DNA from: an uncultured Candidatus Saccharibacteria bacterium
GTDB taxonomy: Bacteria > Patescibacteriota > Minisyncoccia > Phycocordibacterales > Phycocordibacteraceae
DNA: 64,000 bases
Direction: 5' to 3'
NCBI GenBank assembly: GCA_964652615.1
Contig: CAZZAT010000001.1
Location: 359,250 to 423,249 of the forward strand
Shown here: in pieces, positions 1-64,000 of the stretch
Layout: each line of letters opens with the position of its first letter
Position numbering within the stretch: the first letter of the stretch is position 1
Translations under genes and position numbers: made by a program
The notes under the pieces: generated by a model
Told to the model about the DNA's origin: nothing
Database searches by the model: none
Seen by the model: only the letters and a program-made list of their open reading frames with translations

Positions 1-5
1 TTTCG

Positions 6-887
6 GTGAACTTGCTGGTAAACAGAAGTGCGGATGAAACGGCGGTCATAACGACAGGACAGGAAAACCTCGCGAGTGTCTCATGGGAAAACACCCTTCC
101 ATCCACCATTCTTGACGGACGCATTGAGATAACTCTTTCTGGAGATGCGCTTGATACCAGCAGCGTCAAAGCGACAAACGGATTCTATAGCTCTGCCGCA
201 CGCACCATTCTTTTTGATCGCGACACGGCTTCAGGACTTGCATCTCTTGCGCCAGGAGATGATGGCAATGGTTCGTTTGTGTTTCGAACAAAGTCAGGAA
301 GCGCGCTTGCGCTGCTTCGCAGTCCGACTATAACTATGTCGGTATCAATTTCAGGCAGAAGGCTTGGCGAAGGGAGTGTCCCAGAAAGTGTTTCCTCTAC
401 CATTACGCGCACCTATAAAGTGGCGAGTGATCTTGCACTCTCTGGTCGTTCGGTGCGCACGATAGGACCGTTCCAAAATACAGGACCGTGGCCGCCTGTT
501 GCTGATACCGAGACGACCTACACCATTGTTCTTGACGCGGATAACACGGTAAACACTATTGCAAACGCTTCGGTGCGCGCGACGCTTCCATCCTATGTCC
601 GCTATACCGGAGAAGCTACGGGTGATGTTTCGTATAATGCGACGACACGTGAGGTAGTGTGGACGGTGGGGGATATGGCGCCAAATGCTTCAAGAGAAGC
701 GGCATTTCAGGTAGCGCTCTTGCCAAGCGTTTCGCAAAAAGGTACAAGTCCTGCACTAACAAGTGCCATAACGCTTACTGGATTCGATAGGTTCGCAAGT
801 AAGGAAGTGACGAGCACGGCTGCTGCGGTCACGACCAGAGCTGATAGCGACCCTGCGTTTGAAAGCTCGTTTGGCATTGTGAAGTAA
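6..887 (+). CDS. hypothetical protein, C-terminal fragment (gene continues upstream of window); Thr/Ser/Ala-rich, possibly surface-associated
   Basis: Open frame runs from the window edge to a stop immediately before glyQS. No recognisable motif; composition resembles repeat/adhesin-like proteins. Confidence 0.35.
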   Translation: MNLLVNRSADETAVITTGQENLASVSWENTLPSTILDGRIEITLSGDALDTSSVKATNGFYSSAARTILFDRDTASGLASLAPGDDGNGSFVFRTKSGSALALLRSPTITMSVSISGRRLGEGSVPESVSSTITRTYKVASDLALSGRSVRTIGPFQNTGPWPPVADTETTYTIVLDADNTVNTIANASVRATLPSYVRYTGEATGDVSYNATTREVVWTVGDMAPNASREAAFQVALLPSVSQKGTSPALTSAITLTGFDRFASKEVTSTAAAVTTRADSDPAFESSFGIVK

Positions 888-890
888 TTT

Positions 891-2210
891 ATGGAAAAGA
901 AACCAACACTTGAAGAGATAGTATCGCTTGCAAAGCGGCGCGGCTTTATTTTCCCAGGCTCCGAAATCTATGGAGGCCTTTCAGGAACCTACGACTACGG
1001 TCCCATGGGCGTTGCGCTTAAAAACAATGTCAAGAATCTGTGGTGGAAGATGTTCGTCTCGGACCGTGAAGATATGTACGGCGTTGATGCTGCTATTTTA
1101 ATGAACCCAAAGGCGTGGGAAGCGTCCGGACATGTGTCAGGTTTTAACGACCCGATGGTTGAGTGCAGCAACTGCAAGGGACGTTTCCGTGCAGATCACC
1201 TTGAAGACGCGAATGTGTGCCCATCCTGCAAAAAGAAAGGAACACTTGGAGAAGCAAAGCAGTTCAATATGATGTTTGCGACGAAAGCAGGAGCATCTGA
1301 TGACGCTTCCGCAACCGTCTACCTTCGTCCGGAGACTGCGGGCGGTATGTTTGTAAACTTCAAGAACATCATCGACTCTTTCCATCCGAAGCTTTCATTT
1401 GGCATGGCGCAGATAGGGAAGGCATTTCGAAACGAAATAGCGCCGCGCGACTTCGTGTTTCGTTCGCGTGAATTCGAACAGATGGAGGTTGAATACTTCG
1501 TGCGCCCCGATGCGTGGGAGCCAGCATTTGAGGAGTGGCACGGTATCATGCATGCGTTTGCCGCTGCGGTGGGCATTCCGAAAGAGAAGCTTCATGACAT
1601 CGAGGTTTCTGCGGAAGACCGCGCACACTACTCAAGCCGCACGATAGATTTCGAGTTTGAGTATCCTTTTGGCCAAAAAGAACTCTGGGGTCTTGCGTAC
1701 AGAACTGACTTTGACTTGAAAGCGCACGCGAAGACCTCGAAGGTAGAGCTCTCCTATCTTGATGAGGATACGAAGGAGCGCATCGTGCCGCACGTTATTG
1801 AGCCGTCCCTTGGTGTTGATAGAACCATTCTTGCAATTCTTGCATCTGCGTACCGAGAGGATGATCTTGGCGGGGAAGCACGTACCTATCTAGCACTCCC
1901 TGCAGCTGTTGCGCCGTATAAAGCAGCAGTATTTCCACTCCTGAAGAATAAGCCCGAGCTCGTTGCGAAAGCGAGAGAAGTATATGCAGACCTTAAAAAG
2001 GCAGGAATTTCTGTTGCTTTTGATGACAATGGAAATATCGGCAAGCGCTATCGCAGACAGGATGAAATCGGTACGCCGCTGTGTATTACTATCGATTTCG
2101 ATACGCTCGGTGAAAATCCAGAGCATACCGATACTGTTACGGTCCGAGACAGAGACACGGGAGCACAAGAGCGCGTTGCCATTAGTGAATTGAAAGAAAG
2201 GTTCGCTTAG
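891..2210 (+). CDS. glyQS: glycine--tRNA ligase (homodimeric alpha2 class II type)
   Basis: N-terminal 'EEIVSLAKRRGFIFPGSEIYGGLSGTYDYGPMGV' and the following class II motifs are characteristic of archaeal/eukaryote-type GlyRS; length 439 aa. Confidence 0.9.
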   Translation: MEKKPTLEEIVSLAKRRGFIFPGSEIYGGLSGTYDYGPMGVALKNNVKNLWWKMFVSDREDMYGVDAAILMNPKAWEASGHVSGFNDPMVECSNCKGRFRADHLEDANVCPSCKKKGTLGEAKQFNMMFATKAGASDDASATVYLRPETAGGMFVNFKNIIDSFHPKLSFGMAQIGKAFRNEIAPRDFVFRSREFEQMEVEYFVRPDAWEPAFEEWHGIMHAFAAAVGIPKEKLHDIEVSAEDRAHYSSRTIDFEFEYPFGQKELWGLAYRTDFDLKAHAKTSKVELSYLDEDTKERIVPHVIEPSLGVDRTILAILASAYREDDLGGEARTYLALPAAVAPYKAAVFPLLKNKPELVAKAREVYADLKKAGISVAFDDNGNIGKRYRRQDEIGTPLCITIDFDTLGENPEHTDTVTVRDRDTGAQERVAISELKERFA

Positions 2211-2218
2211 ATAGTCAT

Positions 2219-2752
2219 ATGGAGGGTCGTATTTCACCTCCGGAGCATCTATTCATTGCGCCTTCTGTAATTACTGGCGCAGGTCGCGGTGTTTTTACGA
2301 ATGCACCAATACCAAAAGGAACGCTCATTGAGCGCTGTCCGGTAGTGGCACTAGCTGATGAAAAAGATCGTGCGCGCCTTCGAAAGACTGGTCTCGTACA
2401 GTACTACTTTCTTTGGGGAGAGAAGCGCGACCACGCAGCCATATGTCTTGGCTGGGGTTCTGTCTATAATCATTCCTACACACCAAATGCCGAGTACTCA
2501 AAGCTTCTTGAGGGAGACTTCATGGATTTTGTTGCACTTCGCGATATTAGGGCAGGGGAGGAGATTACGGTGAACTATAACGGAGACGCACAGAACACGA
2601 ACGCTTCAAATGTACCCGGCATACCTTCTCCTGAAGGCAAGCCGTTTAGCGTCAAGCCTCGGATAAAGCGGTACCTAGCGCTCTTTAAAAGACTCATTTC
2701 ACACACGCACGCCATTAGTGTCGCCCATTTCGCTCCTGTGCTATACCTGTAG
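2219..2752 (+). CDS. SET-domain protein (putative protein-lysine methyltransferase)
   Basis: 'GWGSVYNHSYTPNAEY' matches the SET NHSC-x-PN motif and 'EEITVNY' matches the EELTxDY post-SET core; size about 177 aa. Confidence 0.6.
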   Translation: MEGRISPPEHLFIAPSVITGAGRGVFTNAPIPKGTLIERCPVVALADEKDRARLRKTGLVQYYFLWGEKRDHAAICLGWGSVYNHSYTPNAEYSKLLEGDFMDFVALRDIRAGEEITVNYNGDAQNTNASNVPGIPSPEGKPFSVKPRIKRYLALFKRLISHTHAISVAHFAPVLYL

Positions 2753-2768
2753 CGGAAGGAGAGTTTTC

Positions 2769-3170
2769 ATGGAAGAAGTCATCATCAATAAAGTTGCATG
2801 GCTTCCAGTGCAGGATAGAAAAGTGCTGTTTGTCCGAGCGAAGGGCAAGGAGCTTTTCTATAACGCAGGCGGAAAGCCCGAGAAAGGCGAAGGTGATATC
2901 GAGGCGCTTGCGAGAGAGCTTCAAGAAGAGCTTGGCGTGAAGCTTCTCCCGCGTACACTTGAGTATCTTGCTACCTTTCGAGGTCCGGTTGAAGGAAAGC
3001 CACATACCTTTGTACAAAGCCGCTGCTACAACGCGCAGTGCGAAGGAGAACTTGTTCCCTCTGCGGAAGTAGAAGCGTTTGCGTGGTTTACAAGCGCAGA
3101 CTATGAGCGTACGACAGCAACGGGGAAGCTCATTCTCGACTGGCTCATAGAGAGAAACCTTATAGATTAA
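2769..3170 (+). CDS. NUDIX hydrolase
   Basis: Nudix box 'GGKPEKGEGDIEALARELQEELGV' (GX5EX7REUXEEXGU). Start chosen at the ATG preceded by GGAAGGAG; the longer ORF start at 2718 overlaps the SET gene. Confidence 0.75.
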   Translation: MEEVIINKVAWLPVQDRKVLFVRAKGKELFYNAGGKPEKGEGDIEALARELQEELGVKLLPRTLEYLATFRGPVEGKPHTFVQSRCYNAQCEGELVPSAEVEAFAWFTSADYERTTATGKLILDWLIERNLID

Positions 3171-3243
3171 ATGCACGCGGCCTCGGCCGCGTGCATCTCT
3201 TTAAGGCCTACGTGAATTCAGCGTTCGTGCTACTATCCCCTTA

Positions 3244-4266
3244 ATGGACGAAAAACACGGTATTTCCATCTCCACCGGCACGTTTATACGCGCGCTCGTC
3301 ATAGGAGCTGCGGCGTGGGCGCTCTGGCAGCTTTCCTCGCTCGTACTTCTTTTGCTTGCAGCTGTCGTTATCGCCTCTGCGGCAGAGCCTGGGGTGAGTT
3401 TCTTCTTGCGCCATAAATTCCCGCGACCTCTCGCGGTGGTATCGGTGTATGCAGGTGTGCTCGCCATTCTTGCTGCAGTCGTCTGGTTCTTCGTTCCACC
3501 TGTTCTTAGCGAAGCTGCCGCAGTACTCGCGCTTTTGCCGCAGTATCTCTCCCAGGCAGAGAGCCTCGGTGTGAGTTTCCTTGGAAATGCTGGAGGAGTA
3601 AATCTGACCGAAAGCCTCGTGTCGCTTCAGGGAGCTTTTGCTGACACAGGTGCAGGCGTCTTGCAATTCATCTCATCGCTGTTTGGTGGCGCATTCTACT
3701 TCCTCCTCACCATCATCGTTTCGATATACTTCTCGCTTTCAGAAACCGGTATCGATGATTTCCTTCGCCTGGTGACTCCGGTACAGCATCGCGAATACAT
3801 ACTTGGCCTCTGGAAGCGCTCTCAAAAGAAGATTGGTCTGTGGATGCAGGGCCAGCTACTTCTTTCGCTCATCATCACGGTTCTTTTGTATCTTGGCCTT
3901 TCATTGCTTGGCGTACCGTATGCGCTTTTGCTCGCAATATTTGCGGGCATTATGGAGCTTATTCCCGTCTTCGGTTCTTTTGTCGCTGCGGTTCCTGGTC
4001 TTCTTGCGGCCCTTGTAACGGGCGATTTGACGCTCGTTGCGATTGTTGCCGGCCTCTATCTCATTGTGAATCAGTTCCAAGCGCATCTCATCTATCCGCT
4101 TGTTGTGAAAAAGATTGTCGGTGTTCCGCCCATTCTCGTCATCATCGCGCTTCTCGCAGGCGGCCAACTCGCGGGTCTACCTGGCGTTCTCCTTGCTGTC
4201 CCTATCGCAGCTGCCGTGCAGGAGTTTGTGAACGATCTGCAGAAAGGGAAGGCGCAATCCGCCTAG
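3244..4266 (+). CDS. AI-2E family transporter (UPF0118/PerM-like membrane protein)
   Basis: Eight or more predicted TM helices; 'ELIPVFGSFVAAVPG' and the overall architecture are typical of the AI-2E family. Confidence 0.7.
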   Translation: MDEKHGISISTGTFIRALVIGAAAWALWQLSSLVLLLLAAVVIASAAEPGVSFFLRHKFPRPLAVVSVYAGVLAILAAVVWFFVPPVLSEAAAVLALLPQYLSQAESLGVSFLGNAGGVNLTESLVSLQGAFADTGAGVLQFISSLFGGAFYFLLTIIVSIYFSLSETGIDDFLRLVTPVQHREYILGLWKRSQKKIGLWMQGQLLLSLIITVLLYLGLSLLGVPYALLLAIFAGIMELIPVFGSFVAAVPGLLAALVTGDLTLVAIVAGLYLIVNQFQAHLIYPLVVKKIVGVPPILVIIALLAGGQLAGLPGVLLAVPIAAAVQEFVNDLQKGKAQSA

Positions 4267-4391
4267 TGTAAGTCGTTGTTTTGCCAGGATGTTGTTGTTC
4301 GTCTTCTGTATATTTACCTAGAAGTTGGTAATTTACTCAAAATCCTTATGTGATAGGATGAGTGCGGTCAATCATCAGAAGGAGAAGACCA

Positions 4392-4940
4392 ATGGCTCGT
4401 GTTCTTTCAAGTTGCTGTGAGTTTGAGGTTGGCAACATTGAAAATGCCAACGCATATTGCTATGTTTGTGGTCGAACGCATGACCACGGACATCTCGATC
4501 TCCGCGGCCTGCGGACGGTTCTTCTCGGGAAGGTTGTGCGTCGGCATAACCTCAACTGGGAAGAAATCGCGCAGGACACGAAGAAATACGATGGAATGAG
4601 GCGTGGCGTATTCTGTCAGTCAATTTTGACTGAGATTGAAGCGTTGTGCCCCCATGGCAATCCGATCACCTACAACGAAAAACCCCTCAGGCTCCATATG
4701 TGCTATGGGTCCGACGATGGGAATAATCGAGGTGGCGAGAACCCAGCAACAGTTGATTTATCAGTCGAGCAAGGGCTGGATTTCACCTCAGATCTTTGTT
4801 TTGCAGGCGATAGCTTGGGTGCAGGATCAACTCCTGAACAGGCAGGAATGGCTGCAGACGCAGAGGCATCCGCCGACAGGTTCAAACCGGGGGATGTACT
4901 GAAGTACTGTCCAGAACAGGTGGCTTTCAGACTAGCGTAA
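4392..4940 (+). CDS. hypothetical protein, Cys/His-rich N-terminus (CYVCGRTHDHGH)
   Basis: ORF with AGGAGA 7 nt upstream of the ATG at 4392 (the track ORF starts at 4362). No recognisable family. Confidence 0.4.
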   Translation: MARVLSSCCEFEVGNIENANAYCYVCGRTHDHGHLDLRGLRTVLLGKVVRRHNLNWEEIAQDTKKYDGMRRGVFCQSILTEIEALCPHGNPITYNEKPLRLHMCYGSDDGNNRGGENPATVDLSVEQGLDFTSDLCFAGDSLGAGSTPEQAGMAADAEASADRFKPGDVLKYCPEQVAFRLA

Positions 4941-4997
4941 AACCACTTACAATTGAGCCCGGTGATTCGCCGGGCTCTTTTTCCGAAAAAACACACA

Positions 4998-6425
4998 ATG
5001 TATAGATATATCACCACGACCTTGCCATACGTAAACGCGACTCCTCACCTAGGACACGCTCTTGAGTTTGTCCAAGCAGACGCGCTTGCACGAAACTGGC
5101 GCCTCAAAGGCGACCGAGTGTTTTTTAATACCGGAACCGACGAGCATGGTCAGAAAATCTATGAGGCTGCTGAAAAAGCAGGAAAGAATGTAGAGGAATA
5201 TGTGGATTACTATGCGTCCGAGTTCAAAAAATTGAAAGATGTACTTGCGCTTTCAAATGATGCCTTTATACGTACCACAAGTGAAACTCATCTTGAAGCA
5301 GCGAAAGAGATGTGGAAGCGCTGTGAAGCGTCGGGTGATATTTATAAAAAGACGTACTCGGGACAGTATTGCGTAGGGTGCGAAGCGTTTAAGACAGAGC
5401 GCGACTTGAACGAAGCGGGGGAGTGCGCTCTCCATCCTGGGAAGCCGCTTACTACTCTTTCAGAAGAGAACTACTTCTTCCGTTTCAGTAAGTATCAGGA
5501 CAAACTCATCTCCTACCTTTCTCAAGAAACATCTATTACTCCCGAGTGGCGAAGACAGGAAGCACTTGAATTTGTGAAGGGAGGACTCGAAGACTTTAGT
5601 ATTTCGCGCTCCAAAGAGAAACTTTCATGGGGTATACCGGTCCCGGGCGATGACACGCAAGTCATGTATGTCTGGTTTGATGCGCTTACCAACTACATCT
5701 CCACACTTGGATGGCCTACAGACGAAGAAGGGCGCTTCCAGCAGTTTTGGAACGAAGGGAGTGTGCTTCAGGTGGCAGGCAAGGATCAAGTGCGCTTTCA
5801 GTCGCTTATGTGGCAGGCGATGCTTTTCTCCGCTGGAGTCAAAAACACTGATCACGTGTTCTATCACGGCTTCATTACTTCCGGAGGGCAAAAGATGTCT
5901 AAGTCTATCGGAAACGTCATCAATCCGTATGAACTGGTAGAGAAGTATGGGACAGATGCGACACGCTTCCTCCTATTGCGCCATGTGCACCCTGTTGAAG
6001 ATTCTGATGTTACGTGGGAGCGTCTTGATGAGTGGTACACCGCAGATCTTGTAAATGGACTGGGTAATCTTGTAGCGCGCGTCATGAAGCTTGCTGAGAC
6101 GCATCTTGATGCTTCGGTTCCAGACTCATCACCTCTTTCTCCTACAGGTGTGCATTCATCTCTTGCACGTTTTGCTTTTAACGAAGCCCTTGATTCGGTA
6201 TGGAACCATATTCAGGCTGTAGACGAGCGCATTACCCGCGAAGAGCCGTTTAAGCTTGTGAAGAGCGACGCTGGAGCAGGGAAGAAGGTTATTACTTCTC
6301 TCGTTGCTGATGTGAAGCACATTGCACAGATGCTTGCTCCCTTTATGCCGGATGCTTCCGAGAAAATCCTTGCTGCTGTAGCGAACAATACGAAGCCCGA
6401 GAACCTCTTCCCACGCCTCCCGTAA
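4998..6425 (+). CDS. metG: methionine--tRNA ligase
   Basis: 'PYVNATPHLGHALE' (HIGH-type motif) and 'KMSKSIGN' (KMSKS). Start taken at MYRY; the upstream in-frame 15 aa are unlikely to be translated. Confidence 0.9.
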   Translation: MYRYITTTLPYVNATPHLGHALEFVQADALARNWRLKGDRVFFNTGTDEHGQKIYEAAEKAGKNVEEYVDYYASEFKKLKDVLALSNDAFIRTTSETHLEAAKEMWKRCEASGDIYKKTYSGQYCVGCEAFKTERDLNEAGECALHPGKPLTTLSEENYFFRFSKYQDKLISYLSQETSITPEWRRQEALEFVKGGLEDFSISRSKEKLSWGIPVPGDDTQVMYVWFDALTNYISTLGWPTDEEGRFQQFWNEGSVLQVAGKDQVRFQSLMWQAMLFSAGVKNTDHVFYHGFITSGGQKMSKSIGNVINPYELVEKYGTDATRFLLLRHVHPVEDSDVTWERLDEWYTADLVNGLGNLVARVMKLAETHLDASVPDSSPLSPTGVHSSLARFAFNEALDSVWNHIQAVDERITREEPFKLVKSDAGAGKKVITSLVADVKHIAQMLAPFMPDASEKILAAVANNTKPENLFPRLP

Positions 6426-6430
6426 GGGTA

Positions 6431-6459
6431 TTGACTTTGTATATATAGTGTGATATGAT
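6431..6459 (+). promoter_or_regulatory. sigma70-like promoter TTGACT-17-TATGAT
   Basis: Exact 17-nt spacing between a near-consensus -35 and -10, about 45 nt upstream of the 6507 start. Confidence 0.4.
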
Positions 6460-6506
6460 ACAAATCAGGTGTGGGTGCCACCAAATCAACCGAAAGGAGA
6501 AATCTG

Positions 6507-6770
6507 ATGGCTCATACGAAAATTGATATTGATGAAGTGAAAGAGGACGGGGAAGTTATCGGCTACCACGTCATCGTCGACTACCACTACTACTTCTCGT
6601 TTTACTACGACAAGGAAGGAGTGCTCGGCGAGACATCTTCCGGCTGCGACGGCTCTGAACGCGACGAGAAGATGATGCGGTCTATGCGCCGCTATGCGCT
6701 TGCCGCTCTTGAGGCGGCCGGGCACATGCACATGAGGCTCACCCGCGAACTCATCACACTGCATCAATAA
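6507..6770 (+). CDS. hypothetical small protein (87 aa)
   Basis: AAGGAGA SD-like motif 7 nt upstream; followed by a strong terminator hairpin. Confidence 0.4.
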   Translation: MAHTKIDIDEVKEDGEVIGYHVIVDYHYYFSFYYDKEGVLGETSSGCDGSERDEKMMRSMRRYALAALEAAGHMHMRLTRELITLHQ

Positions 6771-6774
6771 ACCA

Positions 6775-6811
6775 AAGGCCGCTCCAAACTACAACTACCG
6801 GAGCGGCCTTT
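6775..6811 (+). terminator. intrinsic terminator hairpin (aaaggccgctcc...ggagcggccttt)
   Basis: Perfect inverted repeat 5 nt after the stop codon, followed by T-rich sequence. Confidence 0.55.
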
Positions 6812-6834
6812 ACCTATTGTGCTATCGTTTCCAT

Positions 6835-7632
6835 ATGAAGTATTTCGATGCTCACTGCCATATTCAATTCCCGCAATATGCGGACGATGCAAGCATTCTT
6901 CTGGGAGAGATGAAGCGGGAAGAAGTGGGAGGTCTTGTTGTTGGGGTTGATATCGATTCTTCAAAGAAAGCGGTGCAGACAGCGGTGGATGCTATAGGCA
7001 TTCTTCCTCTGTATGCATCTGTTGGTCTCCATCCTAACCATGATGAAGAAGCGTTTTCCATGGACGCCTATCGAACGCTTGCGGCGCATCAGAAAGTGGT
7101 TGCCATAGGGGAGTGCGGACTCGACTACTACCGCCCTGATGATGCTGAATCTGCAAAAGGGCCGCAAAAACAGGTGTTTGAAGCGCATATCGCACTTGCA
7201 GTAGAAACAGAAAAGCCCTTGATGATACATGCGCGTCCAGCTAAGGGAACTATGAACGCATATCAGGATCTCATTGATATGCTTCGCACAAAGAAAGGGG
7301 AGCATGGCGAGAAGCTTACGGGGAATGTTCATTTCTTCGTCGGAGGCATCGAAGAAGCTAAGGCGCTTGCCGAGCTTGGCTTTACGATGTCGTTTACCGC
7401 TGTCCTTACCTTTACCGCAGACTATGACGAAGTCGTCCGCTACCTTCCTCTTGAAAGCATTCTTTCTGAAACCGACTCTCCGTATATTGCTCCAGCCGAG
7501 AAGCGGGGGAAGCGAAATGACCCGCTTTCTGTTCGGCAGGTGGTAGGCGCTATCGCTCGTATACGAGGCGCCGAGGAGGAAGTAGTCCGAGAAGCCGTTC
7601 TACAAAACGCAAAGCGCGTCTTTAGGCTCTAG
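6835..7632 (+). CDS. tatD: TatD family metal-dependent hydrolase (DNase)
   Basis: N-terminal 'MKYFDAHCHIQF' (HxH metal site); the 'GECGLDY' and 'NVHFF...ETDSPY' patterns are typical of TatD. Confidence 0.8.
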   Translation: MKYFDAHCHIQFPQYADDASILLGEMKREEVGGLVVGVDIDSSKKAVQTAVDAIGILPLYASVGLHPNHDEEAFSMDAYRTLAAHQKVVAIGECGLDYYRPDDAESAKGPQKQVFEAHIALAVETEKPLMIHARPAKGTMNAYQDLIDMLRTKKGEHGEKLTGNVHFFVGGIEEAKALAELGFTMSFTAVLTFTADYDEVVRYLPLESILSETDSPYIAPAEKRGKRNDPLSVRQVVGAIARIRGAEEEVVREAVLQNAKRVFRL

Positions 7633-7678
7633 GGACGTATTTGCTAGGGGAAAACGGTCATGGTAGGATGCGCCAATC

Positions 7679-8176
7679 ATGGCAAAGAAGGAAAAAGAGG
7701 TCCTCGAGACCGAGGATGGAGCACTTGAAAGCGACCACGCGGAACTTCGCGTGTATGAGCTTGGTTTTCATATAGACGCAGAGCTTCCTGCGGAGGAGGC
7801 TAAGAAGGCGTATCAAGCCGTTCGCTCATCTGCTGAAAAGGCAGGTAGCATTGTTGCTGAAGGAGAGCCTCGCAAGATACAGCTTGCATACACTATTTCT
7901 CGTTCTGAAACTGCAGGCCGGCGCGATTTCTCGGCAAGCTATTTCGCATGGGTTGCCTATGAAGCTGATGGCGCAGGGCACGAAGCAATTATCGAGGGTA
8001 TTAAGGGAGACGCTCGTATCTTCCGTTTCATCGACCTTCGCACCACCAAGGAAGAAGCCCAGCATGCAGCAGAAATGCATGACATTCTCATGCGCGCTCC
8101 AGAGCCGGTAGAGTCCGAAGAGGAAGAGGTGTCTGACGCAGAGCTTGACGAGGCTCTAAAAGAGGTTGCAGCGTAA
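7679..8176 (+). CDS. rpsF: 30S ribosomal protein S6 (divergent, long acidic C-terminal tail)
   Basis: Position first in the conserved rpsF-ssb-rpsR arrangement and a Glu-rich C-terminus (S6 is glutamylated by RimK-like enzymes); body similarity is weak. Confidence 0.55.
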   Translation: MAKKEKEVLETEDGALESDHAELRVYELGFHIDAELPAEEAKKAYQAVRSSAEKAGSIVAEGEPRKIQLAYTISRSETAGRRDFSASYFAWVAYEADGAGHEAIIEGIKGDARIFRFIDLRTTKEEAQHAAEMHDILMRAPEPVESEEEEVSDAELDEALKEVAA

Positions 8177-8182
8177 GTAAGA

Positions 8183-8204
8183 AAGCCCCTCGGGGCTTTT
8201 TTGC
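8183..8204 (+). terminator. intrinsic terminator (aaagcccctcggggcttttttg)
   Basis: GC hairpin followed by a T6 run, directly after the rpsF stop. Confidence 0.6.
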
Positions 8205-8268
8205 TATACTACCCCTAGCGTGTCGGGTACAGCCGGCCTCGCTTCATTACCGCTAAAAATCCAAAACC

Positions 8269-8703
8269 ATGAATCTCAACAAGGCATTTATATACGGAAA
8301 CCTCACTCGCGATCCTGAAATGCGCGCTCTGCCATCAGGGCAGCAGGTTGCAAACTTTTCCGTTGCGACTAACCGCGTGTATAAGGATAAGGATGGGAAT
8401 AAGAAAGAGCAGGTCGAATATCACAATATCGTAGCGTTCGGCCGCCAGGCAGACCTTATCGGTCAGTACATGAAGAAGGGACGTCCGCTTCTCGTAGAAG
8501 GCCGTATCCAGACGCGCTCATGGGAGGCTGATGGCAAAAAGAACTACCGTACCGAAATCGTCGTTGAAAACTTCCAGTTTGGCCCAGGAGGCGCTCAAGG
8601 AGGCAGCAAGGGAGATGACTTCGAACAGAGGGCGCCTAGCGACCAAGGGGACGCTATTCAGTACCCTGACGAAGAGATTAATCCCGAGGACATCCCGTTT
8701 TAG
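8269..8703 (+). CDS. ssb: single-stranded DNA-binding protein
   Basis: OB-fold N-terminus 'AFIYGNLTRDPEMRALPSGQQVANFSVATNR', Gly/Gln-rich linker, and the C-terminal acidic tip 'DIPF'. Confidence 0.85.
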   Translation: MNLNKAFIYGNLTRDPEMRALPSGQQVANFSVATNRVYKDKDGNKKEQVEYHNIVAFGRQADLIGQYMKKGRPLLVEGRIQTRSWEADGKKNYRTEIVVENFQFGPGGAQGGSKGDDFEQRAPSDQGDAIQYPDEEINPEDIPF

Positions 8704-8750
8704 GGAGTGGTTTTGACAAGTCTTCCTCGCTAGAGTAGATTGGACGAACT

Positions 8751-8957
8751 ATGGCTCATCAGGCACAGCGCGAAGAAATAGAGGTGAAGAAATTCGTGGA
8801 CTACAAAGACACGGAGTATCTTCGCCAGTTCATGAATACGCATGCAAAGATGCTCTCAAAGAAGCGCACTGGCATGCCAGCTGATAAGCAGCGTGCTATT
8901 GCTCTTGCGATAAAGCGCGCACGCTACATGGCGCTTCTGCCGTATCTCTCTGCGTAA
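8751..8957 (+). CDS. rpsR: 30S ribosomal protein S18
   Basis: 'FVDYKDTEYLRQF...KRTGM...QRAIALAIKRARYMALLPY' matches the S18 signature; third gene of the S6-SSB-S18 block. Confidence 0.8.
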   Translation: MAHQAQREEIEVKKFVDYKDTEYLRQFMNTHAKMLSKKRTGMPADKQRAIALAIKRARYMALLPYLSA

Positions 8958-8965
8958 GAGATAGA

Positions 8966-8992
8966 AAAACCGCCCGGAAGGGCGGTTTTTTC
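8966..8992. terminator. bidirectional terminator (aaaaaccgcccggaagggcggtttttt)
   Basis: Hairpin flanked by an A-run and a T-run, between convergent rpsR (+) and efp (-). Confidence 0.6.
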
Positions 8993-8993
8993 T

Positions 8994-9569
8994 TTATGCC
9001 TTCTCAACGCGCTCAACGTAGTCTCCCGTCTCGGTATTAATGCGCAGAATATCGCCTGGATTAATGAAAAGGGGAGTGAGTACGGTTGCACCGCTCTCAA
9101 GCGTCACCAGCTTGTTGCCGCCTGTTGCCGTATCACCCTTAACTGCAGGAGGGGCTTCTGTAACCTTAAGGTCAACCTTAATAGGAATCTTAAGCGTAGC
9201 AGGCTTTTCTTTGTACACCATGATTTCTACTTCTGCGTTTTGGATAAGCCACTGTACTTTGTCGTGTACGGTGTCTTCAGGGAAGGAAAAGCGGTTCTTT
9301 GGGTTGCCTGCTTCTGAAAACCACGACTCGCCGCGATTAGTGTAGAGATACACTGCCGTCATTTTCTCTATTTCAGCTTCGGTAACCGTCTCGCTCTGGT
9401 GGAATGATATTTCAATAACACGTCCTGAAATGAGGTGGCGGAGCTTGGTCTGATTAACTGGCTTTCGCTGCTGCATACGGAAGATATGTGAGGAGAGCAC
9501 TTCATAGGGCGCGTTCTCGTACTCAATGACGGTCTTTGGGAGGATTTCGTTATATGAGAGTACGGCCAT
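8994..9569 (-). CDS. efp: elongation factor P
   Basis: C-terminal 'VKGDTATGGNKLVTLESGATVLTPLFINPGDILRINTETGDYVERV' is EF-P domains II/III. Start is the internal Met (MAVLSYNEI) of the 377-aa track ORF. Confidence 0.85.
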   Translation of the reverse strand: MAVLSYNEILPKTVIEYENAPYEVLSSHIFRMQQRKPVNQTKLRHLISGRVIEISFHQSETVTEAEIEKMTAVYLYTNRGESWFSEAGNPKNRFSFPEDTVHDKVQWLIQNAEVEIMVYKEKPATLKIPIKVDLKVTEAPPAVKGDTATGGNKLVTLESGATVLTPLFINPGDILRINTETGDYVERVEKA

Positions 9570-9615
9570 GGTGTTTGTATAAAGATAGGGCCCAAAGGGC
9601 CTTAGTAATAGGGCA

Positions 9616-9644
9616 ATGGTAGCGAAGCCTTGAAGCTTTTTCAA
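9616..9644 (-). promoter_or_regulatory. candidate promoter for efp (TTGAAA-17-TACCAT on minus strand)
   Basis: Hexamers with 17-nt spacing about 45 nt upstream of the efp ATG. Confidence 0.3.
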
Positions 9645-9879
9645 GGTTGACGAAGTGTGAGGTGTCTCGTAGGGTGGGGGGACTTGGACGCGGGACCCTG
9701 CGTCTATGGAGGAAACACTATGGTGTGCACACAGTGTGGGATGGATGTCGACGGTCCAGGCTGCAACGAGACGCAAGCACAAGAGTGCATCAACAGGCAA
9801 CCGCAGACACATCTTGTCGGTGAAGTTCCCGACACCGACGCGTTCTTTCATCACGACGACGAACTTCGTTAGAAAAGAG

Positions 9880-9906
9880 TCCGCGCTCCCTTGATGGGAG
9901 CGCGGA
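9880..9906 (-). terminator. intrinsic terminator after recA (tccgcgctccc..gggagcgcgga)
   Basis: 11-bp perfect stem followed, on the minus strand, by a T-rich run; lies between the recA stop and the efp promoter. Confidence 0.5.
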
Positions 9907-9912
9907 TGTTCT

Positions 9913-10965
9913 TTATACCGCTTCGATATTCTCGCGTATCTTCTTGAGAAGTTCTGTTGCAACCGGCTTATTCTCTCGAAGGAAGGTACGAGACGCGTCA
10001 TACCCTCTGCCAAGCGATACTTCACCATACTTATAGCTTGAGCCGCTCTTTTCGATGATGCCGTACTTCTCCCCAAGCGCGAGCAGTTCTCCCTCGCGGC
10101 TGATGCCTTCGTTATATAGAAGATCAAATTCAGTGGTCTTGAAAGGAGCAGCTACCTTATTTTTCACCACCTTGATACGCACCCGCCCGCCTACCACTTC
10201 CTCTCCCTTCTTTATCTGTGCGATGCGGCGAATATCAAGGCGCACTGACGTATAGAACTTAAGAGCCTTACCACCCGTTGTGGTCTCGGGGTTTCCAAAC
10301 ATGACCCCGATTTGCATGCGTATCTGGTTAATGAAGATGATAATAGTCTTTGATTTTGCAGTGATGGCAGTGAGCTTTCGAAGCGCTTGCGACATAAGGC
10401 GCGCCTGTTTGCCCATCTGTGAGGAACCCATATCTCCCTCAATCTCATCTTTAGGGGTGAGTGCAGCAACAGAGTCGACGACAACAATGTCGACAGAATT
10501 TGCACGAACCAATGATTCGACAATTTCAAGCGCTTGTTCGCCGGTGTCAGGTTGCGAAATGAGAAGCTCTGGGAGCTTCACACCGATACGGCGTGCATAT
10601 TCTGGATCAAGCGCATGTTCTGCATCAACGAAGGCGCATATGCCGCCTTTCTTTTGCGCTTCAGCAATAGCGTGGAGTGCGAGTGTTGTCTTTCCTGATG
10701 ATTCAGGACCAAATATTTCAATGATGCGCCCGCGGGGAAGGCCGCCAATACCAAGTGCGGCATCAAGACCGATGGAGCCGGTAGGTATAGAGGGAATAGC
10801 AGCTACTTTCCCCGATCCATACGTCATGATGGATTCTTCACCGAACTTCGTGCGGATTTCTTTGAGCGCCAGCTCGACGGAGCGCGTGCGATCATCTTTC
10901 GAACCGCTTTCAGGAGCGTTTAGTTCGGGAGCGGTTTTCTTTACTGCTTTCTTTTTCGGTGCCAT
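9913..10965 (-). CDS. recA: recombinase RecA
   Basis: '[20 protein letters not shown]' (Walker A) and '[14 protein letters not shown]', typical of RecA. Confidence 0.9.
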
Positions 10966-10976
10966 ACACTGCGGGG

Positions 10977-11300
10977 TTAGGGAATATACACCGTTCGATA
11001 TTCCGTCGACTCTCTGCCGAAACGGTCGCGCGCGGTAAGAGTAAGTATAGCCCCGCCAGAAGGGAGGAGAAGAGTCTTCTCAAAGCGCCCTTCAGGGTCG
11101 ATTAAAAGGGGTCCTCCATTCAAAAATAGGGCCTCAGTGTTATGCGCTACGCCCGAAAGCGTCACAAATCCGTCTTCCAAACTTGTGTACTCACTGGGGA
11201 CAATGAAGGTTATAGAGGGGCCAGAAAGTAAGGGCCAAGCCTTGAGCGCGCCGTAGCCAAGAAGGAGTATGAGGGCGAGGAAGACCGTAGATTTGAGCAT
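10977..11300 (-). CDS. hypothetical secreted/membrane-anchored protein (107 aa)
   Basis: Start at the internal Met directly after the ftsK stop; the N-terminus '[21 protein letters not shown]' looks like a signal peptide. Confidence 0.35.
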
Positions 11301-11301
11301 G

Positions 11302-13506
11302 CTAATACGGCTGCTCGTCGTCTGAAGTCTCTGCAGATGTTCCGCCTGTCTTTGAGAGCACATCACGCGGACGTGCACCGTCTGCTGCTCCAATCACACC
11401 CTTTTCTTCCAAGATATCCATAAGGCGCGCGGCACGCGAGTAGCCGATGCGAAGTTTGCGCTGGAGGTAGGAAGTAGAGGCGCGTCCCGCTTCTTCGACT
11501 GCAGCTTTCGCTTCAAGGTACATATCATCATCGGCATCATCATCTCCAGAAAGGAGAATAGCGTCGTTAACCGACGTGCCGCCCCCTTCCATATTTCCAT
11601 TGCTTCCGTTTTGACCGAGATCAAGCGCGTTTAGTGTTCCTGCGTTATGTGCCTTGATATAGCTTACGACCTTTTTCACTTCGCTCTCTGAAATAAACGC
11701 GGTCTGCAGGCGTACTGGCTTTTGCATGTCGCTTGAGAGATAGAGCATGTCTCCTGCGCCAAGAAGGCTTTCTGCGCCTCCGGAATCAAGAATAGTGCGC
11801 GAGTCTATCTGGCTTGCTACCTGAAGCGCCATGCGCGTAGGGACGTTTGCTTTAATGAGGCCGGTGATGACATTTACCGAAGGACGCTGGGTTGAGAGAA
11901 GAAGGTGGATACCCACAGCGCGTGACATCTGCGCAAGACGAACGATGCAGGCTTCAAGCTCGCGCGGGTAGCTCTGCATGATATCTGCGAGTTCATCGAT
12001 GACGACAACGATGTAGGGCATGGACTCTGGCATGTCCTGCGCCTTTTTCTTCTTTGCAGGTTCAAATACGGTCTTATGATAGGAGTCGATATCGCGCACC
12101 TGCTCGGTCTCAAGAATATTGTAGCGTCGTTCCATTTCCTTTGCTGCCCACTTAAGAGAGAGGATGGCTTTCTTTGGATCAGTGATGACGGGCGTCAAAA
12201 GGTGAGGGATGCCGTTATACGCGGTGAGCTCAACGCGCTTCGGGTCAATCATAATGAAGCGAAGCTGGTTAGGACCGTTTCGGTAGAGAAGGGAGGTAAT
12301 AAGCGCATGTATCGCAACTGATTTTCCTGAACCGGTTGCACCCGCTACAAGACCATGCGGCATCTTCGCAATGTTTACGTAGTGCGGCGTACCGCTAATG
12401 TCGCGGCCAATTGCAGAGAGAAGTGGTTTCTCGCTGTTGCCCCATTCAGGGGAGGAGAGGACGCCGCCAAGGCCCACCATAGCTTTTGCAGCGTTTGGCA
12501 CCTCAATACCCACTAGAGATTTTCCTGGGATAGGGGCTTCTATGCGCACCGGATGCGCAGCAAGAGCAAGCTCAAGATTGTTCTGAAGTGAAATGATTTT
12601 TTGAAGACGCACGCCTTCAGCCGGCTTTATGGCGTAGCGCGTTACGGTAGGGCCAATCGATACTTCATCCATCTCGACTGAAATGCCGAAGTTAAGGAAG
12701 GTGCGCTTAATAATGTTTGCGTTTGCCTTGATGTCGCCTACGCCAGGCTTACCTTTGTCTTCACCGAGTATAGAGAGTGGGGGAGGGTCGTACTCTGCAT
12801 CAAAGTTTGGGATAGCGCCGGAAGCCTTAGGGCTTGCTTGGTCTTCATTAAACATCTTAACGGTCGGCTCTCTGTCTGGCTCTATAGAAGCTGCTTCTTC
12901 AACAACGCTCTCTGCATCCTTTTCTTTTGAAAGCTTCGGCAGCTCAACGTTTCCAATAGCTTCTTTTGCAGACTCACTCATCTCTTTCATTTTGCGCACG
13001 AGAGCGACAATATCAGTTGCTATAACGAGCCCAACGAGAATAAGTGCTAGAAGAAGAATGAGCGCTCCGGCAAGTCCAAAGAAGTCGTGCGTAAGGCCTC
13101 CTATACCTTCACCAATAGATCCGCCAAGTGTCTCGGAAACAATGCCGAGAAAACCCATGCCGGCAACTGCAATAAGGGTAATGCCAAGTACAGGAAGCGG
13201 CTGCACCATAAGGCGTTCAAAAAGCATCGAGACACCTGCGGCAATAACGAGGAAGGGAAGGAAATAGGCAAAGAGGCCAAAGATGCCGTATACCGCGGAG
13301 AAGAGATCGTTTGAGGCGAACCCGCCAAGCCCAAATGCTGCAAACAATAAGATAAGACCAAAGGCGATGACGACAATGCCTCCAATCCACTTTGCGACAC
13401 CGTCGCCTTGTTCAGTGTTTTTCTTTTTCTTCGCCATTGCTTTTGTGTATGCACCACATTCTAACATCTGCTCCTCTATCTCCTTAAAAACAGAAGCTAT
13501 ACACAC
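11302..13506 (-). CDS. ftsK: DNA translocase FtsK/SpoIIIE
   Basis: Four N-terminal TM helices, a linker, 'GATGSGKSVAIHALITSLL' (Walker A), 'VVVIDELADIM' (Walker B) and a C-terminal gamma wHTH domain. True start may be the Met at 13437. Confidence 0.85.
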   Translation of the reverse strand: MCIASVFKEIEEQMLECGAYTKAMAKKKKNTEQGDGVAKWIGGIVVIAFGLILLFAAFGLGGFASNDLFSAVYGIFGLFAYFLPFLVIAAGVSMLFERLMVQPLPVLGITLIAVAGMGFLGIVSETLGGSIGEGIGGLTHDFFGLAGALILLLALILVGLVIATDIVALVRKMKEMSESAKEAIGNVELPKLSKEKDAESVVEEAASIEPDREPTVKMFNEDQASPKASGAIPNFDAEYDPPPLSILGEDKGKPGVGDIKANANIIKRTFLNFGISVEMDEVSIGPTVTRYAIKPAEGVRLQKIISLQNNLELALAAHPVRIEAPIPGKSLVGIEVPNAAKAMVGLGGVLSSPEWGNSEKPLLSAIGRDISGTPHYVNIAKMPHGLVAGATGSGKSVAIHALITSLLYRNGPNQLRFIMIDPKRVELTAYNGIPHLLTPVITDPKKAILSLKWAAKEMERRYNILETEQVRDIDSYHKTVFEPAKKKKAQDMPESMPYIVVVIDELADIMQSYPRELEACIVRLAQMSRAVGIHLLLSTQRPSVNVITGLIKANVPTRMALQVASQIDSRTILDSGGAESLLGAGDMLYLSSDMQKPVRLQTAFISESEVKKVVSYIKAHNAGTLNALDLGQNGSNGNMEGGGTSVNDAILLSGDDDADDDMYLEAKAAVEEAGRASTSYLQRKLRIGYSRAARLMDILEEKGVIGAADGARPRDVLSKTGGTSAETSDDEQPY

Positions 13507-13596
13507 CGCAGCATCGCCCTTCGAGTCGTCAGTTTGGGGTTAGTTGCGTGCAAAAAGCAGAGGGGTATACTTGTCCTTAAGAAACGGAAATACATC

Positions 13597-14370
13597 ATGG
13601 ACAATAAAGGACAGGATATAAAAATAACGTCCGTAAAGGTAAGTGCAAAGGCACCACACTTTAACGATTTAGTCCTAGATAAGACCATATTTTCAAGCAT
13701 TTTTGATAAGGACATACGAAGAGCATTCCTATACAAAAGAGCAGAAAGGATAGGGAAGGCGCTCCACCTCATACTCCCTGCATTTGAGGATTCGAAAGCT
13801 CTCAAGGACCGCGTGGAGCGTATTGCGGTCGCACTTACAGATGCGTCTACGCTTCCCCCAAGTGAAGGGAAGGAGGCTTTTTCACGCGAACTACTCGCTC
13901 TTTCAAGCGTTATCGCTATAGCAAAAACAAGCGGCCGTCTCTCGCATATGAATGCGGAACTTCTTCTTCGCGAGACACAGCACTTTCTCGAGGAAGTGGC
14001 AGCGTACGAAGAGCCTAGAATGGCACTAGAAGAACTTCCAAGCCTCGCGACTCTTTCAAGGACAGTATTAAAGACAAATAAAGAAAAGGACAATAAAGAG
14101 ACAATTAGACATGAAACTGTCCTAGATTCAAAAACAAATCCACTAAAGTCTATAGGACATAACGGATCTTCAAATGGAAAAAGTACTGAAAGAAGAGAAG
14201 CTATACTCTCACTCTTGTCAGAAAAGGGTCCAGTCTACATAAAAGACCTATCTTCAATGATTAAGGAGGTCAGCGAGAAAACTATACAGCGCGAATTACA
14301 AAAACTTGTCCTTGAAGGGAAGGTGAAGCGTGAGGGGGAACGCAGATGGACGCGATACAGTCTTATATAA
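13597..14370 (+). CDS. hypothetical protein with a C-terminal winged-helix DNA-binding domain
   Basis: C-terminus 'ILSLLSEKGPVYIKDLSSMIKEVSEKTIQRELQKLVLEGKVKREGERRWTRYSL' is a DeoR/MarR-like wHTH. Alternative start at 13534. Confidence 0.4.
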   Translation: MDNKGQDIKITSVKVSAKAPHFNDLVLDKTIFSSIFDKDIRRAFLYKRAERIGKALHLILPAFEDSKALKDRVERIAVALTDASTLPPSEGKEAFSRELLALSSVIAIAKTSGRLSHMNAELLLRETQHFLEEVAAYEEPRMALEELPSLATLSRTVLKTNKEKDNKETIRHETVLDSKTNPLKSIGHNGSSNGKSTERREAILSLLSEKGPVYIKDLSSMIKEVSEKTIQRELQKLVLEGKVKREGERRWTRYSLI

Positions 14371-14981
14371 AGGAGGGGTACGTGACCTTTGACTTTTCCC
14401 TTATTTTCGGCTATTGTCTTCTCGTGGGATCTGTCTTCCACTACTAGGGCGAACAAGCGGCCACCTTACCCAAAACGGGGAGGGCGGCCTTTTCACGTTT
14501 GCACTTTAGGGGAGGGTTATCCACATCGATAGGCCGTTTTACCGCGTGATTGCTCGGTATACTTCAGTGGTATACCGAAACGCTTGGGCGAATGGCTGAA
14601 ACGATTGGTCGTTGACATCACTCATTACTTCTTCACGAACATTGTGGCGACAGACCGCAGTGCTTGAAAAGGTAGTGGGGAATAGCGGTCATATGACCGT
14701 CAACATGCTCGTCTTCCTAAACGGAGGCGGGCGATAGCACGATTGGATTTCCCGAACTATGGATGCATGAACGAACGGCACTTACCTTGCCAGCTAGCTC
14801 TCGGGACGAGAGGTCGATACTCGCGTCTCGGGGTACTAGCCTGAAACACGCAAAGCTTTCATGAAAATGGAAGTGGAGCAAAACTTACTTAGAAAACAAT
14901 TGAACGATGCGTATGCGGCGCACTATTTATTCGTAAGCCGCGTCGTAGACGCTTCGATAAAAAACAAATTACTTAAAAAAC

Positions 14982-16796
14982 ATGATTGCAGGAACAAACG
15001 CAGTTGCAAAATTCGCAGCAGTTGCAGCCGGCCTTGCTCTCGTTCTCTCTTCGTTTGCAGTAGCGGCTCCAGCAGCACGCGCAGCAACCGTAGCTGAGCT
15101 CGAAGCACAGGTGCAGGCGCTTCTCGCGCAGATTGCAGGTCTCGGAGGTAGTCAGGCTTCGGCTTCGACGACTTTCACGATGGACCTTACCATCGGTTCT
15201 ACTGGCGCTGAAGTCACCGCACTTCAGAACTGGCTTATCGCGGGCGGTTACTCGATCCCAGCAGGTGCAACTGGCTACTTCGGTGCCCAGACGCAGTCTG
15301 CTCTTGCGGCCTACCAGGCAGCAAACGGTATCACCCCAGCAGCAGGTTACTTTGGCCCGGTTACCCGCGCTAAGGTAAATGCAGCAGGTGGTTCTACCGG
15401 CGGTTCTACTGGCGGCTCGACCTCTGGTCTTGGCGACGGTGAAGCTTCCATCGAGCGCCTTCGCGCTTCTGGCGGCGAGGATGACGAAGTAGCTGAAGGC
15501 GGTTCCGCCCAGGTTGCTGAGTTCGAATTCCGCGTTGAAGACGGCGACGTTCGCGTTGAGCGCGTTGACCTCTCCTTCGAGGAGTCTGGAAACAATGGCG
15601 ACGAGCCTTGGGACGCATTCGACACCATCACTCTTCTTGATGCTGATGGCGACGAACTCGCTTCTGAGAGCGTCTCCGATGAGGATGACTGGCTCGAGGA
15701 TGAGTCTCCTTACGTATTCCGCTTCACCGGCCTTAACTATGTAGTTAAGGATGGTGATGAGGGTAAGATCATCGTAGAAGTAGAGGCACAGAACTCTGTT
15801 GACGGAGCAGGCACCGATGTCTGGGAAGTCTACATCGACACTGATGACCTCCGCGCTATCGATGGCGAGGGTATCGACCAGTACGCTGGCGATTCTTCAG
15901 AGTCTGTAAACTTCGACATGGTTGAGGAAGGTGAGGGTGAGGAGCTTAAGGTCCGTTCTTCGGACGAAGATCCAGAGTCCACCATCCTCAAGGTTGAGGA
16001 CGATACTCGTTCTGACTGGTACACCATCTTCGCATTCGATATTGAGGCTGAAGAAGCTGATATCGAAATCGAGACGGCAACCACGACTCTTACCTTCGAT
16101 GGTTCGGTCGCAAACCAGATCGTGAACGACCTTGAACTCGTTATTGATGGTCAGACCATCGATGACTGGTCATGGGATTCTGGTTCTACTACCAACACTG
16201 CAGTCGTTTCCTTCGATGTTGACGGCGACGTCACTATCGATGCGGATGACCGTGTAGTAGCAGAACTTCGCGCACGCTTTAACGCTACGAGCACCAGCTC
16301 TACCGTTACCGCGAGCGTATCGAACGGCGCAATTGAGGGTGAAGGTGCAGATGATGTATCAAGCACCGGTGCAACTTCGGGTAACGAGCACACGCTCAGC
16401 AACTCGACTGCAGAACTCTCAAGCGTAAGCTGGGTTGACACAGTTACTGGTGACAGCACCGATGGTACACTTGACTTCTTCTTCACCATTACGGCGACAG
16501 ATGAAGACTTCGTAGTCCTTGGTTCTGAAATCATGGACTCGAACAGCCAGTTCTTCGGAGCTACGGGTACTGTTGAGACTGCTACCGGCGACGGTACGCT
16601 CACCAGGGTTTCTGGCGACACGCCAGTTGCAAGCGATGGCAACGGCTTCACCGTTGGTGAAGGCGACACCATCCGCTTCCGTGTCCGCTACGTGATGACT
16701 GCAGCAGGTACTTACGAAGTCAACATCGATTCCGTTGCCGGCATCGAGATTGATGACGAAGACCAGCTCTCTCCAACAGTAATCATTGCTAGCTAA
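14982..16796 (+). CDS. secreted hyper-acidic protein with an N-terminal peptidoglycan-binding domain
   Basis: Signal peptide 'AVAAGLALVLSSFAVAAPAARAA'; 'ALQNWLIAGGYSIPAGATGYFGAQTQSALAAYQAANGI' resembles PG_binding_1; the remaining 450 aa are extremely Asp/Glu/Thr-rich. Confidence 0.6.
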   Translation: MIAGTNAVAKFAAVAAGLALVLSSFAVAAPAARAATVAELEAQVQALLAQIAGLGGSQASASTTFTMDLTIGSTGAEVTALQNWLIAGGYSIPAGATGYFGAQTQSALAAYQAANGITPAAGYFGPVTRAKVNAAGGSTGGSTGGSTSGLGDGEASIERLRASGGEDDEVAEGGSAQVAEFEFRVEDGDVRVERVDLSFEESGNNGDEPWDAFDTITLLDADGDELASESVSDEDDWLEDESPYVFRFTGLNYVVKDGDEGKIIVEVEAQNSVDGAGTDVWEVYIDTDDLRAIDGEGIDQYAGDSSESVNFDMVEEGEGEELKVRSSDEDPESTILKVEDDTRSDWYTIFAFDIEAEEADIEIETATTTLTFDGSVANQIVNDLELVIDGQTIDDWSWDSGSTTNTAVVSFDVDGDVTIDADDRVVAELRARFNATSTSSTVTASVSNGAIEGEGADDVSSTGATSGNEHTLSNSTAELSSVSWVDTVTGDSTDGTLDFFFTITATDEDFVVLGSEIMDSNSQFFGATGTVETATGDGTLTRVSGDTPVASDGNGFTVGEGDTIRFRVRYVMTAAGTYEVNIDSVAGIEIDDEDQLSPTVIIAS

Positions 16797-16854
16797 TAGC
16801 TAACAACGATTCCGTGCTAACTCTCGCACTGTCTTGAACTAGTAGGAGAAACCA

Positions 16855-16882
16855 AAGCCGCCCCACAAGGGGCGGTTTTGGT
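16855..16882 (+). terminator. intrinsic terminator (aaagccgccccacaaggggcggttttgg)
   Basis: Perfect hairpin followed by a T-run. Confidence 0.6.
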
Positions 16883-16892
16883 ATTAGCTAAC

Positions 16893-16924
16893 AAAGCCCC
16901 GCGCATCTTGCGCGGGGCTTTGTG
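16893..16924 (+). terminator. second tandem terminator (aaagccccgcgcatcttgcgcggggctttgtg)
   Basis: Perfect hairpin followed by a T-run. Confidence 0.55.
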
Positions 16925-16929
16925 CTATC

Positions 16930-17224
16930 CTCAACCGTAATGCCGTACCTCATAGAATTCCTTAAGTTCTGTTGCGGATTCACACTCATTCTCACTATTG
17001 CACTCCTCGTCCTCTCTCTTACGGGAACCGCAATTGCGTAAGGAAGGGAAGTGCGGTACAGTCCTTCGGTACGGACCGAAGACAACCAGTCCCGCAAGGG
17101 ATGATGCGTCGCAAGGCGCGCTGGTCGAGGGACGGCTGCATACGTGCGGTCGACTATTCTCCTCTGGTCCCATATTACGTGGGACCTTGTTCGTTTCCGT
17201 ACATCACAATCACTTACTAAAGCT
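16930..17224 (+). promoter_or_regulatory. putative rplJ leader (L10(L12)4 autoregulatory region)
   Basis: About 300 nt of non-coding, hairpin-rich sequence lies directly upstream of rplJ. Bacterial rplJ operons typically carry a structured L10 leader here. This is an assignment by position only. Confidence 0.3.
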
Positions 17225-17716
17225 ATGGCAATTACCAAAGCAAAGAAGCAAGACATTGTCGCGAAGGCGGCAGATGCCATCAAGGATGCGGCTTCAGTCG
17301 TATTCGTCGGCTTCAAGAAGATAACGGTCGCAGATACCTCTGCGATGCGTAAGTCCTTGAAGGATGATGGTGTTGGCTACTTCGTTGCAAAAAAGACGTT
17401 GCTTGCACGTGCACTTGAAGGCGCACGCTATGAAGGTTCCGTTCCGGAGCTTCCTGGCGAGGTCGCTATCGCATGGAGCACGACAGACGCTACGGCGCCT
17501 GCGCGCGGTATCTATGAGCACGGCAAGAAGCACGAAGGTCTCTCCATTCTTGGAGGTGTCTTTGAGGGCAAGTATCTCGATGCTGCCGGCATGAAGGCTA
17601 TCGCTACGATTCCTTCGGTACCGGTGCTCCGCGGCATGTTTGTCAACGTCATCAACTCTCCTATACAGAGCATGGCGGTTGTCCTTGGCGCAATTCGGGA
17701 TAAGAAGGGTGCGTAA
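17225..17716 (+). CDS. rplJ: 50S ribosomal protein L10
   Basis: 'MAITKAKKQDIVAKAADAIKDAASVVFVGFKKITVADTSAMRKSL' is typical of L10; start at the internal Met of the track ORF. Confidence 0.8.
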   Translation: MAITKAKKQDIVAKAADAIKDAASVVFVGFKKITVADTSAMRKSLKDDGVGYFVAKKTLLARALEGARYEGSVPELPGEVAIAWSTTDATAPARGIYEHGKKHEGLSILGGVFEGKYLDAAGMKAIATIPSVPVLRGMFVNVINSPIQSMAVVLGAIRDKKGA

Positions 17717-17737
17717 TTAGCAATACATCTAGAAATT

Positions 17738-18202
17738 ATGTCTGACGAAATCAAGCAAGAGGAAGCAGCAGCTGAAGCTCCAGCTGAAGCAGCGGCTCCT
17801 GAAGTAAAGGAAGCTGCAGAGCCTGCAGTAGAGGTTCCTGCAAAGTTCAAGAAGTTCGTAGAGGAAATCGAGCAGATGACCGTTCTCGAACTGAACGAGC
17901 TCGTGAAGGTTTTCGAGGCGAAGTTTGGCGTGTCTGCAGCAGCAGTTGCTGTTGCAGGTCCAGCAGCAGGAGGTGCAGCGGGCGAAGAGAAGTCTTCGTT
18001 TGATGCAGAGCTTTCTGATGGCGGCGCACAGAAGATTGCAGTCATTAAGGTAGTCAAGGAGGCACTTGGTCTTGGCCTTAAAGAAGCAAAGGATCTTGTT
18101 GACGGCGCTCCTGCAATGCTCAAGACCGGCATGAAGAAGGAGGAAGCTGAAGAACTTAAGAAGAAGGTTGAGGAGGCAGGCGGCAAGGTTACCCTTAAGT
18201 AA
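17738..18202 (+). CDS. rplL: 50S ribosomal protein L7/L12
   Basis: '[12 protein letters not shown]...[56 protein letters not shown]' is canonical L7/L12. Confidence 0.9.
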
Positions 18203-18222
18203 GGGAAGCGGCTCGTTTGCAG

Positions 18223-18250
18223 AAAAAGCGCCTAGAATAGGCGCTTTTTC
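18223..18250 (+). terminator. intrinsic terminator (aaaaagcgcctagaataggcgctttttc)
   Basis: Hairpin followed by a T-run after rplL. Confidence 0.6.
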
Positions 18251-18310
18251 TGTTATCTTTTCCACACTTGCGCAAGGGCACTAGGGTTCCTGTACAATAC
18301 AGTCCTATCT

Positions 18311-18880
18311 ATGGACCCACTCGCAAAGCTTTTCGGCTCTTCCGCTCGCGTAAAGCTACTGCGACTCTTCCTCTTTAATGAAGAGGAGTGGTTCACGCCT
18401 TCTGAAGCGGCGTTTCGTGCAAAAGCAGGAAAGGCAGCGGTGCGCAAAGAAATACTTTCTTTGTTTGCTATCAAGGCGCTCCGCAAGAAAGCAGGGAAGG
18501 GAGGTACGCGCTATGCCGCTAATCCGAAGTTTGCTCACTACGAACCTCTTAAAGTATTTCTTCGTACCTCTTCGGGCGTTGATGATGAGAGTATCAGTAC
18601 AACACTGCGCCGAGCAGGACAGCTGCGCCTTGTTGCGCTCTCCGGTCTTTTTACAGGCGTGCCTGAATCAAAAGTAGATCTGCTTATCGTTGGGGATAAG
18701 CTTGATGAGCGTGCTCTTGCTTCCATCATTCACACGCTTGAAGCGGAGCTTGGACGAGAACTCCGCTACGCTTCCTTTACTACCGAAGACTTCCGCTATC
18801 GCGTGGGCGTCTATGACCGTCTTATACGCGATGTCCTCGATTATCCGCACCGTCTCGTGCTCGACAAGATAGGGATGTAA
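18311..18880 (+). CDS. hypothetical protein: N-terminal wHTH-like segment plus a degenerate nucleotidyltransferase-like core
   Basis: 'ARVKLLRLFL' helix, then 'LRLVALSGLFTGVPESKVDLLIVGD', which resembles the minimal NTase G[SG]-x9-13-DxD motif with the second Asp missing. Confidence 0.35.
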   Translation: MDPLAKLFGSSARVKLLRLFLFNEEEWFTPSEAAFRAKAGKAAVRKEILSLFAIKALRKKAGKGGTRYAANPKFAHYEPLKVFLRTSSGVDDESISTTLRRAGQLRLVALSGLFTGVPESKVDLLIVGDKLDERALASIIHTLEAELGRELRYASFTTEDFRYRVGVYDRLIRDVLDYPHRLVLDKIGM

Positions 18881-18921
18881 TCGTAGAGTCTCCTCCAGAC
18901 GCAAGAAGAAGGAGTCTTGAA

Positions 18922-19158
18922 ATGAAGCGAGCACTAGTTGCAGCATTCATACTGTGCCTTTCGGGGTGCATAAGCCCAAGGCTTTCTGGCGAAGTATGGG
19001 AGAACGGTGCGTTCACTGCAGGCTCTGGCTGGAGTGCCGGGTATTTTCCTTCTGAGGATTTGTGCAGAATTCAGTACGAATCCAAGATGCCGCCGCCAAG
19101 CACCATGCAAGAGGCGAGAGAGGCCTGTGGCCTTCTGCGCGGTCTGTATACGGTGTGA
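18922..19158 (+). CDS. small lipoprotein (78 aa)
   Basis: AGGAG SD 8 nt upstream; signal peptide with lipobox 'LSGC'. Confidence 0.45.
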   Translation: MKRALVAAFILCLSGCISPRLSGEVWENGAFTAGSGWSAGYFPSEDLCRIQYESKMPPPSTMQEAREACGLLRGLYTV

Positions 19159-19295
19159 CCTATCCTCCTGCAGGCAATTCTGCAGGAGGATTTTTCTATC
19201 CACACAACCCCCTCAAAAGGCCATCCTCCTTGCTACACTTTAGAGAGCCCTCCTGTGGGCGCTCGTATTACCCCTAATATCCTTACGAAAGAACT

Positions 19296-19973
19296 ATGTT
19301 CCTAACTACCTGGGCGGATGTGCTGACCTCGTCCTTTCAGAATCTGTTCTACGGCTTGGTCGCGTTCCTCCCGAACCTCTTGGCCGCTATTGTCATCTTT
19401 GTCATTGGCTGGCTCATTGGCGCGGGACTTTCGCGCGTTGTTGCGCAAGTAATCGGATCGCTTCGAGTCGATCAGGCGCTTCGCGCTGCGGGCGTTGACC
19501 GGGTGGTCGAGCGCGCCGGATTCAAACTCAATTCAGGTGCCTTCCTTGGCATGCTCGTGAAGTGGTTCTTCATTATCGTATTCCTTGTTGCAGCGCTCGA
19601 TGTACTCGGCCTCACCGAAGTAACTATCTTCCTTCGCGCGGTTGTCCTTGGATACTTGCCTCAAGTAATCGTTGCGGTACTTATCCTTCTTGTTGCTGCA
19701 GTTGTTGCAGAAGCAGCGCAGAAGGTTGTTATGGGCTCTGCTGCGGCAGCGCACTTGAAGAGCGCGAACTTCCTCGGAGCACTTGCACGCTGGTCTATCT
19801 GGGTATTCGCTATCCTTGCAGCTCTTGATCAGCTTGGCGTTACGCCGTTTGTTCAGACCCTCTTTACGGGTGTCGTTGTAGCGCTCGCGCTCGCATTCGG
19901 CCTCGCATTTGGTCTTGGCGGACAGGCAGCGGCAGCCCGCTACCTCGAGAAGATGCGCGAAGAGATAGAGTAG
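19296..19973 (+). CDS. integral membrane protein with an internally duplicated TM-helix module
   Basis: Two similar halves ('IVIFVIGWLIGAGLSRVVAQVIG' / 'ILLVAAVVAEAAQKVVMGSAAAAHL') reminiscent of 'conserved TM helix' repeat proteins. Confidence 0.45.
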   Translation: MFLTTWADVLTSSFQNLFYGLVAFLPNLLAAIVIFVIGWLIGAGLSRVVAQVIGSLRVDQALRAAGVDRVVERAGFKLNSGAFLGMLVKWFFIIVFLVAALDVLGLTEVTIFLRAVVLGYLPQVIVAVLILLVAAVVAEAAQKVVMGSAAAAHLKSANFLGALARWSIWVFAILAALDQLGVTPFVQTLFTGVVVALALAFGLAFGLGGQAAAARYLEKMREEIE

Positions 19974-19993
19974 ATTCTCCCTTCAAAACGTAA

Positions 19994-20022
19994 GCAAAAG
20001 CGCCCTTGCAGGGCGCTTTTGC
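19994..20022 (+). terminator. intrinsic terminator (gcaaaagcgcccttgcagggcgcttttgc)
   Basis: Perfect hairpin with a T-run. Confidence 0.6.
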
Positions 20023-20064
20023 TTGTCCCCAGTATCCCCAAGGTATAGGCCGTATCCTCTGGGG

Positions 20065-20093
20065 TTGACATACCCCATCCCGTCGCATACACT
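20065..20093 (+). promoter_or_regulatory. sigma70-like promoter TTGACA-17-TACACT upstream of the 23S-5S unit
   Basis: Consensus -35, 17-nt spacer and a TAnnnT -10. A second candidate (TTGACA-17-GGTAAT) lies at 20220-20248, nearer the 23S 5' end. Confidence 0.35.
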
Positions 20094-20875
20094 CCCTTCT
20101 ACGTGTATACGAACTTGAAGATCTCCCGAAAACGAAGCGGTTAAGACCCCGCGCCTTTCCGGCGCGCAAGGAAAACCGCCTCGAAGGCGGTTTTCTCGTT
20201 TGACGATACGCGGGCCTCTTTGACACACGAATATGCAACATAGGTAATCAAAGTGCAGCCTTGCTGTATCGCTACAGCAAGGCGCAAATCACAGAGTAAA
20301 ATCGTTAGATGTGGTGTTCAGGTTTCCGCACAGGAAACATGAAGGGTGCGCGGTGGATGCCTAGGCTTGTGACAGCGATGAAGGACGCGATACACCTGCG
20401 AAAAGCTTCGGGGAGGCGGTTTATAGCCTGTGATCCGGAGATATCCGAATGGGGAAACCCAACCAGTTCTGCTGGTTATCTTTCGACTTGTCGAAAGATG
20501 CGAACCTCGGGAAGTGAAACATCTCAGTACCGAGAGGAATAGAAAACAAAAGCGAGTAGTTTTCCGTGCGAACGTTATGTTCGTTCGTATGGAAAACTAC
20601 TCTCGCGATTCCCTAAGTAGCGGCGAGCGAAACGGGAGAAGCCCAAACCGATGGTTTCGATCATCGGGGTTGTAAGGCAAGAGCTCCGTACTTGTACGGC
20701 ATAAGTTACAAAAAGTCTTCATAGTAGAAGCTGCTGGGAAGCAGCGCCCCAGAGGGTAATAGTCCCGTACATAAAATGAATGACTTCTTATGTGCTCTTG
20801 TTCTTGAGTAGCTCGGGACACGAATAGCCCGGGTGAATCTGCCAGAACTAACTGGTAAGGCTAAATATGTCACAA

Positions 20876-20921
<46 letters not shown>

Positions 20922-21599
20922 GAGAGGGGAGTGAAATAGAACTGAAACCGCGTACTTACAAAGGGTTAGGGTGGGTCTTGATCCATCCTAGCGTGCCTAT
21001 TGAAGAATGAGCCTGCGAGTGTGTGTATGTCGCTTAGGATAAGCCCGTTACGGGGCGAATCCGCAGGGAAACCGAGTGTGAATAGCGCGCCGGTGGCATA
21101 CATACGACCCGAAGCTAGGTGAGCTTGCCATGAGCAGGGTGAAGTATGTCGAAAGATATATGGAGGCCCGAACCCGTTGGTCGTTCAACGCCTTGGGATG
21201 ACTTGTGGTAAGGAGTGAAAAGCTAATCGAACCTAGTAATAGCTGGTTCTCTCCGAAACAGCTTTTGGGCTGGCGTCACGTGTTCCTTCCGGGGGTAGAG
21301 CACTGGAAGGGGTAAACAGGGAGAAATCTCGTTACTCCTATCAACCTCCGAATACCGGAAGCTAGAACGTGGCAGTTAGACCATGGGGGCGAAGCTCCAT
21401 TGGTCGAGAAGGGAAGAGCCTAGATCGCCAGTTAAGGCCCCAAAATTGATGCTAAGTACGACTTAAGGAAGTGAGGATTCTTAGACAATGAGGATGTTGG
21501 CTTAGAAGCAGCCACCATTTAAAGAAAGCGTAACAGCTCACTCATCGAGAGTCCTTGCGCCGAAGATGATCGGGGTTAAGCATCATGCCGAAACTGCGG

Positions 21600-21887
21600 G
21601 CTTGTGCATTTCATAGAGGGTTGGAAGATATCCTCACAAACAGGCGGAGCCCTAGAGGGGGTCCTGGCATTCGAGCTGAAGCGAAAAGCCTTTCGGGGTT
21701 TCTCGCCAAGCATTGTGTCCGGGATGCGGTGTATGCCGCCTCCGTCTACGGTTCATATGTGTTGGGGTAGCTCAGCTGGTAGAGCATTACGGGTTCAATT
21801 CCCGTGAAGGTCGCCAGTTCGAATCTGGTCCCCAATTCCATGAACTAGCGCGAACGAACATTCGCGCCCTCTATGAAATGCACAAGC
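21600..21887 (+). other. 288-nt intervening sequence in 23S domain III, closed by a perfect 20-bp stem
   Basis: 'gcttgtgcatttcatagagg' (21600-21619) is the exact reverse complement of 'cctctatgaaatgcacaagc' (21868-21887). It replaces a short hairpin present at E. coli positions about 1270-1295. Stem length is typical of RNase III-processed IVSs. Confidence 0.6.
21761..21840 (+). ncRNA. tRNA-like element inside the 23S IVS (cloverleaf with encoded 3'-TCCA; anticodon-loop CAA; extended 7-bp anticodon stem)
   Basis: Folds as follows: acceptor GTTGGGG/CCCCAAT; canonical D-arm 'TAGCTCAGCTGGTAGAGCA'; anticodon stem ACGGG/CCCGT with loop TTCAATT; variable loop AGGTC; T-arm GCCAG-TTCGAAT-CTGGT; discriminator T plus CCA. 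Non-canonical points: three nt between the D and anticodon stems, T at position 37, and a type-I variable arm despite a Leu-type anticodon. Confidence 0.4.
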
Positions 21888-22619
21888 GGTAGGAGAGCGT
21901 TCGCATCCGCGATGAAGGTGAAGGGGTGACCCACACTGGAGCGTTGCGAAGTGAGAATGCAGGTACAAGTAACCACAATGCGGGTGAGAACCCCGCACAT
22001 CGAAAGATCAAGGTTTCCGGAGCTATGGTGATCAACTCCGGGTTAGTCGGGCCTAAGGGGATGGTGAAAACCGCACCCGATGGACACAGGGTTAATATTC
22101 CCTGACCGAACATATGTGCGACAGGAGAGACGGACGGCTGTAGTCGTGGCCCCTTATTGGATTGGGGTCCGTTAGTGAGGGTGCGTGGTAGGCAAATCCG
22201 CCACGCATTAGCCCGAGCGAAGCGGCAACTTCCTTCTTCGGAGGGAGGGAGCACGATGAGCGCGGTTCCAAGAAAATCTTCTAAGCTTCAACATATGTTT
22301 GACCGTACCGCAAACCGACACAGGTGATCAGGTCGAGTAGACCAAGATGAACGAGTAAGGTGTCCTCAAGGAACTCGGCAAAACAGCGGCCGTAAGTTAG
22401 CGATAAGGCCTGCCCATAGCAATATGGGCCGCAGCGAAAGACTTCCAATCAACTGTTTACCAAAAACACAGCTCCCTGCGAACTCGTAAGAGGATGTATA
22501 GGGGGTGACACCTGACCAATGCCGGAAGGTCAAGCGCGGGAGGTCATTGTTCTTCGGAATGATGGCTGGATCGTATAAGCCCCGGTGAATGTCGGCGATA
22601 ACTATAATCGTCCTAAGGT

Positions 22620-22802
22620 ACGACACACTTTTCTAAATAGTAAAGTGTGTCGTAGGATTGGGACGATTATGGGGTGAACAGAAATACACAAGCTACCTTT
22701 CTATTTGGTAACGAATGGATAATCCGATGACGGCACGAAGAGGCCATACGCCGTACTCCGCGAAGGCGGATGAAGACATGGTCCAGGTTGAAGGAATACC
22801 CG
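22620..22802 (+). other. 183-nt ORF-less insertion in 23S at the L1931 site (H69/H70 junction); candidate mini-intron or IVS
   Basis: The exon reads 'CCUAAGGU|AGCGUAAUUCC' across the insert. The insert starts with an 11-bp hairpin (cgacacacttt/aaagtgtgtcg) and ends in G. L1931 is a known group I intron site. Confidence 0.45.
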
Positions 22803-23463
22803 AGCGTAATTCCTTGTCTGGTAAGTTCAGACGTGCACGAATGGTGTAATGAGTTGGAAACTGTCTCGAGGACTTGCTCGGTGAAAATGCACTACCGGTG
22901 AAGATGCCGGTTACCTGTAGTTAGACGAAAAGACCCCAGAAGCTTTACTACAGCTTCGTATTGGGGCTGCGTGCTTGATGCGTAGCATAGATGGGAGACT
23001 TTGAAGCGTACCTTTCGGGGGACGTGGAGTCGCCAGTGAAATACCATTCTTCAAGTGTGCAGTTCCTAACCTCGTTGTAAACCAACGCGGAACAGTGCGT
23101 GGCGGGTAGTTTTGGTGGGGCGCTATCCTCCAAAAAAGTAACGGAGGAGTCTATTAAGGTTCTCTAGGCGCGAATGGAAACCGTGCCGATAGTGTAATGG
23201 CATAAGAGAGCTTAACTGCGAGGCGTACATGCCGAGCAGATGCGAAAGCAGAGCATAGTGATCCGATGGTACGCCTTAGATGCGGCCAGAGCTCAACGGA
23301 TAAAAGTTACTCTGGGGATAACAGGCTAGTTCCGCCCAAGCGTCCATAGCGACGGCGGAGTTCGGCACCTCGATGTCGGCTCACCTTAGCGCGGGGCTGG
23401 AGAAGGTCCCAAGCGTTTGGCTGTTCGCCAATTAAAAAGGTACGCGAGCTGGGTTCAGACCGT

Positions 23464-24010
23464 GAGGGTTGATGACACTCCTGTGTCGTCGCTCTCACCG
23501 TCTGAATCCCATTGATGTAAGTGTTATATAATCCCTAATAAAGTCTTTTCGTCTACAACCATTCACAAAAGTGAATGAGTGAGAATACCCGTTCGTTAAC
23601 TACGTGCAGACGGGTAAAGGAACCAACAAATAATCACGGCGATGCCGCATGGGAACATGCGTGCATACTACTGACTCATATCGGAGAAGCCCCATCGGGG
23701 TGACTGCGAGGGAAGTTTGTGAGTTCCGTTGGGGGAGAGAAGTGGTGCTTAGAAGAGCCCTTCGGGGTTCGGCGCCTACGCATGGCCTGCGTAAAAAGAG
23801 TCGGTGTGTACCGAAGGATTGCTCCGCCCGCCCGGCAAGATCCTTTAGGCCTACCGCGCTCCCCCTGCTCTTTTAGAGCAATGGGCCAAGCAGAATGCTT
23901 GGCCCCCCAACGGAACTCATGAACGCCCGTAGAGACTAAGCGTCAGTTGCGAAGAACTCGCAAAGCAATAGTCCGATCCTTCGAGCAATCGAAGATACAA
24001 AAACGAAATG
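23464..24010 (+). mobile_element. 547-nt ORF-less intron in 23S at the L2593 site (peptidyl-transferase loop)
   Basis: 5' exon ends '...GGGUUCAGACCGU' (U-1) and 3' exon resumes 'CGUGAGACAGGUUGG'; the insert ends in G (omega-G). No ORF over 75 aa. L2593 is a classic group I intron site. Confidence 0.55.
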
Positions 24011-24073
24011 CGTGAGACAGGTTGGTCTCCTATCTACTACAGGCGTTGATTCTTGCGGAGGCTTGCCCCTAGT

Positions 24074-24875
24074 AAAGAATTGCTACTTCACGAAGAGATT
24101 CGTGATGACAATGTGGCTTATAACGGTGAAGTCTACGGCTCATCTGGTTTTAGAGTTAGATATCGAACGGTCCAGTGGATATCAACTCGCTTGAGGACCA
24201 GAGACGGGCTATGATAATACCGTGGGAAGTCGATCAAGTATTACCAAACATACAAACCTCGCGTATATTGCAGGATTTCTTGATGGAGACGGAAGCCTTA
24301 TGCTTCAACTTAAGAAACGAAGCGATTCTCTACGTGGCGTGCGTTTTATGGCAACTATCTGTTTCTATCAAGATAGCCGTCACGAGGCGCCGTTGTCGTG
24401 GATACGAATGCAGATTGGTTGCGGTTATGTATCGAAAAGAAAAGATGGAATGACAGAATTGCGTGTCAATGGTTTTTCCCAAGTACGGGAGACGCTAGAG
24501 ACACTCCTTCCTTTCCTTCGTTTTAAGAAGATACAAGCGAATGCACTTCTTCAAGCATGTAAATTGCTTGAAGGACGTACAATCACCGCTCTGAATGCAC
24601 GTACACTACGTACAGTTGTTGCTCTTATCATGAAAATTCAACAAGAAAATTACATGAGCAAGGGCCGACGAACAAAAGAGGAGATGTTTGAGCTACTTGG
24701 TTTGACCCCGTAACGACTTGCGTTGAAAGATACGCGGACTTATAGGTTGAGGAATCATTTCTGAGAAAATGACTGCTCCTATAGGTAAGATGCCACCGCC
24801 CTCATCGAGCGCATATGCAAAATGCTCGGACGGGTGAAGATATAGTCTGTGCTCCTGGAAACAGGGGAATACACG
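24074..24875 (+). mobile_element. 802-nt intron in 23S inside the sarcin-ricin loop sequence (CCUAGU|ACGAGAGGACCGG), encoding a LAGLIDADG homing endonuclease
   Basis: The exon sequence is restored exactly when the insert is removed; 5' exon ends in U and the insert ends in G; carries the ORF at 24222-24713. Confidence 0.6.
24222..24713 (+). CDS. LAGLIDADG homing endonuclease (single-motif type)
   Basis: 'NLAYIAGFLDGDGSLMLQL' is the LAGLIDADG motif; 163 aa; located within the 23S intron. Confidence 0.7.
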   Translation: MGSRSSITKHTNLAYIAGFLDGDGSLMLQLKKRSDSLRGVRFMATICFYQDSRHEAPLSWIRMQIGCGYVSKRKDGMTELRVNGFSQVRETLETLLPFLRFKKIQANALLQACKLLEGRTITALNARTLRTVVALIMKIQQENYMSKGRRTKEEMFELLGLTP

Positions 24876-25186
24876 ACGAGAGGACCGGGGTGAACTGACC
24901 TCTGGTGTGCCTGCTGTCGTGCCAACGGCACTGCAGGGTAGCTATGTCGGGTTGAGATAACTGCTGAAAGCATATAAGCGGGAAACTCGCTCCAAGATTA
25001 GGAATCGTTGAGACTCCTCGAAGATGACGAGGTTGATAGGCTTTAGGTGTAAGCGCAGTAATGCGTGCAGCCGAGAAGTACTAATATGTCCAGTTTTCTG
25101 TGCGGAATCCTGCACATCAAAATGATTGAAAGGTGATGAGCTCTTTGGTTACCTATGTTGCGTACGTCGTGTGTCGCGTAAACGCG

Positions 25187-25309
<123 letters not shown>

Positions 25310-25501
25310 TGTTTTCTTTTACATGGTAGATTTGCATCATCCTGTTGGTGACGCAGATTACTCGAAAGGAAGCAGTACTATGCTTCTTAGTTGTCAGCAG
25401 AGCAGAGGTTTGTGCAGTAGAAGCGGATCAGCATGTCGCTTCGAATAATGAGCCTCGAGCCCGTGCCCCACAGCACGGGCTTTTCCTATATACTATCTTT
25501 C

Positions 25502-26260
25502 ATGTCTTGGGCATCTTCACGACGCACACTCATACTCGTAGTCATTTTCTCTGTCGTTGCAGCCATAGCTGCAGTCACACTCATTGCAACGTTTTATCAG
25601 ACGCCTTCCTGTAACGATGGCAAAAGAAACCAAAATGAAGAGGGGGTTGATTGTGGTGGCGCATGCGCGCGCGTATGTGCATTCAATGCTGTCTCTCCTG
25701 TGGTGTCGTTTGTACGCGATGTGAAGGGTCTTGGCGGCAGAACTGATATTGTTGCGTACGTTGAAAACCCGAACGGGCTTGCAGCAGCAAAGGATGCGCC
25801 ATTTAGTATCGAGGTATACGACGAAGAACGCACCCTTATTGCCACAAAACAAGGGACGGTAGACCTGCCGCCGGGTTCTGGTGTTCCGCTGTATTTTTCC
25901 AACGTATACGCTGGGGGAGCTGTTGTGGCGCAGGTCTTTCTCCAATTTGATACAGCGTCACTCGACTGGTACAGCTATACTGACACGCGCATTGTGCCGC
26001 GGGTAAGCGATATCGAATCTGTGGAGGCAAGCACACCGCGCGTACGTGCAACACTGCGCAACCCTTCAGTTGAGATGCTTAGAGACGTACTCGTTATTGC
26101 AACAGTGTTTGACGCAGAAGGAAATGCCATTGCTGCGACTCAAACAGTGGTGTCCGAGATACCTCCGCAAGGAAGCGCTCCTGCACTCTTTACGTTTGGT
26201 GCGCCGTTTTCCGCACAGGCGGCGCGCATCGATGTGCGTCCGGTCGTACCGCTTCCATGA
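25502..26260 (+). CDS. hypothetical membrane-anchored protein (N-terminal TM, extracytoplasmic domain)
   Basis: TM 'LILVVIFSVVAAIAAVTLIATF'; stop overlaps the downstream SEDS gene start (ATGA); alternative start at 25433. Confidence 0.4.
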   Translation: MSWASSRRTLILVVIFSVVAAIAAVTLIATFYQTPSCNDGKRNQNEEGVDCGGACARVCAFNAVSPVVSFVRDVKGLGGRTDIVAYVENPNGLAAAKDAPFSIEVYDEERTLIATKQGTVDLPPGSGVPLYFSNVYAGGAVVAQVFLQFDTASLDWYSYTDTRIVPRVSDIESVEASTPRVRATLRNPSVEMLRDVLVIATVFDAEGNAIAATQTVVSEIPPQGSAPALFTFGAPFSAQAARIDVRPVVPLP

Positions 26261-27399
26261 CGGGCGTGCATCGTGAACATGCACTACAAACCATTCTTTC
26301 AGGATGGCCGCTCGTTCTGCCTGCAGTAGCGCTCACGCTTCTTGGTGTGCTTACGATGCACCCCTTTGGGGGTGAAGCATCTTCGCTTGCGCCGCGCCAA
26401 CTTGCATGGCTTCTTATCGGTCTTGGCGCGTATGCAGTATGTGCTGTCTCTGATATGCACGTATTGCGCCGTACCAGTGTCATTGTTGCAGGGTATGGCG
26501 TAGCTGCGCTCCTCCTCATATCGCTTTTACTCTTTGCTGATCCGGTGCAAGGAGCAAAGTCGTGGTTTTCGTTCGGAGCTTTCTCGTTTCAGCCAGCAGA
26601 CCTCGCAAAACTTGTTCTCATTGCATTTATGGCGAAGTATTTCTCACGACGGCACGTAGAAATCAAGGATATACGCCATCTTATCCTCTCGGGAGTCTAT
26701 GCGGCGGGTATCATCGGCCTCGTGCTTATTCAGCCCGATCTTGGCACAGCAGCTATTCTTTCGTTTGTGTGGTTTGGCATTATTCTCGTATCGGGCATAT
26801 CGAAAAAACATCTTGCGATAGTTTTTGTGCTAGGGCTCGTGAGTGCCGCAGGACTCTGGCTGTTTGGCCTTCAGGAATATCAGCGTGCACGTATCATTGC
26901 GTTCGTTAATCCTGCGGCTGATATTCGCGGCGCCGGATATAACGCATATCAAGCAGTGGTTGCTGCGGGTTCGGGAGAGCTGTTTGGGAAGGGAATAGGA
27001 TACGGGACGCAATCGAAACTTCGGTTCCTTCCAGAGTATGAGACGGACTTTATCTTTGCGGCGTTTGCTGAAGAGTGGGGTTTTGTCGGCATTATGCTCA
27101 CCCTTTTTCTCTACGGCCTTATTATTTTTCAATTACTTGCGCTTTCACGAAGAGCTGCGACAAACTTTGACGCTTTCTTTACGCTTGGTGTTGCGCTCTT
27201 ATTTCTTGCGCATGTGTTTATACATGCAGGCATTAATCTTGGGCTTCTTCCGGTTACGGGCACAACCATTCCGTTTATGAGCTATGGCGGCTCACACCTC
27301 CTTGTCGAGTTTATTGCGCTTGGCATTGTCGTTTCGCTTTCACGCCACGCGCGCTCTGTGCCACGCACTATGGCAGGGCAGGAGTATCTCGGAGCCTAG
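26257..27399 (+). CDS. SEDS-family peptidoglycan glycosyltransferase (FtsW/RodA/SpoVE)
   Basis: Ten TM helices; 'YETDFIFAAFAEEWGFVG' and 'GTTIPFMSYGGSHLL' are SEDS signatures. Confidence 0.8.
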   Translation: MTGVHREHALQTILSGWPLVLPAVALTLLGVLTMHPFGGEASSLAPRQLAWLLIGLGAYAVCAVSDMHVLRRTSVIVAGYGVAALLLISLLLFADPVQGAKSWFSFGAFSFQPADLAKLVLIAFMAKYFSRRHVEIKDIRHLILSGVYAAGIIGLVLIQPDLGTAAILSFVWFGIILVSGISKKHLAIVFVLGLVSAAGLWLFGLQEYQRARIIAFVNPAADIRGAGYNAYQAVVAAGSGELFGKGIGYGTQSKLRFLPEYETDFIFAAFAEEWGFVGIMLTLFLYGLIIFQLLALSRRAATNFDAFFTLGVALLFLAHVFIHAGINLGLLPVTGTTIPFMSYGGSHLLVEFIALGIVVSLSRHARSVPRTMAGQEYLGA

Positions 27400-28664
27400 G
27401 ACTCGTAGAGGGCAAAGGTTTCAGTAAGCATCTTCTCTTTTGAGAACGTGTCAGAGACGCGCTTTTGCAACGTAGCGCCGTAGCGTTCTGCTTCGTCGGG
27501 GTGCTCGATAAGGGTGCGCATAGCACGCGAAAGAGCGTGTGGGTTTTGAGCTGGAACTAAAAGCCCCGTCTCCTTATGGCGCACTATTTCACGCATGCCA
27601 CCCACGCGAGAGACAATGACCGGAAGCCCTGCGTGTCCTGCTTCAAGGAGGGCAAGACCAAGTGCTTCGCTTCGAGATACCATAAGAAAGAGGTCGAACG
27701 CTTTCAGATACCGTGCGGCAGTATCAACAAAACCAAGAAGAATAATGCGTTCTTCAAGTCCGTAGTGGCGTATACGTGCCTCAAGTTCCTCTCGCAATTC
27801 TCCTTCGCCTATGATGACAAGGATACTGTCAGGACGTATTCCGCTTCGCTCTGCGAATGCATCTATCGCGTCCTCTATTCTTTTTGTGGGATGCAATTCA
27901 GCAAGCATGCCTATCCAATATGCGTTCGCTTTTGTAGGCAAAAGTTTCTCACGCGCCTCTTTTTTGGAAAGGAAATCAGGCGTTTCAATACCGTGGCGTA
28001 TAACGGAGAGCTTTGAAAAGGGAAGCAGGCTCATATCATTTCGCACTGCCTCTGAAACGCAAATGGTGCGGTGGGAAAGCCAGAGAGTTAACGCGTAGGG
28101 AACGCGAAGTACCATTCTCTGCCACCACGGCCGCTCTTCGTTGAAGGCCCAGCCATGCGCGGTAAATATAATGCGCTTTACCCCTGCGAGGCGTCCGGCG
28201 AGCGCTCCAAGCCCGCCTATCTTTGAGCTGTTTACATGAAGCACGTCAGGCCGTTCTTCACGTACGAGTCGTGTGAGCGCCATAAGTGCAAGCCATTCCT
28301 GCTTCACTGAAGCAAAGAGGGTTTTTGGACTCGCGTCTTCTTCGAGAGCTTTGATGTCGCGTGTAACGTGTGGGAGTGCGAGCGTGCGTATACCTGCTTC
28401 AGAAAGTTTTGAGACGAGAAGGCCCTCGGTACCATAGGCGACAGCAACGTCGTCGCCGCGTGCTTTGAGGGCTAGAGCAAGATCAAAGACATAGCGCTGG
28501 GCACCGCCCCAGTTTGCTTTCGTGATGGCAAACAAGATACGCCTAGGCGCTGCGGGCGTTTCCTCTGGAGAGGGCGGGAGAGTGTCTTCTGGTTGCATGA
28601 GGGTTCTTAGGCCAAGGGCCAGTGGAGATACGTGAATCCTATGATATAACATCCTTGCCTCCAA
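27396..28664 (-). CDS. glycosyltransferase family 4 (GT-B fold)
   Basis: 'SRSEALGLALLEAGHAGLPVIVSRVGGMREIV' matches the GT4 EX7E region; the N-terminal 'ILFAITKANWGGAQRYV' is GT4-like. Confidence 0.8.
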   Translation of the reverse strand: MEARMLYHRIHVSPLALGLRTLMQPEDTLPPSPEETPAAPRRILFAITKANWGGAQRYVFDLALALKARGDDVAVAYGTEGLLVSKLSEAGIRTLALPHVTRDIKALEEDASPKTLFASVKQEWLALMALTRLVREERPDVLHVNSSKIGGLGALAGRLAGVKRIIFTAHGWAFNEERPWWQRMVLRVPYALTLWLSHRTICVSEAVRNDMSLLPFSKLSVIRHGIETPDFLSKKEAREKLLPTKANAYWIGMLAELHPTKRIEDAIDAFAERSGIRPDSILVIIGEGELREELEARIRHYGLEERIILLGFVDTAARYLKAFDLFLMVSRSEALGLALLEAGHAGLPVIVSRVGGMREIVRHKETGLLVPAQNPHALSRAMRTLIEHPDEAERYGATLQKRVSDTFSKEKMLTETFALYES

Positions 28665-28679
28665 GGGGCTATTTCTCCT

Positions 28680-30047
28680 ATGACTTTCAGCGGCCGCTTC
28701 GCAACCCTATTGCTATTTCTCGGCGATATCGTCATCTTCTTCAGTGCGCTCTGGCTTACGCTTTTCACGCGTTACGGCGACCTGCCTTCCGAAGAGCTTT
28801 TCAATATACACATCACGGCATTTCTGCCGCTGTTTGCGCTCTGGCTCCTCGTCTTCTTTATGGCAGGCCTCTATGGCAAGCGAATACTTTTTCATAAGAC
28901 GAAACTGTTTGGCGCGATATTTGGCGTGCAGCTTACAAACGTACTGCTCGCAGCGCTCTACTTCTTTTTCGTACCAGGCATCGGTCTTCAGCCAAAAACA
29001 AATCTCTTCCTCTATCTCGTCATCTCCCTTGCACTCGTGCTTGTGTGGCGGCTCTATATCTTCCCGCGCGTTACGACGCCCGTATCGCGCGAACGGGCAG
29101 TGCTTGTAGGAAAAGGGCCAGATATCGAGGCACTGAGAAGCGAAGTGAATGGGAACCCTCGCTACCGGCTTTCGTTTCCCTTGGTTGCGTCGCCCGAATC
29201 ATTGCGCCAAGACTATCAGGCATTTGAAAAGCGTCTTACGAAAGAGCGTATCAGCACGTTTATTATCGACACGTCTGACGATGAACTGCGTCCGCTTCTT
29301 CCAAAGTTCTATGAGCTCGCCTTCGCAGGTTCTGGCTATACGGTCCTTGATTTTCATAGCGCGTATGAGGAAGTATTCGATCGCGTTCCGCTTTCGGTTC
29401 TCGAGTACGATTGGTTTCTGAAGAATATCCAAACGACACCAGCCGTCTTTTATCCTGTTGCAAAGCGTGCCGTTGATATTGTGGGGGGACTTCTCATGGG
29501 TATCGTTACGGTTATCGCGACACCCTGTATTGCCTTTTTGATGCTCTTTGAAGGTCGAGGACCGGTGTTCATTGCGCAAGAGCGTATTGGCCAGTATGGC
29601 AGGAGGATTGTGTGCTACAAGTTCCGAAGCATGGCTAAGAATCGTCGCGCATCCGATACGTGGATAGGAGAAGAAGAGAACAAAGTCACGAAGCTTGGCA
29701 GTTTCTTGCGCCGAACGTCTCTTGATGAGTTTCCGCAGTTTGTAAATGTCTTAAAGGGTGAAATGTCTCTTATTGGTCCTCGAAATGATATTGAAGGGCT
29801 CGGCAGAAGACTTGCCGAAGCGCTTCCGTACTACAACGTCCGCTACCTTGTCCCTCCTGGCATTACTGGGTGGGCGCAGATAAACCAGCAGTACGAGCAG
29901 GGGAACATCAGTCCGCAGTCCATCGAAGAGACCAAGATGCGCCTTGCGTACGATTTCTATTATATTAAGAACCGATCATTTGCCCTTGATGTGGTTATTG
30001 CACTCAAGACCGTGAAGCGCATGCTCTTTCGCGTGTCGAGCTGGTAA
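28680..30047 (+). CDS. polyprenyl-phosphate sugar phosphotransferase (Bac_transf family, WbaP/WcaJ-like)
   Basis: Five N-terminal TM helices; C-terminal 'RFRSMAKN...PQFVNVLKGEMSLIGPR...PGITGWAQIN' is the bacterial sugar transferase domain. Confidence 0.8.
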   Translation: MTFSGRFATLLLFLGDIVIFFSALWLTLFTRYGDLPSEELFNIHITAFLPLFALWLLVFFMAGLYGKRILFHKTKLFGAIFGVQLTNVLLAALYFFFVPGIGLQPKTNLFLYLVISLALVLVWRLYIFPRVTTPVSRERAVLVGKGPDIEALRSEVNGNPRYRLSFPLVASPESLRQDYQAFEKRLTKERISTFIIDTSDDELRPLLPKFYELAFAGSGYTVLDFHSAYEEVFDRVPLSVLEYDWFLKNIQTTPAVFYPVAKRAVDIVGGLLMGIVTVIATPCIAFLMLFEGRGPVFIAQERIGQYGRRIVCYKFRSMAKNRRASDTWIGEEENKVTKLGSFLRRTSLDEFPQFVNVLKGEMSLIGPRNDIEGLGRRLAEALPYYNVRYLVPPGITGWAQINQQYEQGNISPQSIEETKMRLAYDFYYIKNRSFALDVVIALKTVKRMLFRVSSW

Positions 30048-30058
30048 GCTCATAAGGT

Positions 30059-31126
30059 ATGAAGCACACCGTCCTTATTACTGGCGCTGCAGGATATGTG
30101 GGAACTATGCTTGTGCAGGAATTTGCCTCGCGCGAAGATGTCGGATGCGTTATCGGCATAGACAAGGAGCCGTTGCCAGACATACTGCAAAATACCGACA
30201 AGCTACTCTATCTTCAAAAGAACACTGCCGATGATTGGGAAGCAGAGGTTGTCCCGTGCGCTCCAGACATTGTCATACATACAGCATGGCAAATACGCGA
30301 AATATACGGCAACCGCCCGCTTACATGGAAGTGGAATATCGAAGGTTCGGATAAGGTGTTTGATTTTGCTTTCGGCAATAGCTTTGTGAAGCGCCTCATT
30401 CATTTTTCGACCGTTGCTTCGTACGGAGCGTTTGCAGATAATTCGACAGAACACCGCTACAAGGAAGAAGAGCCCTTCCGCAAATCCGAGTACCTCTATG
30501 CTGAAGAAAAACGCTGGTGCGAGGAGCATTTGCAAGAACGATACAAGACGCGTGCCAATACAGGCATTCACGTGTCTATTGTCCGCCCGGCTGCCATTAC
30601 GGGCCCTCGCGGACGATTCATGCGCATTCGTTTCGGGCTTCAAGCAGCTCTTTCGGGCATGCTTGAGAAGTCGTTTGCGGAACGCCTCGTTTCAAAACTC
30701 GTATCCTTTGTGCCGGTAACAAAGAAATGGCTTCGTCAGTTCATTCATGAAGATGATGTGGTAGGTATCGTTGAGCGCCTTGCGTTTGGTAGTCCAGTTG
30801 AAGGGTATGAGGCGTTCAATATCTGCCCGCCAGGGGAGGTGGTGCGCGGGAAGGATATGGCAAAGGCGGTAGGAAAGCATACGCTTCCCATACATCCGTG
30901 GCTTATACGTCCTGCGTTCTTTGTGTTCTGGCACCTTACGCGCGGGAAAATACCTACCGGCCCTGGAGCATGGCGCGGGTATTCGTATCCTATAGCGGTA
31001 GATGGTTCGAAAGTGACGCGTGTTCTTGGATATCAGTACAAACACGAAGGCTTTGATGCGTTCTACTACACAAACGGCAAGTACGAATCGTTCGTACCCA
31101 AAGAACTGCGCCGGACTAAATCATGA
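30059..31126 (+). CDS. NAD-dependent epimerase/dehydratase family protein
   Basis: 'VLITGAAGYVGTMLVQEF' Rossmann motif and an SDR-extended pattern. Confidence 0.7.
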   Translation: MKHTVLITGAAGYVGTMLVQEFASREDVGCVIGIDKEPLPDILQNTDKLLYLQKNTADDWEAEVVPCAPDIVIHTAWQIREIYGNRPLTWKWNIEGSDKVFDFAFGNSFVKRLIHFSTVASYGAFADNSTEHRYKEEEPFRKSEYLYAEEKRWCEEHLQERYKTRANTGIHVSIVRPAAITGPRGRFMRIRFGLQAALSGMLEKSFAERLVSKLVSFVPVTKKWLRQFIHEDDVVGIVERLAFGSPVEGYEAFNICPPGEVVRGKDMAKAVGKHTLPIHPWLIRPAFFVFWHLTRGKIPTGPGAWRGYSYPIAVDGSKVTRVLGYQYKHEGFDAFYYTNGKYESFVPKELRRTKS

Positions 31127-31932
31127 TGGTAGACGGACGTGCTATTGCGCGAGAATTACTTTTAGAGGTTCGAGAAAGCGTTGCGTCTTTGGGACGTATT
31201 CCTGTCGTGCGTGCCGTCTCTATTTCGCCTACCCGAGCGACAGAATCATATTTGAAGATAAAAGAGCGGGCTGCAGAAGAAGCAGGAATGCGTCTTGAGA
31301 TAGTTCGCTTAGAGGAGAATGCTTCTACCACAGATGTGCTAACGCACCTTAAGCGCGAAGGAGCCCACGCAGTTATCCTGCAATTGCCGCTTCCGCCGCA
31401 AAGCGATACGCAAACACTATGCGATGCTATACCGCTCGTAGCCGATGCTGACGTGCTTTCAGAAGCTGCATACAAACGCTTTGCTTCTAACGAAGCGGGC
31501 GCGCTTCTGCCTCCCGTTGTTGGCGCGATAGCGGAAATACTTGAGCGGACGAATGTGAATCCGCAAGGAAAGCGCATTGTGGTTGTAGGGGGAGGTAAGC
31601 TTGTTGGTGCTCCCTCTGCACAGTGGCTTTCACGTTTCTCGGCGGTAGACATGATTACCAAAGAAGAAGGAGAGCTCTCTGTATTAAAAGAAGCCGATAT
31701 TGTCGTACTTGGTGCAGGTCAGGCGGGACTCGTACAGCCCTCTATGCTTAAAGAAGGTGTCGTGCTTATCGACGCAGGAGCTTCGGAGTCGAATGGGACG
31801 ATTGCAGGAGATGCACATCCGTCATGTGCGAGTGTGGCCTCGGTATTTACGCCTGTTCCAGGTGGTGTTGGACCTATTACGGTTGCATGTCTTTTTAAGA
31901 ATGTAAGCGCTCTTGTCAAGGAGTTGGCATAA
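31123..31932 (+). CDS. folD: bifunctional methylene-THF dehydrogenase/cyclohydrolase
   Basis: 'VILQLPLPP', 'VVVGGGKLVGAP' and 'TPVPGGVGPITVACL' are FolD signatures. Confidence 0.75.
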   Translation: MMVDGRAIARELLLEVRESVASLGRIPVVRAVSISPTRATESYLKIKERAAEEAGMRLEIVRLEENASTTDVLTHLKREGAHAVILQLPLPPQSDTQTLCDAIPLVADADVLSEAAYKRFASNEAGALLPPVVGAIAEILERTNVNPQGKRIVVVGGGKLVGAPSAQWLSRFSAVDMITKEEGELSVLKEADIVVLGAGQAGLVQPSMLKEGVVLIDAGASESNGTIAGDAHPSCASVASVFTPVPGGVGPITVACLFKNVSALVKELA

Positions 31933-31962
31933 CAAAGCAAGAGGCGTACACTTGTCTGCATC

Positions 31963-33258
31963 ATGAAATTCATTCCGGCGCTTGGAATACTTGTGGTTGC
32001 CGGACTCCTTAGCTGGTTCGTGCTTTCTACGAATACCCCAGGAAATCAGTATGCAGTGAAGCTCGGGCTCGATCTTGCTGGAGGTACCGAACTTATTTAC
32101 AAGGCCGATACGTCGGGCGTTATTACCGATACCAAAGGAGCGCTTGAATCGCTTCGTGAGGTGATAGAGAAGCGCGTAAACCTTTTCGGTGTTGCCGAGC
32201 CTCTGGTACAGCTTGAGAAATCATCGGGGGTTGCAGGCGAAGTGGAGGATCGTCTTATTGTTGAGCTTCCTGGTGTTACCGATGTGAAAGCTGCAGTGGA
32301 TGCACTCGGAGCAACGCCGATACTTGAGTTCAAGCTTGTAGACACAACAAATACTGAAACACTCTCCTATACGCCAACGGAGCTTACGGGCCGCTACCTT
32401 AAAAATGCAGAACTGCAGTTTGGACAGGCGGCAGGAGGCGGCTTGGCAAATCAGCCAGTCGTGCTTTTGCATTTTGATGAGACAGGCGGCAAGCTCTTTG
32501 GAGATATTACGACGGAAAACGTTGGACGACAGATTGCTATCTTTCTTGACGGGCAAGTTATCTCTTCTCCTGTCGTACAAGAACCTATCACGGGAGGCAG
32601 TGCAACCATTACCGGCCAGTTCACTCCTGAAGAAGCACGAGGGTTAGTGCAAAACCTTAACTTTGGAGCGCTTCCGGTGCCGATTAGCCTTGCATCTTCG
32701 AATTCCGTAGGGCCTACGCTTGGCGCCGCAGCGCTTGACGCAGGGCTTAGTGCCTCCGTTATCGGCTTTGCGCTCGTCGCGCTCTTTATGATTGCATGGT
32801 ACCGACTTCCAGGACTTATTTCTGTCCTAGCGCTTATCATCTATGTTGTTATCACGTTTGCCATCATTAAGTTCATTCCGGTGACGCTTACCGCTTCAGG
32901 TATTGCCGCCTTCATTTTGTCTATTGGCATGGCGGTAGACGCAAACGTTCTCATTTTTGAACGTATGAAAGAAGAGCTTCGGGAAGGGAAGGCGCCTTCA
33001 GAGGCGGCGAAGAACGGCTTTGCGCGTGCATGGCCTGCGATACGAGACGGACACTTTACGATGATCATTTCGTCCGTCATCCTGTTTTGGATGGGTACGT
33101 CCTTGGTGCAGGGCTTTGCACTTGTCTTCGGTCTTGGTGTTATCGTCTCGCTTCTCTCTGCCGTTACGATCACTCAGACGCTTCTCGCTTCCATCCTTCC
33201 CAAAGAGCGAACGGGAGTATGGCAGTTCCTTTTGTCAGCTGGGTTTCATTTGAAATAG
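31963..33258 (+). CDS. secD: protein translocase subunit SecD
   Basis: 'LGLDLAGGTELIY' periplasmic domain start plus C-terminal six TM helices with 'FILSIGMAVDANVLIFER'. Confidence 0.85.
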   Translation: MKFIPALGILVVAGLLSWFVLSTNTPGNQYAVKLGLDLAGGTELIYKADTSGVITDTKGALESLREVIEKRVNLFGVAEPLVQLEKSSGVAGEVEDRLIVELPGVTDVKAAVDALGATPILEFKLVDTTNTETLSYTPTELTGRYLKNAELQFGQAAGGGLANQPVVLLHFDETGGKLFGDITTENVGRQIAIFLDGQVISSPVVQEPITGGSATITGQFTPEEARGLVQNLNFGALPVPISLASSNSVGPTLGAAALDAGLSASVIGFALVALFMIAWYRLPGLISVLALIIYVVITFAIIKFIPVTLTASGIAAFILSIGMAVDANVLIFERMKEELREGKAPSEAAKNGFARAWPAIRDGHFTMIISSVILFWMGTSLVQGFALVFGLGVIVSLLSAVTITQTLLASILPKERTGVWQFLLSAGFHLK

Positions 33259-33261
33259 CGT

Positions 33262-34188
33262 ATGTTGATTATTAAATTCCGTTCGTTCTTCTTCTGGCTC
33301 ACGGGCCTTATTCTTGCTGGGGCGATTGCTTCTATTGCTTACTTTGGTCTTCCGCTTGGTATCGATTTCACGGGCGGCTCTCTCATTGAAGTTGCGTATA
33401 CCGAGGCACGCCCTTCAGTTGATGACGTGCGCGGCAGGCTTGAAGCTGTTGATTTTACGGGAGCATCAGTGCGTGAGAGTGGAGAGAACGGAATAGTTGT
33501 ACGTATTCATGCACTTACCCCAGAAGAGCACGATGGTGTGCTTGCTGCGCTTTCGGGAGGTACTTCAGAGGCGCTCACGGAGCTTCGCTATAACACAGTA
33601 GGCCCTTCGCTTGGCTCCGAGCTCGCAATAAAGGCGCTCTATGCACTTCTTGTCGTCTCGCTCGTTATTGTTATCTATATCGCACTTGTCTTTAGAAAGG
33701 TTTCAAAACCGGTGCCGTCATGGGGCTATGGCCTTGTCGTTGTCGCCATGCTTGCCATCGACATTATTGTTCCCGCTGGCTTTTTTGCAGCCTACGCTCA
33801 TTTCACAGGCGCGCATGTGGACTCGCTCTTTGTCGTTGCACTGCTTGCACTCCTTGGGTACTGCGTGAACGACGTCATCGTTATTTTCGACCGCGTGCGT
33901 GAACATTTGAAGTGGAATGCGGAGCGCAAAGCGGCAGATCCAAAAACTCCTGATGAGCCGTTTGAAACGACGGTAGGGAAGTCTATTGATGAGACGATGG
34001 GCCGTTCGATAAACACGTCCCTTACGGTAGCGTTTGCGCTTCTCGCCATTATTTTCTTTGGCGCAGAAGCAACACGCAATTTCGCGCTCGTTATGCTTGT
34101 CGGTGTTGTAATTGGTACCTTCTCCTCTATCTGCCGCTCCGCTCCGCTCCTTATTCCAATTGCAAAGATGTTCGAAAAGAAAGACTAA
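33262..34188 (+). CDS. secF: protein translocase subunit SecF
   Basis: 'GIDFTGGSLIEVAY' and 'YCVNDVIVIFDRVRE'; adjacent to secD. Confidence 0.85.
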   Translation: MLIIKFRSFFFWLTGLILAGAIASIAYFGLPLGIDFTGGSLIEVAYTEARPSVDDVRGRLEAVDFTGASVRESGENGIVVRIHALTPEEHDGVLAALSGGTSEALTELRYNTVGPSLGSELAIKALYALLVVSLVIVIYIALVFRKVSKPVPSWGYGLVVVAMLAIDIIVPAGFFAAYAHFTGAHVDSLFVVALLALLGYCVNDVIVIFDRVREHLKWNAERKAADPKTPDEPFETTVGKSIDETMGRSINTSLTVAFALLAIIFFGAEATRNFALVMLVGVVIGTFSSICRSAPLLIPIAKMFEKKD

Positions 34189-34191
34189 ACA

Positions 34192-34587
34192 ATGGTCCTT
34201 CCTGAAAAGAAACCACCTGGAGAATATCGTTCGAGTATAGATCGTGCTCTAGAAGCATTAGAACCAGGCTGGTTCATGACTGCGCTTGTGAAGAATATAG
34301 AATCGATTCCTATTCCCGTAACGGTCGAGGCGCTGTATGCAGCTCTCGATGAAGCCATTAAAAATGTAGAGAAAGTACAGAAAATTTATAACGATGAACA
34401 GAATAAAGTGATAAATACAGACGCTAGTGCCATACTTAACTACCTTCATGTACGGTTAAAAAATATACGTAATACCTTCTCAACCACCGGTTCTCTCATC
34501 GTTGCGCTAAGAAAGCTTCGCGAAGAGTATAGAGATAAAGCTGCAAAACAAGGAGAACAGTATTTTCCTAACGAAGGGAATGGATAG
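34192..34587 (+). CDS. hypothetical protein (131 aa), AT-rich gene
   Basis: ORF only; no recognisable motif; followed by a terminator. Confidence 0.35.
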   Translation: MVLPEKKPPGEYRSSIDRALEALEPGWFMTALVKNIESIPIPVTVEALYAALDEAIKNVEKVQKIYNDEQNKVINTDASAILNYLHVRLKNIRNTFSTTGSLIVALRKLREEYRDKAAKQGEQYFPNEGNG

Positions 34588-34618
34588 CACATAATGTACG
34601 GTCTGCTTCCAGAAGAAA

Positions 34619-34640
34619 GCGCCCAGCATAAGCTGGGCGC
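34619..34640. terminator. terminator hairpin (gcgcccagc-ataa-gctgggcgc) plus T-rich tract
   Basis: Perfect 9-bp stem followed by 'attactttgttttc'. Confidence 0.5.
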
Positions 34641-34641
34641 A

Positions 34642-34743
34642 TTACTTTGTTTTCTTTAATTTCGAACTTCCCGTATAGAGGATAGCAACGAGAATTGCAA
34701 GTAGTAGTAAACCGCCAAACATCCAAAGAACTACTTCTGGCAT
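34642..34743 (-). CDS. possible small membrane peptide (33 aa)
   Basis: Not in the ORF track (below the size cutoff). ATG...TAA on the minus strand encodes a single hydrophobic helix with a basic tail. Confidence 0.25.
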   Translation of the reverse strand: MPEVVLWMFGGLLLLAILVAILYTGSSKLKKTK

Positions 34744-34863
34744 TTGAGACTCCTAACACGCACTTCTCAGAAACTATACTACATATCATCAGATATGCAA
34801 TGGTTCTCTCCAAGGAAGCATTGAGAGGTATGCTATGCTTAGTTTGTAAAACTCATCGACCAC

Positions 34864-37800
34864 ATGGCTCGTCGTCGCGGATTCGGAGGAGGTTCACCTG
34901 CAATGGAGGACAACATTGCGCCTTTTCCCGCACCCGCTCCTCAAGAAAGAGAAGCACAGGAAGCTATAACCAACGAGCAATTCCAAGCATTTATAGAACA
35001 ATCGAAAGAGCATCTCGATGTGCTTTTTAAAAAGAAAGGGTTCAATGCGTCTCTCGTTGAACTAGCGGCTCGTGCTGATCTTGATACAAAAGATAACGAA
35101 CATAATAAAGAAGCGCTTCTAAAGGCAATAGAACGAGCAAAGAAAACAGCTCCTGCAAAGGTTCGAGAAGCGCTAGAAGCCGCCGCTATCGCACAGGGAA
35201 TCTCCCTCGATACTCTTTTCCTTGAGATGGCACGCCGTCAAAACAGCCTCTCTCGTACGCTCAGTGAAGATCTGCCGCAGCGTCCAGAAGGTGGAATCGA
35301 TGGATTTGCACAATACCTTGACCGAGTTCTTGCTCGGCCAGATTCAGGATTTGGTACAGAAAATCCTTTCGCTGCTGGGCTTATGGCGCGGTTTCAGGAA
35401 ATCGCGACTCCTGCAAAAGTTCCATTGTATCCAAAAGGATCTCCCATCTCGTCTCAGTTTGAACGAGTAGGAGGACGTCTTGCAGGAGAAGCCACGCTCT
35501 CCTACATGGAACTTTCCATATTCTCAGTGACCATAACAAAGACGGCAGCTGCGTTCGGTGTTGCGCTGTCTGGACCAGCAGCGATTGCGCTTGCGGTGGT
35601 TGCGTGTACGACCATTATTTTCCCAGGGCGAAATGAACTCTTTAAATCAATTATTGAGACAGATGGGAATGTTGTTGCAGGATTGAAACGCTTCGTAAAG
35701 CGTAAGCCAAAATTTGCCGCAACAGCGCTGGCTCTTATAGGAGGTGTTGCGCTTGGTGGTGTAGGGTACAGCATCGATCGTTCTATAGAAGATGGAGCAA
35801 AATCAGGCGCAGCAGCAGAACAGCTCGGCCAAGCCGTTGAGGGAACGGGAGCTCCGGGCGAAAGCATCATCGAACGTATGCAAACGAGCGACACGATGCC
35901 GGCTCTCGTTCAGCGTCTTCCGCGCATCGTCGATGCGCTGCTTCGAGCCGAGCAGTTCCCGGACCAACGGGCACAGATACAAGAAGAATTCGGAGATGTT
36001 CTCTCGCCCGGAGGTACTGGGAATGAAGGGACTGGTCCTGTATATGCAGCGCGTTGCTACCTGTTCGGTAGACCAATTCCTCCAACGGCAGCGCTCAACC
36101 CTGAACACCGTCGTCTTATTGATCAAGCCCGTGCCGAGGCCGGATTCAATCAAGGAGAGACAATTGAAGCATTCGTAGGTCGTCAGTATCAAGACTACAT
36201 TCGAGATACTGCAGAAGCGAAAGCGCGCGCAACAGAATTGGCGCGACAAATTTCTGAAAATAGAGAAACACTTTCGGATCAAACATTCACTTCAATTTTT
36301 GTTGGCAGTGTTTTTCATTTTGAGGGTTCGATGAGTCAGGAAGAGGCACTTGCGCCACGGGCTGAGCTTGAACAACACTTGCGCACTATCGAGGCTCGAT
36401 ATAACGCGATGCGTCAAAATGTCGAGAATGCGAACCGGATTCTCTCGAGCGCGTCAGAGCAAATAGCGCCTGGTACAGGGTTAACGCTCCGACTACCACC
36501 TTTCACACTCAACGAAGTATTTGCACCGCTCTTCGGCGTAACCCCAAACGAGTCGCATCCAATCGCTGAGCAATGGGCGGAACAGATTGCTTCTGCAGCT
36601 GGCGGGGAGCCTGAACAGTACTATTCAGTTGCCCGCAATCTTATCCGTGGTACCTCAGGGCTCGCTGCGCTCATACTCGCGCTCGGCATGATTCCTCTTT
36701 TTTATACAGGAGCCTTACGTCGAAACCGCAAACTCAAAGAGCGAGAAGTGCATCATATCGCCGAAGCTCGCGAGGCAGAAAATGAATATGTCGACCAACT
36801 TGTTGAACAGTGCAATTTTATACGTCCATACATTCCAGGGAACCCTGAGGTAACACCGTTTCGTGCACGATTTGCATTGCGTCAACTGGTTATGAGCAAA
36901 TCTCCGGTTATTCTTGGCGAAGATGCTAATAGAATAACGAGATTTAAGCATTGGTTTGTTTCAAATTATCTTGAACGCGGGAAAGTAACAGATGATACTG
37001 AAGCACTCAAAGATTATGCAAAAGTGCTACGTGCGCTCCAAACCGACGCAAAATTGAGTGAAGAACTTCTTGAAACACTCTATCCAGGATTTACTGCACT
37101 TACTACGGCGCTTGGAAACGATCAGGCAGTCCTTCTAAAACTCAGTGCAGGCGGGAAAATGACTGCAGAGGAAGCAGGAAGGTTAAAACAAATGGCAGAA
37201 TCGCCATGGCAATTCGCTGACAAAGTGAATCGTGCTCAACTCGAATGCGCATACGCGACTGCTCAGGCTGAATTTCATACACTCGAGTCGGAGTATACAT
37301 GTCTCAGTCATATTCTTGAGGACGTAATGACCGGTGCGAATAAATATGAAATCTTCAACCCGTTTACAAACGAGGAAGATTTACACCTCGAGACACGGAA
37401 CATGGCAGAGGCCATTAATACATACGAATACCTCTATACGCAGGATGGACGTCGTCCACAGCTCTCCGAAGAACATCAGCGAGTCATGCGCCGTATCGCT
37501 GCAGAGACGCAAGCTGCAAAAGTGATCATGATGATAATGGCTGAGAATCGAAACAAAGTCGACAGTCTTAAAGAAGAAATCGGCAAGGTTGAACGAGCTT
37601 TTATCACTCGTCAGCTTAAGGATATTAATAAGGATGGGTTTAAATTTTCTATACCCAAATCGATGGTCGATGGCGATGACCCTGAGACGCGTGAGTTGCT
37701 CACTGCGAGCGCAGGCGCATTTCAAGATGTTGCGAAAGACGTAAAACTTCGACTTGGCGGCCTTACTGGCCTTGCAAATGAAGGACGAGGGGCCGACGAA

Positions 37801-38721
37801 TCTGTAGCGGAGATTATCGAAACACTTACTAACGCAAGGGGTGGAATCGACGATGCAAGCATCTTGCATGTCAAAGAACTCCTTGAAGAAATAAAACAGA
37901 AGGGTAAAGAGGAGAAAAACGAGAAAATTACTGTAGAAAAAGTATCAGTACAGGAACAATTAGATGCTATGGCGCAGCGACTTTTTGAGCCGAGAGTACT
38001 GCAGGCCCTGCTTGCTGATCTTAACTACGGCCGTCACCCTGATGAACAGTTAAATGTTGAACTGCAGCCGGTCTATGACATCAAGGGGCAACAGCTTCCA
38101 GCGAGCGACACGAGGATAGATATACCGGGCTGCATTTTGCGATTCCGTGTCCTTGATAGTGGGAATCGAGAAGTCGTAAGAAATGACTTCCAAATGAGTC
38201 ACGTCCTTCTGGAAGGGCGTAAGCCAAAATTTGCGGCAGATAAGTTCGGTATTTGGCTAAACGGAGCGATACGGAACGCAAAACTTGAATCGCGGAAGCA
38301 ATGGCTTGAACAATTTGTCTCCGGTGATGAGAATAAGAATAGGGAAGGAACGTTAATTCTCGATACGTTTGGGAACCAAGACAAGTCAAACGTATGGCTC
38401 GATACTTTCTACCACGCCACAGTACTCAAATGGCGACGTGCTGAGACCGCTCGTGCCCTTCAAGGCGCGACACGACCCATCAAACCGGAAGCACTTGATA
38501 TTTTCGATGAAAAGTATGATCGGGAAGGTATTTCATATGACGCTACTGCACGTCCTGAAACAATGCGGGAAATTATCGAACTTCATCATCGTCTTCCGTT
38601 ATGGAATCGTTCTCGGGTTTCTATAAATCTTGCAACACAGCAAGTTACTCGCTCAAACGGAAAACCAAAGGAACTTACAGTTGCTCAATACGTAGCGGAA
38701 CTTCGTAAAAAAACAGCTTAA
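34864..38721 (+). CDS. giant orphan membrane-associated protein (1285 aa)
   Basis: Uninterrupted ORF; predicted TM segments around aa 205-250, 278-300 and 595-620; mostly helical/charged; no recognisable catalytic motif. The 3' half (from about 36.7 kb) is markedly more AT-rich. Confidence 0.6.
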   Translation: MARRRGFGGGSPAMEDNIAPFPAPAPQEREAQEAITNEQFQAFIEQSKEHLDVLFKKKGFNASLVELAARADLDTKDNEHNKEALLKAIERAKKTAPAKVREALEAAAIAQGISLDTLFLEMARRQNSLSRTLSEDLPQRPEGGIDGFAQYLDRVLARPDSGFGTENPFAAGLMARFQEIATPAKVPLYPKGSPISSQFERVGGRLAGEATLSYMELSIFSVTITKTAAAFGVALSGPAAIALAVVACTTIIFPGRNELFKSIIETDGNVVAGLKRFVKRKPKFAATALALIGGVALGGVGYSIDRSIEDGAKSGAAAEQLGQAVEGTGAPGESIIERMQTSDTMPALVQRLPRIVDALLRAEQFPDQRAQIQEEFGDVLSPGGTGNEGTGPVYAARCYLFGRPIPPTAALNPEHRRLIDQARAEAGFNQGETIEAFVGRQYQDYIRDTAEAKARATELARQISENRETLSDQTFTSIFVGSVFHFEGSMSQEEALAPRAELEQHLRTIEARYNAMRQNVENANRILSSASEQIAPGTGLTLRLPPFTLNEVFAPLFGVTPNESHPIAEQWAEQIASAAGGEPEQYYSVARNLIRGTSGLAALILALGMIPLFYTGALRRNRKLKEREVHHIAEAREAENEYVDQLVEQCNFIRPYIPGNPEVTPFRARFALRQLVMSKSPVILGEDANRITRFKHWFVSNYLERGKVTDDTEALKDYAKVLRALQTDAKLSEELLETLYPGFTALTTALGNDQAVLLKLSAGGKMTAEEAGRLKQMAESPWQFADKVNRAQLECAYATAQAEFHTLESEYTCLSHILEDVMTGANKYEIFNPFTNEEDLHLETRNMAEAINTYEYLYTQDGRRPQLSEEHQRVMRRIAAETQAAKVIMMIMAENRNKVDSLKEEIGKVERAFITRQLKDINKDGFKFSIPKSMVDGDDPETRELLTASAGAFQDVAKDVKLRLGGLTGLANEGRGADESVAEIIETLTNARGGIDDASILHVKELLEEIKQKGKEEKNEKITVEKVSVQEQLDAMAQRLFEPRVLQALLADLNYGRHPDEQLNVELQPVYDIKGQQLPASDTRIDIPGCILRFRVLDSGNREVVRNDFQMSHVLLEGRKPKFAADKFGIWLNGAIRNAKLESRKQWLEQFVSGDENKNREGTLILDTFGNQDKSNVWLDTFYHATVLKWRRAETARALQGATRPIKPEALDIFDEKYDREGISYDATARPETMREIIELHHRLPLWNRSRVSINLATQQVTRSNGKPKELTVAQYVAELRKKTA

Positions 38722-39404
38722 GTTATTCTTGTCCCCACAAAAGGTTCTCCTTTGAGATAGTGAACAAGCTCTTCAAGGTTAGCACCGCTTATAATAGCGA
38801 CTTCAATACCCATCCGTTCTGCCTCCTTAGCTGCTATAGGATCGAAAGGAGATGAAAGACCAGGTTCCCATTTTTCTGGTAGGAGCGTTCTGAAATCTGC
38901 CCACGATATGTATTCTATTTTCTTCGCATCAGGATGTTGTTTTGGGTCTTTATCATATACGTACGCAATATTTGAAAGATTGATAATCTTTTTTGCGCCA
39001 AACACTTCTGCAACTTTTACTGCATCATAGTCGCTTGAGTGTCCTGGACGTTCAGAGCCAACCATAAGTATGGGATGTGTCTCGTGAAGGGGAGCATCAA
39101 ACCCCACTGCTATCTCGGGTACTGCTTTTTCTCCAAAAAGGATACGTAGATATTGTGCATGCATGTTGTTGATGTTGATGCCCACCCAATCAACATCTTC
39201 TTTTGAAAGACCTGCTATTTCTTTGCCAGCTGCTTGATAGCGGCGGCACGTCTTTCCGCCTCCAGTAGCTATGGCAAAAGAATAGCCCTTGTCCACAAAA
39301 GAGAGGACAAGGGTGCGAAAGGCCGAGAGAAACGCTACATCCACATCGTCTGGAGCGATGAGGGAACCACCGAGCGAAATGACTACGCGTTCACTCGTGT
39401 TCAT
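38718..39404 (-). CDS. pyrH: UMP kinase, archaeal-type
   Basis: 'VVISLGGSLI', 'ATGGGK', 'PGHSSDYDA' (cf. archaeal PGHTTD), 'AYVYDKDPKQHPDAKKI' and 'FDPIAAK' match the archaeal short UMPK family. Confidence 0.75.
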   Translation of the reverse strand: MNTSERVVISLGGSLIAPDDVDVAFLSAFRTLVLSFVDKGYSFAIATGGGKTCRRYQAAGKEIAGLSKEDVDWVGININNMHAQYLRILFGEKAVPEIAVGFDAPLHETHPILMVGSERPGHSSDYDAVKVAEVFGAKKIINLSNIAYVYDKDPKQHPDAKKIEYISWADFRTLLPEKWEPGLSSPFDPIAAKEAERMGIEVAIISGANLEELVHYLKGEPFVGTRIT

Positions 39405-39536
39405 GGATTACTCGTGACAGGTCATAGGCGAAGGTTTGACGGCTGAAGCCCATTGTACGCCCCTTCAAGAGGAGCGCAACGTTGACAAATAGAAGAAGGG
39501 CGCGCGGGTGCGCCGCCTTCTTCTTTTTGTCAATCT

Positions 39537-39565
39537 AAAGGGGGACGCGTGATGCGTCCCCCTTC
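39537..39565. terminator. perfect palindrome (aagggggacgcgtgatgcgtccccctt) after the minus-strand gene 39573-39923
   Basis: 13-bp stem; a second imperfect hairpin with a T-run lies at 39495-39530. Confidence 0.45.
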
Positions 39566-39572
39566 GTTCCTA

Positions 39573-39923
39573 TCACGCGGCCAGCGCGTGATAAGGTTGG
39601 CGCCCACGGATGGTCAATCCGTCGGCGAACACGTGTCCGAGGTTAACTTCGCCAAAGGAGTACTCTCCAGCGTCGCTTGGCTCGTCTTCGCGTTCGATTC
39701 GGGCGATTTCCTTGCGTGCATTCCATTCGTCTTGCGCTTGTTGGAAACACTTGCGCGCCTCCTCTTCCGCGATCATCTCGCGGACGATTTGACTCGTTTG
39801 GCGGCCGTTGTTGCGGCCGACATTGAGCACAGACATTGTCGCTGCGCCTGCCTTGTAGAGGCGGAGCAGACGACCTTTCAAGCGACGACGACGGTTGGGG
39901 TAGTAGAACGAAATCTCTTCCAT
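39573..39923 (-). CDS. hypothetical basic/acidic small protein (116 aa)
   Basis: Start at Met preceded by AAGGAG (6-nt spacing); 'MEEISFYYPNRRRRLKGRLLRLYKAG'. Confidence 0.45.
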   Translation of the reverse strand: MEEISFYYPNRRRRLKGRLLRLYKAGAATMSVLNVGRNNGRQTSQIVREMIAEEEARKCFQQAQDEWNARKEIARIEREDEPSDAGEYSFGEVNLGHVFADGLTIRGRQPYHALAA

Positions 39924-40030
39924 GTTCACTCTCCTTGACCTGTTAGCAATAATATCACAATAAAACATACATGTCAATAACCTAACCAAAGAGCCTCAAA
40001 AAGCCCATATATACAGGCTCCTTTGACAGC

Positions 40031-40059
40031 TTGACGCCCCCTCAAGACTCCTATAGGAT
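40031..40059 (+). promoter_or_regulatory. candidate 16S promoter TTGACG-17-TAGGAT (tandem TTGACA 8 nt upstream)
   Basis: Hexamer spacing. Confidence 0.3.
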
Positions 40060-40894
40060 AGCTCTATTGCCCCCATGCGGGGGCGGGTATTTTTCGCTCG
40101 TTGAAAACTAAATAGTGCAATCACAAAAATAGTAAAGGTAAGGAAGCAAGAGTGAATTCTTGTGTTCCGCCTATTCTTAATGAGAGTTTGATCCTAGCTC
40201 AGGATGAACGCTGGCGACGTGGATAAGGCATGCAAGTCAAGGGGGCCTTCGGGCAACCGGCAGACGAGGTAGTAACACGTACGAACGCACCCCAAAGTCA
40301 GGAATAGCCATCCGAAAGGATGGGTAATACTTGATATCTCGCAAGAGGAAAGATTTATCGCTTTGGGAGCGGCGTGCGCATTATCAGCTTGTTGGTGAGG
40401 TAACGGCTCACCAAGGCTACGACGATTAGGGGAGCTGAGAGGCTGACCCCCACCGAGGGAACTGAGAGACGGTCCCTACGCCTACGGGCGGCCGCAGTCA
40501 AGAACCTTCCACAATGGGCGAAAGCCTGATGGAGCGACGTCGCGTGATGGACGAAGTGCTTCGGCACGTAAACATCTTTTATGAGGGACGAAATTATTGA
40601 CGGTACCTCATGAATAAGGGGCTCCTAACTCTGTGCCAGCAGGAGCGGTAATACAGAGGCCCCAAGCATTATCCGGAATCACTGGGCGTAAAGGGTGTCG
40701 AGGCGGTCATGTTAGTCGTTCGTAAAATCCGTGGGCTCAACCTGCGGACGGCGAGCGAAACGGCATGACTTGAGGTTGGGAGAGGTGCGTGGAACTCACG
40801 GTGTAGGGGTGAAATCCGTTGATATCGTGGGGAACACCAAAGGCGAAGGCAGCGCACTGGCCCAAATCTGACGCTCACACACGAAAGCTAGGGT

Positions 40895-40929
<35 letters not shown>

Positions 40930-41504
40930 CTAAACGTTGCTCGCTCGTTCTGCGGAGTATCGACCCTCTGCGGGACTAAGCTAACGCGGTAAGCGAGCCG
41001 CCTGGGTAGTACGAGCGCAAGCTTAAAACTCAAAGGAATAGACGGGGACTCGCACAAGCAGTGGATCATGTGGCTTAATTCGTCGATAAGCGAAGAACCT
41101 TACCAGGGCTAGAAATGCAGCTGCATCTTCACCGAAAGGAGAAGAGCCTTCGAGGGTGCTGCACAGGTGATGCATGGTTGTCGTCAGTTCGTGGCTTGAG
41201 CTGTTCCCTTCAGTGGGGTAACGAACGCAACCCCCGTTGTCTGTTACTTATGTCAGGCGAGACTGCCCCCTCACGGGGGAGGAAGGTGGGGATGACGCCA
41301 AATCAGCATGTCCCTCTGATGCCCTGGGCCGCACACGTGATACAATGGTTCGTACAGAAGGACGCAAGACCGCAAGGTGGAGCAAATCCCTAAAACGAAC
41401 CCCAGTACGGATAGAGGTCTGCAACCGACCTCTTGAAGCCGGAATTGCTAGTAATCGTGGGTCAGCCATACCACGGTGAATACGTTCTCGAGTCTTGTAC
41501 TCAC

Positions 41505-42340
41505 AAATAAATGCGCCCGGCAGCGCATAGTTCCAAACGGTTAAAATCCGTTCCTTCGTGTTCTAAACGCGAAGCGTAGCTAAAGACAGGTCCAACGCCG
41601 TGAGGCATGGACTGAAGGGTCTGTAGGCAAAATATAGCCGGTACACAGTAAGGCTGCATCGACCCATGGCGGTGAGTATGGGGAAGATGCCTTGAAAGGC
41701 CGTATCGGATGTAGGGAAAGGAAATATGCGTGACCCGGGGAGATCTTGTGGAATATACAGATGTATCCACAAGAAGTCAGCTGCGTCGTAGTACCATGCG
41801 TCAACTTATTTTATATAATGAGATGCATGGGAAGGACAAAACCGACAGTGTCTGAAGAGTATGTAGTTGGTATTACTGACGGTGAAGGATGTTTCTTTGT
41901 AAATATTTCAAAATCATCGGCATACCGAAGCGGATGGCAGGTGCAAATGCACTTCCATCTTAAACTTCGCGAAGAAGATGAAGAAATATTGTGGAAATTA
42001 CGCAATACGCTTGATTGCGGAAACGTGTATTTTCAAAAAGAACAAAGAAAAAATCACACCCAGTGTTACCGCTATACCGTGAGTGCTTTGCGAGATATAC
42101 AGGATAAAATAATCCCGTTCTTCAAGAAGCACCCACTGCAAACTTCTTCAAAGCGAAAAAGTTTCTCAGCGTTTTGTAAGATTGCGACCTTGATACAACA
42201 AGGCGCACATCATACGGAAGAAGGCGTTGAGAAAATTCGAGTTTTGAAGCAAGGAATGAATCAACGACATACTGTTGGACTCGCGTAGTGCGGGAAATCC
42301 GCTCGCTACGTGGGAACGTGAAGTCTGTAACTATCACATT
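41505..42340 (+). mobile_element. 836-nt insertion/intron in 16S at the decoding centre (between E. coli C1399 and C1400), encoding a LAGLIDADG endonuclease
   Basis: Universally conserved 'UGUACACACCGCCCGUCA' is split as 'tgtactcac' ... 'cgcccgtca'. The boundary is ambiguous by a few nt because of a repeated 'tcac', and the insert does not obviously end in G. Confidence 0.55.
41827..42288 (+). CDS. LAGLIDADG homing endonuclease
   Basis: 'YVVGITDGEGCFFVNI' matches LAGLIDADG_1 (LAGFxDGEGCF); alternative start at 41818 (track ORF from 41746). Confidence 0.7.
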   Translation: MGRTKPTVSEEYVVGITDGEGCFFVNISKSSAYRSGWQVQMHFHLKLREEDEEILWKLRNTLDCGNVYFQKEQRKNHTQCYRYTVSALRDIQDKIIPFFKKHPLQTSSKRKSFSAFCKIATLIQQGAHHTEEGVEKIRVLKQGMNQRHTVGLA

Positions 42341-43145
42341 CGCCCGTCAACTCAAGGAAGTTGGGAGTGCCCGAAATCTTCTCTCGAAGAGGACTACGGC
42401 AAGCTCAATGACAGGGAGTAAGTCGTAACAAGGCACGGGTAGCGGAAGCTGCTCGTGGAACATATCCAATCGGAACGAGTTAGCCCGAAAGGCGCTCATC
42501 CGGTCGATTGTCTCGCAAGAGATAGGGAGATAGTAGTTGTCCCTAAACACTACTCGGACGCCAAGATAACGTACCCTTGGTACATGGTTGGGAGCGCTCA
42601 ATTGACGCTCTCAATTGTGGGAATAGGCGGAACACAAGAGCATGCTCGCTTCTCTTTACTTTTTGTAGACAAATAAACATCCCGCAGGTACCCTTATCTG
42701 CGGGATGTTTGCGTATAAAGGACGTGGCGATAGGGGTTTTCACAAAACCCGCTGCGATAAGCCCAAAGGGAGTTGGCGCACGCGTTTGACCTTTGGGATT
42801 TCCGATGGGGCAACCCAGAACTCTTCCTTGAATGCTTGCACAGAAGATGTGTCTAGTGGCGATTAGACACCGCTACTGCAGACATCCGGCCGGCTCGCAC
42901 TGCGAGCCGGCCCTTGTTTATACAGCAACTTCTTGTAATGCAAGCCGCATGACGCATCGTTTCCAGATACGCCGCTTGTTTTTATGTCTCCGCCATTTAT
43001 CAACAGCAGTGGAGGAGAGTTGGATCTTTCGCAGACCCTTCGATTCTCGCGCTCGCGCGTATCCTCTCATTGGATGTCTTTACTATACCCTTTTGAAAGG
43101 AGAGTATGGAAAAGGGTGGGGATTTCTGCTAGTATCGCGAGACAT

Positions 43146-43221
43146 GCACGCTTAGCTCAGTTGGTAGAGCACTCGACTGATACTCGAGCGGTCCTAGGTT
43201 CGAATCCTAGAGCGTGCACCA
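43146..43221 (+). tRNA. tRNA-Ile (anticodon GAT), CCA encoded
   Basis: Manual cloverleaf: acceptor GCACGCT/AGCGTGC, D-arm GCTCAGTTGGTAGAGC, anticodon stem CTCGA/TCGAG with loop CTGATAC, T-arm CTAGG-TTCGAAT-CCTAG, discriminator A, then CCA. Confidence 0.85.
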
Positions 43222-43228
43222 AAATACA

Positions 43229-43261
43229 CACCAGCGCCCTGCAGAGAGCAGGGCGCTGGTG
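43229..43261 (+). terminator. hairpin after tRNA-Ile (caccagcgccctgc-agaga-gcagggcgctggtg)
   Basis: Perfect 14-bp stem; weak T tract. Confidence 0.4.
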
Positions 43262-43275
43262 CTATGCTTTGCCGT

Positions 43276-43761
43276 ATGAGGGATACGATTATCATTGCGG
43301 TTGCCTGTCTTATCGCAATAGCGGGCGGCATCTGGCTCTTTATGTGGGGCAACACAGAACCAAAAGGGACAGCAGTTCCGTTTACCATTCTTGCAGAAGG
43401 ACAAGAGTCGGGTGAAATAACTATGCGTGCAAACTACCGCGTAAAGAGTAGTGCGGAGTTTTCCGAGGCATGGACCTTAGTGTATGGCCCTGATGGGCCC
43501 GCTCTTCCGTCTGTTGATTTTGACAGGTATGAAGTACTTGCACTCTTTGATGGCACCCATGCTTCAGGTGGCTATGGCATAGCGCTTACGGCGATAGAAG
43601 ATACGGAACTTTCTCGCCGCGTCGTTATTACGCATACCGCGCCAAGCGAAGAATGTCTCACTACCTCAGTTATTACGAGTCCGTATCTATTTGCATCTGT
43701 GCCGCGCACCACACTCGCTCTTTCTCGCGAGGAAATCAACAAGACAGTTGTTTGTAGGTAA
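43276..43761 (+). CDS. hypothetical membrane-anchored protein
   Basis: N-terminal TM 'IIIAVACLIAIAGGIWLFMW'; the track ORF start (43264) overlaps the upstream hairpin, so the Met at 43276 is preferred. Confidence 0.4.
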   Translation: MRDTIIIAVACLIAIAGGIWLFMWGNTEPKGTAVPFTILAEGQESGEITMRANYRVKSSAEFSEAWTLVYGPDGPALPSVDFDRYEVLALFDGTHASGGYGIALTAIEDTELSRRVVITHTAPSEECLTTSVITSPYLFASVPRTTLALSREEINKTVVCR

Positions 43762-43775
43762 TTCGTATTTTAAAA

Positions 43776-43810
43776 ATACAAGGCGTGTTGGGAACACGCC
43801 TTGTGCTTAT
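43776..43810. terminator. bidirectional terminator (acaaggcgtgtt-ggga-acacgccttgt)
   Basis: Perfect hairpin between convergent genes. Confidence 0.5.
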
Positions 43811-44259
43811 TTCTCAACCACATTCAATGCACGCACTAGAAAGTATCTCGGCTCCCCAGTTTCTTTGAAGTTTTCTATGTATTCATCAATAACGAAGCCG
43901 TGTTTTAGGAAAAGAGGTAATGTTGGGTTTTCTGGATGAGTGACCAACTCAACTCTTGTAATAGCAGCAAGCTCTTCCATTATTAGACGGAATGCCTCTC
44001 CTCCAACCCCTTTGCCTTGAAAGACAGGATCGACTGCGAGTTTCTTTATATATACTCGCTGAGAGTCCAGAAATTCATATGTTACAAGACCTACAACAAG
44101 TTCATTTTCAAGAATCATATATACTACCGATCGTTGGATTCTTTCTAATACTTCTTGTGGGTCTGTAATAGTTATGTTAATTCTTGAGGCGACTTTCTTT
44201 TCAATCCGAACGTAGTCCTCAACGTTCGCTTCAACGGCTCTTCGGAGGGATATTGTCAT
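43807..44259 (-). CDS. GNAT family N-acetyltransferase
   Basis: 'VYIKKLAVDPVFQGKGVGGEAFRLIMEEL' is the acetyl-CoA binding motif A (Q/RxxGxG/A). Confidence 0.75.
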   Translation of the reverse strand: MTISLRRAVEANVEDYVRIEKKVASRINITITDPQEVLERIQRSVVYMILENELVVGLVTYEFLDSQRVYIKKLAVDPVFQGKGVGGEAFRLIMEELAAITRVELVTHPENPTLPLFLKHGFVIDEYIENFKETGEPRYFLVRALNVVEK

Positions 44260-44378
44260 ACATTTCACTCCTTACTCTCCACATAAATAATAACATAACT
44301 ACTCAATAATGCAATTGCGGTATATATGATATCGTGCTATATTCTGTTTTGGACTAATAAACACAAGAAGGAAGTGTC

Positions 44379-45170
44379 ATGTTCGGATCTCTTGAAGAAT
44401 ATAGAACGAAACGGATTCCTGATTTGAGCACTCTGCGCGAAGCGAAGAAAGGCTACAGACAATGGCCAATAATTATTGATCGAGATCGTATTGCGCATGT
44501 TGATATTCGGAACTTTGGAGTTTCTGGAAAGAATTTCTATCATCGTTCTGACAATCCTCCGTACTACAAGAGCATTCCGGGTTCTATGCCCGAATTGTTC
44601 CTACGAGTGGAAGTTCTCAATCGTCTGTTACAAGTAAATCGACGTATAAAAAATATTGGACTCGAGGTCTACGTGCATGATGCATGGCGGCCACAAGCGA
44701 TACAAACTTACTTTCATGACGTATGGTTTCCAGCGCAAGTTCGAGGCCGATATCCGGAGTGGGCTGAAGATCGTGTCATGGAAGAGGTCGGCAATTATTG
44801 GGCTCACGGTGCGGCGAGTGAAGAAGATCTCGATCCGAGTTCGCCGCCTCCGCACTCAACCGGTGCGGCCCTTGATCTCACGCTACGTGTTGTTGGTTGT
44901 GAGCATCTCTGGATGGGGACTATCTTTGATGATGTTACCAATCGTGCATGGCCAGATGCTCTTGAAGACAGGGATTTAGGTTTTTCGTTTTCCGACGACG
45001 AAGCAAGGAAGAATCGAAGACTTCTATATTGGCTTATGGTCGAGGCAGGGTTCCAAGTCAATCCGACTGAATGGTGGCATTTTTCTTACGGTGACCAGAT
45101 GTGGGCGAAACTCACTTCTTTCACCGAAGGGAACCATCAGGATGCGTTTTATTCTACTTTGCGACCGTAG
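44379..45170 (+). CDS. D-Ala-D-Ala dipeptidase (peptidase M15D, VanX/DdpX-like)
   Basis: 'SPPPHSTGAALDLTL' (the SxHxxGxAxD zinc site) and 'EWWHFSYGD' match VanX-family motifs. Confidence 0.7.
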   Translation: MFGSLEEYRTKRIPDLSTLREAKKGYRQWPIIIDRDRIAHVDIRNFGVSGKNFYHRSDNPPYYKSIPGSMPELFLRVEVLNRLLQVNRRIKNIGLEVYVHDAWRPQAIQTYFHDVWFPAQVRGRYPEWAEDRVMEEVGNYWAHGAASEEDLDPSSPPPHSTGAALDLTLRVVGCEHLWMGTIFDDVTNRAWPDALEDRDLGFSFSDDEARKNRRLLYWLMVEAGFQVNPTEWWHFSYGDQMWAKLTSFTEGNHQDAFYSTLRP

Positions 45171-45185
45171 GTGACGCACCACAAT

Positions 45186-45216
45186 AAAGGAGAAGAGCAC
45201 AAACTCTTCTCCTTTT
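45186..45216 (+). terminator. intrinsic terminator (aaaggagaagag-cacaaa-ctcttctccttttc)
   Basis: Perfect hairpin with a T-run. Confidence 0.55.
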
Positions 45217-45260
45217 CTACGCCTGTTCTCTGTTCGGAAAGTTTGCGCTAGGATATTTAA

Positions 45261-46580
45261 ATGGATGCATCCGCATATTTTCGTGGAAAGAAAGTCACGC
45301 TCATGGGACTCGGTCTCTTGGGACGGGGGGTGGGGGACGCTAGGTATCTTGCCTCATGTGGTGCAGATCTTATTGTTACCGATCTTAAGGACGAACAAGC
45401 ACTCTCCTCTTCACTTAAGGAGCTTAAATCTTTCACGAACATACGCTATACGCTCGGACGGCATAAGTTTGAAGACTTCAAGGGTCGTGATCTTGTAATA
45501 AAAGCCGCGGGAGTCCCCCTCGACTCTCCTTACCTAAAAGAGGCAAGAAGTGAAGGAACATCAGTACGCATGAGTTCAGACCTGTTCGCGGGGCTTTCAG
45601 GACTTCCTATAACAGGAATTACTGGTACGCGCGGGAAATCTACAGTAACACACATGATTGCTCATATATACCAAAGAGCAGGGAAGAAGGTGGTATTAGG
45701 AGGGAATGTGCGAGGTGTCTCAACGCTTGCTCTTCTCCCAAGCATTGAAGGGGGTGAGGTGGCGGTCCTAGAACTTGATTCTTGGCAATGCCAAGGCTTT
45801 GGGGAGGCGGGGATAAGCCCTGCAGTTGCAGTTTTCACCAATTTGATGCCAGACCATATGAATTATTACCATAACGATATGGACACGTATTTATTCGACA
45901 AGGCGCAAATTTTCCTTCATCAGAAGAAGGGAGATACTCTTATTACAGGTAAGGCGATAGCAGAGAAATTACACAGAGTCTTTGGGGAACGTATTCCTAA
46001 TGCACCCGTGGTGCCAGAAGCTCTTCCTGAAGACTGGGCGCTTTTGGTGCGCGGTGCGCATAACCGTGAGAACGCAGCGCTCGCGCGCGGAGCAGCTCTT
46101 TCTCTTGGTATTTCAGACGAAATCATACGGGATGCACTTAGCTCATTCAAGGGTGTGTCGGGACGCCTTCAGCTGTTACGTAAGGTTCGCGGTGTGGAAA
46201 TATACAATGACACTACTGCTACGACGCCGGAAGCCACGCTTGCTGCTCTACAGGCTCTTGATGAGGGAGGAGACAAGCACATAATCCTTATTGCAGGAGG
46301 TGCAGATAAGGGTCTTTCTATGGACGCGCTTATCGCAGAAGTAAAAAAGCGAACGAAGCGAGTCTTGCTTCTCTCTGGAAGTGGTACAGAGCGCATTCTT
46401 GCAGAACTTCCAGATGCATCTGTATACGACTCGCTTTCTCTGGCGTTTGCAGACGCGATGCGTACCGCGTTACCGGGCGATATAGTTATTCTTTCGCCTG
46501 CTTTCGCATCCTTCGGAATGTTTAAAAACGAATATGAGCGCGGCGACCAATTCGATACTCTTGTACAAGCATATGCATGA
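45261..46580 (+). CDS. murD: UDP-N-acetylmuramoylalanine--D-glutamate ligase
   Basis: 'KKVTLMGLGLLGRGVGDARYL' N-terminal Rossmann-like domain and 'ITGITGTRGKSTVTHMIAHI' ATP-binding loop. Confidence 0.9.
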   Translation: MDASAYFRGKKVTLMGLGLLGRGVGDARYLASCGADLIVTDLKDEQALSSSLKELKSFTNIRYTLGRHKFEDFKGRDLVIKAAGVPLDSPYLKEARSEGTSVRMSSDLFAGLSGLPITGITGTRGKSTVTHMIAHIYQRAGKKVVLGGNVRGVSTLALLPSIEGGEVAVLELDSWQCQGFGEAGISPAVAVFTNLMPDHMNYYHNDMDTYLFDKAQIFLHQKKGDTLITGKAIAEKLHRVFGERIPNAPVVPEALPEDWALLVRGAHNRENAALARGAALSLGISDEIIRDALSSFKGVSGRLQLLRKVRGVEIYNDTTATTPEATLAALQALDEGGDKHIILIAGGADKGLSMDALIAEVKKRTKRVLLLSGSGTERILAELPDASVYDSLSLAFADAMRTALPGDIVILSPAFASFGMFKNEYERGDQFDTLVQAYA

Positions 46581-47847
46581 TATACGGCGCGTATATATGG
46601 CTGGTATCGGCGGCATCGGAATGTCGGCGCTCGGACAGCTCTTGAAAGGGCGCGGTGCCGTGGTTTCTGGTTCTGACCGCAATGAAAGCCCAGTAACCAC
46701 ACTACTTGAAACCAAAGATATTCGCGTCACTATCGGGCAGCGGGCGGAGAATGTTCCTTCGGATGCAACGGTTCTCGTATACAGCGCTGCGCTTCCTGAA
46801 GCGCATCCGGAGCGCGCCGCCGCGCGTTCGCTTGGCATACCGGAACTCTCCTATTTTGAAATGCTTGGAGAAGTAGCTGAAGGTATGCGCACTATTGCTG
46901 TTGCAGGCACTCACGGAAAAACAACAACAACAGCGATGCTTGGGAAGTTATTAATTGACACAGGAGCCTCTCCAAATATTGTAGTAGGTTCTTTGGTGAA
47001 GGATTTCACAGGTAACTATGTCGAAGGAACTTCCAACATACTTGTCGTCGAGGCATGCGAATATCAGCGACACTTCCTAAATCTTTCTCCAGAAGTGCTA
47101 ATTGTGACGAACATAGAATACGATCATACCGACTACTTCCAAGATCTTGCCGACGTGCAGGATGCATTTCGTGCGCTTATGGAAAAAACAACAGGAACCC
47201 TTGTCACTGATACAAACAATCCAAATATAGCGCCTCTTCTTGGCGGTCTTAGTGCTTCGGTTACTACCTATATGAACGAACCTCACTACGAGATTCGGTT
47301 GCTGGGCGAATTCAATGCGAACAACGCCCGAGCTGCCGTTGCTGCAGCTCGTGTACTGCTTCCAGAACTTTCTGAAGAGAATATTAAAATGTCACTCTCG
47401 ACTTTTTCGGGGACCTGGCGGAGATTCGAGTACAAAGGTACAACCAGGAAAGGCGCAGAAGTATATGATGATTATGCGCATCATCCCACTGCGGTGCACG
47501 CCACCCTTACTGCACTGCGAAAGCGCGTTTCTGGGAAAGTATTTGCCGTGTTTCATCCGCATCTTTTCAGCCGGACCCGAGATTTGTTCGAGGATTTTGC
47601 GCAGTCTTTTAAAAACGCCGATGCGGTATTCATAGCCCCTATTTATGCTGCGCGCGAAGAAGATAATGGCTCTGTTTCAAGCGAAATGCTTGCGGCACGG
47701 ATACGGGAACAGGGAGTGAATGCCGTCTCCGGCACATTCGAAGAGATCGAGGCAAGAGTTGGTGAAGCTGCTGCTACAGGCGACACTGTTATTACCATGG
47801 GGGCCGGCGATATATATAAAGTTGCTGACGCTTTAGTTTCGAAATAG
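46573..47847 (+). CDS. murC: UDP-N-acetylmuramate--L-alanine ligase
   Basis: 'RRVYMAGIGGIGMSALGQLL' and 'IAVAGTHGKTTTTAMLG'; start overlaps the murD stop by 8 nt. Confidence 0.9.
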   Translation: MHDIRRVYMAGIGGIGMSALGQLLKGRGAVVSGSDRNESPVTTLLETKDIRVTIGQRAENVPSDATVLVYSAALPEAHPERAAARSLGIPELSYFEMLGEVAEGMRTIAVAGTHGKTTTTAMLGKLLIDTGASPNIVVGSLVKDFTGNYVEGTSNILVVEACEYQRHFLNLSPEVLIVTNIEYDHTDYFQDLADVQDAFRALMEKTTGTLVTDTNNPNIAPLLGGLSASVTTYMNEPHYEIRLLGEFNANNARAAVAAARVLLPELSEENIKMSLSTFSGTWRRFEYKGTTRKGAEVYDDYAHHPTAVHATLTALRKRVSGKVFAVFHPHLFSRTRDLFEDFAQSFKNADAVFIAPIYAAREEDNGSVSSEMLAARIREQGVNAVSGTFEEIEARVGEAAATGDTVITMGAGDIYKVADALVSK

Positions 47848-47850
47848 AAG

Positions 47851-47874
47851 GCGGGCGGTCCGTAGACCGCCCGC
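47851..47874. terminator. bidirectional terminator (gcgggcggtc-cgta-gaccgcccgc)
   Basis: Perfect 10-bp GC stem between convergent murC and the minus-strand gene. Confidence 0.55.
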
Positions 47875-47879
47875 AATGG

Positions 47880-48281
47880 CTATACTTCTTTCAACGCAAA
47901 GGCCTTGCCCCATGCGATAATCTCTTTTGCCATACCTGAAAGCTCGAGAGATTTGGTCCGAACCGGATGTACGGTGACTGGTTTCCTGCAAGTACCAAGC
48001 TTCTTTTTCAAGAGAGCGTAGGTTCGAGGAATGTGCCACCACCGTGCGACAACGAACACTTCGTCGTGTCCATCGCGCGCTGATATGAAGCGTACGAACG
48101 CTTCTATTTCACCTATGGTGCGGAATGCGCACCCGTTGGTATCAGCAAAGAGTATCCGGTGCTCTGGTACGCCTGCTTCGCGCAGATACGTTGCCATGAC
48201 TTTAGAACCTGAAACGCCGTCTCGTTTGCGATGTGCCGTTGCAAGGCACACCGTCGCATACGGGAGTTGGCGGGAGAGCAT
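47880..48281 (-). CDS. DUF218/YdcF-like (SanA/ElyC family) protein
   Basis: 'LFADTNGCAFRTIGEIEAF' resembles the DUF218 core. Start at Met 'MLSRQLPYATVCLA'; the track ORF extends to 48380. Confidence 0.45.
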   Translation of the reverse strand: MLSRQLPYATVCLATAHRKRDGVSGSKVMATYLREAGVPEHRILFADTNGCAFRTIGEIEAFVRFISARDGHDEVFVVARWWHIPRTYALLKKKLGTCRKPVTVHPVRTKSLELSGMAKEIIAWGKAFALKEV

Positions 48282-48491
48282 CGCTGCCCGAGAGCAGATA
48301 CGTCTCGATGCGCTTCCTACGCCAGGCTCTGGACCCTTTGAAAGATCAGCAAGCAGCGGAAGAATATACTGGGCCACCAAGCCCTCCTTCGTTTGCTGGG
48401 CACTATTTACCCACGAACATTAGTACACGGATATCTATAAAAAGCAATACTCTGCGTTGCAGAGGTGCTAAGAGGATGGCAGAGTATCTGT

Positions 48492-49172
48492 ATGGGAACG
48501 CTGTCAGTTGTTGCAACGCCAATAGGAAACCTCGGAGATATTACGCTTCGAGCGCTTGAGACGCTCAAGCACTGCGATGCAATAGCGTGTGAAGATACGC
48601 GTGTTTCAAGCAAGCTTCTTGCAAAGTATGCAATTGCCAAACCACTCCTTATCTATCACGCGCGTTCTGGCCGTATCGCTTCAGAGCGCGTGCTTGCGCT
48701 TCTTGCAGAAGGGAAGCATGTCGCGCTTCTTACGGACGCAGGAACGCCAGGCGTGTCTGACCCTGGTAATGAGCTCGTGCGACAGGTGCGCGATCGCCTT
48801 CCTGAAGTTCGTGTCGAAGCAATTCCAGGACCTTCTGCCCTTACCGCAGCGCTTTCCATAGCCGGAGCAAAGACGCACGAGTTCGTGTTTCTTGGGTTCT
48901 TTCCGCACAAGAAGGGAAGAGAAACGCTCTTTAAGGAGATAGCTGCACAAACACGGGCGGTAGTCTTTTATGAGTCGCCGCATCGCATTGAAAAGACACT
49001 TGCTTCGCTTTCGAAGACCCTTGAAGAGGATCGCCGCGTCTTTGTGCTTCGCGAACTCACCAAGCTCCACGAATCGGTCATTGAAGGAACTGCAGAAGAG
49101 GTTGCCGCTCACTTTGCGAGGGAGCGCGAGCAGGTGCGAGGTGAATTCGTCGTCATTGTCTCACCCGCATAG
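48492..49172 (+). CDS. rsmI: 16S rRNA (cytidine1402-2'-O)-methyltransferase
   Basis: 'LSVVATPIGNLGDITLRALETLKHCDAIACEDTR' and 'DAGTPGVSDPGNELV' match RsmI (tetrapyrrole-methylase fold). Confidence 0.8.
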   Translation: MGTLSVVATPIGNLGDITLRALETLKHCDAIACEDTRVSSKLLAKYAIAKPLLIYHARSGRIASERVLALLAEGKHVALLTDAGTPGVSDPGNELVRQVRDRLPEVRVEAIPGPSALTAALSIAGAKTHEFVFLGFFPHKKGRETLFKEIAAQTRAVVFYESPHRIEKTLASLSKTLEEDRRVFVLRELTKLHESVIEGTAEEVAAHFAREREQVRGEFVVIVSPA

Positions 49173-49175
49173 CTT

Positions 49176-49391
49176 TTGGCATGCCAAGGATGCGCCTGCT
49201 ATTATGTGCGCATGTCGCATAGAAACCTTCTCATTACGCTTGGCGTCCTCATCATGCTTGCTCCGCTCGTAGGGCTCCCTCACGCCTTCTTGCTCGTGCT
49301 TGTGCCGCTCCTTGGATTTCTGGTAATTGTCGCTGCAGTAGTAAAACGCTCTGCACCACCCGCATCCCATGACCAAAACCAAGCAGTCTAA
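49176..49391 (+). CDS. possible small membrane protein (71 aa)
   Basis: Two hydrophobic helices; overlaps the next gene; weak. Confidence 0.2.
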   Translation: MACQGCACYYVRMSHRNLLITLGVLIMLAPLVGLPHAFLLVLVPLLGFLVIVAAVVKRSAPPASHDQNQAV

Positions 49392-50637
49392 GTCCGTTCT
49401 TTTCGTAACGCTTGCCATAGCGTTTGGGGCACTAGCGCTCTTTATTATTCCTGAAGTTGCAGCAACGACGTATATAAAGGGAGGAGAGACAGCAAAACAG
49501 GAGAAGAAGGAAGAAAAGAAGCAGGAAGCACAGGGGCCGACTATCTCCACCCCAAAACCGTTGAAGGGCATTTATATGAGTCAATGCGTTGTCGGAACAC
49601 CTTCTTTTCGCGATTCACTCGTTTCGTTTGCTGAAAATTCAGCAGTGAACGCAATCGTCATTGATGTGAAGGATTTTAGCGGTACGATTGGTTTCCCGAC
49701 CGAGGATTCGCGCTTTGCAAGTGCTTCTATGCAAAGTTGCGGTGCGCGCGATATGAAGGCATTCATCGCATCGCTTCATGAGAAGGGTATCTATACCATT
49801 GCTCGCGTTACGGTTTTCCAAGATCCGCATTACTCAAAAATGTATCCTGCGCAAGCAGTACAGAGCGCGTCTTCCGGCGCGCCATGGAAAGACCATAAGG
49901 GCCTCAACTTCGTTGATGTCTCAAGCCAAGAATATTGGGACTACATCATCACGCTGTCAAAAGAAGTGGTCGCGCTTGGTTTTGATGAAATCAATTACGA
50001 CTATATTCGCTATCCTTCTGATGGGCCGATGAAGGATGCAGTGTATAAGAATCCAAATAAGCCAGAAGCGCTTGAACGCTTCTTTAAGCATCTGCACGCC
50101 GAAATGGAACCTACGGGCGTGATTACAAGCGCAGATCTCTTTGGTATGGCCGCATCAAATACGGATGACCTTGGCATTGGCCAAGTGCTCGAGCGTGCGC
50201 TTCCGTACTTCGACTACATCATGCCGATGGTCTATCCTTCGCACTATCCAGACGGCTTTAATGGCTATGCTGATCCGAACGACTACCCGTACGAGATAAT
50301 CAAGTTCGCCATGGATAAGGCAGTGGCGCGCACGATTGCAACCGAGACGACCGTACAGACACTTGATGGTAAGCCAGTGATACGAACAGAAACCATTCCT
50401 GCTACCGACACAACTCCAGAAACAACGCGCCAAGTTGCAACCGGCCTCTATACGAAAGAAGTATTTGATAAAGAGAAGATACGCCCGTGGCTTCAGGACT
50501 TCGACTACGGCAAGGAATACCTTCCCAAAGACATACTTGCGCAAACCCAAGGAACGTATGACGCAGGTCTTTCGAGTTGGATATTCTGGGATCCTGCAAA
50601 CAAATACGAAAGCCTTCGTGCGGCGATGAGTCAGTAA
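49369..50637 (+). CDS. putative glycoside-hydrolase-like TIM-barrel protein (DUF4015-like), membrane anchored
   Basis: N-terminal TM; 'NAIVIDVKDFSGTIGFPTED...GIYTIARVTVFQD...FDEINYDYIRYPSDG' pattern is typical of GHL/DUF4015 proteins. Confidence 0.55.
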   Translation: MTKTKQSKSVLFVTLAIAFGALALFIIPEVAATTYIKGGETAKQEKKEEKKQEAQGPTISTPKPLKGIYMSQCVVGTPSFRDSLVSFAENSAVNAIVIDVKDFSGTIGFPTEDSRFASASMQSCGARDMKAFIASLHEKGIYTIARVTVFQDPHYSKMYPAQAVQSASSGAPWKDHKGLNFVDVSSQEYWDYIITLSKEVVALGFDEINYDYIRYPSDGPMKDAVYKNPNKPEALERFFKHLHAEMEPTGVITSADLFGMAASNTDDLGIGQVLERALPYFDYIMPMVYPSHYPDGFNGYADPNDYPYEIIKFAMDKAVARTIATETTVQTLDGKPVIRTETIPATDTTPETTRQVATGLYTKEVFDKEKIRPWLQDFDYGKEYLPKDILAQTQGTYDAGLSSWIFWDPANKYESLRAAMSQ

Positions 50638-50694
50638 TTGACATCAATATTTTAAATAGGTATAATACTCATCCGTTACCAAAGGGGAACGATA

Positions 50695-51030
50695 ATGAGT
50701 GTTTTGAGCATTGAGACTAGCTTACGTCTTAGCGTTGGCCGCCTCAAAAAGGCGTCTGAAGCGAAAGGCGTGACGGGCATGGTAACAACACGCGACATCA
50801 CCAGTTCATACTGGAAGACTGGCGTCTCGCTTGCGGCACACGTGCAAGAGCTTGCTGACCAAGTGGGCCGCATTGAGGATTGCGAGTGTATTGTCGAGGA
50901 GGTTGAAGACCTTCTCGATAAAATTCGCAGCACCGGCATCTTCTCGATTGAAGCTTTCGAGGATGCGCGTCTTCGCTGGTGGATTGACCGCACTGCTTCG
51001 CGGTCAAGACCGGTGTTCGTCGGAGTCTAG
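50695..51030 (+). CDS. hypothetical protein (111 aa)
   Basis: ORF followed by a strong terminator; no motif. Confidence 0.35.
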   Translation: MSVLSIETSLRLSVGRLKKASEAKGVTGMVTTRDITSSYWKTGVSLAAHVQELADQVGRIEDCECIVEEVEDLLDKIRSTGIFSIEAFEDARLRWWIDRTASRSRPVFVGV

Positions 51031-51041
51031 AAACTATGTAA

Positions 51042-51071
51042 GCGGCGGGTCTAAGCGATCCGCCGCTTTTT
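51042..51071 (+). terminator. intrinsic terminator (gcggcgggtctaagcgatccgccgc + ttttta)
   Basis: Hairpin plus T-run. Confidence 0.55.
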
Positions 51072-51093
51072 ATATAACGTATAATGGAGCGCA

Positions 51094-52770
51094 ATGGAGC
51101 ATCCGGATAGAATCACGTACTTTGGCGCAACAGATAACCGCGGGAAGCGCATACCTTTTGGCATTAAAGCCAAGGACCGTCCTCGGCATATGTATGTCAT
51201 TGGTAAGACAGGCATGGGCAAGTCGACCCTGCTTGAGAATATGGCTATACAGGACATACAAAACGGGGAAGGGCTTGCCTTTATCGATCCGCACGGTTCT
51301 GCAGTTGAAACGCTCCTCGACTATATCCCCGAGCACCGCAAGAAGGATGTCGTCTATTTCGCGCCCTTCGATCTCGAACATCCCATCGCTTTTAACGTTA
51401 TGGAAGACGTTGGCTACGACAAGCGGCATCTCGTCGTTTCAGGCCTTATGGCGACCTTTAAGAAGATATGGGTCGATGCGTGGTCCGCTCGCATGGAATA
51501 TATCCTTTCAAACACGCTCCTTGCGCTTCTCGAGTATCCAGAAGCAACGTTGCTTGGTGTAAACCGCATGTATGTCGACAAGGAATACCGCAAGAAAGTA
51601 GTGGAGAACATCAAGGACCCTGTCGTGAAGGACTTCTGGACGAAAGAGTTTGCAACTTATACCGACCGCTATACGCAGGAGGCGACACCTGCTATTCAAA
51701 ATAAGATCGGACAGTTCACCAGTAATCCCTTAATTCGAAACATCATCGGCCAGCCGCACTCTTCTTTTGATATCCGTACCCTTATGGATGAGAGGAAGAT
51801 ACTGCTTATCAACCTTTCAAAAGGGCTTGTGGGCGATGTAAACATGCGCCTTCTAGGCTCCATGCTCACAACGAGAATATTTCTTGGCGCGATGAGTCGT
51901 GCCGACCTTGCTCCAGACGCTCTCAAGCACTCCGCTCCGTTCTACTTCTATGTCGACGAGTTCCAAAACTTCGCAAACGAAACTTTTGCTGAAATTCTCT
52001 CTGAAGCCCGCAAGTACAATTTGAACCTCATCATGGCGCATCAATATGTCGAACAGATGGAAGAGGAGGTGCGTGCTGCAGTGTTTGGAAACGTGGGCAC
52101 TACGGTTGCGTTTCGGGTAGGGCCTTTCGATGCAGAAGTGCTTGAGACAGTCTTTTCTCCTGAATTTACGAAAGAAGACCTCGTGAATCTTGGTTTTGCG
52201 CAGATATACCTGACCCTCATGATTGATGGGGTCGGGTCGCGTCCTTTTTCAGCGATTACTATTCCTCCGATAGAGCCACCGAAACGGTCTCTTAAGCAGG
52301 AAGTCATTGAAGCGTCTCGTGCGTCTTTTGCAACAAAGCGCGGCGGCGTTGAAGAAGCTATTTACGCAGACCTTGCCGCGATACCTCCTCCCGAAGCGCC
52401 ACCGCCGCGCGTGGACTGGAAGCGTATGAAGAGCGAAGCGGCGGCAAAAAAAGCACAACCTGCGCCTCCAAAGCGCGAAGCTCCTCCCGAGCAAAGAAAA
52501 CAGGAGCAAAGGCGAGAACCCCCTAAAGTACAGACACCTCCTCCAACTGACCGTGAGAGCTTAAAAGCTGCCTTAAAGGAAATGACCGAGAAAATAGCAA
52601 AAGCAAACGAGAAGCGAGAAGGAGTTAAAAAGGATTCTCTTAAGGAGGCAGTTGCCGCTGCAATTCCTCCAGTCCCAGCCAAAGAAAAGACCTCTCCACC
52701 AAAGGATAGGCCGGTGTTTGAAGTGCCTGAAGAAGAATTGCGTGCCTTGCTTGAAGGCAAGGGAGGATAA
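51094..52770 (+). CDS. HerA/FtsK-superfamily P-loop ATPase (DUF87 / VirD4-TraD-like) with a 140-aa Pro/Glu/Lys-rich disordered C-terminus
   Basis: 'MYVIGKTGMGKSTLLEN' (Walker A) and 'FYFYVDEFQNFA' (Walker B hhhhDE); the tail 'PPPEAPPPRVDWKRMKSEAAAKKAQPAPPKREAPPEQRKQEQRREPPKVQTPPPTDRE'. Confidence 0.5.
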   Translation: MEHPDRITYFGATDNRGKRIPFGIKAKDRPRHMYVIGKTGMGKSTLLENMAIQDIQNGEGLAFIDPHGSAVETLLDYIPEHRKKDVVYFAPFDLEHPIAFNVMEDVGYDKRHLVVSGLMATFKKIWVDAWSARMEYILSNTLLALLEYPEATLLGVNRMYVDKEYRKKVVENIKDPVVKDFWTKEFATYTDRYTQEATPAIQNKIGQFTSNPLIRNIIGQPHSSFDIRTLMDERKILLINLSKGLVGDVNMRLLGSMLTTRIFLGAMSRADLAPDALKHSAPFYFYVDEFQNFANETFAEILSEARKYNLNLIMAHQYVEQMEEEVRAAVFGNVGTTVAFRVGPFDAEVLETVFSPEFTKEDLVNLGFAQIYLTLMIDGVGSRPFSAITIPPIEPPKRSLKQEVIEASRASFATKRGGVEEAIYADLAAIPPPEAPPPRVDWKRMKSEAAAKKAQPAPPKREAPPEQRKQEQRREPPKVQTPPPTDRESLKAALKEMTEKIAKANEKREGVKKDSLKEAVAAAIPPVPAKEKTSPPKDRPVFEVPEEELRALLEGKGG

Positions 52771-52810
52771 TGCTTGCGCAGCCCTCTTTTTCTGTAATAG
52801 TGCACATACT

Positions 52811-53662
52811 ATGAAGACAGTTGTAGTAACGGGGGGTGCGGGATTTATTGGGTCGCACCTATGCAAACGGTTGCTCGCTGAAGGATATTCGGTCATTTCG
52901 CTCGATAACTACTTCACCGGAAGTCGTGAAAATCACACAGAGGGTGTCGAGTATCGCGAAGGACATACCAAGGATATTGAAGCGCTCGTGCCAGAAACTC
53001 CCGATCTCGTCTATCATCTTGGCGAATATTCGCGCGTTGAAAAGAGCCTTACCGAACCGGATGTTGTATGGGATTTAAATAAGACAGGCACCTTCGCCGT
53101 TGCAGAGTTCTGTCGCAAGAAAAACATAAAGATGGTGTACGCAGGATCTTCGACGAAGTTTGGAGATGGGGGGCTTGGCAGGGATCAGAGCCCGTATGCG
53201 TGGACGAAGGCAACAAATACCGAGCTCGTGCGAAACTATGGCGAGTGGTATGGCATGCCCTATGCCATCACCTATTTCTATAACGTCTACGGTCCTGGAG
53301 AGCGCGCAGGAGCATTTGGTACGGTCATTGAAATCTTCCGGCAGAAGCACCGTAAGGGTGAACCGCTCACGGTGAACGCGCCTGGCACGCAGCGCCGCAA
53401 CTTCACGCATGTCGATGATATTGTCGATGCGCTTGTGCGTATTGGTAAAGATGGTGAAGGGGATGATTTTGGTATCGGGGACGAAACACCGTATTCCATT
53501 CTTGAAGTTGCACAGATGTTTGGCGGAGAGATTGTTATGGGTCCTGAAGTGAAAGGGAACCGCATGGGTTCTGATATAGACACATCAAAGACGGAGCGTC
53601 TTGGATGGAAATGCACAAAGCACTTGAAAGACTACATAGTAGCAGTTACTAAGGACGCATGA
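52811..53662 (+). CDS. NAD-dependent epimerase/dehydratase (UDP-glucuronate decarboxylase-like)
   Basis: 'VVVTGGAGFIGSHLCKRLLAEGYSVISLDNYFTGSRENH' closely resembles UXS/ArnA-type SDRs; 'YAWTK' active site. Confidence 0.75.
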   Translation: MKTVVVTGGAGFIGSHLCKRLLAEGYSVISLDNYFTGSRENHTEGVEYREGHTKDIEALVPETPDLVYHLGEYSRVEKSLTEPDVVWDLNKTGTFAVAEFCRKKNIKMVYAGSSTKFGDGGLGRDQSPYAWTKATNTELVRNYGEWYGMPYAITYFYNVYGPGERAGAFGTVIEIFRQKHRKGEPLTVNAPGTQRRNFTHVDDIVDALVRIGKDGEGDDFGIGDETPYSILEVAQMFGGEIVMGPEVKGNRMGSDIDTSKTERLGWKCTKHLKDYIVAVTKDA

Positions 53663-54792
53663 AAAAGATTCTTATATTTTCGACGGCGTACTTTCCGCAT
53701 GTAGGAGGGGCTGAAGTTGCCATAAAAGAGATAACGAAGCGTCTTTCCGGTGAGTATGCATTTGATCTTATTTGTGCACGCTATGAAAAAGGCTTACCAA
53801 GTGAGGAGATTATAGAAGGGGTGCACGTATATAGGGTAGGGCCTGGCATACGCGTGATAGACAAGCTCTTGGTCCCGTTTCTTGCTGCAGGGAAGGCTCT
53901 CAACCTCTCACAGAACGCTTCTTATGACGGGTACTGGGCCATGATGGCAAGCTATGGCTCCGGCGGCGCGTATATCGCCTCCTGGTTTATCAGAACACCC
54001 GTCCTTCTTACGCTTCAAGAAGGGGACCCGCCAGAATATCTGCGCCGGAAGTGGTTTGGCCTTCTCGCTCTTTCGTGGCGGTTGGCGCTTTCGCAAAGTG
54101 CCGCCGTATCAGTGATTAGTTCATATCTTGGGCGTCTTGCAAAAGAATTCGGATATACAGGTGAGCCGGTTCTCATCCCAAACGGCGTTGACACGAAGCG
54201 TTTTGGCAGTGTTTCCAAAAAGGCACATACAGGAACCGTTCTTGTCACCACATCGAGGCTGGTGCATAAGAATGCGGTGGATGATGTTATACGCGCACTG
54301 AAACTCTTACCGAAAGAAGTTACTTTTCACGTGTATGGAACAGGTCCTGATGAGGAAAAGCTTCGTGTGCTTGCAAAGAGCGAAGGGGTTGAAGCACGCG
54401 TAGCGTTTATGGGGCACATTGCCTATGAAGCATTGCCTTCGGCGCTTGCAGAAGCTGATATATTCATACGCCCTTCACGTTCAGAGGGCATGGGCAACTC
54501 TTTCATTGAAGCCATGGCAGCAGGACTTCCTGTTATTGGTACACAAGAAGGCGGTATTGCTGACTTTCTTTTTGATGCAAAGAGAAATCCTGAAAAGGAA
54601 ACGACGGGGTGGGCGGTAGACAAAGATGCGCCTATACAAATACAAGAAGCGGTAGAGGTCATTCTTCAAGATGAAGAACACACAAAGCGCGTAGTTGCCT
54701 CGGCACAGCGCCTAGTCCATGAAAAGTACGATTGGAATTTGATAGCAGAGCAAAAGAAAGCGCTCTTCGACCAGACCTTCAAAAAAGGCTAG
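53659..54792 (+). CDS. glycosyltransferase family 4
   Basis: 'PSRSEGMGNSFIEAMAAGLPVIGTQEGGIADF'. Confidence 0.8.
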   Translation: MKKILIFSTAYFPHVGGAEVAIKEITKRLSGEYAFDLICARYEKGLPSEEIIEGVHVYRVGPGIRVIDKLLVPFLAAGKALNLSQNASYDGYWAMMASYGSGGAYIASWFIRTPVLLTLQEGDPPEYLRRKWFGLLALSWRLALSQSAAVSVISSYLGRLAKEFGYTGEPVLIPNGVDTKRFGSVSKKAHTGTVLVTTSRLVHKNAVDDVIRALKLLPKEVTFHVYGTGPDEEKLRVLAKSEGVEARVAFMGHIAYEALPSALAEADIFIRPSRSEGMGNSFIEAMAAGLPVIGTQEGGIADFLFDAKRNPEKETTGWAVDKDAPIQIQEAVEVILQDEEHTKRVVASAQRLVHEKYDWNLIAEQKKALFDQTFKKG

Positions 54793-54802
54793 AATAGGCC
54801 GT

Positions 54803-55870
54803 ATGAGGCTCGTGATAGCCACTCCACTCTATCCGCCAGAGCCTGGCGGCCCTGCTACCTATGTGAAGCTCCTTGAAGAAGGATTGCCTTTACGGGGTAT
54901 TGAGGTTCAGGTCGTGAAGTTTTCCGAGGTACGTGCCTTGCCAAAACTTATCCGACATATCGTGTATGAAAGCAAGATACGCAAAGCGCTTAAAAATGCA
55001 GATGCTGTACTTGCACTTGATCCAGTGTCAGTAGGATTGCCCGCTATGCGTGCGGCGCAGAAAGAGCGCAAACCACTCGCGGTGAAAATCGTGGGCGACT
55101 ATGCGTGGGAGCAAGGAGTGCAGCGTTTTGGAGTGCAGAGTTCTCTTGATGCATTTGCTGCAACAAAGCAGGTACCGCTTCCTATCGCGCTCTTAAGAAA
55201 AGTACAAAAAACAGTCGCACAGTATGCGCAACACATCATTGTGCCAAGTGCATACCTAAAGGAGATAGTGCAAACGTGGGGTATTGCCGGAGAGCAGATA
55301 ACAGTTATTCATAATGCGGTTTCGGTGGAGCATCGAGGTACGGTGCCGCATGAAGTGGTCAAACTTCCGCGCCCTTTTATTGTCTCTGTAGGTCGTCTTG
55401 TACCGTGGAAAGGAATGGATGGGGTTATCGATGCAGTTTCGCGTATGCGTACACAAGGAACAGACGTATCACTTGTTATTGCAGGAGATGGACCGCAACT
55501 AGAAGCACTTCGTGAAAAGGCGCGCACGAAACTTCATGACAACTATGTGTTTACTGGCAAGCTCTCGCATGAAGACACGCTTGCACTCATGCATGCTGCG
55601 GACGTCTTTGTCTTAAATAGCAGCTACGAAGGTCTCTCCCATGTGCTTATTGAGGCAAGACTTCTCGGGACTCCTATAGTCGCAACAGATGCTGGAGGAA
55701 ATGCCGAAGTGGTGGAAGGTGCATTGGTTCCTGTTAACGATACGCAAAAGCTTTCAGAAGCTCTTACAGAAGCCCTTCAAAGAGGCAGAGAGAGTCTTTC
55801 TAAAGATGAACGCTTCGTTCTGTCGACCATGCTTGACAGGACGGCAGAATTGCTTAAAACGCTCGTATGA
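54803..55870 (+). CDS. glycosyltransferase family 4
   Basis: 'NSSYEGLSHVLIEARLLGTPIVATDAGGNAEVV'. Confidence 0.8.
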   Translation: MRLVIATPLYPPEPGGPATYVKLLEEGLPLRGIEVQVVKFSEVRALPKLIRHIVYESKIRKALKNADAVLALDPVSVGLPAMRAAQKERKPLAVKIVGDYAWEQGVQRFGVQSSLDAFAATKQVPLPIALLRKVQKTVAQYAQHIIVPSAYLKEIVQTWGIAGEQITVIHNAVSVEHRGTVPHEVVKLPRPFIVSVGRLVPWKGMDGVIDAVSRMRTQGTDVSLVIAGDGPQLEALREKARTKLHDNYVFTGKLSHEDTLALMHAADVFVLNSSYEGLSHVLIEARLLGTPIVATDAGGNAEVVEGALVPVNDTQKLSEALTEALQRGRESLSKDERFVLSTMLDRTAELLKTLV

Positions 55871-56997
55871 AGGCACTCTTTGTTTCAAACGATCCGACGC
55901 TTTTTATAGGCAATAGCCCTGCGCGCGAGCGTATGCGCCTCTATGCTAAGGAAATAGGCGAATTACATATCGTCTCTCGAGCCGCAAAGGATGCGCAGGA
56001 AGAGGTTGAGGAAGGGCTGCACCTGCACCCGTTTCATGGAGGAAAGATAGCGGCGATGCTTTTTCTAAAAAGCTGTGTACGCAAATTGATTACTGCTCAC
56101 AGTATCGAGGTGGTTTCAGCACAGGATCCGTTTGAGTATGGTTTTATTGCAGCTAAAGCGGTTACAGGAACGAGCGCAAAACTTCACCTACAAGTTCATA
56201 CAGACTTTCTTTCTCCTTGGTTCACTAGAAAAGGGAACTATCGATCGCTTAAAGCCCATGTTCCGCTTATGAACTATGCTCGACGGCGTATTGCAGACAC
56301 CGTGCTTCCGAAAGCTTCTGGTATTCGTGTTGTGTCTCGTCGCATATTGGATTCTCTGGAGAAACGATATGGCGATCGGATCGTGAAGCCTTCTGTCATT
56401 CCACTTGCAACACCATCAGTCCCTCCATCTGAAGTTGCACTTCCACCTCATGATTTCTCGTTTGCTTTTATTGCGGTATCTCGTCTTGAATCTGAAAAAC
56501 GCATTGAAGACATACTTATGGCGCTTGCGCGCCTTGGTCCACGCCTTCATTCTATCGGCCTTTTTGTTGTGGGAGAGGGGAGAGAGCGAAAGCGTCTTGA
56601 GACACTTGCAACAAAGCTTGGTCTCAAAGAGCGCGTTGTCTTTACGGGATGGCGTACCGATGATTGGGGACTTATGCGAAGCGCAAATGCTTTTATTCAG
56701 GCGAGTGCGTATGAAGGATACGGTGTCTCACTTCTCAAGGCCGCACTCGCAAGAATTCCTATTATTACTACGGATGTGGGGATTGTGGGCGAGGTATTTA
56801 AAGGATATGAAGATGTGCTTTCTGTCCCTCCTGCAGATCCGGTGAACATGGCAGCACAAATGATGGCACTTATTGAAGACCATCAGCTTCGCTTGAAACT
56901 TGTTATGAATGCCGAGCGTGCCGCACGTACTCATCTTGCACCGTTTCTTGATCAGCCGAAACTTGTCGCGAACGATCTTGCGCGGTGTATCCTATAA
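55867..56997 (+). CDS. glycosyltransferase family 4
   Basis: 'ASAYEGYGVSLLKAALARIPIITTDVGIVGEVF'. Confidence 0.75.
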   Translation: MKALFVSNDPTLFIGNSPARERMRLYAKEIGELHIVSRAAKDAQEEVEEGLHLHPFHGGKIAAMLFLKSCVRKLITAHSIEVVSAQDPFEYGFIAAKAVTGTSAKLHLQVHTDFLSPWFTRKGNYRSLKAHVPLMNYARRRIADTVLPKASGIRVVSRRILDSLEKRYGDRIVKPSVIPLATPSVPPSEVALPPHDFSFAFIAVSRLESEKRIEDILMALARLGPRLHSIGLFVVGEGRERKRLETLATKLGLKERVVFTGWRTDDWGLMRSANAFIQASAYEGYGVSLLKAALARIPIITTDVGIVGEVFKGYEDVLSVPPADPVNMAAQMMALIEDHQLRLKLVMNAERAARTHLAPFLDQPKLVANDLARCIL

Positions 56998-57003
56998 AGC
57001 AAC

Positions 57004-57606
57004 ATGAAGCATAAGGAACGAAGCGATGTGTTTGTGCGTGAAGCAATACAACGTATTGCACGTGAGAAATCCGTGCTTGATGTCGGGGGCGGTATTCCAT
57101 TTGGAAAGTGGATGAAAGAGTATGAGCCTCTTTTTAAGGATTCTGATTACCGTACATTTGACTATGACACGACTACCGGCGCAGATGTGGTTGGTGATAT
57201 ACATGCAATCCCTCTCCCAGATGCATCAGTTGATGCTGTGATATGTAGTTCAGTGCTTGAGCACGTACGAGATCCATTACTGGCAATGAAGGAGATAAAG
57301 CGAATTTTGCGCCACAACGGCAAACTTTTTCTGTACGTCCCTTCTACATACCCCTATCACGCCCACAAAGGCCACTATCCAGACTATTGGCGTATTTTTG
57401 ATGATACTCTCGCGTTGCTTCTTGAAGGTTATTCATCGGTTTCTACATGCAAACGTGGTGGGTACTTTATGGCACTCTCATTTTTTGTACCAATGCAGCA
57501 TAAGTTGCGGTGGTTTCTCACACCAGTTGCTGACTTCTTTGATGTACTTTTTCGGACAGATCGACGAAGTACTACTGCAGGTTACTATGTGTATGCGACC
57601 AAATAA
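57004..57606 (+). CDS. class I SAM-dependent methyltransferase
   Basis: 'VLDVGGGIPFG' motif I and 'AVICSSVLEHVRDP'. Confidence 0.7.
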   Translation: MKHKERSDVFVREAIQRIAREKSVLDVGGGIPFGKWMKEYEPLFKDSDYRTFDYDTTTGADVVGDIHAIPLPDASVDAVICSSVLEHVRDPLLAMKEIKRILRHNGKLFLYVPSTYPYHAHKGHYPDYWRIFDDTLALLLEGYSSVSTCKRGGYFMALSFFVPMQHKLRWFLTPVADFFDVLFRTDRRSTTAGYYVYATK

Positions 57607-57608
57607 CC

Positions 57609-58646
57609 ATGCGTCTCCTTATTGTCACGCAAGTTCTTGATGAGAAGGATTCTGTTTTAGGTTTTTTTCATCGTTGGGTTGAAGAATTTGCGAAGAATAC
57701 TGAACACATTGAAGTTATTTGTTTAAAGGAAGGGAAGCACTCACTTCCGGCTAACGTTCGAGTTCATTCACTTGGAAAAGAGCGAGGTCGCCAGTCAAAG
57801 ATCTCATATATCCTGCGGGTATTCCAATTTTCTTGGAGGCTCCGAAACTCCTACGACGCTGTATTCGTTCACATGAACCCAGAATATTTGGTTATTGCAG
57901 GATGGCTTTGGAAGCTGCTTAGAAAGCGCACGGGACTCTGGTATACACACGGTACTGTTTCGCTGAGACTCATACTAGGTACTTTATTTGCTAATGTTGT
58001 TTTCACCGCATCAGAGCAAAGCATGCGGCTCCACACAAAAAAGAAACGCGTTATGGGACACGGAATGGATCTTTCTATGTTTGGTGTGCATAGATCACCG
58101 AAAGACTCTCTACGTCTTGTAACCGTTAGTCGTATTACCCCCGTTAAAAATATAGAGAATATAATTGATGCTTTAGTAATTCTTAGAGAAAGAGGCATTA
58201 CAGCTACTCTTTCTGTACTAGGGGATGTTACTGCGAATGAGTCTACCGAGTATCTTACTAAACTACGTACCCACATTACTTGCGGCGGGTTAGCAGACAA
58301 TGTCATTTTCCTTGGTAAAAGAGACCAGAAAGGAGTAGAAGAAGAGCTCTCTCGGTCACATCTTTTTATACATGCTAGTGCGACTGGTTCCCTCGACAAG
58401 GCGCCACTTGAGGCGCTTGCTACGGGTGTTCCTGTTGTTTCTGTAAATGCAGAAATAGCGAACGGTTTAATTGAGGGGGCTATTTTTGCCAGCAATAATC
58501 CCGAAGGCTTGGCTTCTGCCATTGAAGATGCGGTCAGGAAGCGGATATGGGAAAAAGAAAGTATTCGTATGCAAGCTCGAGACTATATTGCAAAGAACCA
58601 CAGCCTGCCCGTACTCATACGGAAGATTCTTGCGATATTGGCCTAA
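57609..58646 (+). CDS. glycosyltransferase family 4
   Basis: 'HASATGSLDKAPLEALATGVPVVSVNAEIANG'. Confidence 0.75.
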   Translation: MRLLIVTQVLDEKDSVLGFFHRWVEEFAKNTEHIEVICLKEGKHSLPANVRVHSLGKERGRQSKISYILRVFQFSWRLRNSYDAVFVHMNPEYLVIAGWLWKLLRKRTGLWYTHGTVSLRLILGTLFANVVFTASEQSMRLHTKKKRVMGHGMDLSMFGVHRSPKDSLRLVTVSRITPVKNIENIIDALVILRERGITATLSVLGDVTANESTEYLTKLRTHITCGGLADNVIFLGKRDQKGVEEELSRSHLFIHASATGSLDKAPLEALATGVPVVSVNAEIANGLIEGAIFASNNPEGLASAIEDAVRKRIWEKESIRMQARDYIAKNHSLPVLIRKILAILA

Positions 58647-58665
58647 ATAACGCAAAGTTATCCTT

Positions 58666-59406
58666 ATGGAAAATCTTGAGACTATCGCACGCAAACATTT
58701 TAATTCCACAGCTAAGGAAGCGGCTGATGGTTCATATGAGGAACGGCGTTGGATGCGCAATGCACGCACCAAGGAGCAATTTACTGCTGCGGAGATTTTT
58801 ATTACCAGCCACTTTATTCCAAGAATAAAGGGCGCACGCGCGATTATGGAGCTTGGCCCTGGTCCTGGGACATGGACCCGCTGTATAGCGTCTGCAATCC
58901 CAAAAGCAAAGATTGTCCTCGTGGATATTTCTAAAGAGATGCTTACGCGAGCATCGAATGCTATAGCGCCACATCCTACAGAACTTCGGGAAGGGGATTT
59001 CCTTTCCGTTGCAACGGAGGTTGGGGAAGTAGATGCTTTCTTCTCAAGTCGTGCCATTGAGTATGTTTCTGATAAACGTGCGGCAGTTGCAAAGATTGCA
59101 AGCGTGATGACTTCGAATGCATATGGGTGCATCATCACAAAGATGCCAAAAACGACTGTGAATCGAATACGTAGATATACACCTTCCGATTTACATCAAA
59201 AACAAGTTTACCCAAAAGTATTGAAGCAACTCTTAGCAGAAGCAGAATTATCATCACTACAGCTATATCCAGTTACGATGAGTGTTCCATTTCTACGCTC
59301 TGCTGCTGCGGATCGTTTGGTGAACACCTTCTTTTCAAGGTTTCCCCTAAATCCTTTGTCAGCACTTTTCGCAGAATCGTATGCAATTATATTTCGCAAG
59401 CCATGA
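58666..59406 (+). CDS. class I SAM-dependent methyltransferase
   Basis: 'IMELGPGPGTWT' motif I. Confidence 0.7.
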   Translation: MENLETIARKHFNSTAKEAADGSYEERRWMRNARTKEQFTAAEIFITSHFIPRIKGARAIMELGPGPGTWTRCIASAIPKAKIVLVDISKEMLTRASNAIAPHPTELREGDFLSVATEVGEVDAFFSSRAIEYVSDKRAAVAKIASVMTSNAYGCIITKMPKTTVNRIRRYTPSDLHQKQVYPKVLKQLLAEAELSSLQLYPVTMSVPFLRSAAADRLVNTFFSRFPLNPLSALFAESYAIIFRKP

Positions 59407-60764
59407 GTAGTTTCAAAAATGATTTTAGTGGAAGCAAACTGCTCTTTTATAGTAAGAACACATCTAGTCGGTTGCTCGCAGATTTTATACAGGACCACAA
59501 AGAGATTGATACTCAATCTTTAACTGACTTTCTTCTTTTCGGTACTGTTCTGCCACCTCGAAGTCCATTGCAGGGAGTTTCGCAACTGTTTCCAGGAGAA
59601 CAGCAAGATAATGGAGAATCACACTTTGCATATCTTGATCTCGGATACGAAATTTCCAAGAAAAAATTGAGCGAATTTGTTGACGCATTTGATATGCAGC
59701 TCGAAGCATATTTCAAGCGCAATCAAAGCACGCAGACAGTCTTGTTGTCTGGCGGAATTGATTCGGCAATTCTTCTCAGTTATCTACCTCGTGGCGCTTC
59801 TTGTATTACTTGGGGAGGTAAGGGGGAGCAGACAGACGATGTTCGTTATTCTCGTGTCACTGCGGAACGGTTTGGCGTTGCGAAGCATGACTTTGCTTTT
59901 GCTAATTACGAACAAGACTTCGCACTGTATGAGAAGGCGGTACGAGCATTAAAAATACCTCTTCTTTTTAATAGTTCCGTTCCATTTCTTAGAATGGCAG
60001 AAGTTGGTCGCGATAATGCTGTCGATAGTTGGCTTGTTGGACAGAACGCCGATACGCTTTTTATGTCGTATCCAGCCCCAGTTCTTACTAAATGGTTGTC
60101 GCAATTAAATGCGTTCGTTCCACTAAACCCAATTTCATTTCTTCAGTTTCGTCGATCGTATCTTTTCTCAACTCCAAGCGCCGTGCGCCTTCTTGCGTAT
60201 TTTAAGTCACTTGGCGTATATCCTGGACAGTGGTTCTCTGTACCCGACTCTTATTTCAAGAACAAGGAAGATCTGTACAATAAGATTCCTGCACGCAACC
60301 TTGAACAACGCATTATTGCCTTCGAAGAGATTCTAACCGAGTCTCGTCGTAATCAAATATGCCAGAATGAGATTCCTGCTCTTTCAGGAATAACTTCCCT
60401 CTGTCCGTATTACGAGCAAGAAATTGTACAACTTGCGCTATCAGTTCCTCCTTCTCTAAGACGTTTAGGTAAATATGGGAAGGTTATCTTGAAAGAATTG
60501 GCTCGGAAGCGCGGTGTTCCAGAAGAGGTCATTTTTAAGAAAAAGTCAGGTCTTTCATATGGTCTTAATAACGTTCTGGACGATAGTAAGTATTTATTAC
60601 TATGGGACCGTATGGAGGAAGATCCAGATCTTAATCGTCTTATTGATGTAAAAAGGTTACGTGCTCATGAGGAGAAAAACTACCTCACCTTTATTATGCT
60701 TATGAGTCTTCACTATTGGTTCGAGTTTGTTGCGCGTCCAGAGGGGTTACGTATGCCAGAATAG
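59403..60764 (+). CDS. asparagine synthetase-like amidotransferase (PP-loop synthetase domain; N-terminal glutaminase Cys absent)
   Basis: 'TVLLSGGIDSAILLSYL' (the SGGxDS PP-loop); the N-terminus lacks the MCGI nucleophile. Confidence 0.65.
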   Translation: MSSFKNDFSGSKLLFYSKNTSSRLLADFIQDHKEIDTQSLTDFLLFGTVLPPRSPLQGVSQLFPGEQQDNGESHFAYLDLGYEISKKKLSEFVDAFDMQLEAYFKRNQSTQTVLLSGGIDSAILLSYLPRGASCITWGGKGEQTDDVRYSRVTAERFGVAKHDFAFANYEQDFALYEKAVRALKIPLLFNSSVPFLRMAEVGRDNAVDSWLVGQNADTLFMSYPAPVLTKWLSQLNAFVPLNPISFLQFRRSYLFSTPSAVRLLAYFKSLGVYPGQWFSVPDSYFKNKEDLYNKIPARNLEQRIIAFEEILTESRRNQICQNEIPALSGITSLCPYYEQEIVQLALSVPPSLRRLGKYGKVILKELARKRGVPEEVIFKKKSGLSYGLNNVLDDSKYLLLWDRMEEDPDLNRLIDVKRLRAHEEKNYLTFIMLMSLHYWFEFVARPEGLRMPE

Positions 60765-60775
60765 GATCTAATACT

Positions 60776-61384
60776 ATGGTACTCGAATTAGTTGGTATGC
60801 CTGGGGGAGGGAAATCAACGCTTGCTCACTTTCTTACTCACGAAAGCGGCATTCCGACAATCTCTCCAAAGGGAAAGGCCATGCTTCTACTAAGGAGTAT
60901 GTGGTTTATAGTTTTTCATCCTTGGCTATGTATTCCTCTCATGTTATTGGTGGCAAAAGAAAGTAGTTCCATGGATGAATATTGGTTTAAGACTTTAAAT
61001 CTTGTTATTTACCCAGCCGCGAAGCAAACTTTTCAAAAAGGTGTTATAGACCAAGGCTTTTTACAAAGCATTATTTCTATTCCAGAACGAGCTCTTTCAA
61101 AAGAAGAACTAGCAAAACTACTTAATCATCTCCCGCACGAAAATACAATCATTCTTGTTTCAGTGTCTGAAGAGGAGTCAACTCGCCGCATCAAGGATAG
61201 GTCGTATAGAGTGCGAGATACACAAGGGGAAGAGGTATTTCAGCGTAAACTTACATATATGCGTGCAAACCTCGAGACCCTCAAAATAGTACTTGCATCA
61301 ACTAAACGAACGTATACAGTGGTCGATGGCAACCTCCCACCACATAACCTCTATGACGCTGTCCACTCCTTCGTCTTCCCGTAA
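60776..61384 (+). CDS. hypothetical P-loop NTPase/kinase-like protein
   Basis: 'LVGMPGGGKSTLAHFL' Walker A only. Confidence 0.4.
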   Translation: MVLELVGMPGGGKSTLAHFLTHESGIPTISPKGKAMLLLRSMWFIVFHPWLCIPLMLLVAKESSSMDEYWFKTLNLVIYPAAKQTFQKGVIDQGFLQSIISIPERALSKEELAKLLNHLPHENTIILVSVSEEESTRRIKDRSYRVRDTQGEEVFQRKLTYMRANLETLKIVLASTKRTYTVVDGNLPPHNLYDAVHSFVFP

Positions 61385-62966
61385 GATTCCTTGCACGATT
61401 GGTATTCTCACTTATAACTCAAGCGCCACGCTTGCTCGCGCTCTAGAAAGTGCAAAAGAGTTTGATGAACTCCTTATTGCTGATGGGGGGAGTACAGATG
61501 CAACTCTCTCAATTGCAAAACAATATGGTTGTCGAGTAGTTTCTCAAAGTCGTCCAGGCAAACCTATTGACGATTTCGCGAAGGAAAAGAATCGTCTCTT
61601 AGACGCAGCAACGCACGACTGGTTCTTTTGCCTTGATTCAGACGAATACCTTTCTCCAGAACTCGTGTCTGAACTGCGTGTCATTTGTTCTGAACAAAAT
61701 CCTCAACACCTAATATATAACGTGCCATGGAAGGTTGTTAGCGCAGATTTGCGTACGGTATATCGTTCGTTCAAAAAGTACTATCAGTACCGATTCTTTA
61801 ATCGTCGCTCCGGCGCACGCTTCATTCGGAAGATTCATGAGCGTGTCGTGTTTGACACTAAACAATATGTGCCCGGGAAGCTCAGCGGAGCATGGTTAGT
61901 GCCTCTTGATGAACAACTTAACTTTCCTATATATAAAGGGAAGATTGATCATAGGGCACGCGTTATGGTCGCTGAACGTCCGCCAACTTCCTTTCTCTCA
62001 TACGTAAATCGCGCCAGCATTGCTCCGATACGCAACAGCACCAAGCAGATCATTAAATTTATATGGTTACGTATTCGGTATCCATGGAATGAGCTTCCAC
62101 CGGCGCGCTACGAGCTATATAAACTCTATGCACAGATAGTGTTTGTAAAAGAAGCAACACGACAATACGGCATACACCTTACGCAACAAGCTAAAGTCTT
62201 GTTGTATATATTTGCCTACACACTGCGGTCACTTTACCGCCTTATCAATCGTCGCCCTGAAGTAGTGGTACTTATGTATCACGGCATTAATACAGAGAAG
62301 AGTAAACTCTCCGTTACTCCAGAGTCTTTCGAACGTCAGATGGCGTTTCTTGCTAAGCACATGCACCCCGTATCTCTGCATGAGGTTGTAGAGTACGTGC
62401 AAGGCAAGCGCACGCTTTTAGACAAGAGTGTGGCAGTCACTTTTGATGATGGTTATGAGGATTTTCTTATCTACGCCGCTCCAGTTTTTCGCGCGTATCA
62501 TGTGCCAGTTACCCTTTTTGTTCCAGGGCTAGATTCAGTAGAGACTGATGCTGCTGGTAGTCCTCGTCTAACATGGGATGCGCTTCGTGAACTCGAAAAG
62601 GATGAACTAGTTAGCATTGAAGTACATGGTTTATCTCACCGCCCACTTCCGAGCCTGGCGCAAAAAGAACTTGTCTTAGAGGTTGTTGGCGCTCGGGACG
62701 CATATACAAACGAGCTTGGACATGCGCCGCACTACTTTGCATATCCGTACGGAGCCCGAAACGATGCTGCAGAAAAACTTGTAAAGGAGACATATAAAGC
62801 AGGCTTCTCGATTACAGAAGGATTAGTGCGCCCCCATAGCTCGATTACAGCTATTCGTCGCACCCAAATAGATGGCACAATGGGATATACACTATTTCGT
62901 TTGCGCCTTACGGGTGCGGTTTCTGTGGTCCGTTGGATAATGGGTTCTCTTCGAGGTAAGGCATAG
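61353..62966 (+). CDS. fusion protein: N-terminal GT2 glycosyltransferase + C-terminal NodB-type polysaccharide deacetylase
   Basis: 'CTIGILTYNSSATLARALES...ELLIADGGSTDAT...CLDSDEY' (GT2 DxD) and 'VVVLMYHGI...VAVTFDDGYEDF' (NodB motif 1, TFDDG). Confidence 0.65.
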   Translation: MTLSTPSSSRKIPCTIGILTYNSSATLARALESAKEFDELLIADGGSTDATLSIAKQYGCRVVSQSRPGKPIDDFAKEKNRLLDAATHDWFFCLDSDEYLSPELVSELRVICSEQNPQHLIYNVPWKVVSADLRTVYRSFKKYYQYRFFNRRSGARFIRKIHERVVFDTKQYVPGKLSGAWLVPLDEQLNFPIYKGKIDHRARVMVAERPPTSFLSYVNRASIAPIRNSTKQIIKFIWLRIRYPWNELPPARYELYKLYAQIVFVKEATRQYGIHLTQQAKVLLYIFAYTLRSLYRLINRRPEVVVLMYHGINTEKSKLSVTPESFERQMAFLAKHMHPVSLHEVVEYVQGKRTLLDKSVAVTFDDGYEDFLIYAAPVFRAYHVPVTLFVPGLDSVETDAAGSPRLTWDALRELEKDELVSIEVHGLSHRPLPSLAQKELVLEVVGARDAYTNELGHAPHYFAYPYGARNDAAEKLVKETYKAGFSITEGLVRPHSSITAIRRTQIDGTMGYTLFRLRLTGAVSVVRWIMGSLRGKA

Positions 62967-63013
62967 TCAAAAGAGATGTTGGAAAATTCATCACACTAGC
63001 TGGTTTTTAAATT

Positions 63014-64000
63014 TTAACGGGAGCGAATCATTAGTGTCACTGCTAACAAGAAAGACATGAAGTTTGAAAGCAGTCTGCCAATAATAAGACCCCAAAGACC
63101 GTAAAAAAGGATACCGCCAAGCTGTAGTATCAACTGAGCGATTGGAGAAATTATATTAAAGATATACAGATCTCGAATATTTCGCTCAGCAGTCAAGCCT
63201 GTCGTGAAGAGCCCTGCGAGAGATGTAATAACGGTTAGAGAATAGATTTGGGTATAGGGAATGACTTCGGTATAGGCAGGAAAGAGAAGCGAAAATATAA
63301 ATGGGGCAATAAGTGCGTACAGGCCAGCAATAAGTCCAGTTGCGAGTACTGCCCACCAAATTCTCGGTCCGAATGCTTCTTGTATCTTAGAGGGAGCCTT
63401 TTTGGATAGCTTCGGGAGAGCTGCGCTTTGGATAAATTTGAAGAAAACACCAAGACGTTCAGGAATTGCTGTCGCAAAGCTATACCGGGCCAGGTCAATT
63501 GGGCCTAGGAAATAGAAAGCAAAAACGGTATCAAGTTGAGTTGCGATTGCAGATAGTAGATTCATTACGCTTAGGTGTCGTCCGTAAGGAACCATAGCTG
63601 GGTCTGTATTTGTTGTCGGCTTATAGGCATGTAGCGTTCGTCGGTATGCGATATAGAGCGCGAGCGTTTGTGTTGCAAGACCAGCTGCGATAAGCAGAAG
63701 TGCGGTAGGAGAAAGAAACGAAATAACAATAAGCACTGCATAATAAGGAACATTCCATCCCATGCCATAGAAAAACCCGCGTCTGAAGTCTTTTTTGCCG
63801 TTCAAATATGAGGCATATAGATTGAATGATGCCGAGAGGGGTATAAGAAAAGCGATTACAATAAATCCACTAGCAAGAAGAGTGTTTTCGTTAAGAAAAT
63901 AATAAAGACTCATCACTAGTGAGCCAAATGCAGGAATGAAACCCCAACGGAGCTGGGTTCGTACAGCTTCTCTAAGTGCTCCTTCGTATCCTTGAGCAAC
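63014..64000 (-). CDS. polysaccharide biosynthesis/flippase-like multi-TM protein (MOP/Wzx-like), N-terminus beyond window end
   Basis: At least eight TM helices; the frame is open upstream of the first Met to the window edge. Confidence 0.45.
   Translation of the reverse strand, partial: VAQGYEGALREAVRTQLRWGFIPAFGSLVMSLYYFLNENTLLASGFIVIAFLIPLSASFNLYASYLNGKKDFRRGFFYGMGWNVPYYAVLIVISFLSPTALLLIAAGLATQTLALYIAYRRTLHAYKPTTNTDPAMVPYGRHLSVMNLLSAIATQLDTVFAFYFLGPIDLARYSFATAIPERLGVFFKFIQSAALPKLSKKAPSKIQEAFGPRIWWAVLATGLIAGLYALIAPFIFSLLFPAYTEVIPYTQIYSLTVITSLAGLFTTGLTAERNIRDLYIFNIISPIAQLILQLGGILFYGLWGLIIGRLLSNFMSFLLAVTLMIRSR

Follow-up and report, generated by a model that had tools for sequence, protein, structure and literature searches.

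A tRNA-derived element within a helix-45 intervening sequence of the 23S rRNA gene and its relatives in Paceibacterota

Intervening sequences (IVSs) of bacterial 23S rRNA are usually viewed as short, sporadic, and functionless, or as carriers of a small ORF. In Salmonella, Coxiella burnetii, Campylobacter, and Leptospira, IVSs in helix 45 are excised by RNase III without re-ligation; they have a long perfect terminal stem, their content varies between relatives, and they usually carry either no cargo or an S23p-type ORF. The helix-45 loop is a known IVS site (PMC4990558, PMC2801512), and the main study to have surveyed insertions in candidate-phyla-radiation rRNA genes considered short non-intron inserts at known IVS sites to be probable RNase III IVSs (PMC11270868). 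The word tRNA is absent from that survey, and full-text literature searches turned up no account of a 23S IVS that contains a tRNA or tRNA-like element, which agrees with the remark in a first-pass annotation of the present DNA that such an arrangement was not known to be described. The locus reported here shares with these IVSs the helix-45 loop site, the long perfect stem, the variable content, and, in some relatives (L069, L043, and L005; related loci are given as L numbers), a small ORF inside the insert, but its cargo is a tRNA or tRNA-like element. Furthermore, helix-45 IVSs are sporadic elsewhere, whereas here a whole Paceibacterota clade shows conservation of the distal stem sequence, of a hairpin on the 3' side, and of a GTTCTTT motif.

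The insert interrupts a 23S rRNA gene in the window, the 64,000-nt stretch of DNA that was analysed. Alignment to the Rfam LSU model places it between model positions 1218 and 1219, which correspond to the helix-45 loop, with paired helix-45 columns on either side. In the standard 23S numbering, helix 45 belongs to domain II and not to domain III, where the first-pass annotation had placed the insert. Because the first 8 bp of the closing stem are native helix 45, the insert proper is 272 nt in length (Table 1). A BLAST search with the L002 23S rRNA located further exons of the gene at 24011-24074 and 24876-25085, and the gene contains three more insertions in addition to the helix-45 IVS. Downstream of helix 45, the same gene holds a LAGLIDADG ORF (24222-24713) together with a weak group I match. 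Such introns, which in candidate-phyla-radiation rRNA genes carry LAGLIDADG endonucleases, are rRNA insertions as well; however, they use splice-site pairings, and the helix-45 insert has a long terminal stem and is without a ribozyme core, an Rfam intron match (E <= 1), or an ORF. Indeed, an Rfam search of 21500-22000 returned LSU and tRNA matches only at E <= 1. The 16S and 23S genes are unlinked in the window, and neither a sigma-70-like promoter nor an intrinsic-terminator-like site was found within 21400-22000.

Table 1. Features of the 23S rRNA gene and its helix-45 insert, in window positions.
Feature	Position	Strand	Evidence or remark
23S rRNA gene (host)	20330-25100	+	3' end approximate; Rfam LSU_rRNA_bacteria covers 20330-23554
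Native helix-45 stem, 5' strand, GCTTGTGC	21600-21607	+	aligned to helix-45 paired columns, Rfam LSU model
Helix-45 IVS, 272 nt	21608-21879	+	unaligned insertion in LSU model; homologous inserts in 86 related loci
IVS stem extension, 5' arm, ATTTCATAGAGGG	21608-21620	+	pairs with 21867-21879; part of the perfect 21-nt inverted repeat
Conserved 5' motif, AGAGGGTTGGAAGATATCCTCA	21615-21636	+	four closest relatives match 21608-21636 at 83-97% identity
Variable structured IVS domain	21637-21749	+	closed multi-helix domain in MFE fold
Leader strand GGTTCAT of helix closing the tRNA-like domain	21750-21756	+	pairs with 21840-21846, MFE fold
tRNA-like element	21761-21840	+	ARAGORN, Rfam tRNA, family covariance model R1
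Acceptor stem	21761-21767 with 21830-21836
D arm	21770-21785
Elongated 'anticodon' arm	21787-21807	+	7-bp stem TTACGGG/CCCGTGA, loop TTCAATT, CAA at 21796-21798, T37
Variable loop	21808-21812
T arm	21813-21829
Discriminator T	21837
CCA	21838-21840
Trailer strand ATGAACT of closing helix	21840-21846	+	shares its first A with the CCA end; MFE fold
Conserved 3' hairpin GCGCGAA-CGAACA-TTCGCG	21848-21866	+	between tRNA-like element and 3' arm
IVS stem extension, 3' arm, CCCTCTATGAAAT	21867-21879	+	inverted repeat and stems of related inserts
Native helix-45 stem, 3' strand, GCACAAGC	21880-21887	+	Rfam LSU alignment
5S rRNA	25195-25300

For the closing stem, a repeat search identified a 21-nt inverted repeat with 100% complementarity (21600-21620 with 21867-21887), which a G-U pair can lengthen to 22 bp; the perfect stem described in the first-pass annotation is therefore upheld, although at 21 bp and not the 20 bp given there. 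The 288-nt stretch has a minimum free energy (MFE) of -139.8 kcal/mol as compared to -94.3 ± 5.3 kcal/mol for 200 dinucleotide shuffles (z = -8.6), and none of the shuffles was as good (0/200). Of 76 related inserts, 63 have a stem of 18 bp or more, and the median length is 21 bp. In these 76 inserts the proximal 8-10 bp keep their pairing while the sequence varies, and the arm motifs TTCATWGAGG/CCTCWATGAA are conserved across the family, their A/T swaps being compensatory. Judged from the sequence, the insertion site and the family-wide 21-bp stem fit an RNase III-processed IVS, and so does the reported presence of the RNase III gene, rnc, in the candidate phyla radiation (PMC12641178).

The insert could instead go unexcised and form a surface expansion segment of the mature 50S subunit, with the tRNA-shaped branch acting as a structural or factor-binding module that presents, for instance, its elbow or CCA to tRNA-binding proteins. 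Helix 45 faces the solvent side of the 50S subunit, as would suit such a segment; the tRNA-like domain forms part of a multi-branch fold, closed off by a leader/trailer helix of its own, and conservation of the distal stem sequence and of the 3' hairpin goes beyond what pairing needs. We nevertheless consider an expansion segment unlikely. A perfect 21-bp stem at the classical helix-45 site typifies RNase III-processed IVSs (PMC4990558), and the candidate phyla radiation is reported to retain rnc (PMC12641178). In addition, inserts of close relatives range in size from 59 to about 800 nt and vary widely in content, unlike a functional ribosome component, and a canonical-looking tRNA cargo with CCA would be useless unless released.

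The window insert is one of a family of IVSs that occur widely among Paceibacterota (Parcubacteria, candidate phyla radiation). The source of the window was itself placed by 23S identity and by FtsK homologues of 70-75% identity, which are named Paceibacterota, Parcubacteria, or Patescibacteria. A genome scan, which used a T-loop plus 23S flank pattern, and a metagenome scan, which used an arm-only pattern without tRNA sequence, identified 86 loci with the same helix-45 insert, mostly from Patescibacteria/Paceibacterota. The architecture is the same in all 13 of the 13 species genomes matched by the T-loop-plus-23S-flank pattern, and a tRNA-like match of at least 30 bits falls within the insert at 33 of 73 metagenome loci, with a weak match in 4 more. 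About half of the related inserts bear tRNA-derived elements, one or two each, and the tRNA-like 3' end usually lies 16-48 nt ahead of the 3' arm. Complete genomes with this arrangement include CP174360.1, OZ253947.1, OZ244961.1, and a 742,741-bp contig on which L027 lies. Across the family, invariance reaches at least 90% in the D arm and T loop. In the covariation set, which leans towards cloverleaves because ARAGORN picked its members, pairing is kept in 93% of cells, and both sides have changed in 19 of 21 pairs. The comparison with relatives that the first-pass annotation had proposed thus reveals a tRNA-shaped element with strongly covarying stems at the same 23S position, as opposed to ordinary variable expansion sequence; neither this comparison nor the tRNA-finder scores refuted the proposed interpretation.

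The same survey of relatives bears on the origin of the insert, for which a mobile insertion had been held plausible: helix 45 could by chance have received either a mobile tRNA-derived element, SINE- or MITE-like, or an IVS that spreads horizontally. Horizontal IVS spread has been proposed in other bacteria (PMC11270868), and among the carriers L011 bears a Bacillota label and L012 a Rhodospirillales label. Both labels are doubtful, because the L011 23S rRNA is 87% identical to that of the window and L012 is a 1.8-kb contig. A BLAST search of the 64 kb with the IVS and the tRNA-like element found no second copy, only a 19-nt D-arm similarity to tRNA-Ile, and no target-site duplication was seen. 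All tRNA-like matches counted within inserts are on the 23S strand, and the inserts are all located at one helix-45 site. Moreover, the closest 23S relatives (89-92% identity) share the most similar IVS flanks and tRNA-like element; the IVS and its element therefore co-diverge with the 23S rRNA, which indicates vertical descent. Given the absence of another copy in the window, the fixed site and orientation, and this co-divergence, we regard a mobile origin as extremely improbable.

The tRNA-like element itself is recognized by two tools. ARAGORN calls positions 21761-21840 as tRNA-Leu(CAA), and Rfam RF00005 matches the element with 48.9 bits (gathering score 29, E = 2e-7 over the whole window). 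The near-canonical cloverleaf with encoded TCCA and CAA anticodon predicted in the first-pass annotation is consequently above threshold with both tRNA finders, which was the check suggested there, and the oddities it listed (7-bp anticodon stem, T37, and a short variable arm with a Leu anticodon) are all present in the sequence. Further features are a 5-nt variable loop (AGGTC), a G1-U72 pair, and the encoded T-CCA. The Rfam alignment shows an 11-nt anticodon loop where a 7-bp stem is otherwise drawn. With the family covariance model R1 the element scores 71.7 bits and the genuine tRNA-Ile of the window 81.5 bits. The cloverleaf has a folding energy of -29.4 kcal/mol versus an MFE of -33.8 kcal/mol, and the MFE structure of the isolated 80-mer is a rod; this is uninformative, since the MFE structure of the genuine tRNA-Ile is also without a cloverleaf.

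Taken at face value, these calls and the encoded CCA would describe a working tRNA-Leu(CAA) decoder expressed from within the 23S rRNA gene, and canonical-looking tRNAs do occur at the same place in the relatives L003, L006, and L083. However, several features make a decoder very unlikely in the window. The element has a 7-bp anticodon stem and T37 (U37 in the RNA), which departs from the standard 5-bp stem, 7-nt loop, U33, and purine 37, and its first pair is G1-U72. Bacterial tRNA-Leu, likewise tRNA-Ser and tRNA-Tyr, is a class II tRNA with a long variable arm, and the window element has 5 nt in its place. Its Rfam score of 48.9 bits compares with 74.9 bits for the window's tRNA-Ile, and the homologous elements in L019, L020, L027, and L042 differ in 'anticodon' and loop size.

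The decoding capacity of the wider family was judged by similar features. Ordinary tRNAs from the same loci comprised four outside the extracted inserts, one (L008) in a mis-anchored helix-45 insert; as four control tRNAs are too few, the elements were judged by two established rules: Leu, Ser, and Tyr tRNAs have class II arms, and A34 is expected in Arg-ACG alone. By this tally, 22 of 37 distinct IVS tRNAs show features that are unexpected in a bacterial decoder. Loops of 6 or 8 nt are present in seven of these, and A34 outside ACG in seven. A Leu, Ser, or Tyr anticodon that lacks the long variable arm is found in ten, two of which are also among those with A34; none of the 10 elements with such an anticodon reaches 82 nt in length. 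Many IVS copies, about two thirds and including that of the window, thus cannot be standard decoders by their sequence features. The encoded CCA is kept in 28 of the 37. Anticodons across the family look unconstrained in sequence, with 15 of 30 seven-nucleotide loops acceptable by anticodon against a calculated 56% expected for random triplets. A conserved acceptor/T-arm stack, D/T elbow, and 3' CCA combined with a free anticodon is the pattern that a processing element would present. At the other end of the range, L003 has a canonical-looking Ala-UGC tRNA with G3:U70 and A73 (74 bits), L006 has Trp-CCA with G73 (67 bits), and L083 has Arg-ACG. The IVS tRNA family is therefore a mixture. The uniformity of the D arm had suggested that the family arose once and that its anticodons then drifted freely; this view is weakened by these Ala-, Trp-, and Arg-type members.

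Within the clade of the window, conservation differs between parts of the insert. Identity is 83-100% in the stem arms and 70-88% in the upper half of the tRNA shape, which comprises the acceptor, D, and T arms, as compared to 33-40% in the adjacent variable domain. By contrast, anticodon-arm identity between the window and its relatives ranges from 19 to 86%, and in the four closest relatives the 'anticodon' stems are 6-8 bp, the loops 4-7 nt, and the sequences unrelated. Folding predicts a stable 6-8 bp 'anticodon' helix in 5 of 5 clade members, with L020 and L042 keeping a 7-8 bp stem of different sequence. Changes in the T stem are compensatory, e.g., GCCAG/CTGGT versus GCTGG/CCAGT. These comparisons point to a lower rate of change at tRNA-like positions than in the IVS around them, together with covariation. 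The suggestion of the first-pass annotation that the element is tRNA-derived and not a standard decoder is in line with the aberrant, unrelated anticodon arms and the conserved acceptor, D, and T arms of the clade.

A decaying pseudogene, the functionless leftover in this lineage of a tRNA gene once present in the insert, would account for an aberrant anticodon arm that differs between close relatives, for family anticodons that broadly resemble random triplets, and for the complete loss of the element from the close relatives L024 and L065, which makes it dispensable. Set against this are the slower divergence of the upper half than of the neighbouring IVS, the compensatory T-stem changes, and the retention of the CCA and of a 6-8 bp 'anticodon' helix in all five clade members. 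On balance, a pseudogene seems improbable to us.

Other parts of the IVS are conserved as well. The GCGCGAA and TTCGCGC strands of the 3' hairpin are invariant in the clade and the hairpin is retained even in L024 and L065, both without a tRNA-like element; an equivalent hairpin is present in other family members. In the five-sequence clade alignment CCATGAA is invariant, and a comparable leader/trailer helix (TTTGTTTGG with CCAAACAAA) is seen elsewhere in the family. The variable domain shares only 33-40% identity with the closest relatives and had no BLAST match among the fetched loci and no Rfam match at E <= 1. On the 5' side, GAGG (21616-21619) could pair locally with CCTC (21632-21635) in place of the long-range stem. 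The GTTCTTT motif is present in 36 of 64 distinct inserts versus 1.5 expected. It resembles the first half of the Gram-positive boxA; a role as boxA was dropped, as the 23S leaders of these organisms use CTTTGACA..ACGAATA and the window IVS has GGTTCATATGTG.

Our preferred reading, which we hold with slightly better than even confidence, is that the insert is a helix-45 IVS that is excised by RNase III and acts as an internal transcribed spacer, with a tRNA-derived module processed like a spacer tRNA. The insert would be transcribed within pre-23S rRNA, and its ends would pair into the 21-bp stem that lengthens helix 45. RNase III would then cleave the stem and remove the insert without re-ligation, leaving a two-piece 23S rRNA held in the ribosome. 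The excised RNA would bear the module with intact acceptor stem, D arm, T arm, and CCA, and the module would be handled like the 16S-23S spacer tRNAs, with an RNase P cut at 21760/21761 and 3' trimming to the CCA. In the lineage of the window, decoding features would have been lost and the upper half of the tRNA shape kept under selection, its likely role being that of a folding or processing handle that helps to clear the insert, or of a small non-decoding tRNA-like RNA. Several observations qualify this scheme. The leader and the CCA end are paired (21750-21756 with 21840-21846), a non-ideal RNase P substrate, so that the module could be a structural branch, and the uniformity of the D arm (at least 90% invariant) exceeds what RNase P recognition alone explains. 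Similarly, the distal stem TTCATWGAGGA is conserved beyond the known needs of RNase III, and another factor may be involved.

The spacer tRNAs (tRNA-Ile and tRNA-Ala between 16S and 23S) are a close bacterial parallel for the module. They are co-transcribed in pre-rRNA with flanking processing stems and no promoter of their own, as the module would be; the IVS family consensus is near the Ile/Ala type, as the score of tRNA-Ile with model R1 illustrates, and the L003 element is a canonical-looking tRNA-Ala(UGC). In some relatives, then, the module looks like a usable tRNA gene. The difference is that spacer tRNAs sit between genes, whereas the IVS element is inside the 23S rRNA and about two thirds of its copies cannot be standard decoders. 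A second parallel is with the MALAT1 mascRNA, plant mitochondrial t-elements, and mitochondrial tRNA punctuation, in which the tRNA shape, with its acceptor stem, T arm, elbow, and CCA end, is conserved and the anticodon is not, as here. Like the IVS element, which could direct RNase P or 3'-end cleavage, these signals are embedded in a longer non-coding transcript; however, they are eukaryotic or organellar with experimentally proven cleavage, and the IVS is bacterial rRNA for which cleavage is inferred.

More tentatively, the helix-45 insert of Paceibacterota may be a conserved internal transcribed spacer that houses tRNA genes. Part of the tRNA set of these reduced genomes, in some species possibly the sole isoacceptor (Ala-UGC, Trp-CCA, Arg-ACG), would be expressed inside the 23S rRNA, and tRNA-shape-directed cleavage (RNase P and 3' trimming) together with RNase III would split the 23S rRNA. 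We consider this broader proposal possible, at rather less than even confidence.

The IVS described here has been conserved across a major group of uncultured bacteria, in which it repeatedly bears tRNA genes or tRNA-shaped RNAs. If the proposed processing is true, a bacterial rRNA gene would be split by a tRNA-bearing spacer, in parallel with organellar tRNA punctuation and with 3'-end processing at the tRNA-like elements of eukaryotic long non-coding RNAs. With both canonical and degenerate copies in one setting, the family would, if confirmed, also provide a natural series on which parts of a tRNA are kept without decoding. The tRNA inventories of candidate-phyla-radiation genomes would be affected too, since in some genomes canonical-looking Ala, Trp, and Arg tRNAs lie inside the 23S rRNA, where annotation pipelines may drop or mislabel tRNA calls.

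Rfam models place a bacterial 23S rRNA gene on the + strand of the window, starting at position 20330. When 21500-22000 was aligned to the large-subunit (LSU) model, ~21614-21879 remained unmatched between model positions 1218 and 1219, and the paired columns of helix 45 enclose this insertion point. The first-pass annotation had located the insert in domain III, which must be corrected since helix 45 is, by standard numbering, part of domain II. A repeat search revealed that 21600-21620 and 21867-21887 form a 21-nt inverted repeat with 100% complementarity; the closing stem is perfect, as first described, with a length of 21 bp and not 20 bp. The native helix-45 stem accounts for the outermost 8 bp of this repeat, and thus the insert proper spans 272 nt (21608-21879). 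The 288-nt stretch folds far more strongly than shuffled controls (z = -8.6), and Rfam detected no intron signature in 21500-22000. We consider it improbable that the insert is a retained expansion segment.

ARAGORN called a tRNA-Leu(CAA) at 21761-21840 and the Rfam tRNA model scored this element at 48.9 bits (threshold 29), which bears out the initial recognition of a tRNA-shaped element in a 23S insert. The oddities recorded at that time are all visible in the sequence: TTACGGG pairs with CCCGTGA in an anticodon stem of 7 bp that encloses the loop TTCAATT, position 37 is T, the variable loop has 5 nt although the anticodon is of the Leu type, and T-CCA is encoded at the 3' end. A genuine tRNA-Leu(CAA) is very unlikely, since the anticodon arm, U37, and a class I body all speak against it; the earlier view of a tRNA-derived element rather than a standard decoder agrees with the data. 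The 'anticodon' arm at 21789-21805 (ACGGG-TTCAATT-CCCGT) also matches the pattern of our T-arm scan (5-bp stem around TTCRANN), and L020, a close relative of the window insert, has TTTAATT at this position. This match could be fortuitous or could mark a second T-loop-like motif.

Comparison of the same 23S position in relatives revealed that tRNA or tRNA-like elements recur in helix-45 inserts. Genomes, one for each species, were scanned with a pattern consisting solely of a T-loop and, after a gap of 47-77 nt, the conserved 23S sequence that flanks helix 45 on its 3' side. Of the 13 loci returned, 10 carry the labels Patescibacteria, Paceibacterota, Kaiserbacteria or Parcubacteria, and every one of the 13 contains Rfam tRNA matches (42-74 bits) in the 23S gene at helix 45, with two in tandem in three loci. 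Metagenome contigs were scanned with the 3' arm of the closing stem and the 23S flank only, excluding tRNA sequence, and gave 73 loci, which are partly redundant (64 of 76 extracted inserts are distinct). A family covariance model trained on 33 tRNAs from these intervening sequences (IVSs) matched at 30 bits or more inside the insert in 33/73 metagenome loci and weakly in 4 more; in 5 of the loci lacking a match, <150 nt of sequence precede the 3' arm, and eight loci contain two matches. Across 647 kb outside the inserts there were only ~10 matches, which indicates a very large enrichment within inserts.

Two loci carry unexpected labels, namely L011 (JBLNCF010000015.1, Bacillota), whose 23S is 87% identical to that of the window and nearer than named Paceibacterota, and L012 (JABMOY010000244.1, Rhodospirillales), a 1.8-kb contig. 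These labels are probably the result of misclassification or mis-binning. In other loci, additional tRNA(-like) matches lie several kb downstream of helix 45 (see table), the one in L006 being between 23S and 5S, and may represent a second place for tRNA-like elements beside large-subunit rRNA in this group.

The inserts share a common anatomy. The helix-45 stem is extended to at least 18 bp in 63/76 inserts (median 21 bp), with a proximal part that varies in sequence while keeping its pairing and a conserved distal part, TTCATWGAGG(A)/(T)CCTCWATGAA, in which A/T swaps are compensatory. An optional variable domain of 0 to ~600 nt follows the 5' arm. Of 64 distinct inserts, 36 contain the motif GTTCTTT, where chance would give 1.5, and none contains its reverse complement. 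The motif usually lies 6-19 nt upstream of the tRNA(-like) element, is also present in inserts without a tRNA, and may serve for cleavage or binding. It resembles the first half of the Gram-positive boxA, but 23S leaders of these organisms use CTTTGACA..ACGAATA. Leader/trailer pairing, often TTTGTTTGG with CCAAACAAA, lengthens the acceptor stem of the one or two tRNA(-like) elements per tRNA-bearing insert, of which 28/37 distinct ones have a CCA end. A short hairpin lies just before the 3' arm; the distance from the tRNA end to this arm is usually 16-48 nt. The window insert follows the same plan but with clade-specific sequences, TTCAT[AG]TG replacing GTTCTTT in its clade (window equivalent 21751-21762).

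Several variable domains contain rRNA-like pieces. Four inserts share (AGTAATC)GCGGATCAGCATGCCGCGGTGAAT, which resembles 16S helix 43; over 84 nt, the L007 insert matches positions 48-131 of the window 23S at 75% identity (E = 3e-9); and the motif GGATTAGAYACCC, similar to the 16S 790 loop, was seen by eye in L006, L012, and L040. Candidate explanations for these pieces are recombination debris, protein-binding mimics, and assembly chimeras. By sequence reading, the L069, L043, L005, and L049 inserts have a Shine-Dalgarno-like sequence ahead of a short ORF that begins with ATG, an arrangement that in L005 lies beside two tRNA-like elements.

The IVS tRNA family is a mixture of canonical-looking and aberrant members. 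The former include an Ala-UGC tRNA with G3:U70, A73, and CCA (L003, 74 bits in Rfam), a Trp-CCA tRNA with the loop CTCCAAA and G73 (L006, 67 bits), and an Arg-ACG tRNA with a GGATA D loop (L083). Among 37 distinct ARAGORN calls inside inserts, 7 have anticodon loops of 6 or 8 nt, 7 have A34 in a non-ACG anticodon, and 10 have Leu, Ser or Tyr anticodons, none of these 10 with the long variable arm that is a feature of bacterial class II tRNAs. By loop size, A34, and variable arm, 22/37 (~60%) are predicted to be incapable of standard decoding; with insertions and other anomalies included, the count is about 26/37 (70%). Insertions of 20-110 nt in the anticodon or D region occur in L002, L011, L017, L021, L068, L079, L081, and L082. 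The anticodon is acceptable for a bacterial class I tRNA in 15 of 30 7-nt loops, as compared to 56% for random triplets. In a 33-sequence alignment, 93% of cells in cloverleaf stems are paired (36-48% in slid controls) and 19/21 pairs change on both sides, with the caveat that selection of these sequences by a tRNA finder biases the set toward cloverleaves. Invariance reaches at least 90% in the D arm, T loop, and AGGTC variable loop, whereas G3:U70 occurs in only 5/33 and discriminator bases vary.

To compare modules, the window insert was aligned with its four closest relatives (L019, L020, L027, and L042). Identity to the window is 83-100% in the arms and 5' motif, 33-40% in the variable domain, 77-88% in the acceptor 5' strand and D arm, 70-79% from the variable loop through the T arm and acceptor 3' strand to CCA, and 19-86% in the anticodon arm. 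T-stem differences are compensatory (GCCAG/CTGGT, GCTGG/CCAGT, GTCAG/CTGAC), and there is no variation in CCATGAA or in the hairpin stems. The minimum free energy structures of the relatives are cloverleaves whose 'anticodon' stems (6-8 bp) and loops (4-7 nt) are unrelated in sequence, so the lower arm in this lineage is now a plain hairpin. This pattern suggests that the upper half and CCA end are under constraint. A functionless, decaying pseudogene is accordingly doubtful, being weakened by the conservation contrast between modules and by the compensatory changes. A mobile tRNA-derived element, the origin that the first-pass annotation kept plausible, is the least credible reading, as BLAST of the IVS found no second copy in the window, the inserts share one site and one orientation, and divergence of the element follows that of 23S. 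Two somewhat more distant loci, L024 and L065, keep the arms and 3' hairpin and have no tRNA-like element, and thus the module is dispensable.

The best named homologues of the window FtsK (70-75% identity) are from Candidatus Paceibacterota, Parcubacteria, and Patescibacteria. The closest 23S genes among fetched loci are those of the four clade members and L007 (89-92%); that of L003, a named Parcubacteria MAG, is 85.8% identical. The rRNA genes are unlinked and contain several insertions, which is typical of the candidate phyla radiation. BLAST with the L002 23S as query showed that the window 23S extends past 23554, the end of Rfam's first alignment. Rfam, ARAGORN, and the family covariance model found no tRNA-Ala near the 23S-5S or 16S genes of the window. 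A 1285-aa ORF between the two rRNA regions (34864-38721) has no Pfam match at E <= 0.001.

Positions of features in the window and in related loci
Feature	Position	Detail
23S-5S	20330-25300	first in order; unusual gene order
Leader GGTTCAT	21750-56	pairs with trailer; clade-specific
Trailer ATGAACT	21840-46	clade-specific
Hairpin GCGCGAA...TTCGCG	21848-66	clade-specific
23S insertion	22621-22802	~183 nt; BLAST, L002 23S
23S insertion	23464-24010	~548 nt; BLAST, L002 23S
23S exon	24011-24074	BLAST, L002 23S
23S insertion	24075-24875	~802 nt; BLAST, L002 23S
LAGLIDADG_1 ORF	24222-24713	in last 23S insertion; Pfam E = 2e-8
Weak group I intron match	24693-24868	in last 23S insertion; 21.8 bits, below threshold
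23S exon	24876-25085	just before 5S rRNA; BLAST, L002 23S
16S region	40176-43221	~15 kb downstream of 23S-5S, same strand; then tRNA-Ile(GAU)
16S insertion	41505-42419	16S breaks after CTTGTACTCAC near 41504; conserved 3' motif AAGTCGTAACAAGG back at 42420
Group II D1-D4 match	41743-41837	in 16S insertion; sub-threshold, 28.7 bits vs 35
180-aa ORF	41746-42288	in 16S insertion
(AGTAATC)GCGGATCAGCATGCCGCGGTGAAT	L007 306-321; L024 5097-5112; L028 1322-1337; L038 683-698	inside helix-45 inserts
Downstream tRNA(-like) matches	L006 7206-7337; L030 2542-2619; L032 6670-6746; L035 6953-7028; L041 7557-7632; L072 3139-3215	

The tRNA-like element and 23S are co-oriented, and no promoter-like or terminator-like sites were found in the insert region. 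In other bacteria, RNase III removes helix-45 IVSs without re-ligation (PMC4990558, PMC2801512), and rnc is retained in the candidate phyla radiation (PMC12641178). In this radiation, short non-intron inserts at known IVS sites were judged to be probable IVSs in a survey that does not mention tRNA (PMC11270868). In the window, RNase III would cut the 21-bp stem, the excised RNA would be handled as a spacer tRNA precursor, RNase P would cut at 21760/21761, and the 3' end would be trimmed to CCA.

Individually, helix-45 IVSs, spacer tRNAs, and tRNA-like processing signals are already known. The searchable literature yielded no description of a 23S IVS that contains a tRNA or tRNA-like module, in agreement with the initial impression, and as far as it shows, a clade-conserved module of this kind is a new combination. 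The conserved parts are those targeted by generic tRNA-handling enzymes (acceptor/T-arm stack, D/T elbow, and CCA end), whereas the parts that are not conserved are those needed for decoding and most aminoacylation. Because of this division, we lean toward the window copy being a processing and folding handle, or a non-decoding small RNA.

Follow-up and report, generated by a model that had tools for sequence, protein, structure and literature searches.

The DNA analysed here, a stretch of 64,000 nt referred to as the window, contains a single uninterrupted ORF of 3.86 kb (BIG, protein P0001; 34864..38721, plus strand), which runs from an ATG start through 1285 codons to its stop, as an earlier note on this DNA had described. 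The size of the predicted membrane protein and a change in nucleotide composition near 36.7 kb raise the question of whether BIG is one genuine gene, whether it came from elsewhere and what its product might do. We propose, with a probability of about 0.55, that BIG is a lineage-restricted accessory protein of the cell envelope in Paceibacteria, in which a conserved charged helix beside the membrane joins a helical ectodomain to a large cytoplasmic domain of no recognised fold.

An intact gene of a small, unnamed family

Two other sequencing runs, SRR15237817 and SRR15237806, yielded independent assemblies that match the window at 100% identity over stretches of 12.6 kb and 5.0 kb containing BIG. 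Four full-length homologues (P0002 to P0005; 1349-1463 aa, 27-31% identity) are collinear with BIG across the 36.7-kb break, and the five full-length proteins align over their whole length, every region contributing to the ~120 invariant positions. Because the independent DNA is identical and the homologues are collinear, a fusion or assembly join at 36.7 kb is ruled out; neither a frameshift or join at this point nor homology to a housekeeping family was detected. BIG is thus a real, intact gene. The ATG at 34864 is supported as its start, since the N-termini of the homologues align there, including that of the divergent L007 protein described below.

The BIG family is small and unnamed, and occurs in a subclade of Patescibacteria. 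Among 1.84 billion (1.84e9) representatives there were 9 matches, which include the query itself, one fragment and three parts of a single gene from an assembly with frameshifts, while scans of genomes, metagenomes and viral contigs gave no match. The earlier description of an orphan membrane protein was borne out in that BIG is a near-orphan polytopic membrane protein: searches of Pfam, NCBIfam, PHROG, PADLOC and PDB sequences returned no significant match, nor did Foldseek. BIG defines a family absent from Pfam, NCBIfam, PHROGs and PADLOC, and at the model quality reached its fold is not recognisable. It shows no signature of an enzyme, a transporter or an adhesin. P0002 to P0005, which come from metagenomes and MAGs (e.g. 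GCA_964348655.1) and are unnamed or annotated as 'hypothetical protein', agree with BIG in transmembrane (TM) layout, motifs and slot in the genome, but have longer N-termini and lack its K/E-rich insert (aa 974-1025); none of them is characterised. BIG is a well-delimited piece of CPR 'dark matter', worth cataloguing and modelling, and opens no long-standing question alone.

Two known types of protein were considered and rejected. For phage tape-measure or tail proteins, the best PHROGs match had E=0.1, tape-measure matches in BFVD had E values of 0.15-1.1, and the flanking genes with a Pfam match are housekeeping genes. For known anti-phage defence proteins, the window protein had no match in the PADLOC set, which includes Zorya ZorA-like long-tailed membrane proteins; single-member PADLOC matches at E 0.009-0.03 (Csn2, E1-E2) are unrelated.

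Predicted topology and domains

Hydrophobic segments were called by the Kyte-Doolittle method (19-aa window, threshold >1.5), and the topology was derived from hydropathy and the positive-inside rule. Four segments were obtained (aa 217-235, 235-253, 284-304 and 600-618), in agreement with the three or four TM segments proposed before; TM1 to TM3 are of moderate hydrophobicity in the homologues, so that their number is uncertain. AlphaFold2 models of BIG are mostly helical. All features of the protein given below lie on the plus strand.

On the basis of hydropathy, charge distribution and models, the 216-aa N-terminus is predicted to be cytoplasmic and partly disordered. It begins with a variable charged region (aa 1-129, 34864..35250; 21% pairwise identity, pLDDT <50 for aa 1-57), whose Gly-rich, basic start (M-x-x-G/R-x-G..G) is common to all homologues. 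This is followed by a conserved pre-membrane segment (aa 130-215, 35251..35508; 34% pairwise identity) with the motifs PTTxEG, DPLAA and YPKGS..Q.E.TG and the invariant residues P138, P168, P190, S193, E200, G203 and E209. TM1 and TM2 form a hydrophobic hairpin (aa 217-253, 35512..35622; Kyte-Doolittle peaks 1.57 and 2.08, modelled helices 204-230 and 237-265), which a predicted cytoplasmic basic loop (aa 254-283, 35623..35712; 8 K/R; 5 K/R among the 15 aa that precede TM3) connects to TM3 (aa 284-304, 35713..35775; Kyte-Doolittle 1.69). The modelled helix of TM3 (282-327) runs on into the ectodomain.

The region between TM3 and TM4 (aa 305-599, 35776..36660) has acidic flanks and 32 invariant residues, and is predicted to form an extracytoplasmic all-helical domain; aa ~340-540 are helical in the AlphaFold2 model with pLDDT 70-89. 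Its best-conserved motif is the Gly-rich signature (F)GESGxxGxGPxYxAKxxLFxG (aa 381-402, 36004..36069), in which G383, G386, G389, G391, P392, Y394, L400 and G402 are invariant. TM4 (aa 600-618, 36661..36717; Kyte-Doolittle 2.07, 5 K/R in the following 15 aa) coincides with the reported compositional break.

The C-terminal ~666 aa are predicted, on the same three grounds, to be cytoplasmic and to comprise helical domains, with an alpha/beta domain at the end. They start with a conserved charged juxtamembrane segment, modelled as a long helix (aa 619-660, 36718..36843; RRGRRxRE...H..EAR.AEEE.ID..N), and aa 620-760 are the most conserved stretch of BIG (41% pairwise identity, 24 invariant residues). 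The cytoplasmic helical domain or domains (aa 661-973, 36844..37782) carry the motifs R.R.ALRE, DTEAL, TL(F/Y)PG(F/Y) and MAEN. The K/E-rich insertion (aa 974-1025, 37783..37938; pLDDT <50) occurs in the window protein only, the other four sequences having 87% gaps there. In the C-terminal domain (aa 1026-1285, 37939..38718), which has 31 invariant residues including the DFQM motif (aa 1108-1111), the model shows a three-stranded sheet with helices, and most 10-residue blocks have pLDDT 74-87. A further protein, P0006, is 59% identical to BIG over this domain.

The earlier note had proposed a giant surface protein for attachment, and this was not upheld. The predicted topology assigns ~295 aa (23%; aa 305-599) to the outside and about 880 aa to the inside of the cell. 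BIG has no signal peptide, its N-terminus being charged and Gly-rich without a hydrophobic core. There is no sign of tandem adhesin-type repeat domains (Ig, cadherin, beta-helix and similar): profile self-comparison revealed no internal repeats, Pfam domains are absent, and the models are mostly helical. Nor does the ectodomain stand out by its variability, with 34% pairwise identity against 33-41% in the cytoplasmic parts. BIG resembles the giant surface or adhesin-like proteins of episymbiotic CPR and DPANN in being large, lineage-specific, fast-evolving and envelope-associated, but differs from them in its lack of a signal peptide, repeat modules and recognisable adhesin domains, as well as in the small part predicted to be extracellular. 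Since most of the protein is probably inside the cell, a role as a surface adhesin is unlikely.

BIG also contains a 22-nt intragenic repeat, whose two copies (35700..35721 and 38217..38238, both on the plus strand; 21/22 identical) are both in frame and both encode RKPKFAA.

The compositional break near 36.7 kb

The AT-rich turn reported at ~36.7 kb is real but modest. The GC content falls by 5.4 points, from 0.509 (aa 1-620) to 0.455 (aa 621-1285), and the latter value is ~1.1 SD under the mean of the window genes (0.493 +/- 0.034). At codon positions 1 and 2, a change point was located after codon 638 (nt 36778), where GC goes from 0.567 to 0.488 (codon-permutation p=0.0035). In contrast, GC3 has no change point (p=0.16), and its values on the two sides of codon 620 are 0.390 and 0.386 (chi-square p=0.93). 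Ala, Gly and Pro are abundant in the N-terminal part, which comprises the membrane and outside-facing regions, and Lys, Asp, Asn and Glu in the inside C-terminal part; the homologues show the same decreasing gradient of GC12 from N- to C-terminus. Because only codon positions 1 and 2 shift while GC3 stays constant, and because the break coincides with TM4, it marks the boundary of two domains that differ in amino-acid composition and not a foreign origin. An intragenic GC break should accordingly be split by codon position before foreign origin is invoked. The GC3 of the whole gene (0.388) is ~1.2 SD under the mean of 40 window genes (0.464 +/- 0.066), and BIG and its two flanking genes have GC3 values of 0.33-0.39 against ~0.49 in the upstream genes.

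A conserved slot and a fast-evolving accessory gene

In all five other genomes with a recognisable homologue, BIG occupies the same slot in the same orientation, in the order epimerase-FolD-SecD-SecF-[small ORFs]-BIG-AA_kinase, the last gene being convergent. The nearest SecF relatives are in MAGs labelled Paceibacterota, Kaiserbacteria or Parcubacteria. BIG has been inherited in place, between secDF and the convergent UMP-kinase-like gene, and as related bacteria have it in this position too, it was not recently acquired. The idea of a recently acquired foreign gene, or of two genes or assemblies fused into a chimera near 36.7 kb, could draw on the drop in total GC and on the low GC3 of BIG and its neighbours, but it is highly improbable given the constant GC3 and the gradient shared by the homologues, the single frame of both halves in all of them, the identical independent assemblies, the synteny in five other genomes, the lack of flanking long repeats, of an adjacent tRNA and of recognised mobile-element genes among the adjacent genes checked, and the lack of matches in phages and plasmids (tblastn) or viral contigs.

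The right border of the slot is the amino-acid-kinase-family gene (38718..39404, minus strand; Pfam PF00696, E=1.3e-22), which is found at the same position in all homologous loci and whose end overlaps the BIG stop by 4 nt. On the left, the small AT-rich ORF noted previously (34192..34587, plus strand) is present; it starts 4 nt after the secF stop, encodes 131 aa with a GC of 0.407 and has no family match, and ORFs of 115-137 aa are similarly placed in relatives. A 9-bp G+C-rich hairpin (34619..34640; 8/9 pairs G-C), terminator-like on both strands, separates the unit of secDF and this ORF from BIG. As for a possible 33-aa TM peptide, a hydrophobic ORF of this length does exist (34642..34743), with AGGAG 6 nt upstream, but it lies on the minus strand and is not conserved in relatives, and its reality is uncertain. 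The only sigma-70-like promoter match upstream of BIG is CTAACA-16-TATACT (34753..34780, plus strand), which is weak in consensus; TATACT also occurs 11-19 nt upstream of the start in two of the homologous loci (L004 and L003).

When the same genome pairs were compared, identities were 32-35% for BIG, 73-76% for SecD, 67-74% for SecF, 52-61% for FolD and 50-58% for AA_kinase. BIG is thus the fastest-evolving gene of the syntenic block, at about twice the rate of its neighbours. Most loci whose SecF is 55-72% identical consist of SecF, an ORF of ~185 aa and AA_kinase, with no large gene, and these related loci yielded no HMM match and no tblastn remnant of BIG. As the slot is without BIG in most related genomes examined, BIG is a lineage-specific accessory gene. 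In the tiny genomes of Patescibacteria, a 3.9-kb accessory gene that stays intact in lineages whose copies are only ~30% identical must pay for itself.

Possible functions

Judged by its architecture, BIG would most likely, though only tentatively, link the outside of the membrane to the inside, as a module for signalling inward or for anchoring; neither homology nor a fold match nor a conserved partner in an operon supports such a function. In such a module, the TM1-TM2 hairpin and TM3 would follow the cytoplasmic N-terminus, and the helical ectodomain with its invariant Gly-rich loop would contact something outside, whether an envelope component, a partner cell or a ligand. TM4 would pass directly into the conserved, highly charged helix, so that TM3, TM4 and the juxtamembrane helix might join the ectodomain rigidly to the large cytoplasmic platform. 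BIG is less likely to be an enzyme, a transporter or an adhesin.

A possible parallel is offered by methyl-accepting chemotaxis proteins (MCPs) and sensor kinases of the 4HB type, in which two TM helices flank a helical-bundle ectodomain. In the BIG model, aa 305-599 are all-helical and continuous with TM3 and TM4, and the helix also extends on the cytoplasmic side for a long way. MCP-type structures were among the non-significant Foldseek matches (E>=0.25). BIG differs from these proteins in its extra TM hairpin, its 216-aa cytoplasmic N-terminus and a cytoplasmic domain without a recognised fold, and none of the five members had a Pfam or NCBIfam match to HAMP, MCPsignal, HisKA/HATPase, GGDEF or similar domains.

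The fast evolution and patchy presence of BIG fit a role in phage or host conflict equally well. BIG could then be an arms-race accessory envelope factor that serves as a phage receptor, excludes phages, acts as a membrane-anchored defence effector or contacts a host or partner cell, with the ectodomain as its interaction surface. Such a role is doubtful. Its slot is variable and the small genes in it differ from genome to genome, GC3 is rather low in BIG, as at other variable loci in the window, and a membrane-embedded protein with ~295 exposed residues would suit it, but no PADLOC, PHROG, phage or plasmid similarity was found, the ectodomain does not exceed the cytoplasmic domains in variability, some three quarters of the sequence are predicted to be intracellular, and nuclease, ATPase, protease and adhesin modules are absent from BIG. 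The earlier proposal of a host-interaction role keeps the support of the rate of change, about twice that of the neighbours, and of the patchiness among close relatives, but its adhesin version is poorly supported. If the ectodomain does mediate contact with a host, partner or phage, BIG would provide a handle on the interactions of Paceibacteria with other cells, which are still largely unknown.

A bolder form of the signalling or anchoring proposal is improbable as it stands: BIG would represent a new class of envelope-spanning receptor or tether specific to ultra-small bacteria, in which the Gly-loop ectodomain is mechanically coupled to the DFQM alpha/beta domain, senses or holds a partner cell or phage, signals inward, and evolves fast through this interaction.

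It is also unlikely that BIG is a scaffold associated with the envelope or the Sec machinery, organising envelope growth, division or export in concert with SecDF, RodA and the Mur genes nearby. BIG always lies just downstream of secDF, with a gap of 34 nt in L004 and short gaps via two small ORFs in L005; genes further out code for FtsK, RodA/FtsW, glycosyltransferases, MurC/MurD-like ligases and an M15 peptidase. In the window, however, the strong hairpin and the opposite-strand ORF lie between the secDF unit and BIG, and most close relatives keep secDF and the block without BIG, as would not be expected for a core scaffold. Block-wide synteny can moreover be explained by relatedness alone. 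The long helices of the cytoplasmic region recall EzrA or spectrin-repeat-like scaffolds, which likewise combine a membrane anchor with several hundred residues of long cytoplasmic helices, but these have one N-terminal TM segment, whereas BIG has four and an ectodomain, and no internal repeats. Foldseek matches to spectrin-repeat and BAR-domain structures were not significant (E 0.36-2.6), including the top match of the C-terminal model, a spectrin-repeat structure (E=0.36, TM-score 0.10).

Divergent proteins in the same slot

A 1513-aa protein on MAG contig CAZTMV010000012.1 (P0010, locus L007) and a second protein of this type (P0011) are, judging from sequence comparison, probably very divergent orthologues of BIG in the same slot, the order at L007 being SecF, a kinase-like ORF, the big gene and AA_kinase. 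They resemble BIG in slot, size and TM layout, and share with it, in the same order, the Gly-rich N-terminus, a GGTGxxGxGP..LF.G loop, the LPGF motif, which is collinear with that of the aa 661-973 region, and C-terminal motifs. The Gly-rich signature (aa 381-402) is the only segment to match the L007-type proteins at E<=0.001, and it stands at the same offset after TM3. The link is weak, however: HMMER did not detect the similarity, and piecewise C1-C1 and C2-C2 comparisons gave E-values no better than background. With hhalign, the loop-loop comparison gave E=7e-4 and the full-length comparison E=0.0048, at a probability of only 7-26%. BLASTP aligned BIG and the L007-type proteins in three collinear segments, and their global-alignment z-scores reached 5.1, against 0.4-1.5 for reversed-sequence controls.

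A single gene encoding an orphan membrane protein

The ORF at 34864-38721 (+ strand) opens with ATG and codes for 1285 aa without interruption. A Kyte-Doolittle scan of the product found four hydrophobic segments (TM1 to TM4, at aa 217-235, 235-253, 284-304 and 600-618), so the long uninterrupted membrane-protein ORF described in the earlier note is present. An alternative start at M14 (34903), preceded by GGAGGAGG, was rejected because Shine-Dalgarno sequences are generally missing from the genes of this genome and the Gly-rich N-terminus before M14 is conserved in homologues. The ORF also contains a 22-nt sequence twice (35700-35721 and 38217-38238; 21/22 identical), both copies being in frame and encoding RKPKFAA; by our own estimate, about 1e-4 such pairs would be expected by chance in 6 kb. 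As the homologues differ at both sites, the repeat points to micro-conversion or template switching specific to this lineage.

An exhaustive HMMER search with aa 86-1285 against 1.84 billion cluster representatives returned nine proteins: the query, four full-length homologues (P0002 to P0005, 1349-1463 aa, 30-35% identity across the matched stretches), one 183-aa fragment (59% identical), and three partial products of a single gene in an assembly with many split genes. At L006, a related locus (GCA_037975565.1, contig JBBCBH010006809.1), many genes are cut into two or three ORFs, including those for a glycosyltransferase, Bac_transf and the large protein itself, which indicates assembly frameshift errors and not pseudogenes. 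The alignment of the five full-length proteins runs from end to end, unbroken across residue 620, with about 120 invariant positions spread over all regions. Moreover, over 12.6 kb and 5.0 kb that span the gene, contigs assembled from two further sequencing runs match the window at 100% identity. A fusion of two genes or an assembly join near 36.7 kb is thus contradicted by both the homologues and the independent contigs. It is well supported that the gene is real and a single gene, and both recent acquisition and chimerism are all but excluded.

Origin of the compositional break

The GC content falls from 0.509 in codons 1-620 to 0.455 in codons 621-1285, whereas GC3 is practically the same (0.390 vs 0.386; chi-square p=0.93 at codon 620). 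In a change-point scan with codon permutation, codon positions 1+2 show a significant GC break after codon 638 (nt 36778; 0.567 to 0.488, p=0.0035), and GC3 has no significant change point (p=0.16). Amino-acid content thus accounts for the shift: the shares of Ala, Gly and Pro are 14.4%, 8.5% and 5.8% in the first part of the protein vs 9.3%, 5.3% and 3.3% in the second, in which Lys, Asp and Asn are higher. The break falls at TM4 (nt 36661-36717), a domain boundary, and the difference between halves at positions 1+2 has the same direction in the homologues. Whole-gene GC3 (0.388) lies about 1.2 SD under the mean of 40 window genes. The GC drop reported previously is real and is well supported as a domain-composition effect; it does not bear out a foreign origin.

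Genomic slot, evolutionary rate and distribution

At every readable locus the gene order is (RodA/FtsW, GT4, Bac_transf), epimerase, FolD, SecD, SecF, zero to four small variable ORFs, the large gene and a convergent AA_kinase gene. In the window, this gene of the amino-acid-kinase family (38718-39404; Pfam E=1.3e-22) shares 4 nt with the large ORF at the stop codon of the latter. Between the window and three of the carrier genomes, identities are 73-76% for SecD, 67-74% for SecF, 52-61% for FolD, 50-58% for AA_kinase and 32-35% for the large protein. Among the 80 secF loci described below, most with a SecF 55-72% identical have AA_kinase 0.02-2 kb past SecF, usually behind an ORF of about 185 aa. 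The MAGs whose SecF is closest to that of the window bear the labels Paceibacterota, Kaiserbacteria or Parcubacteria. In a SecF neighbour-joining tree the carriers group together, with one non-carrier among them and one carrier elsewhere; this single-protein tree, weak evidence in itself, fits one origin followed by losses.

Further relatives were sought in several ways. Word-indexed searches with a single sequence or a profile recovered the query alone, pattern scans from the family alignment gave no match in genome, metagenome and viral contigs, and tblastn of the protein against phages and plasmids gave none either. HMM and tblastn searches of 80 species-representative secF loci, retrieved via a SecF profile, found no homologue or remnant besides the known carriers. 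Searching the literature for the run and assembly accessions turned up no paper; an mBio 2025 Paceibacteria paper concerns other genomes (43-44% GC). The suggestion that the gene was acquired is countered by its constant slot in all readable carriers, by the negative phage and plasmid search, and by the lack of flanking repeats. Vertical inheritance of a lineage-restricted, accessory and quickly evolving gene is well supported.

The interval between secF and AA_kinase (window 34188-38718; relatives' loci L003 to L007) is a hotspot of variable content, with or without the large gene. Small ORFs of relatives in this interval differ, being AAA_18 kinase-like, NUDIX, DUF1653 or unknowns. In the window, a 131-aa ORF (34192-34587) begins 4 nt past the secF stop, and its position is filled by 115-137-aa ORFs in L003, L006 and a JGI contig. 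These ORFs show no mutual similarity by phmmer and have few collinear residues in common (D-E/R-Q, then A-L-R-x-L near the C-terminus); they may be another fast-evolving orthologue set. The second small flanking ORF that had been pointed out (34642-34743, 33 aa, hydrophobic) also exists, on the minus strand. It is preceded by AGGAG 6 nt upstream, which stands out as a Shine-Dalgarno is missing in 11 other window genes checked. The peptide is not conserved, L003 having an unrelated 86-aa ORF at that position. A 9-bp G+C-rich hairpin (34619-34640), terminator-like in both directions, lies between the two ORFs.

Anatomy, topology and comparison with known families

Pairwise identities from the five-protein alignment divide the protein into regions. 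A variable N-terminus (aa 1-129, 21%) is followed by a conserved segment before the membrane (aa 130-215), the TM cluster (aa 216-305) and a region with 34% identity (aa 306-599) in which a Gly-rich signature (aa 383-402) is invariant. Conservation is highest, at 41%, in aa 620-760, which start with RRGRRxRE..H..EAR.AEEE.ID immediately past TM4. Then come aa 761-973 (35%), a K/E-rich insertion present only in the window protein (aa 974-1025) and aa 1026-1285 (33%) with an invariant DFQM. The loop preceding TM3 holds eight K/R and the 15 residues following TM4 hold five, while the opposite-side flanks are acidic; aa 305-599 are therefore predicted to be outside and both termini inside, so that about 23% of the protein would be extracellular. 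With this share, and with no internal repeats found, a surface adhesin as proposed earlier is unlikely.

AlphaFold2 models built on alignments of five or six sequences reached moderate confidence (mean pLDDT 64.7 and 61.5, pTM 0.43 and 0.44). Helices predominate; the TM3 helix runs on into the ectodomain between TM3 and TM4, and a long cytoplasmic helix lies almost directly behind the TM4 helix. The last ~260 residues form a three-stranded sheet with helices, with pLDDT 74-87 for most 10-residue blocks.

The window protein had no match in Pfam, NCBIfam, PHROGs or PADLOC, and the other four members gave scattered matches, each in one member, at E>=0.009. Sequence and profile searches of PDB were negative. 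Foldseek searches, with both models as queries in PDB and the C-terminal model in BFVD, yielded no match at E<=0.001, the top matches (E 0.085-0.4) being generic helical bundles such as spectrin repeats, ClyA, the trypanosome haptoglobin-haemoglobin receptor, an MCP model and tape-measure proteins. The description as an orphan thus holds, and it is well supported that the membrane protein is polytopic and belongs to a new family as yet without a name.

A 1513-aa ORF at L007 (MAG contig CAZTMV010000012.1, SecF 71% identical) has the same slot and TM layout. HMMER gave no link between its product and the family. The two have in common a Gly-rich N-terminus, a GGTGxxGxGP..LF.G motif at equal offset after TM3 (loop-vs-loop hhalign E=7e-4), and an LPGF motif and C-terminal stretch in family order (full-length hhalign E=0.0048; three collinear BLASTP segments). 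Global alignment scored z up to 5.1 over local-composition (window) shuffles, and reversed-sequence controls 0.4-1.5. The L007 protein is probably a very divergent orthologue, as yet unproven.

Possible function

In architecture the protein is like helical-ectodomain receptors and membrane-anchored helical scaffolds, and membership tests for either class fail or give no decision. We infer, with a probability of roughly 0.3, that it could be a transmembrane coupling module, in which TM3/TM4, together with the conserved juxtamembrane helix, would connect the ectodomain with a large cytoplasmic platform. A part in conflict with phage or host is a comparably plausible, slightly more tentative possibility because of the fast rate and patchy presence of the gene. 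Less likely, and rather doubtful, is a core scaffold for the envelope or Sec, since most relatives live without the gene. Taken together, the original observation is confirmed and its interpretation in part supported; the gene is a clean but fairly ordinary case of CPR protein dark matter.

Other loci in the window

The genome is of CPR/Patescibacteria type, with a short 16S, an insertion in the 23S and unlinked rRNA genes. Their order is atypical (20330-25300; 40176-43221): 23S and 5S, 15 kb of protein genes with the large ORF among them, then 16S (1382 nt for model positions 1-1533). The 23S gene (20330-23554) exceeds the Rfam model by about 300 nt, with about 270 nt extra between 21300 and 22400. 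Inside this insertion lies a tRNA-like element (21761-21840; ARAGORN tRNA-Leu CAA; Rfam tRNA 48.9 bits vs a 29-bit gathering score), which is unusual. Behind the 16S gene are a LAGLIDADG homing-endonuclease ORF (41746-42288, E=4.9e-23) and tRNA-Ile.

An ORF at 51094-52770 matches type IV secretion coupling proteins weakly but consistently (TrwB_AAD_bind, TraG-D_C, T4SS-DNA_transf; E 1e-7 to 3e-5), and no further T4SS genes were recognised near it. A polysaccharide-biosynthesis cluster (52652-63916) encodes an epimerase, four GT4 glycosyltransferases, two methyltransferases, an asparagine-synthase-like protein, a GT2 and deacetylase fusion and a flippase-like protein. From ~55.9 kb on, GC3 drops to 0.36-0.40 vs 0.42-0.58 in most upstream genes, and cluster and drop together are typical of a variable surface-glycan locus.
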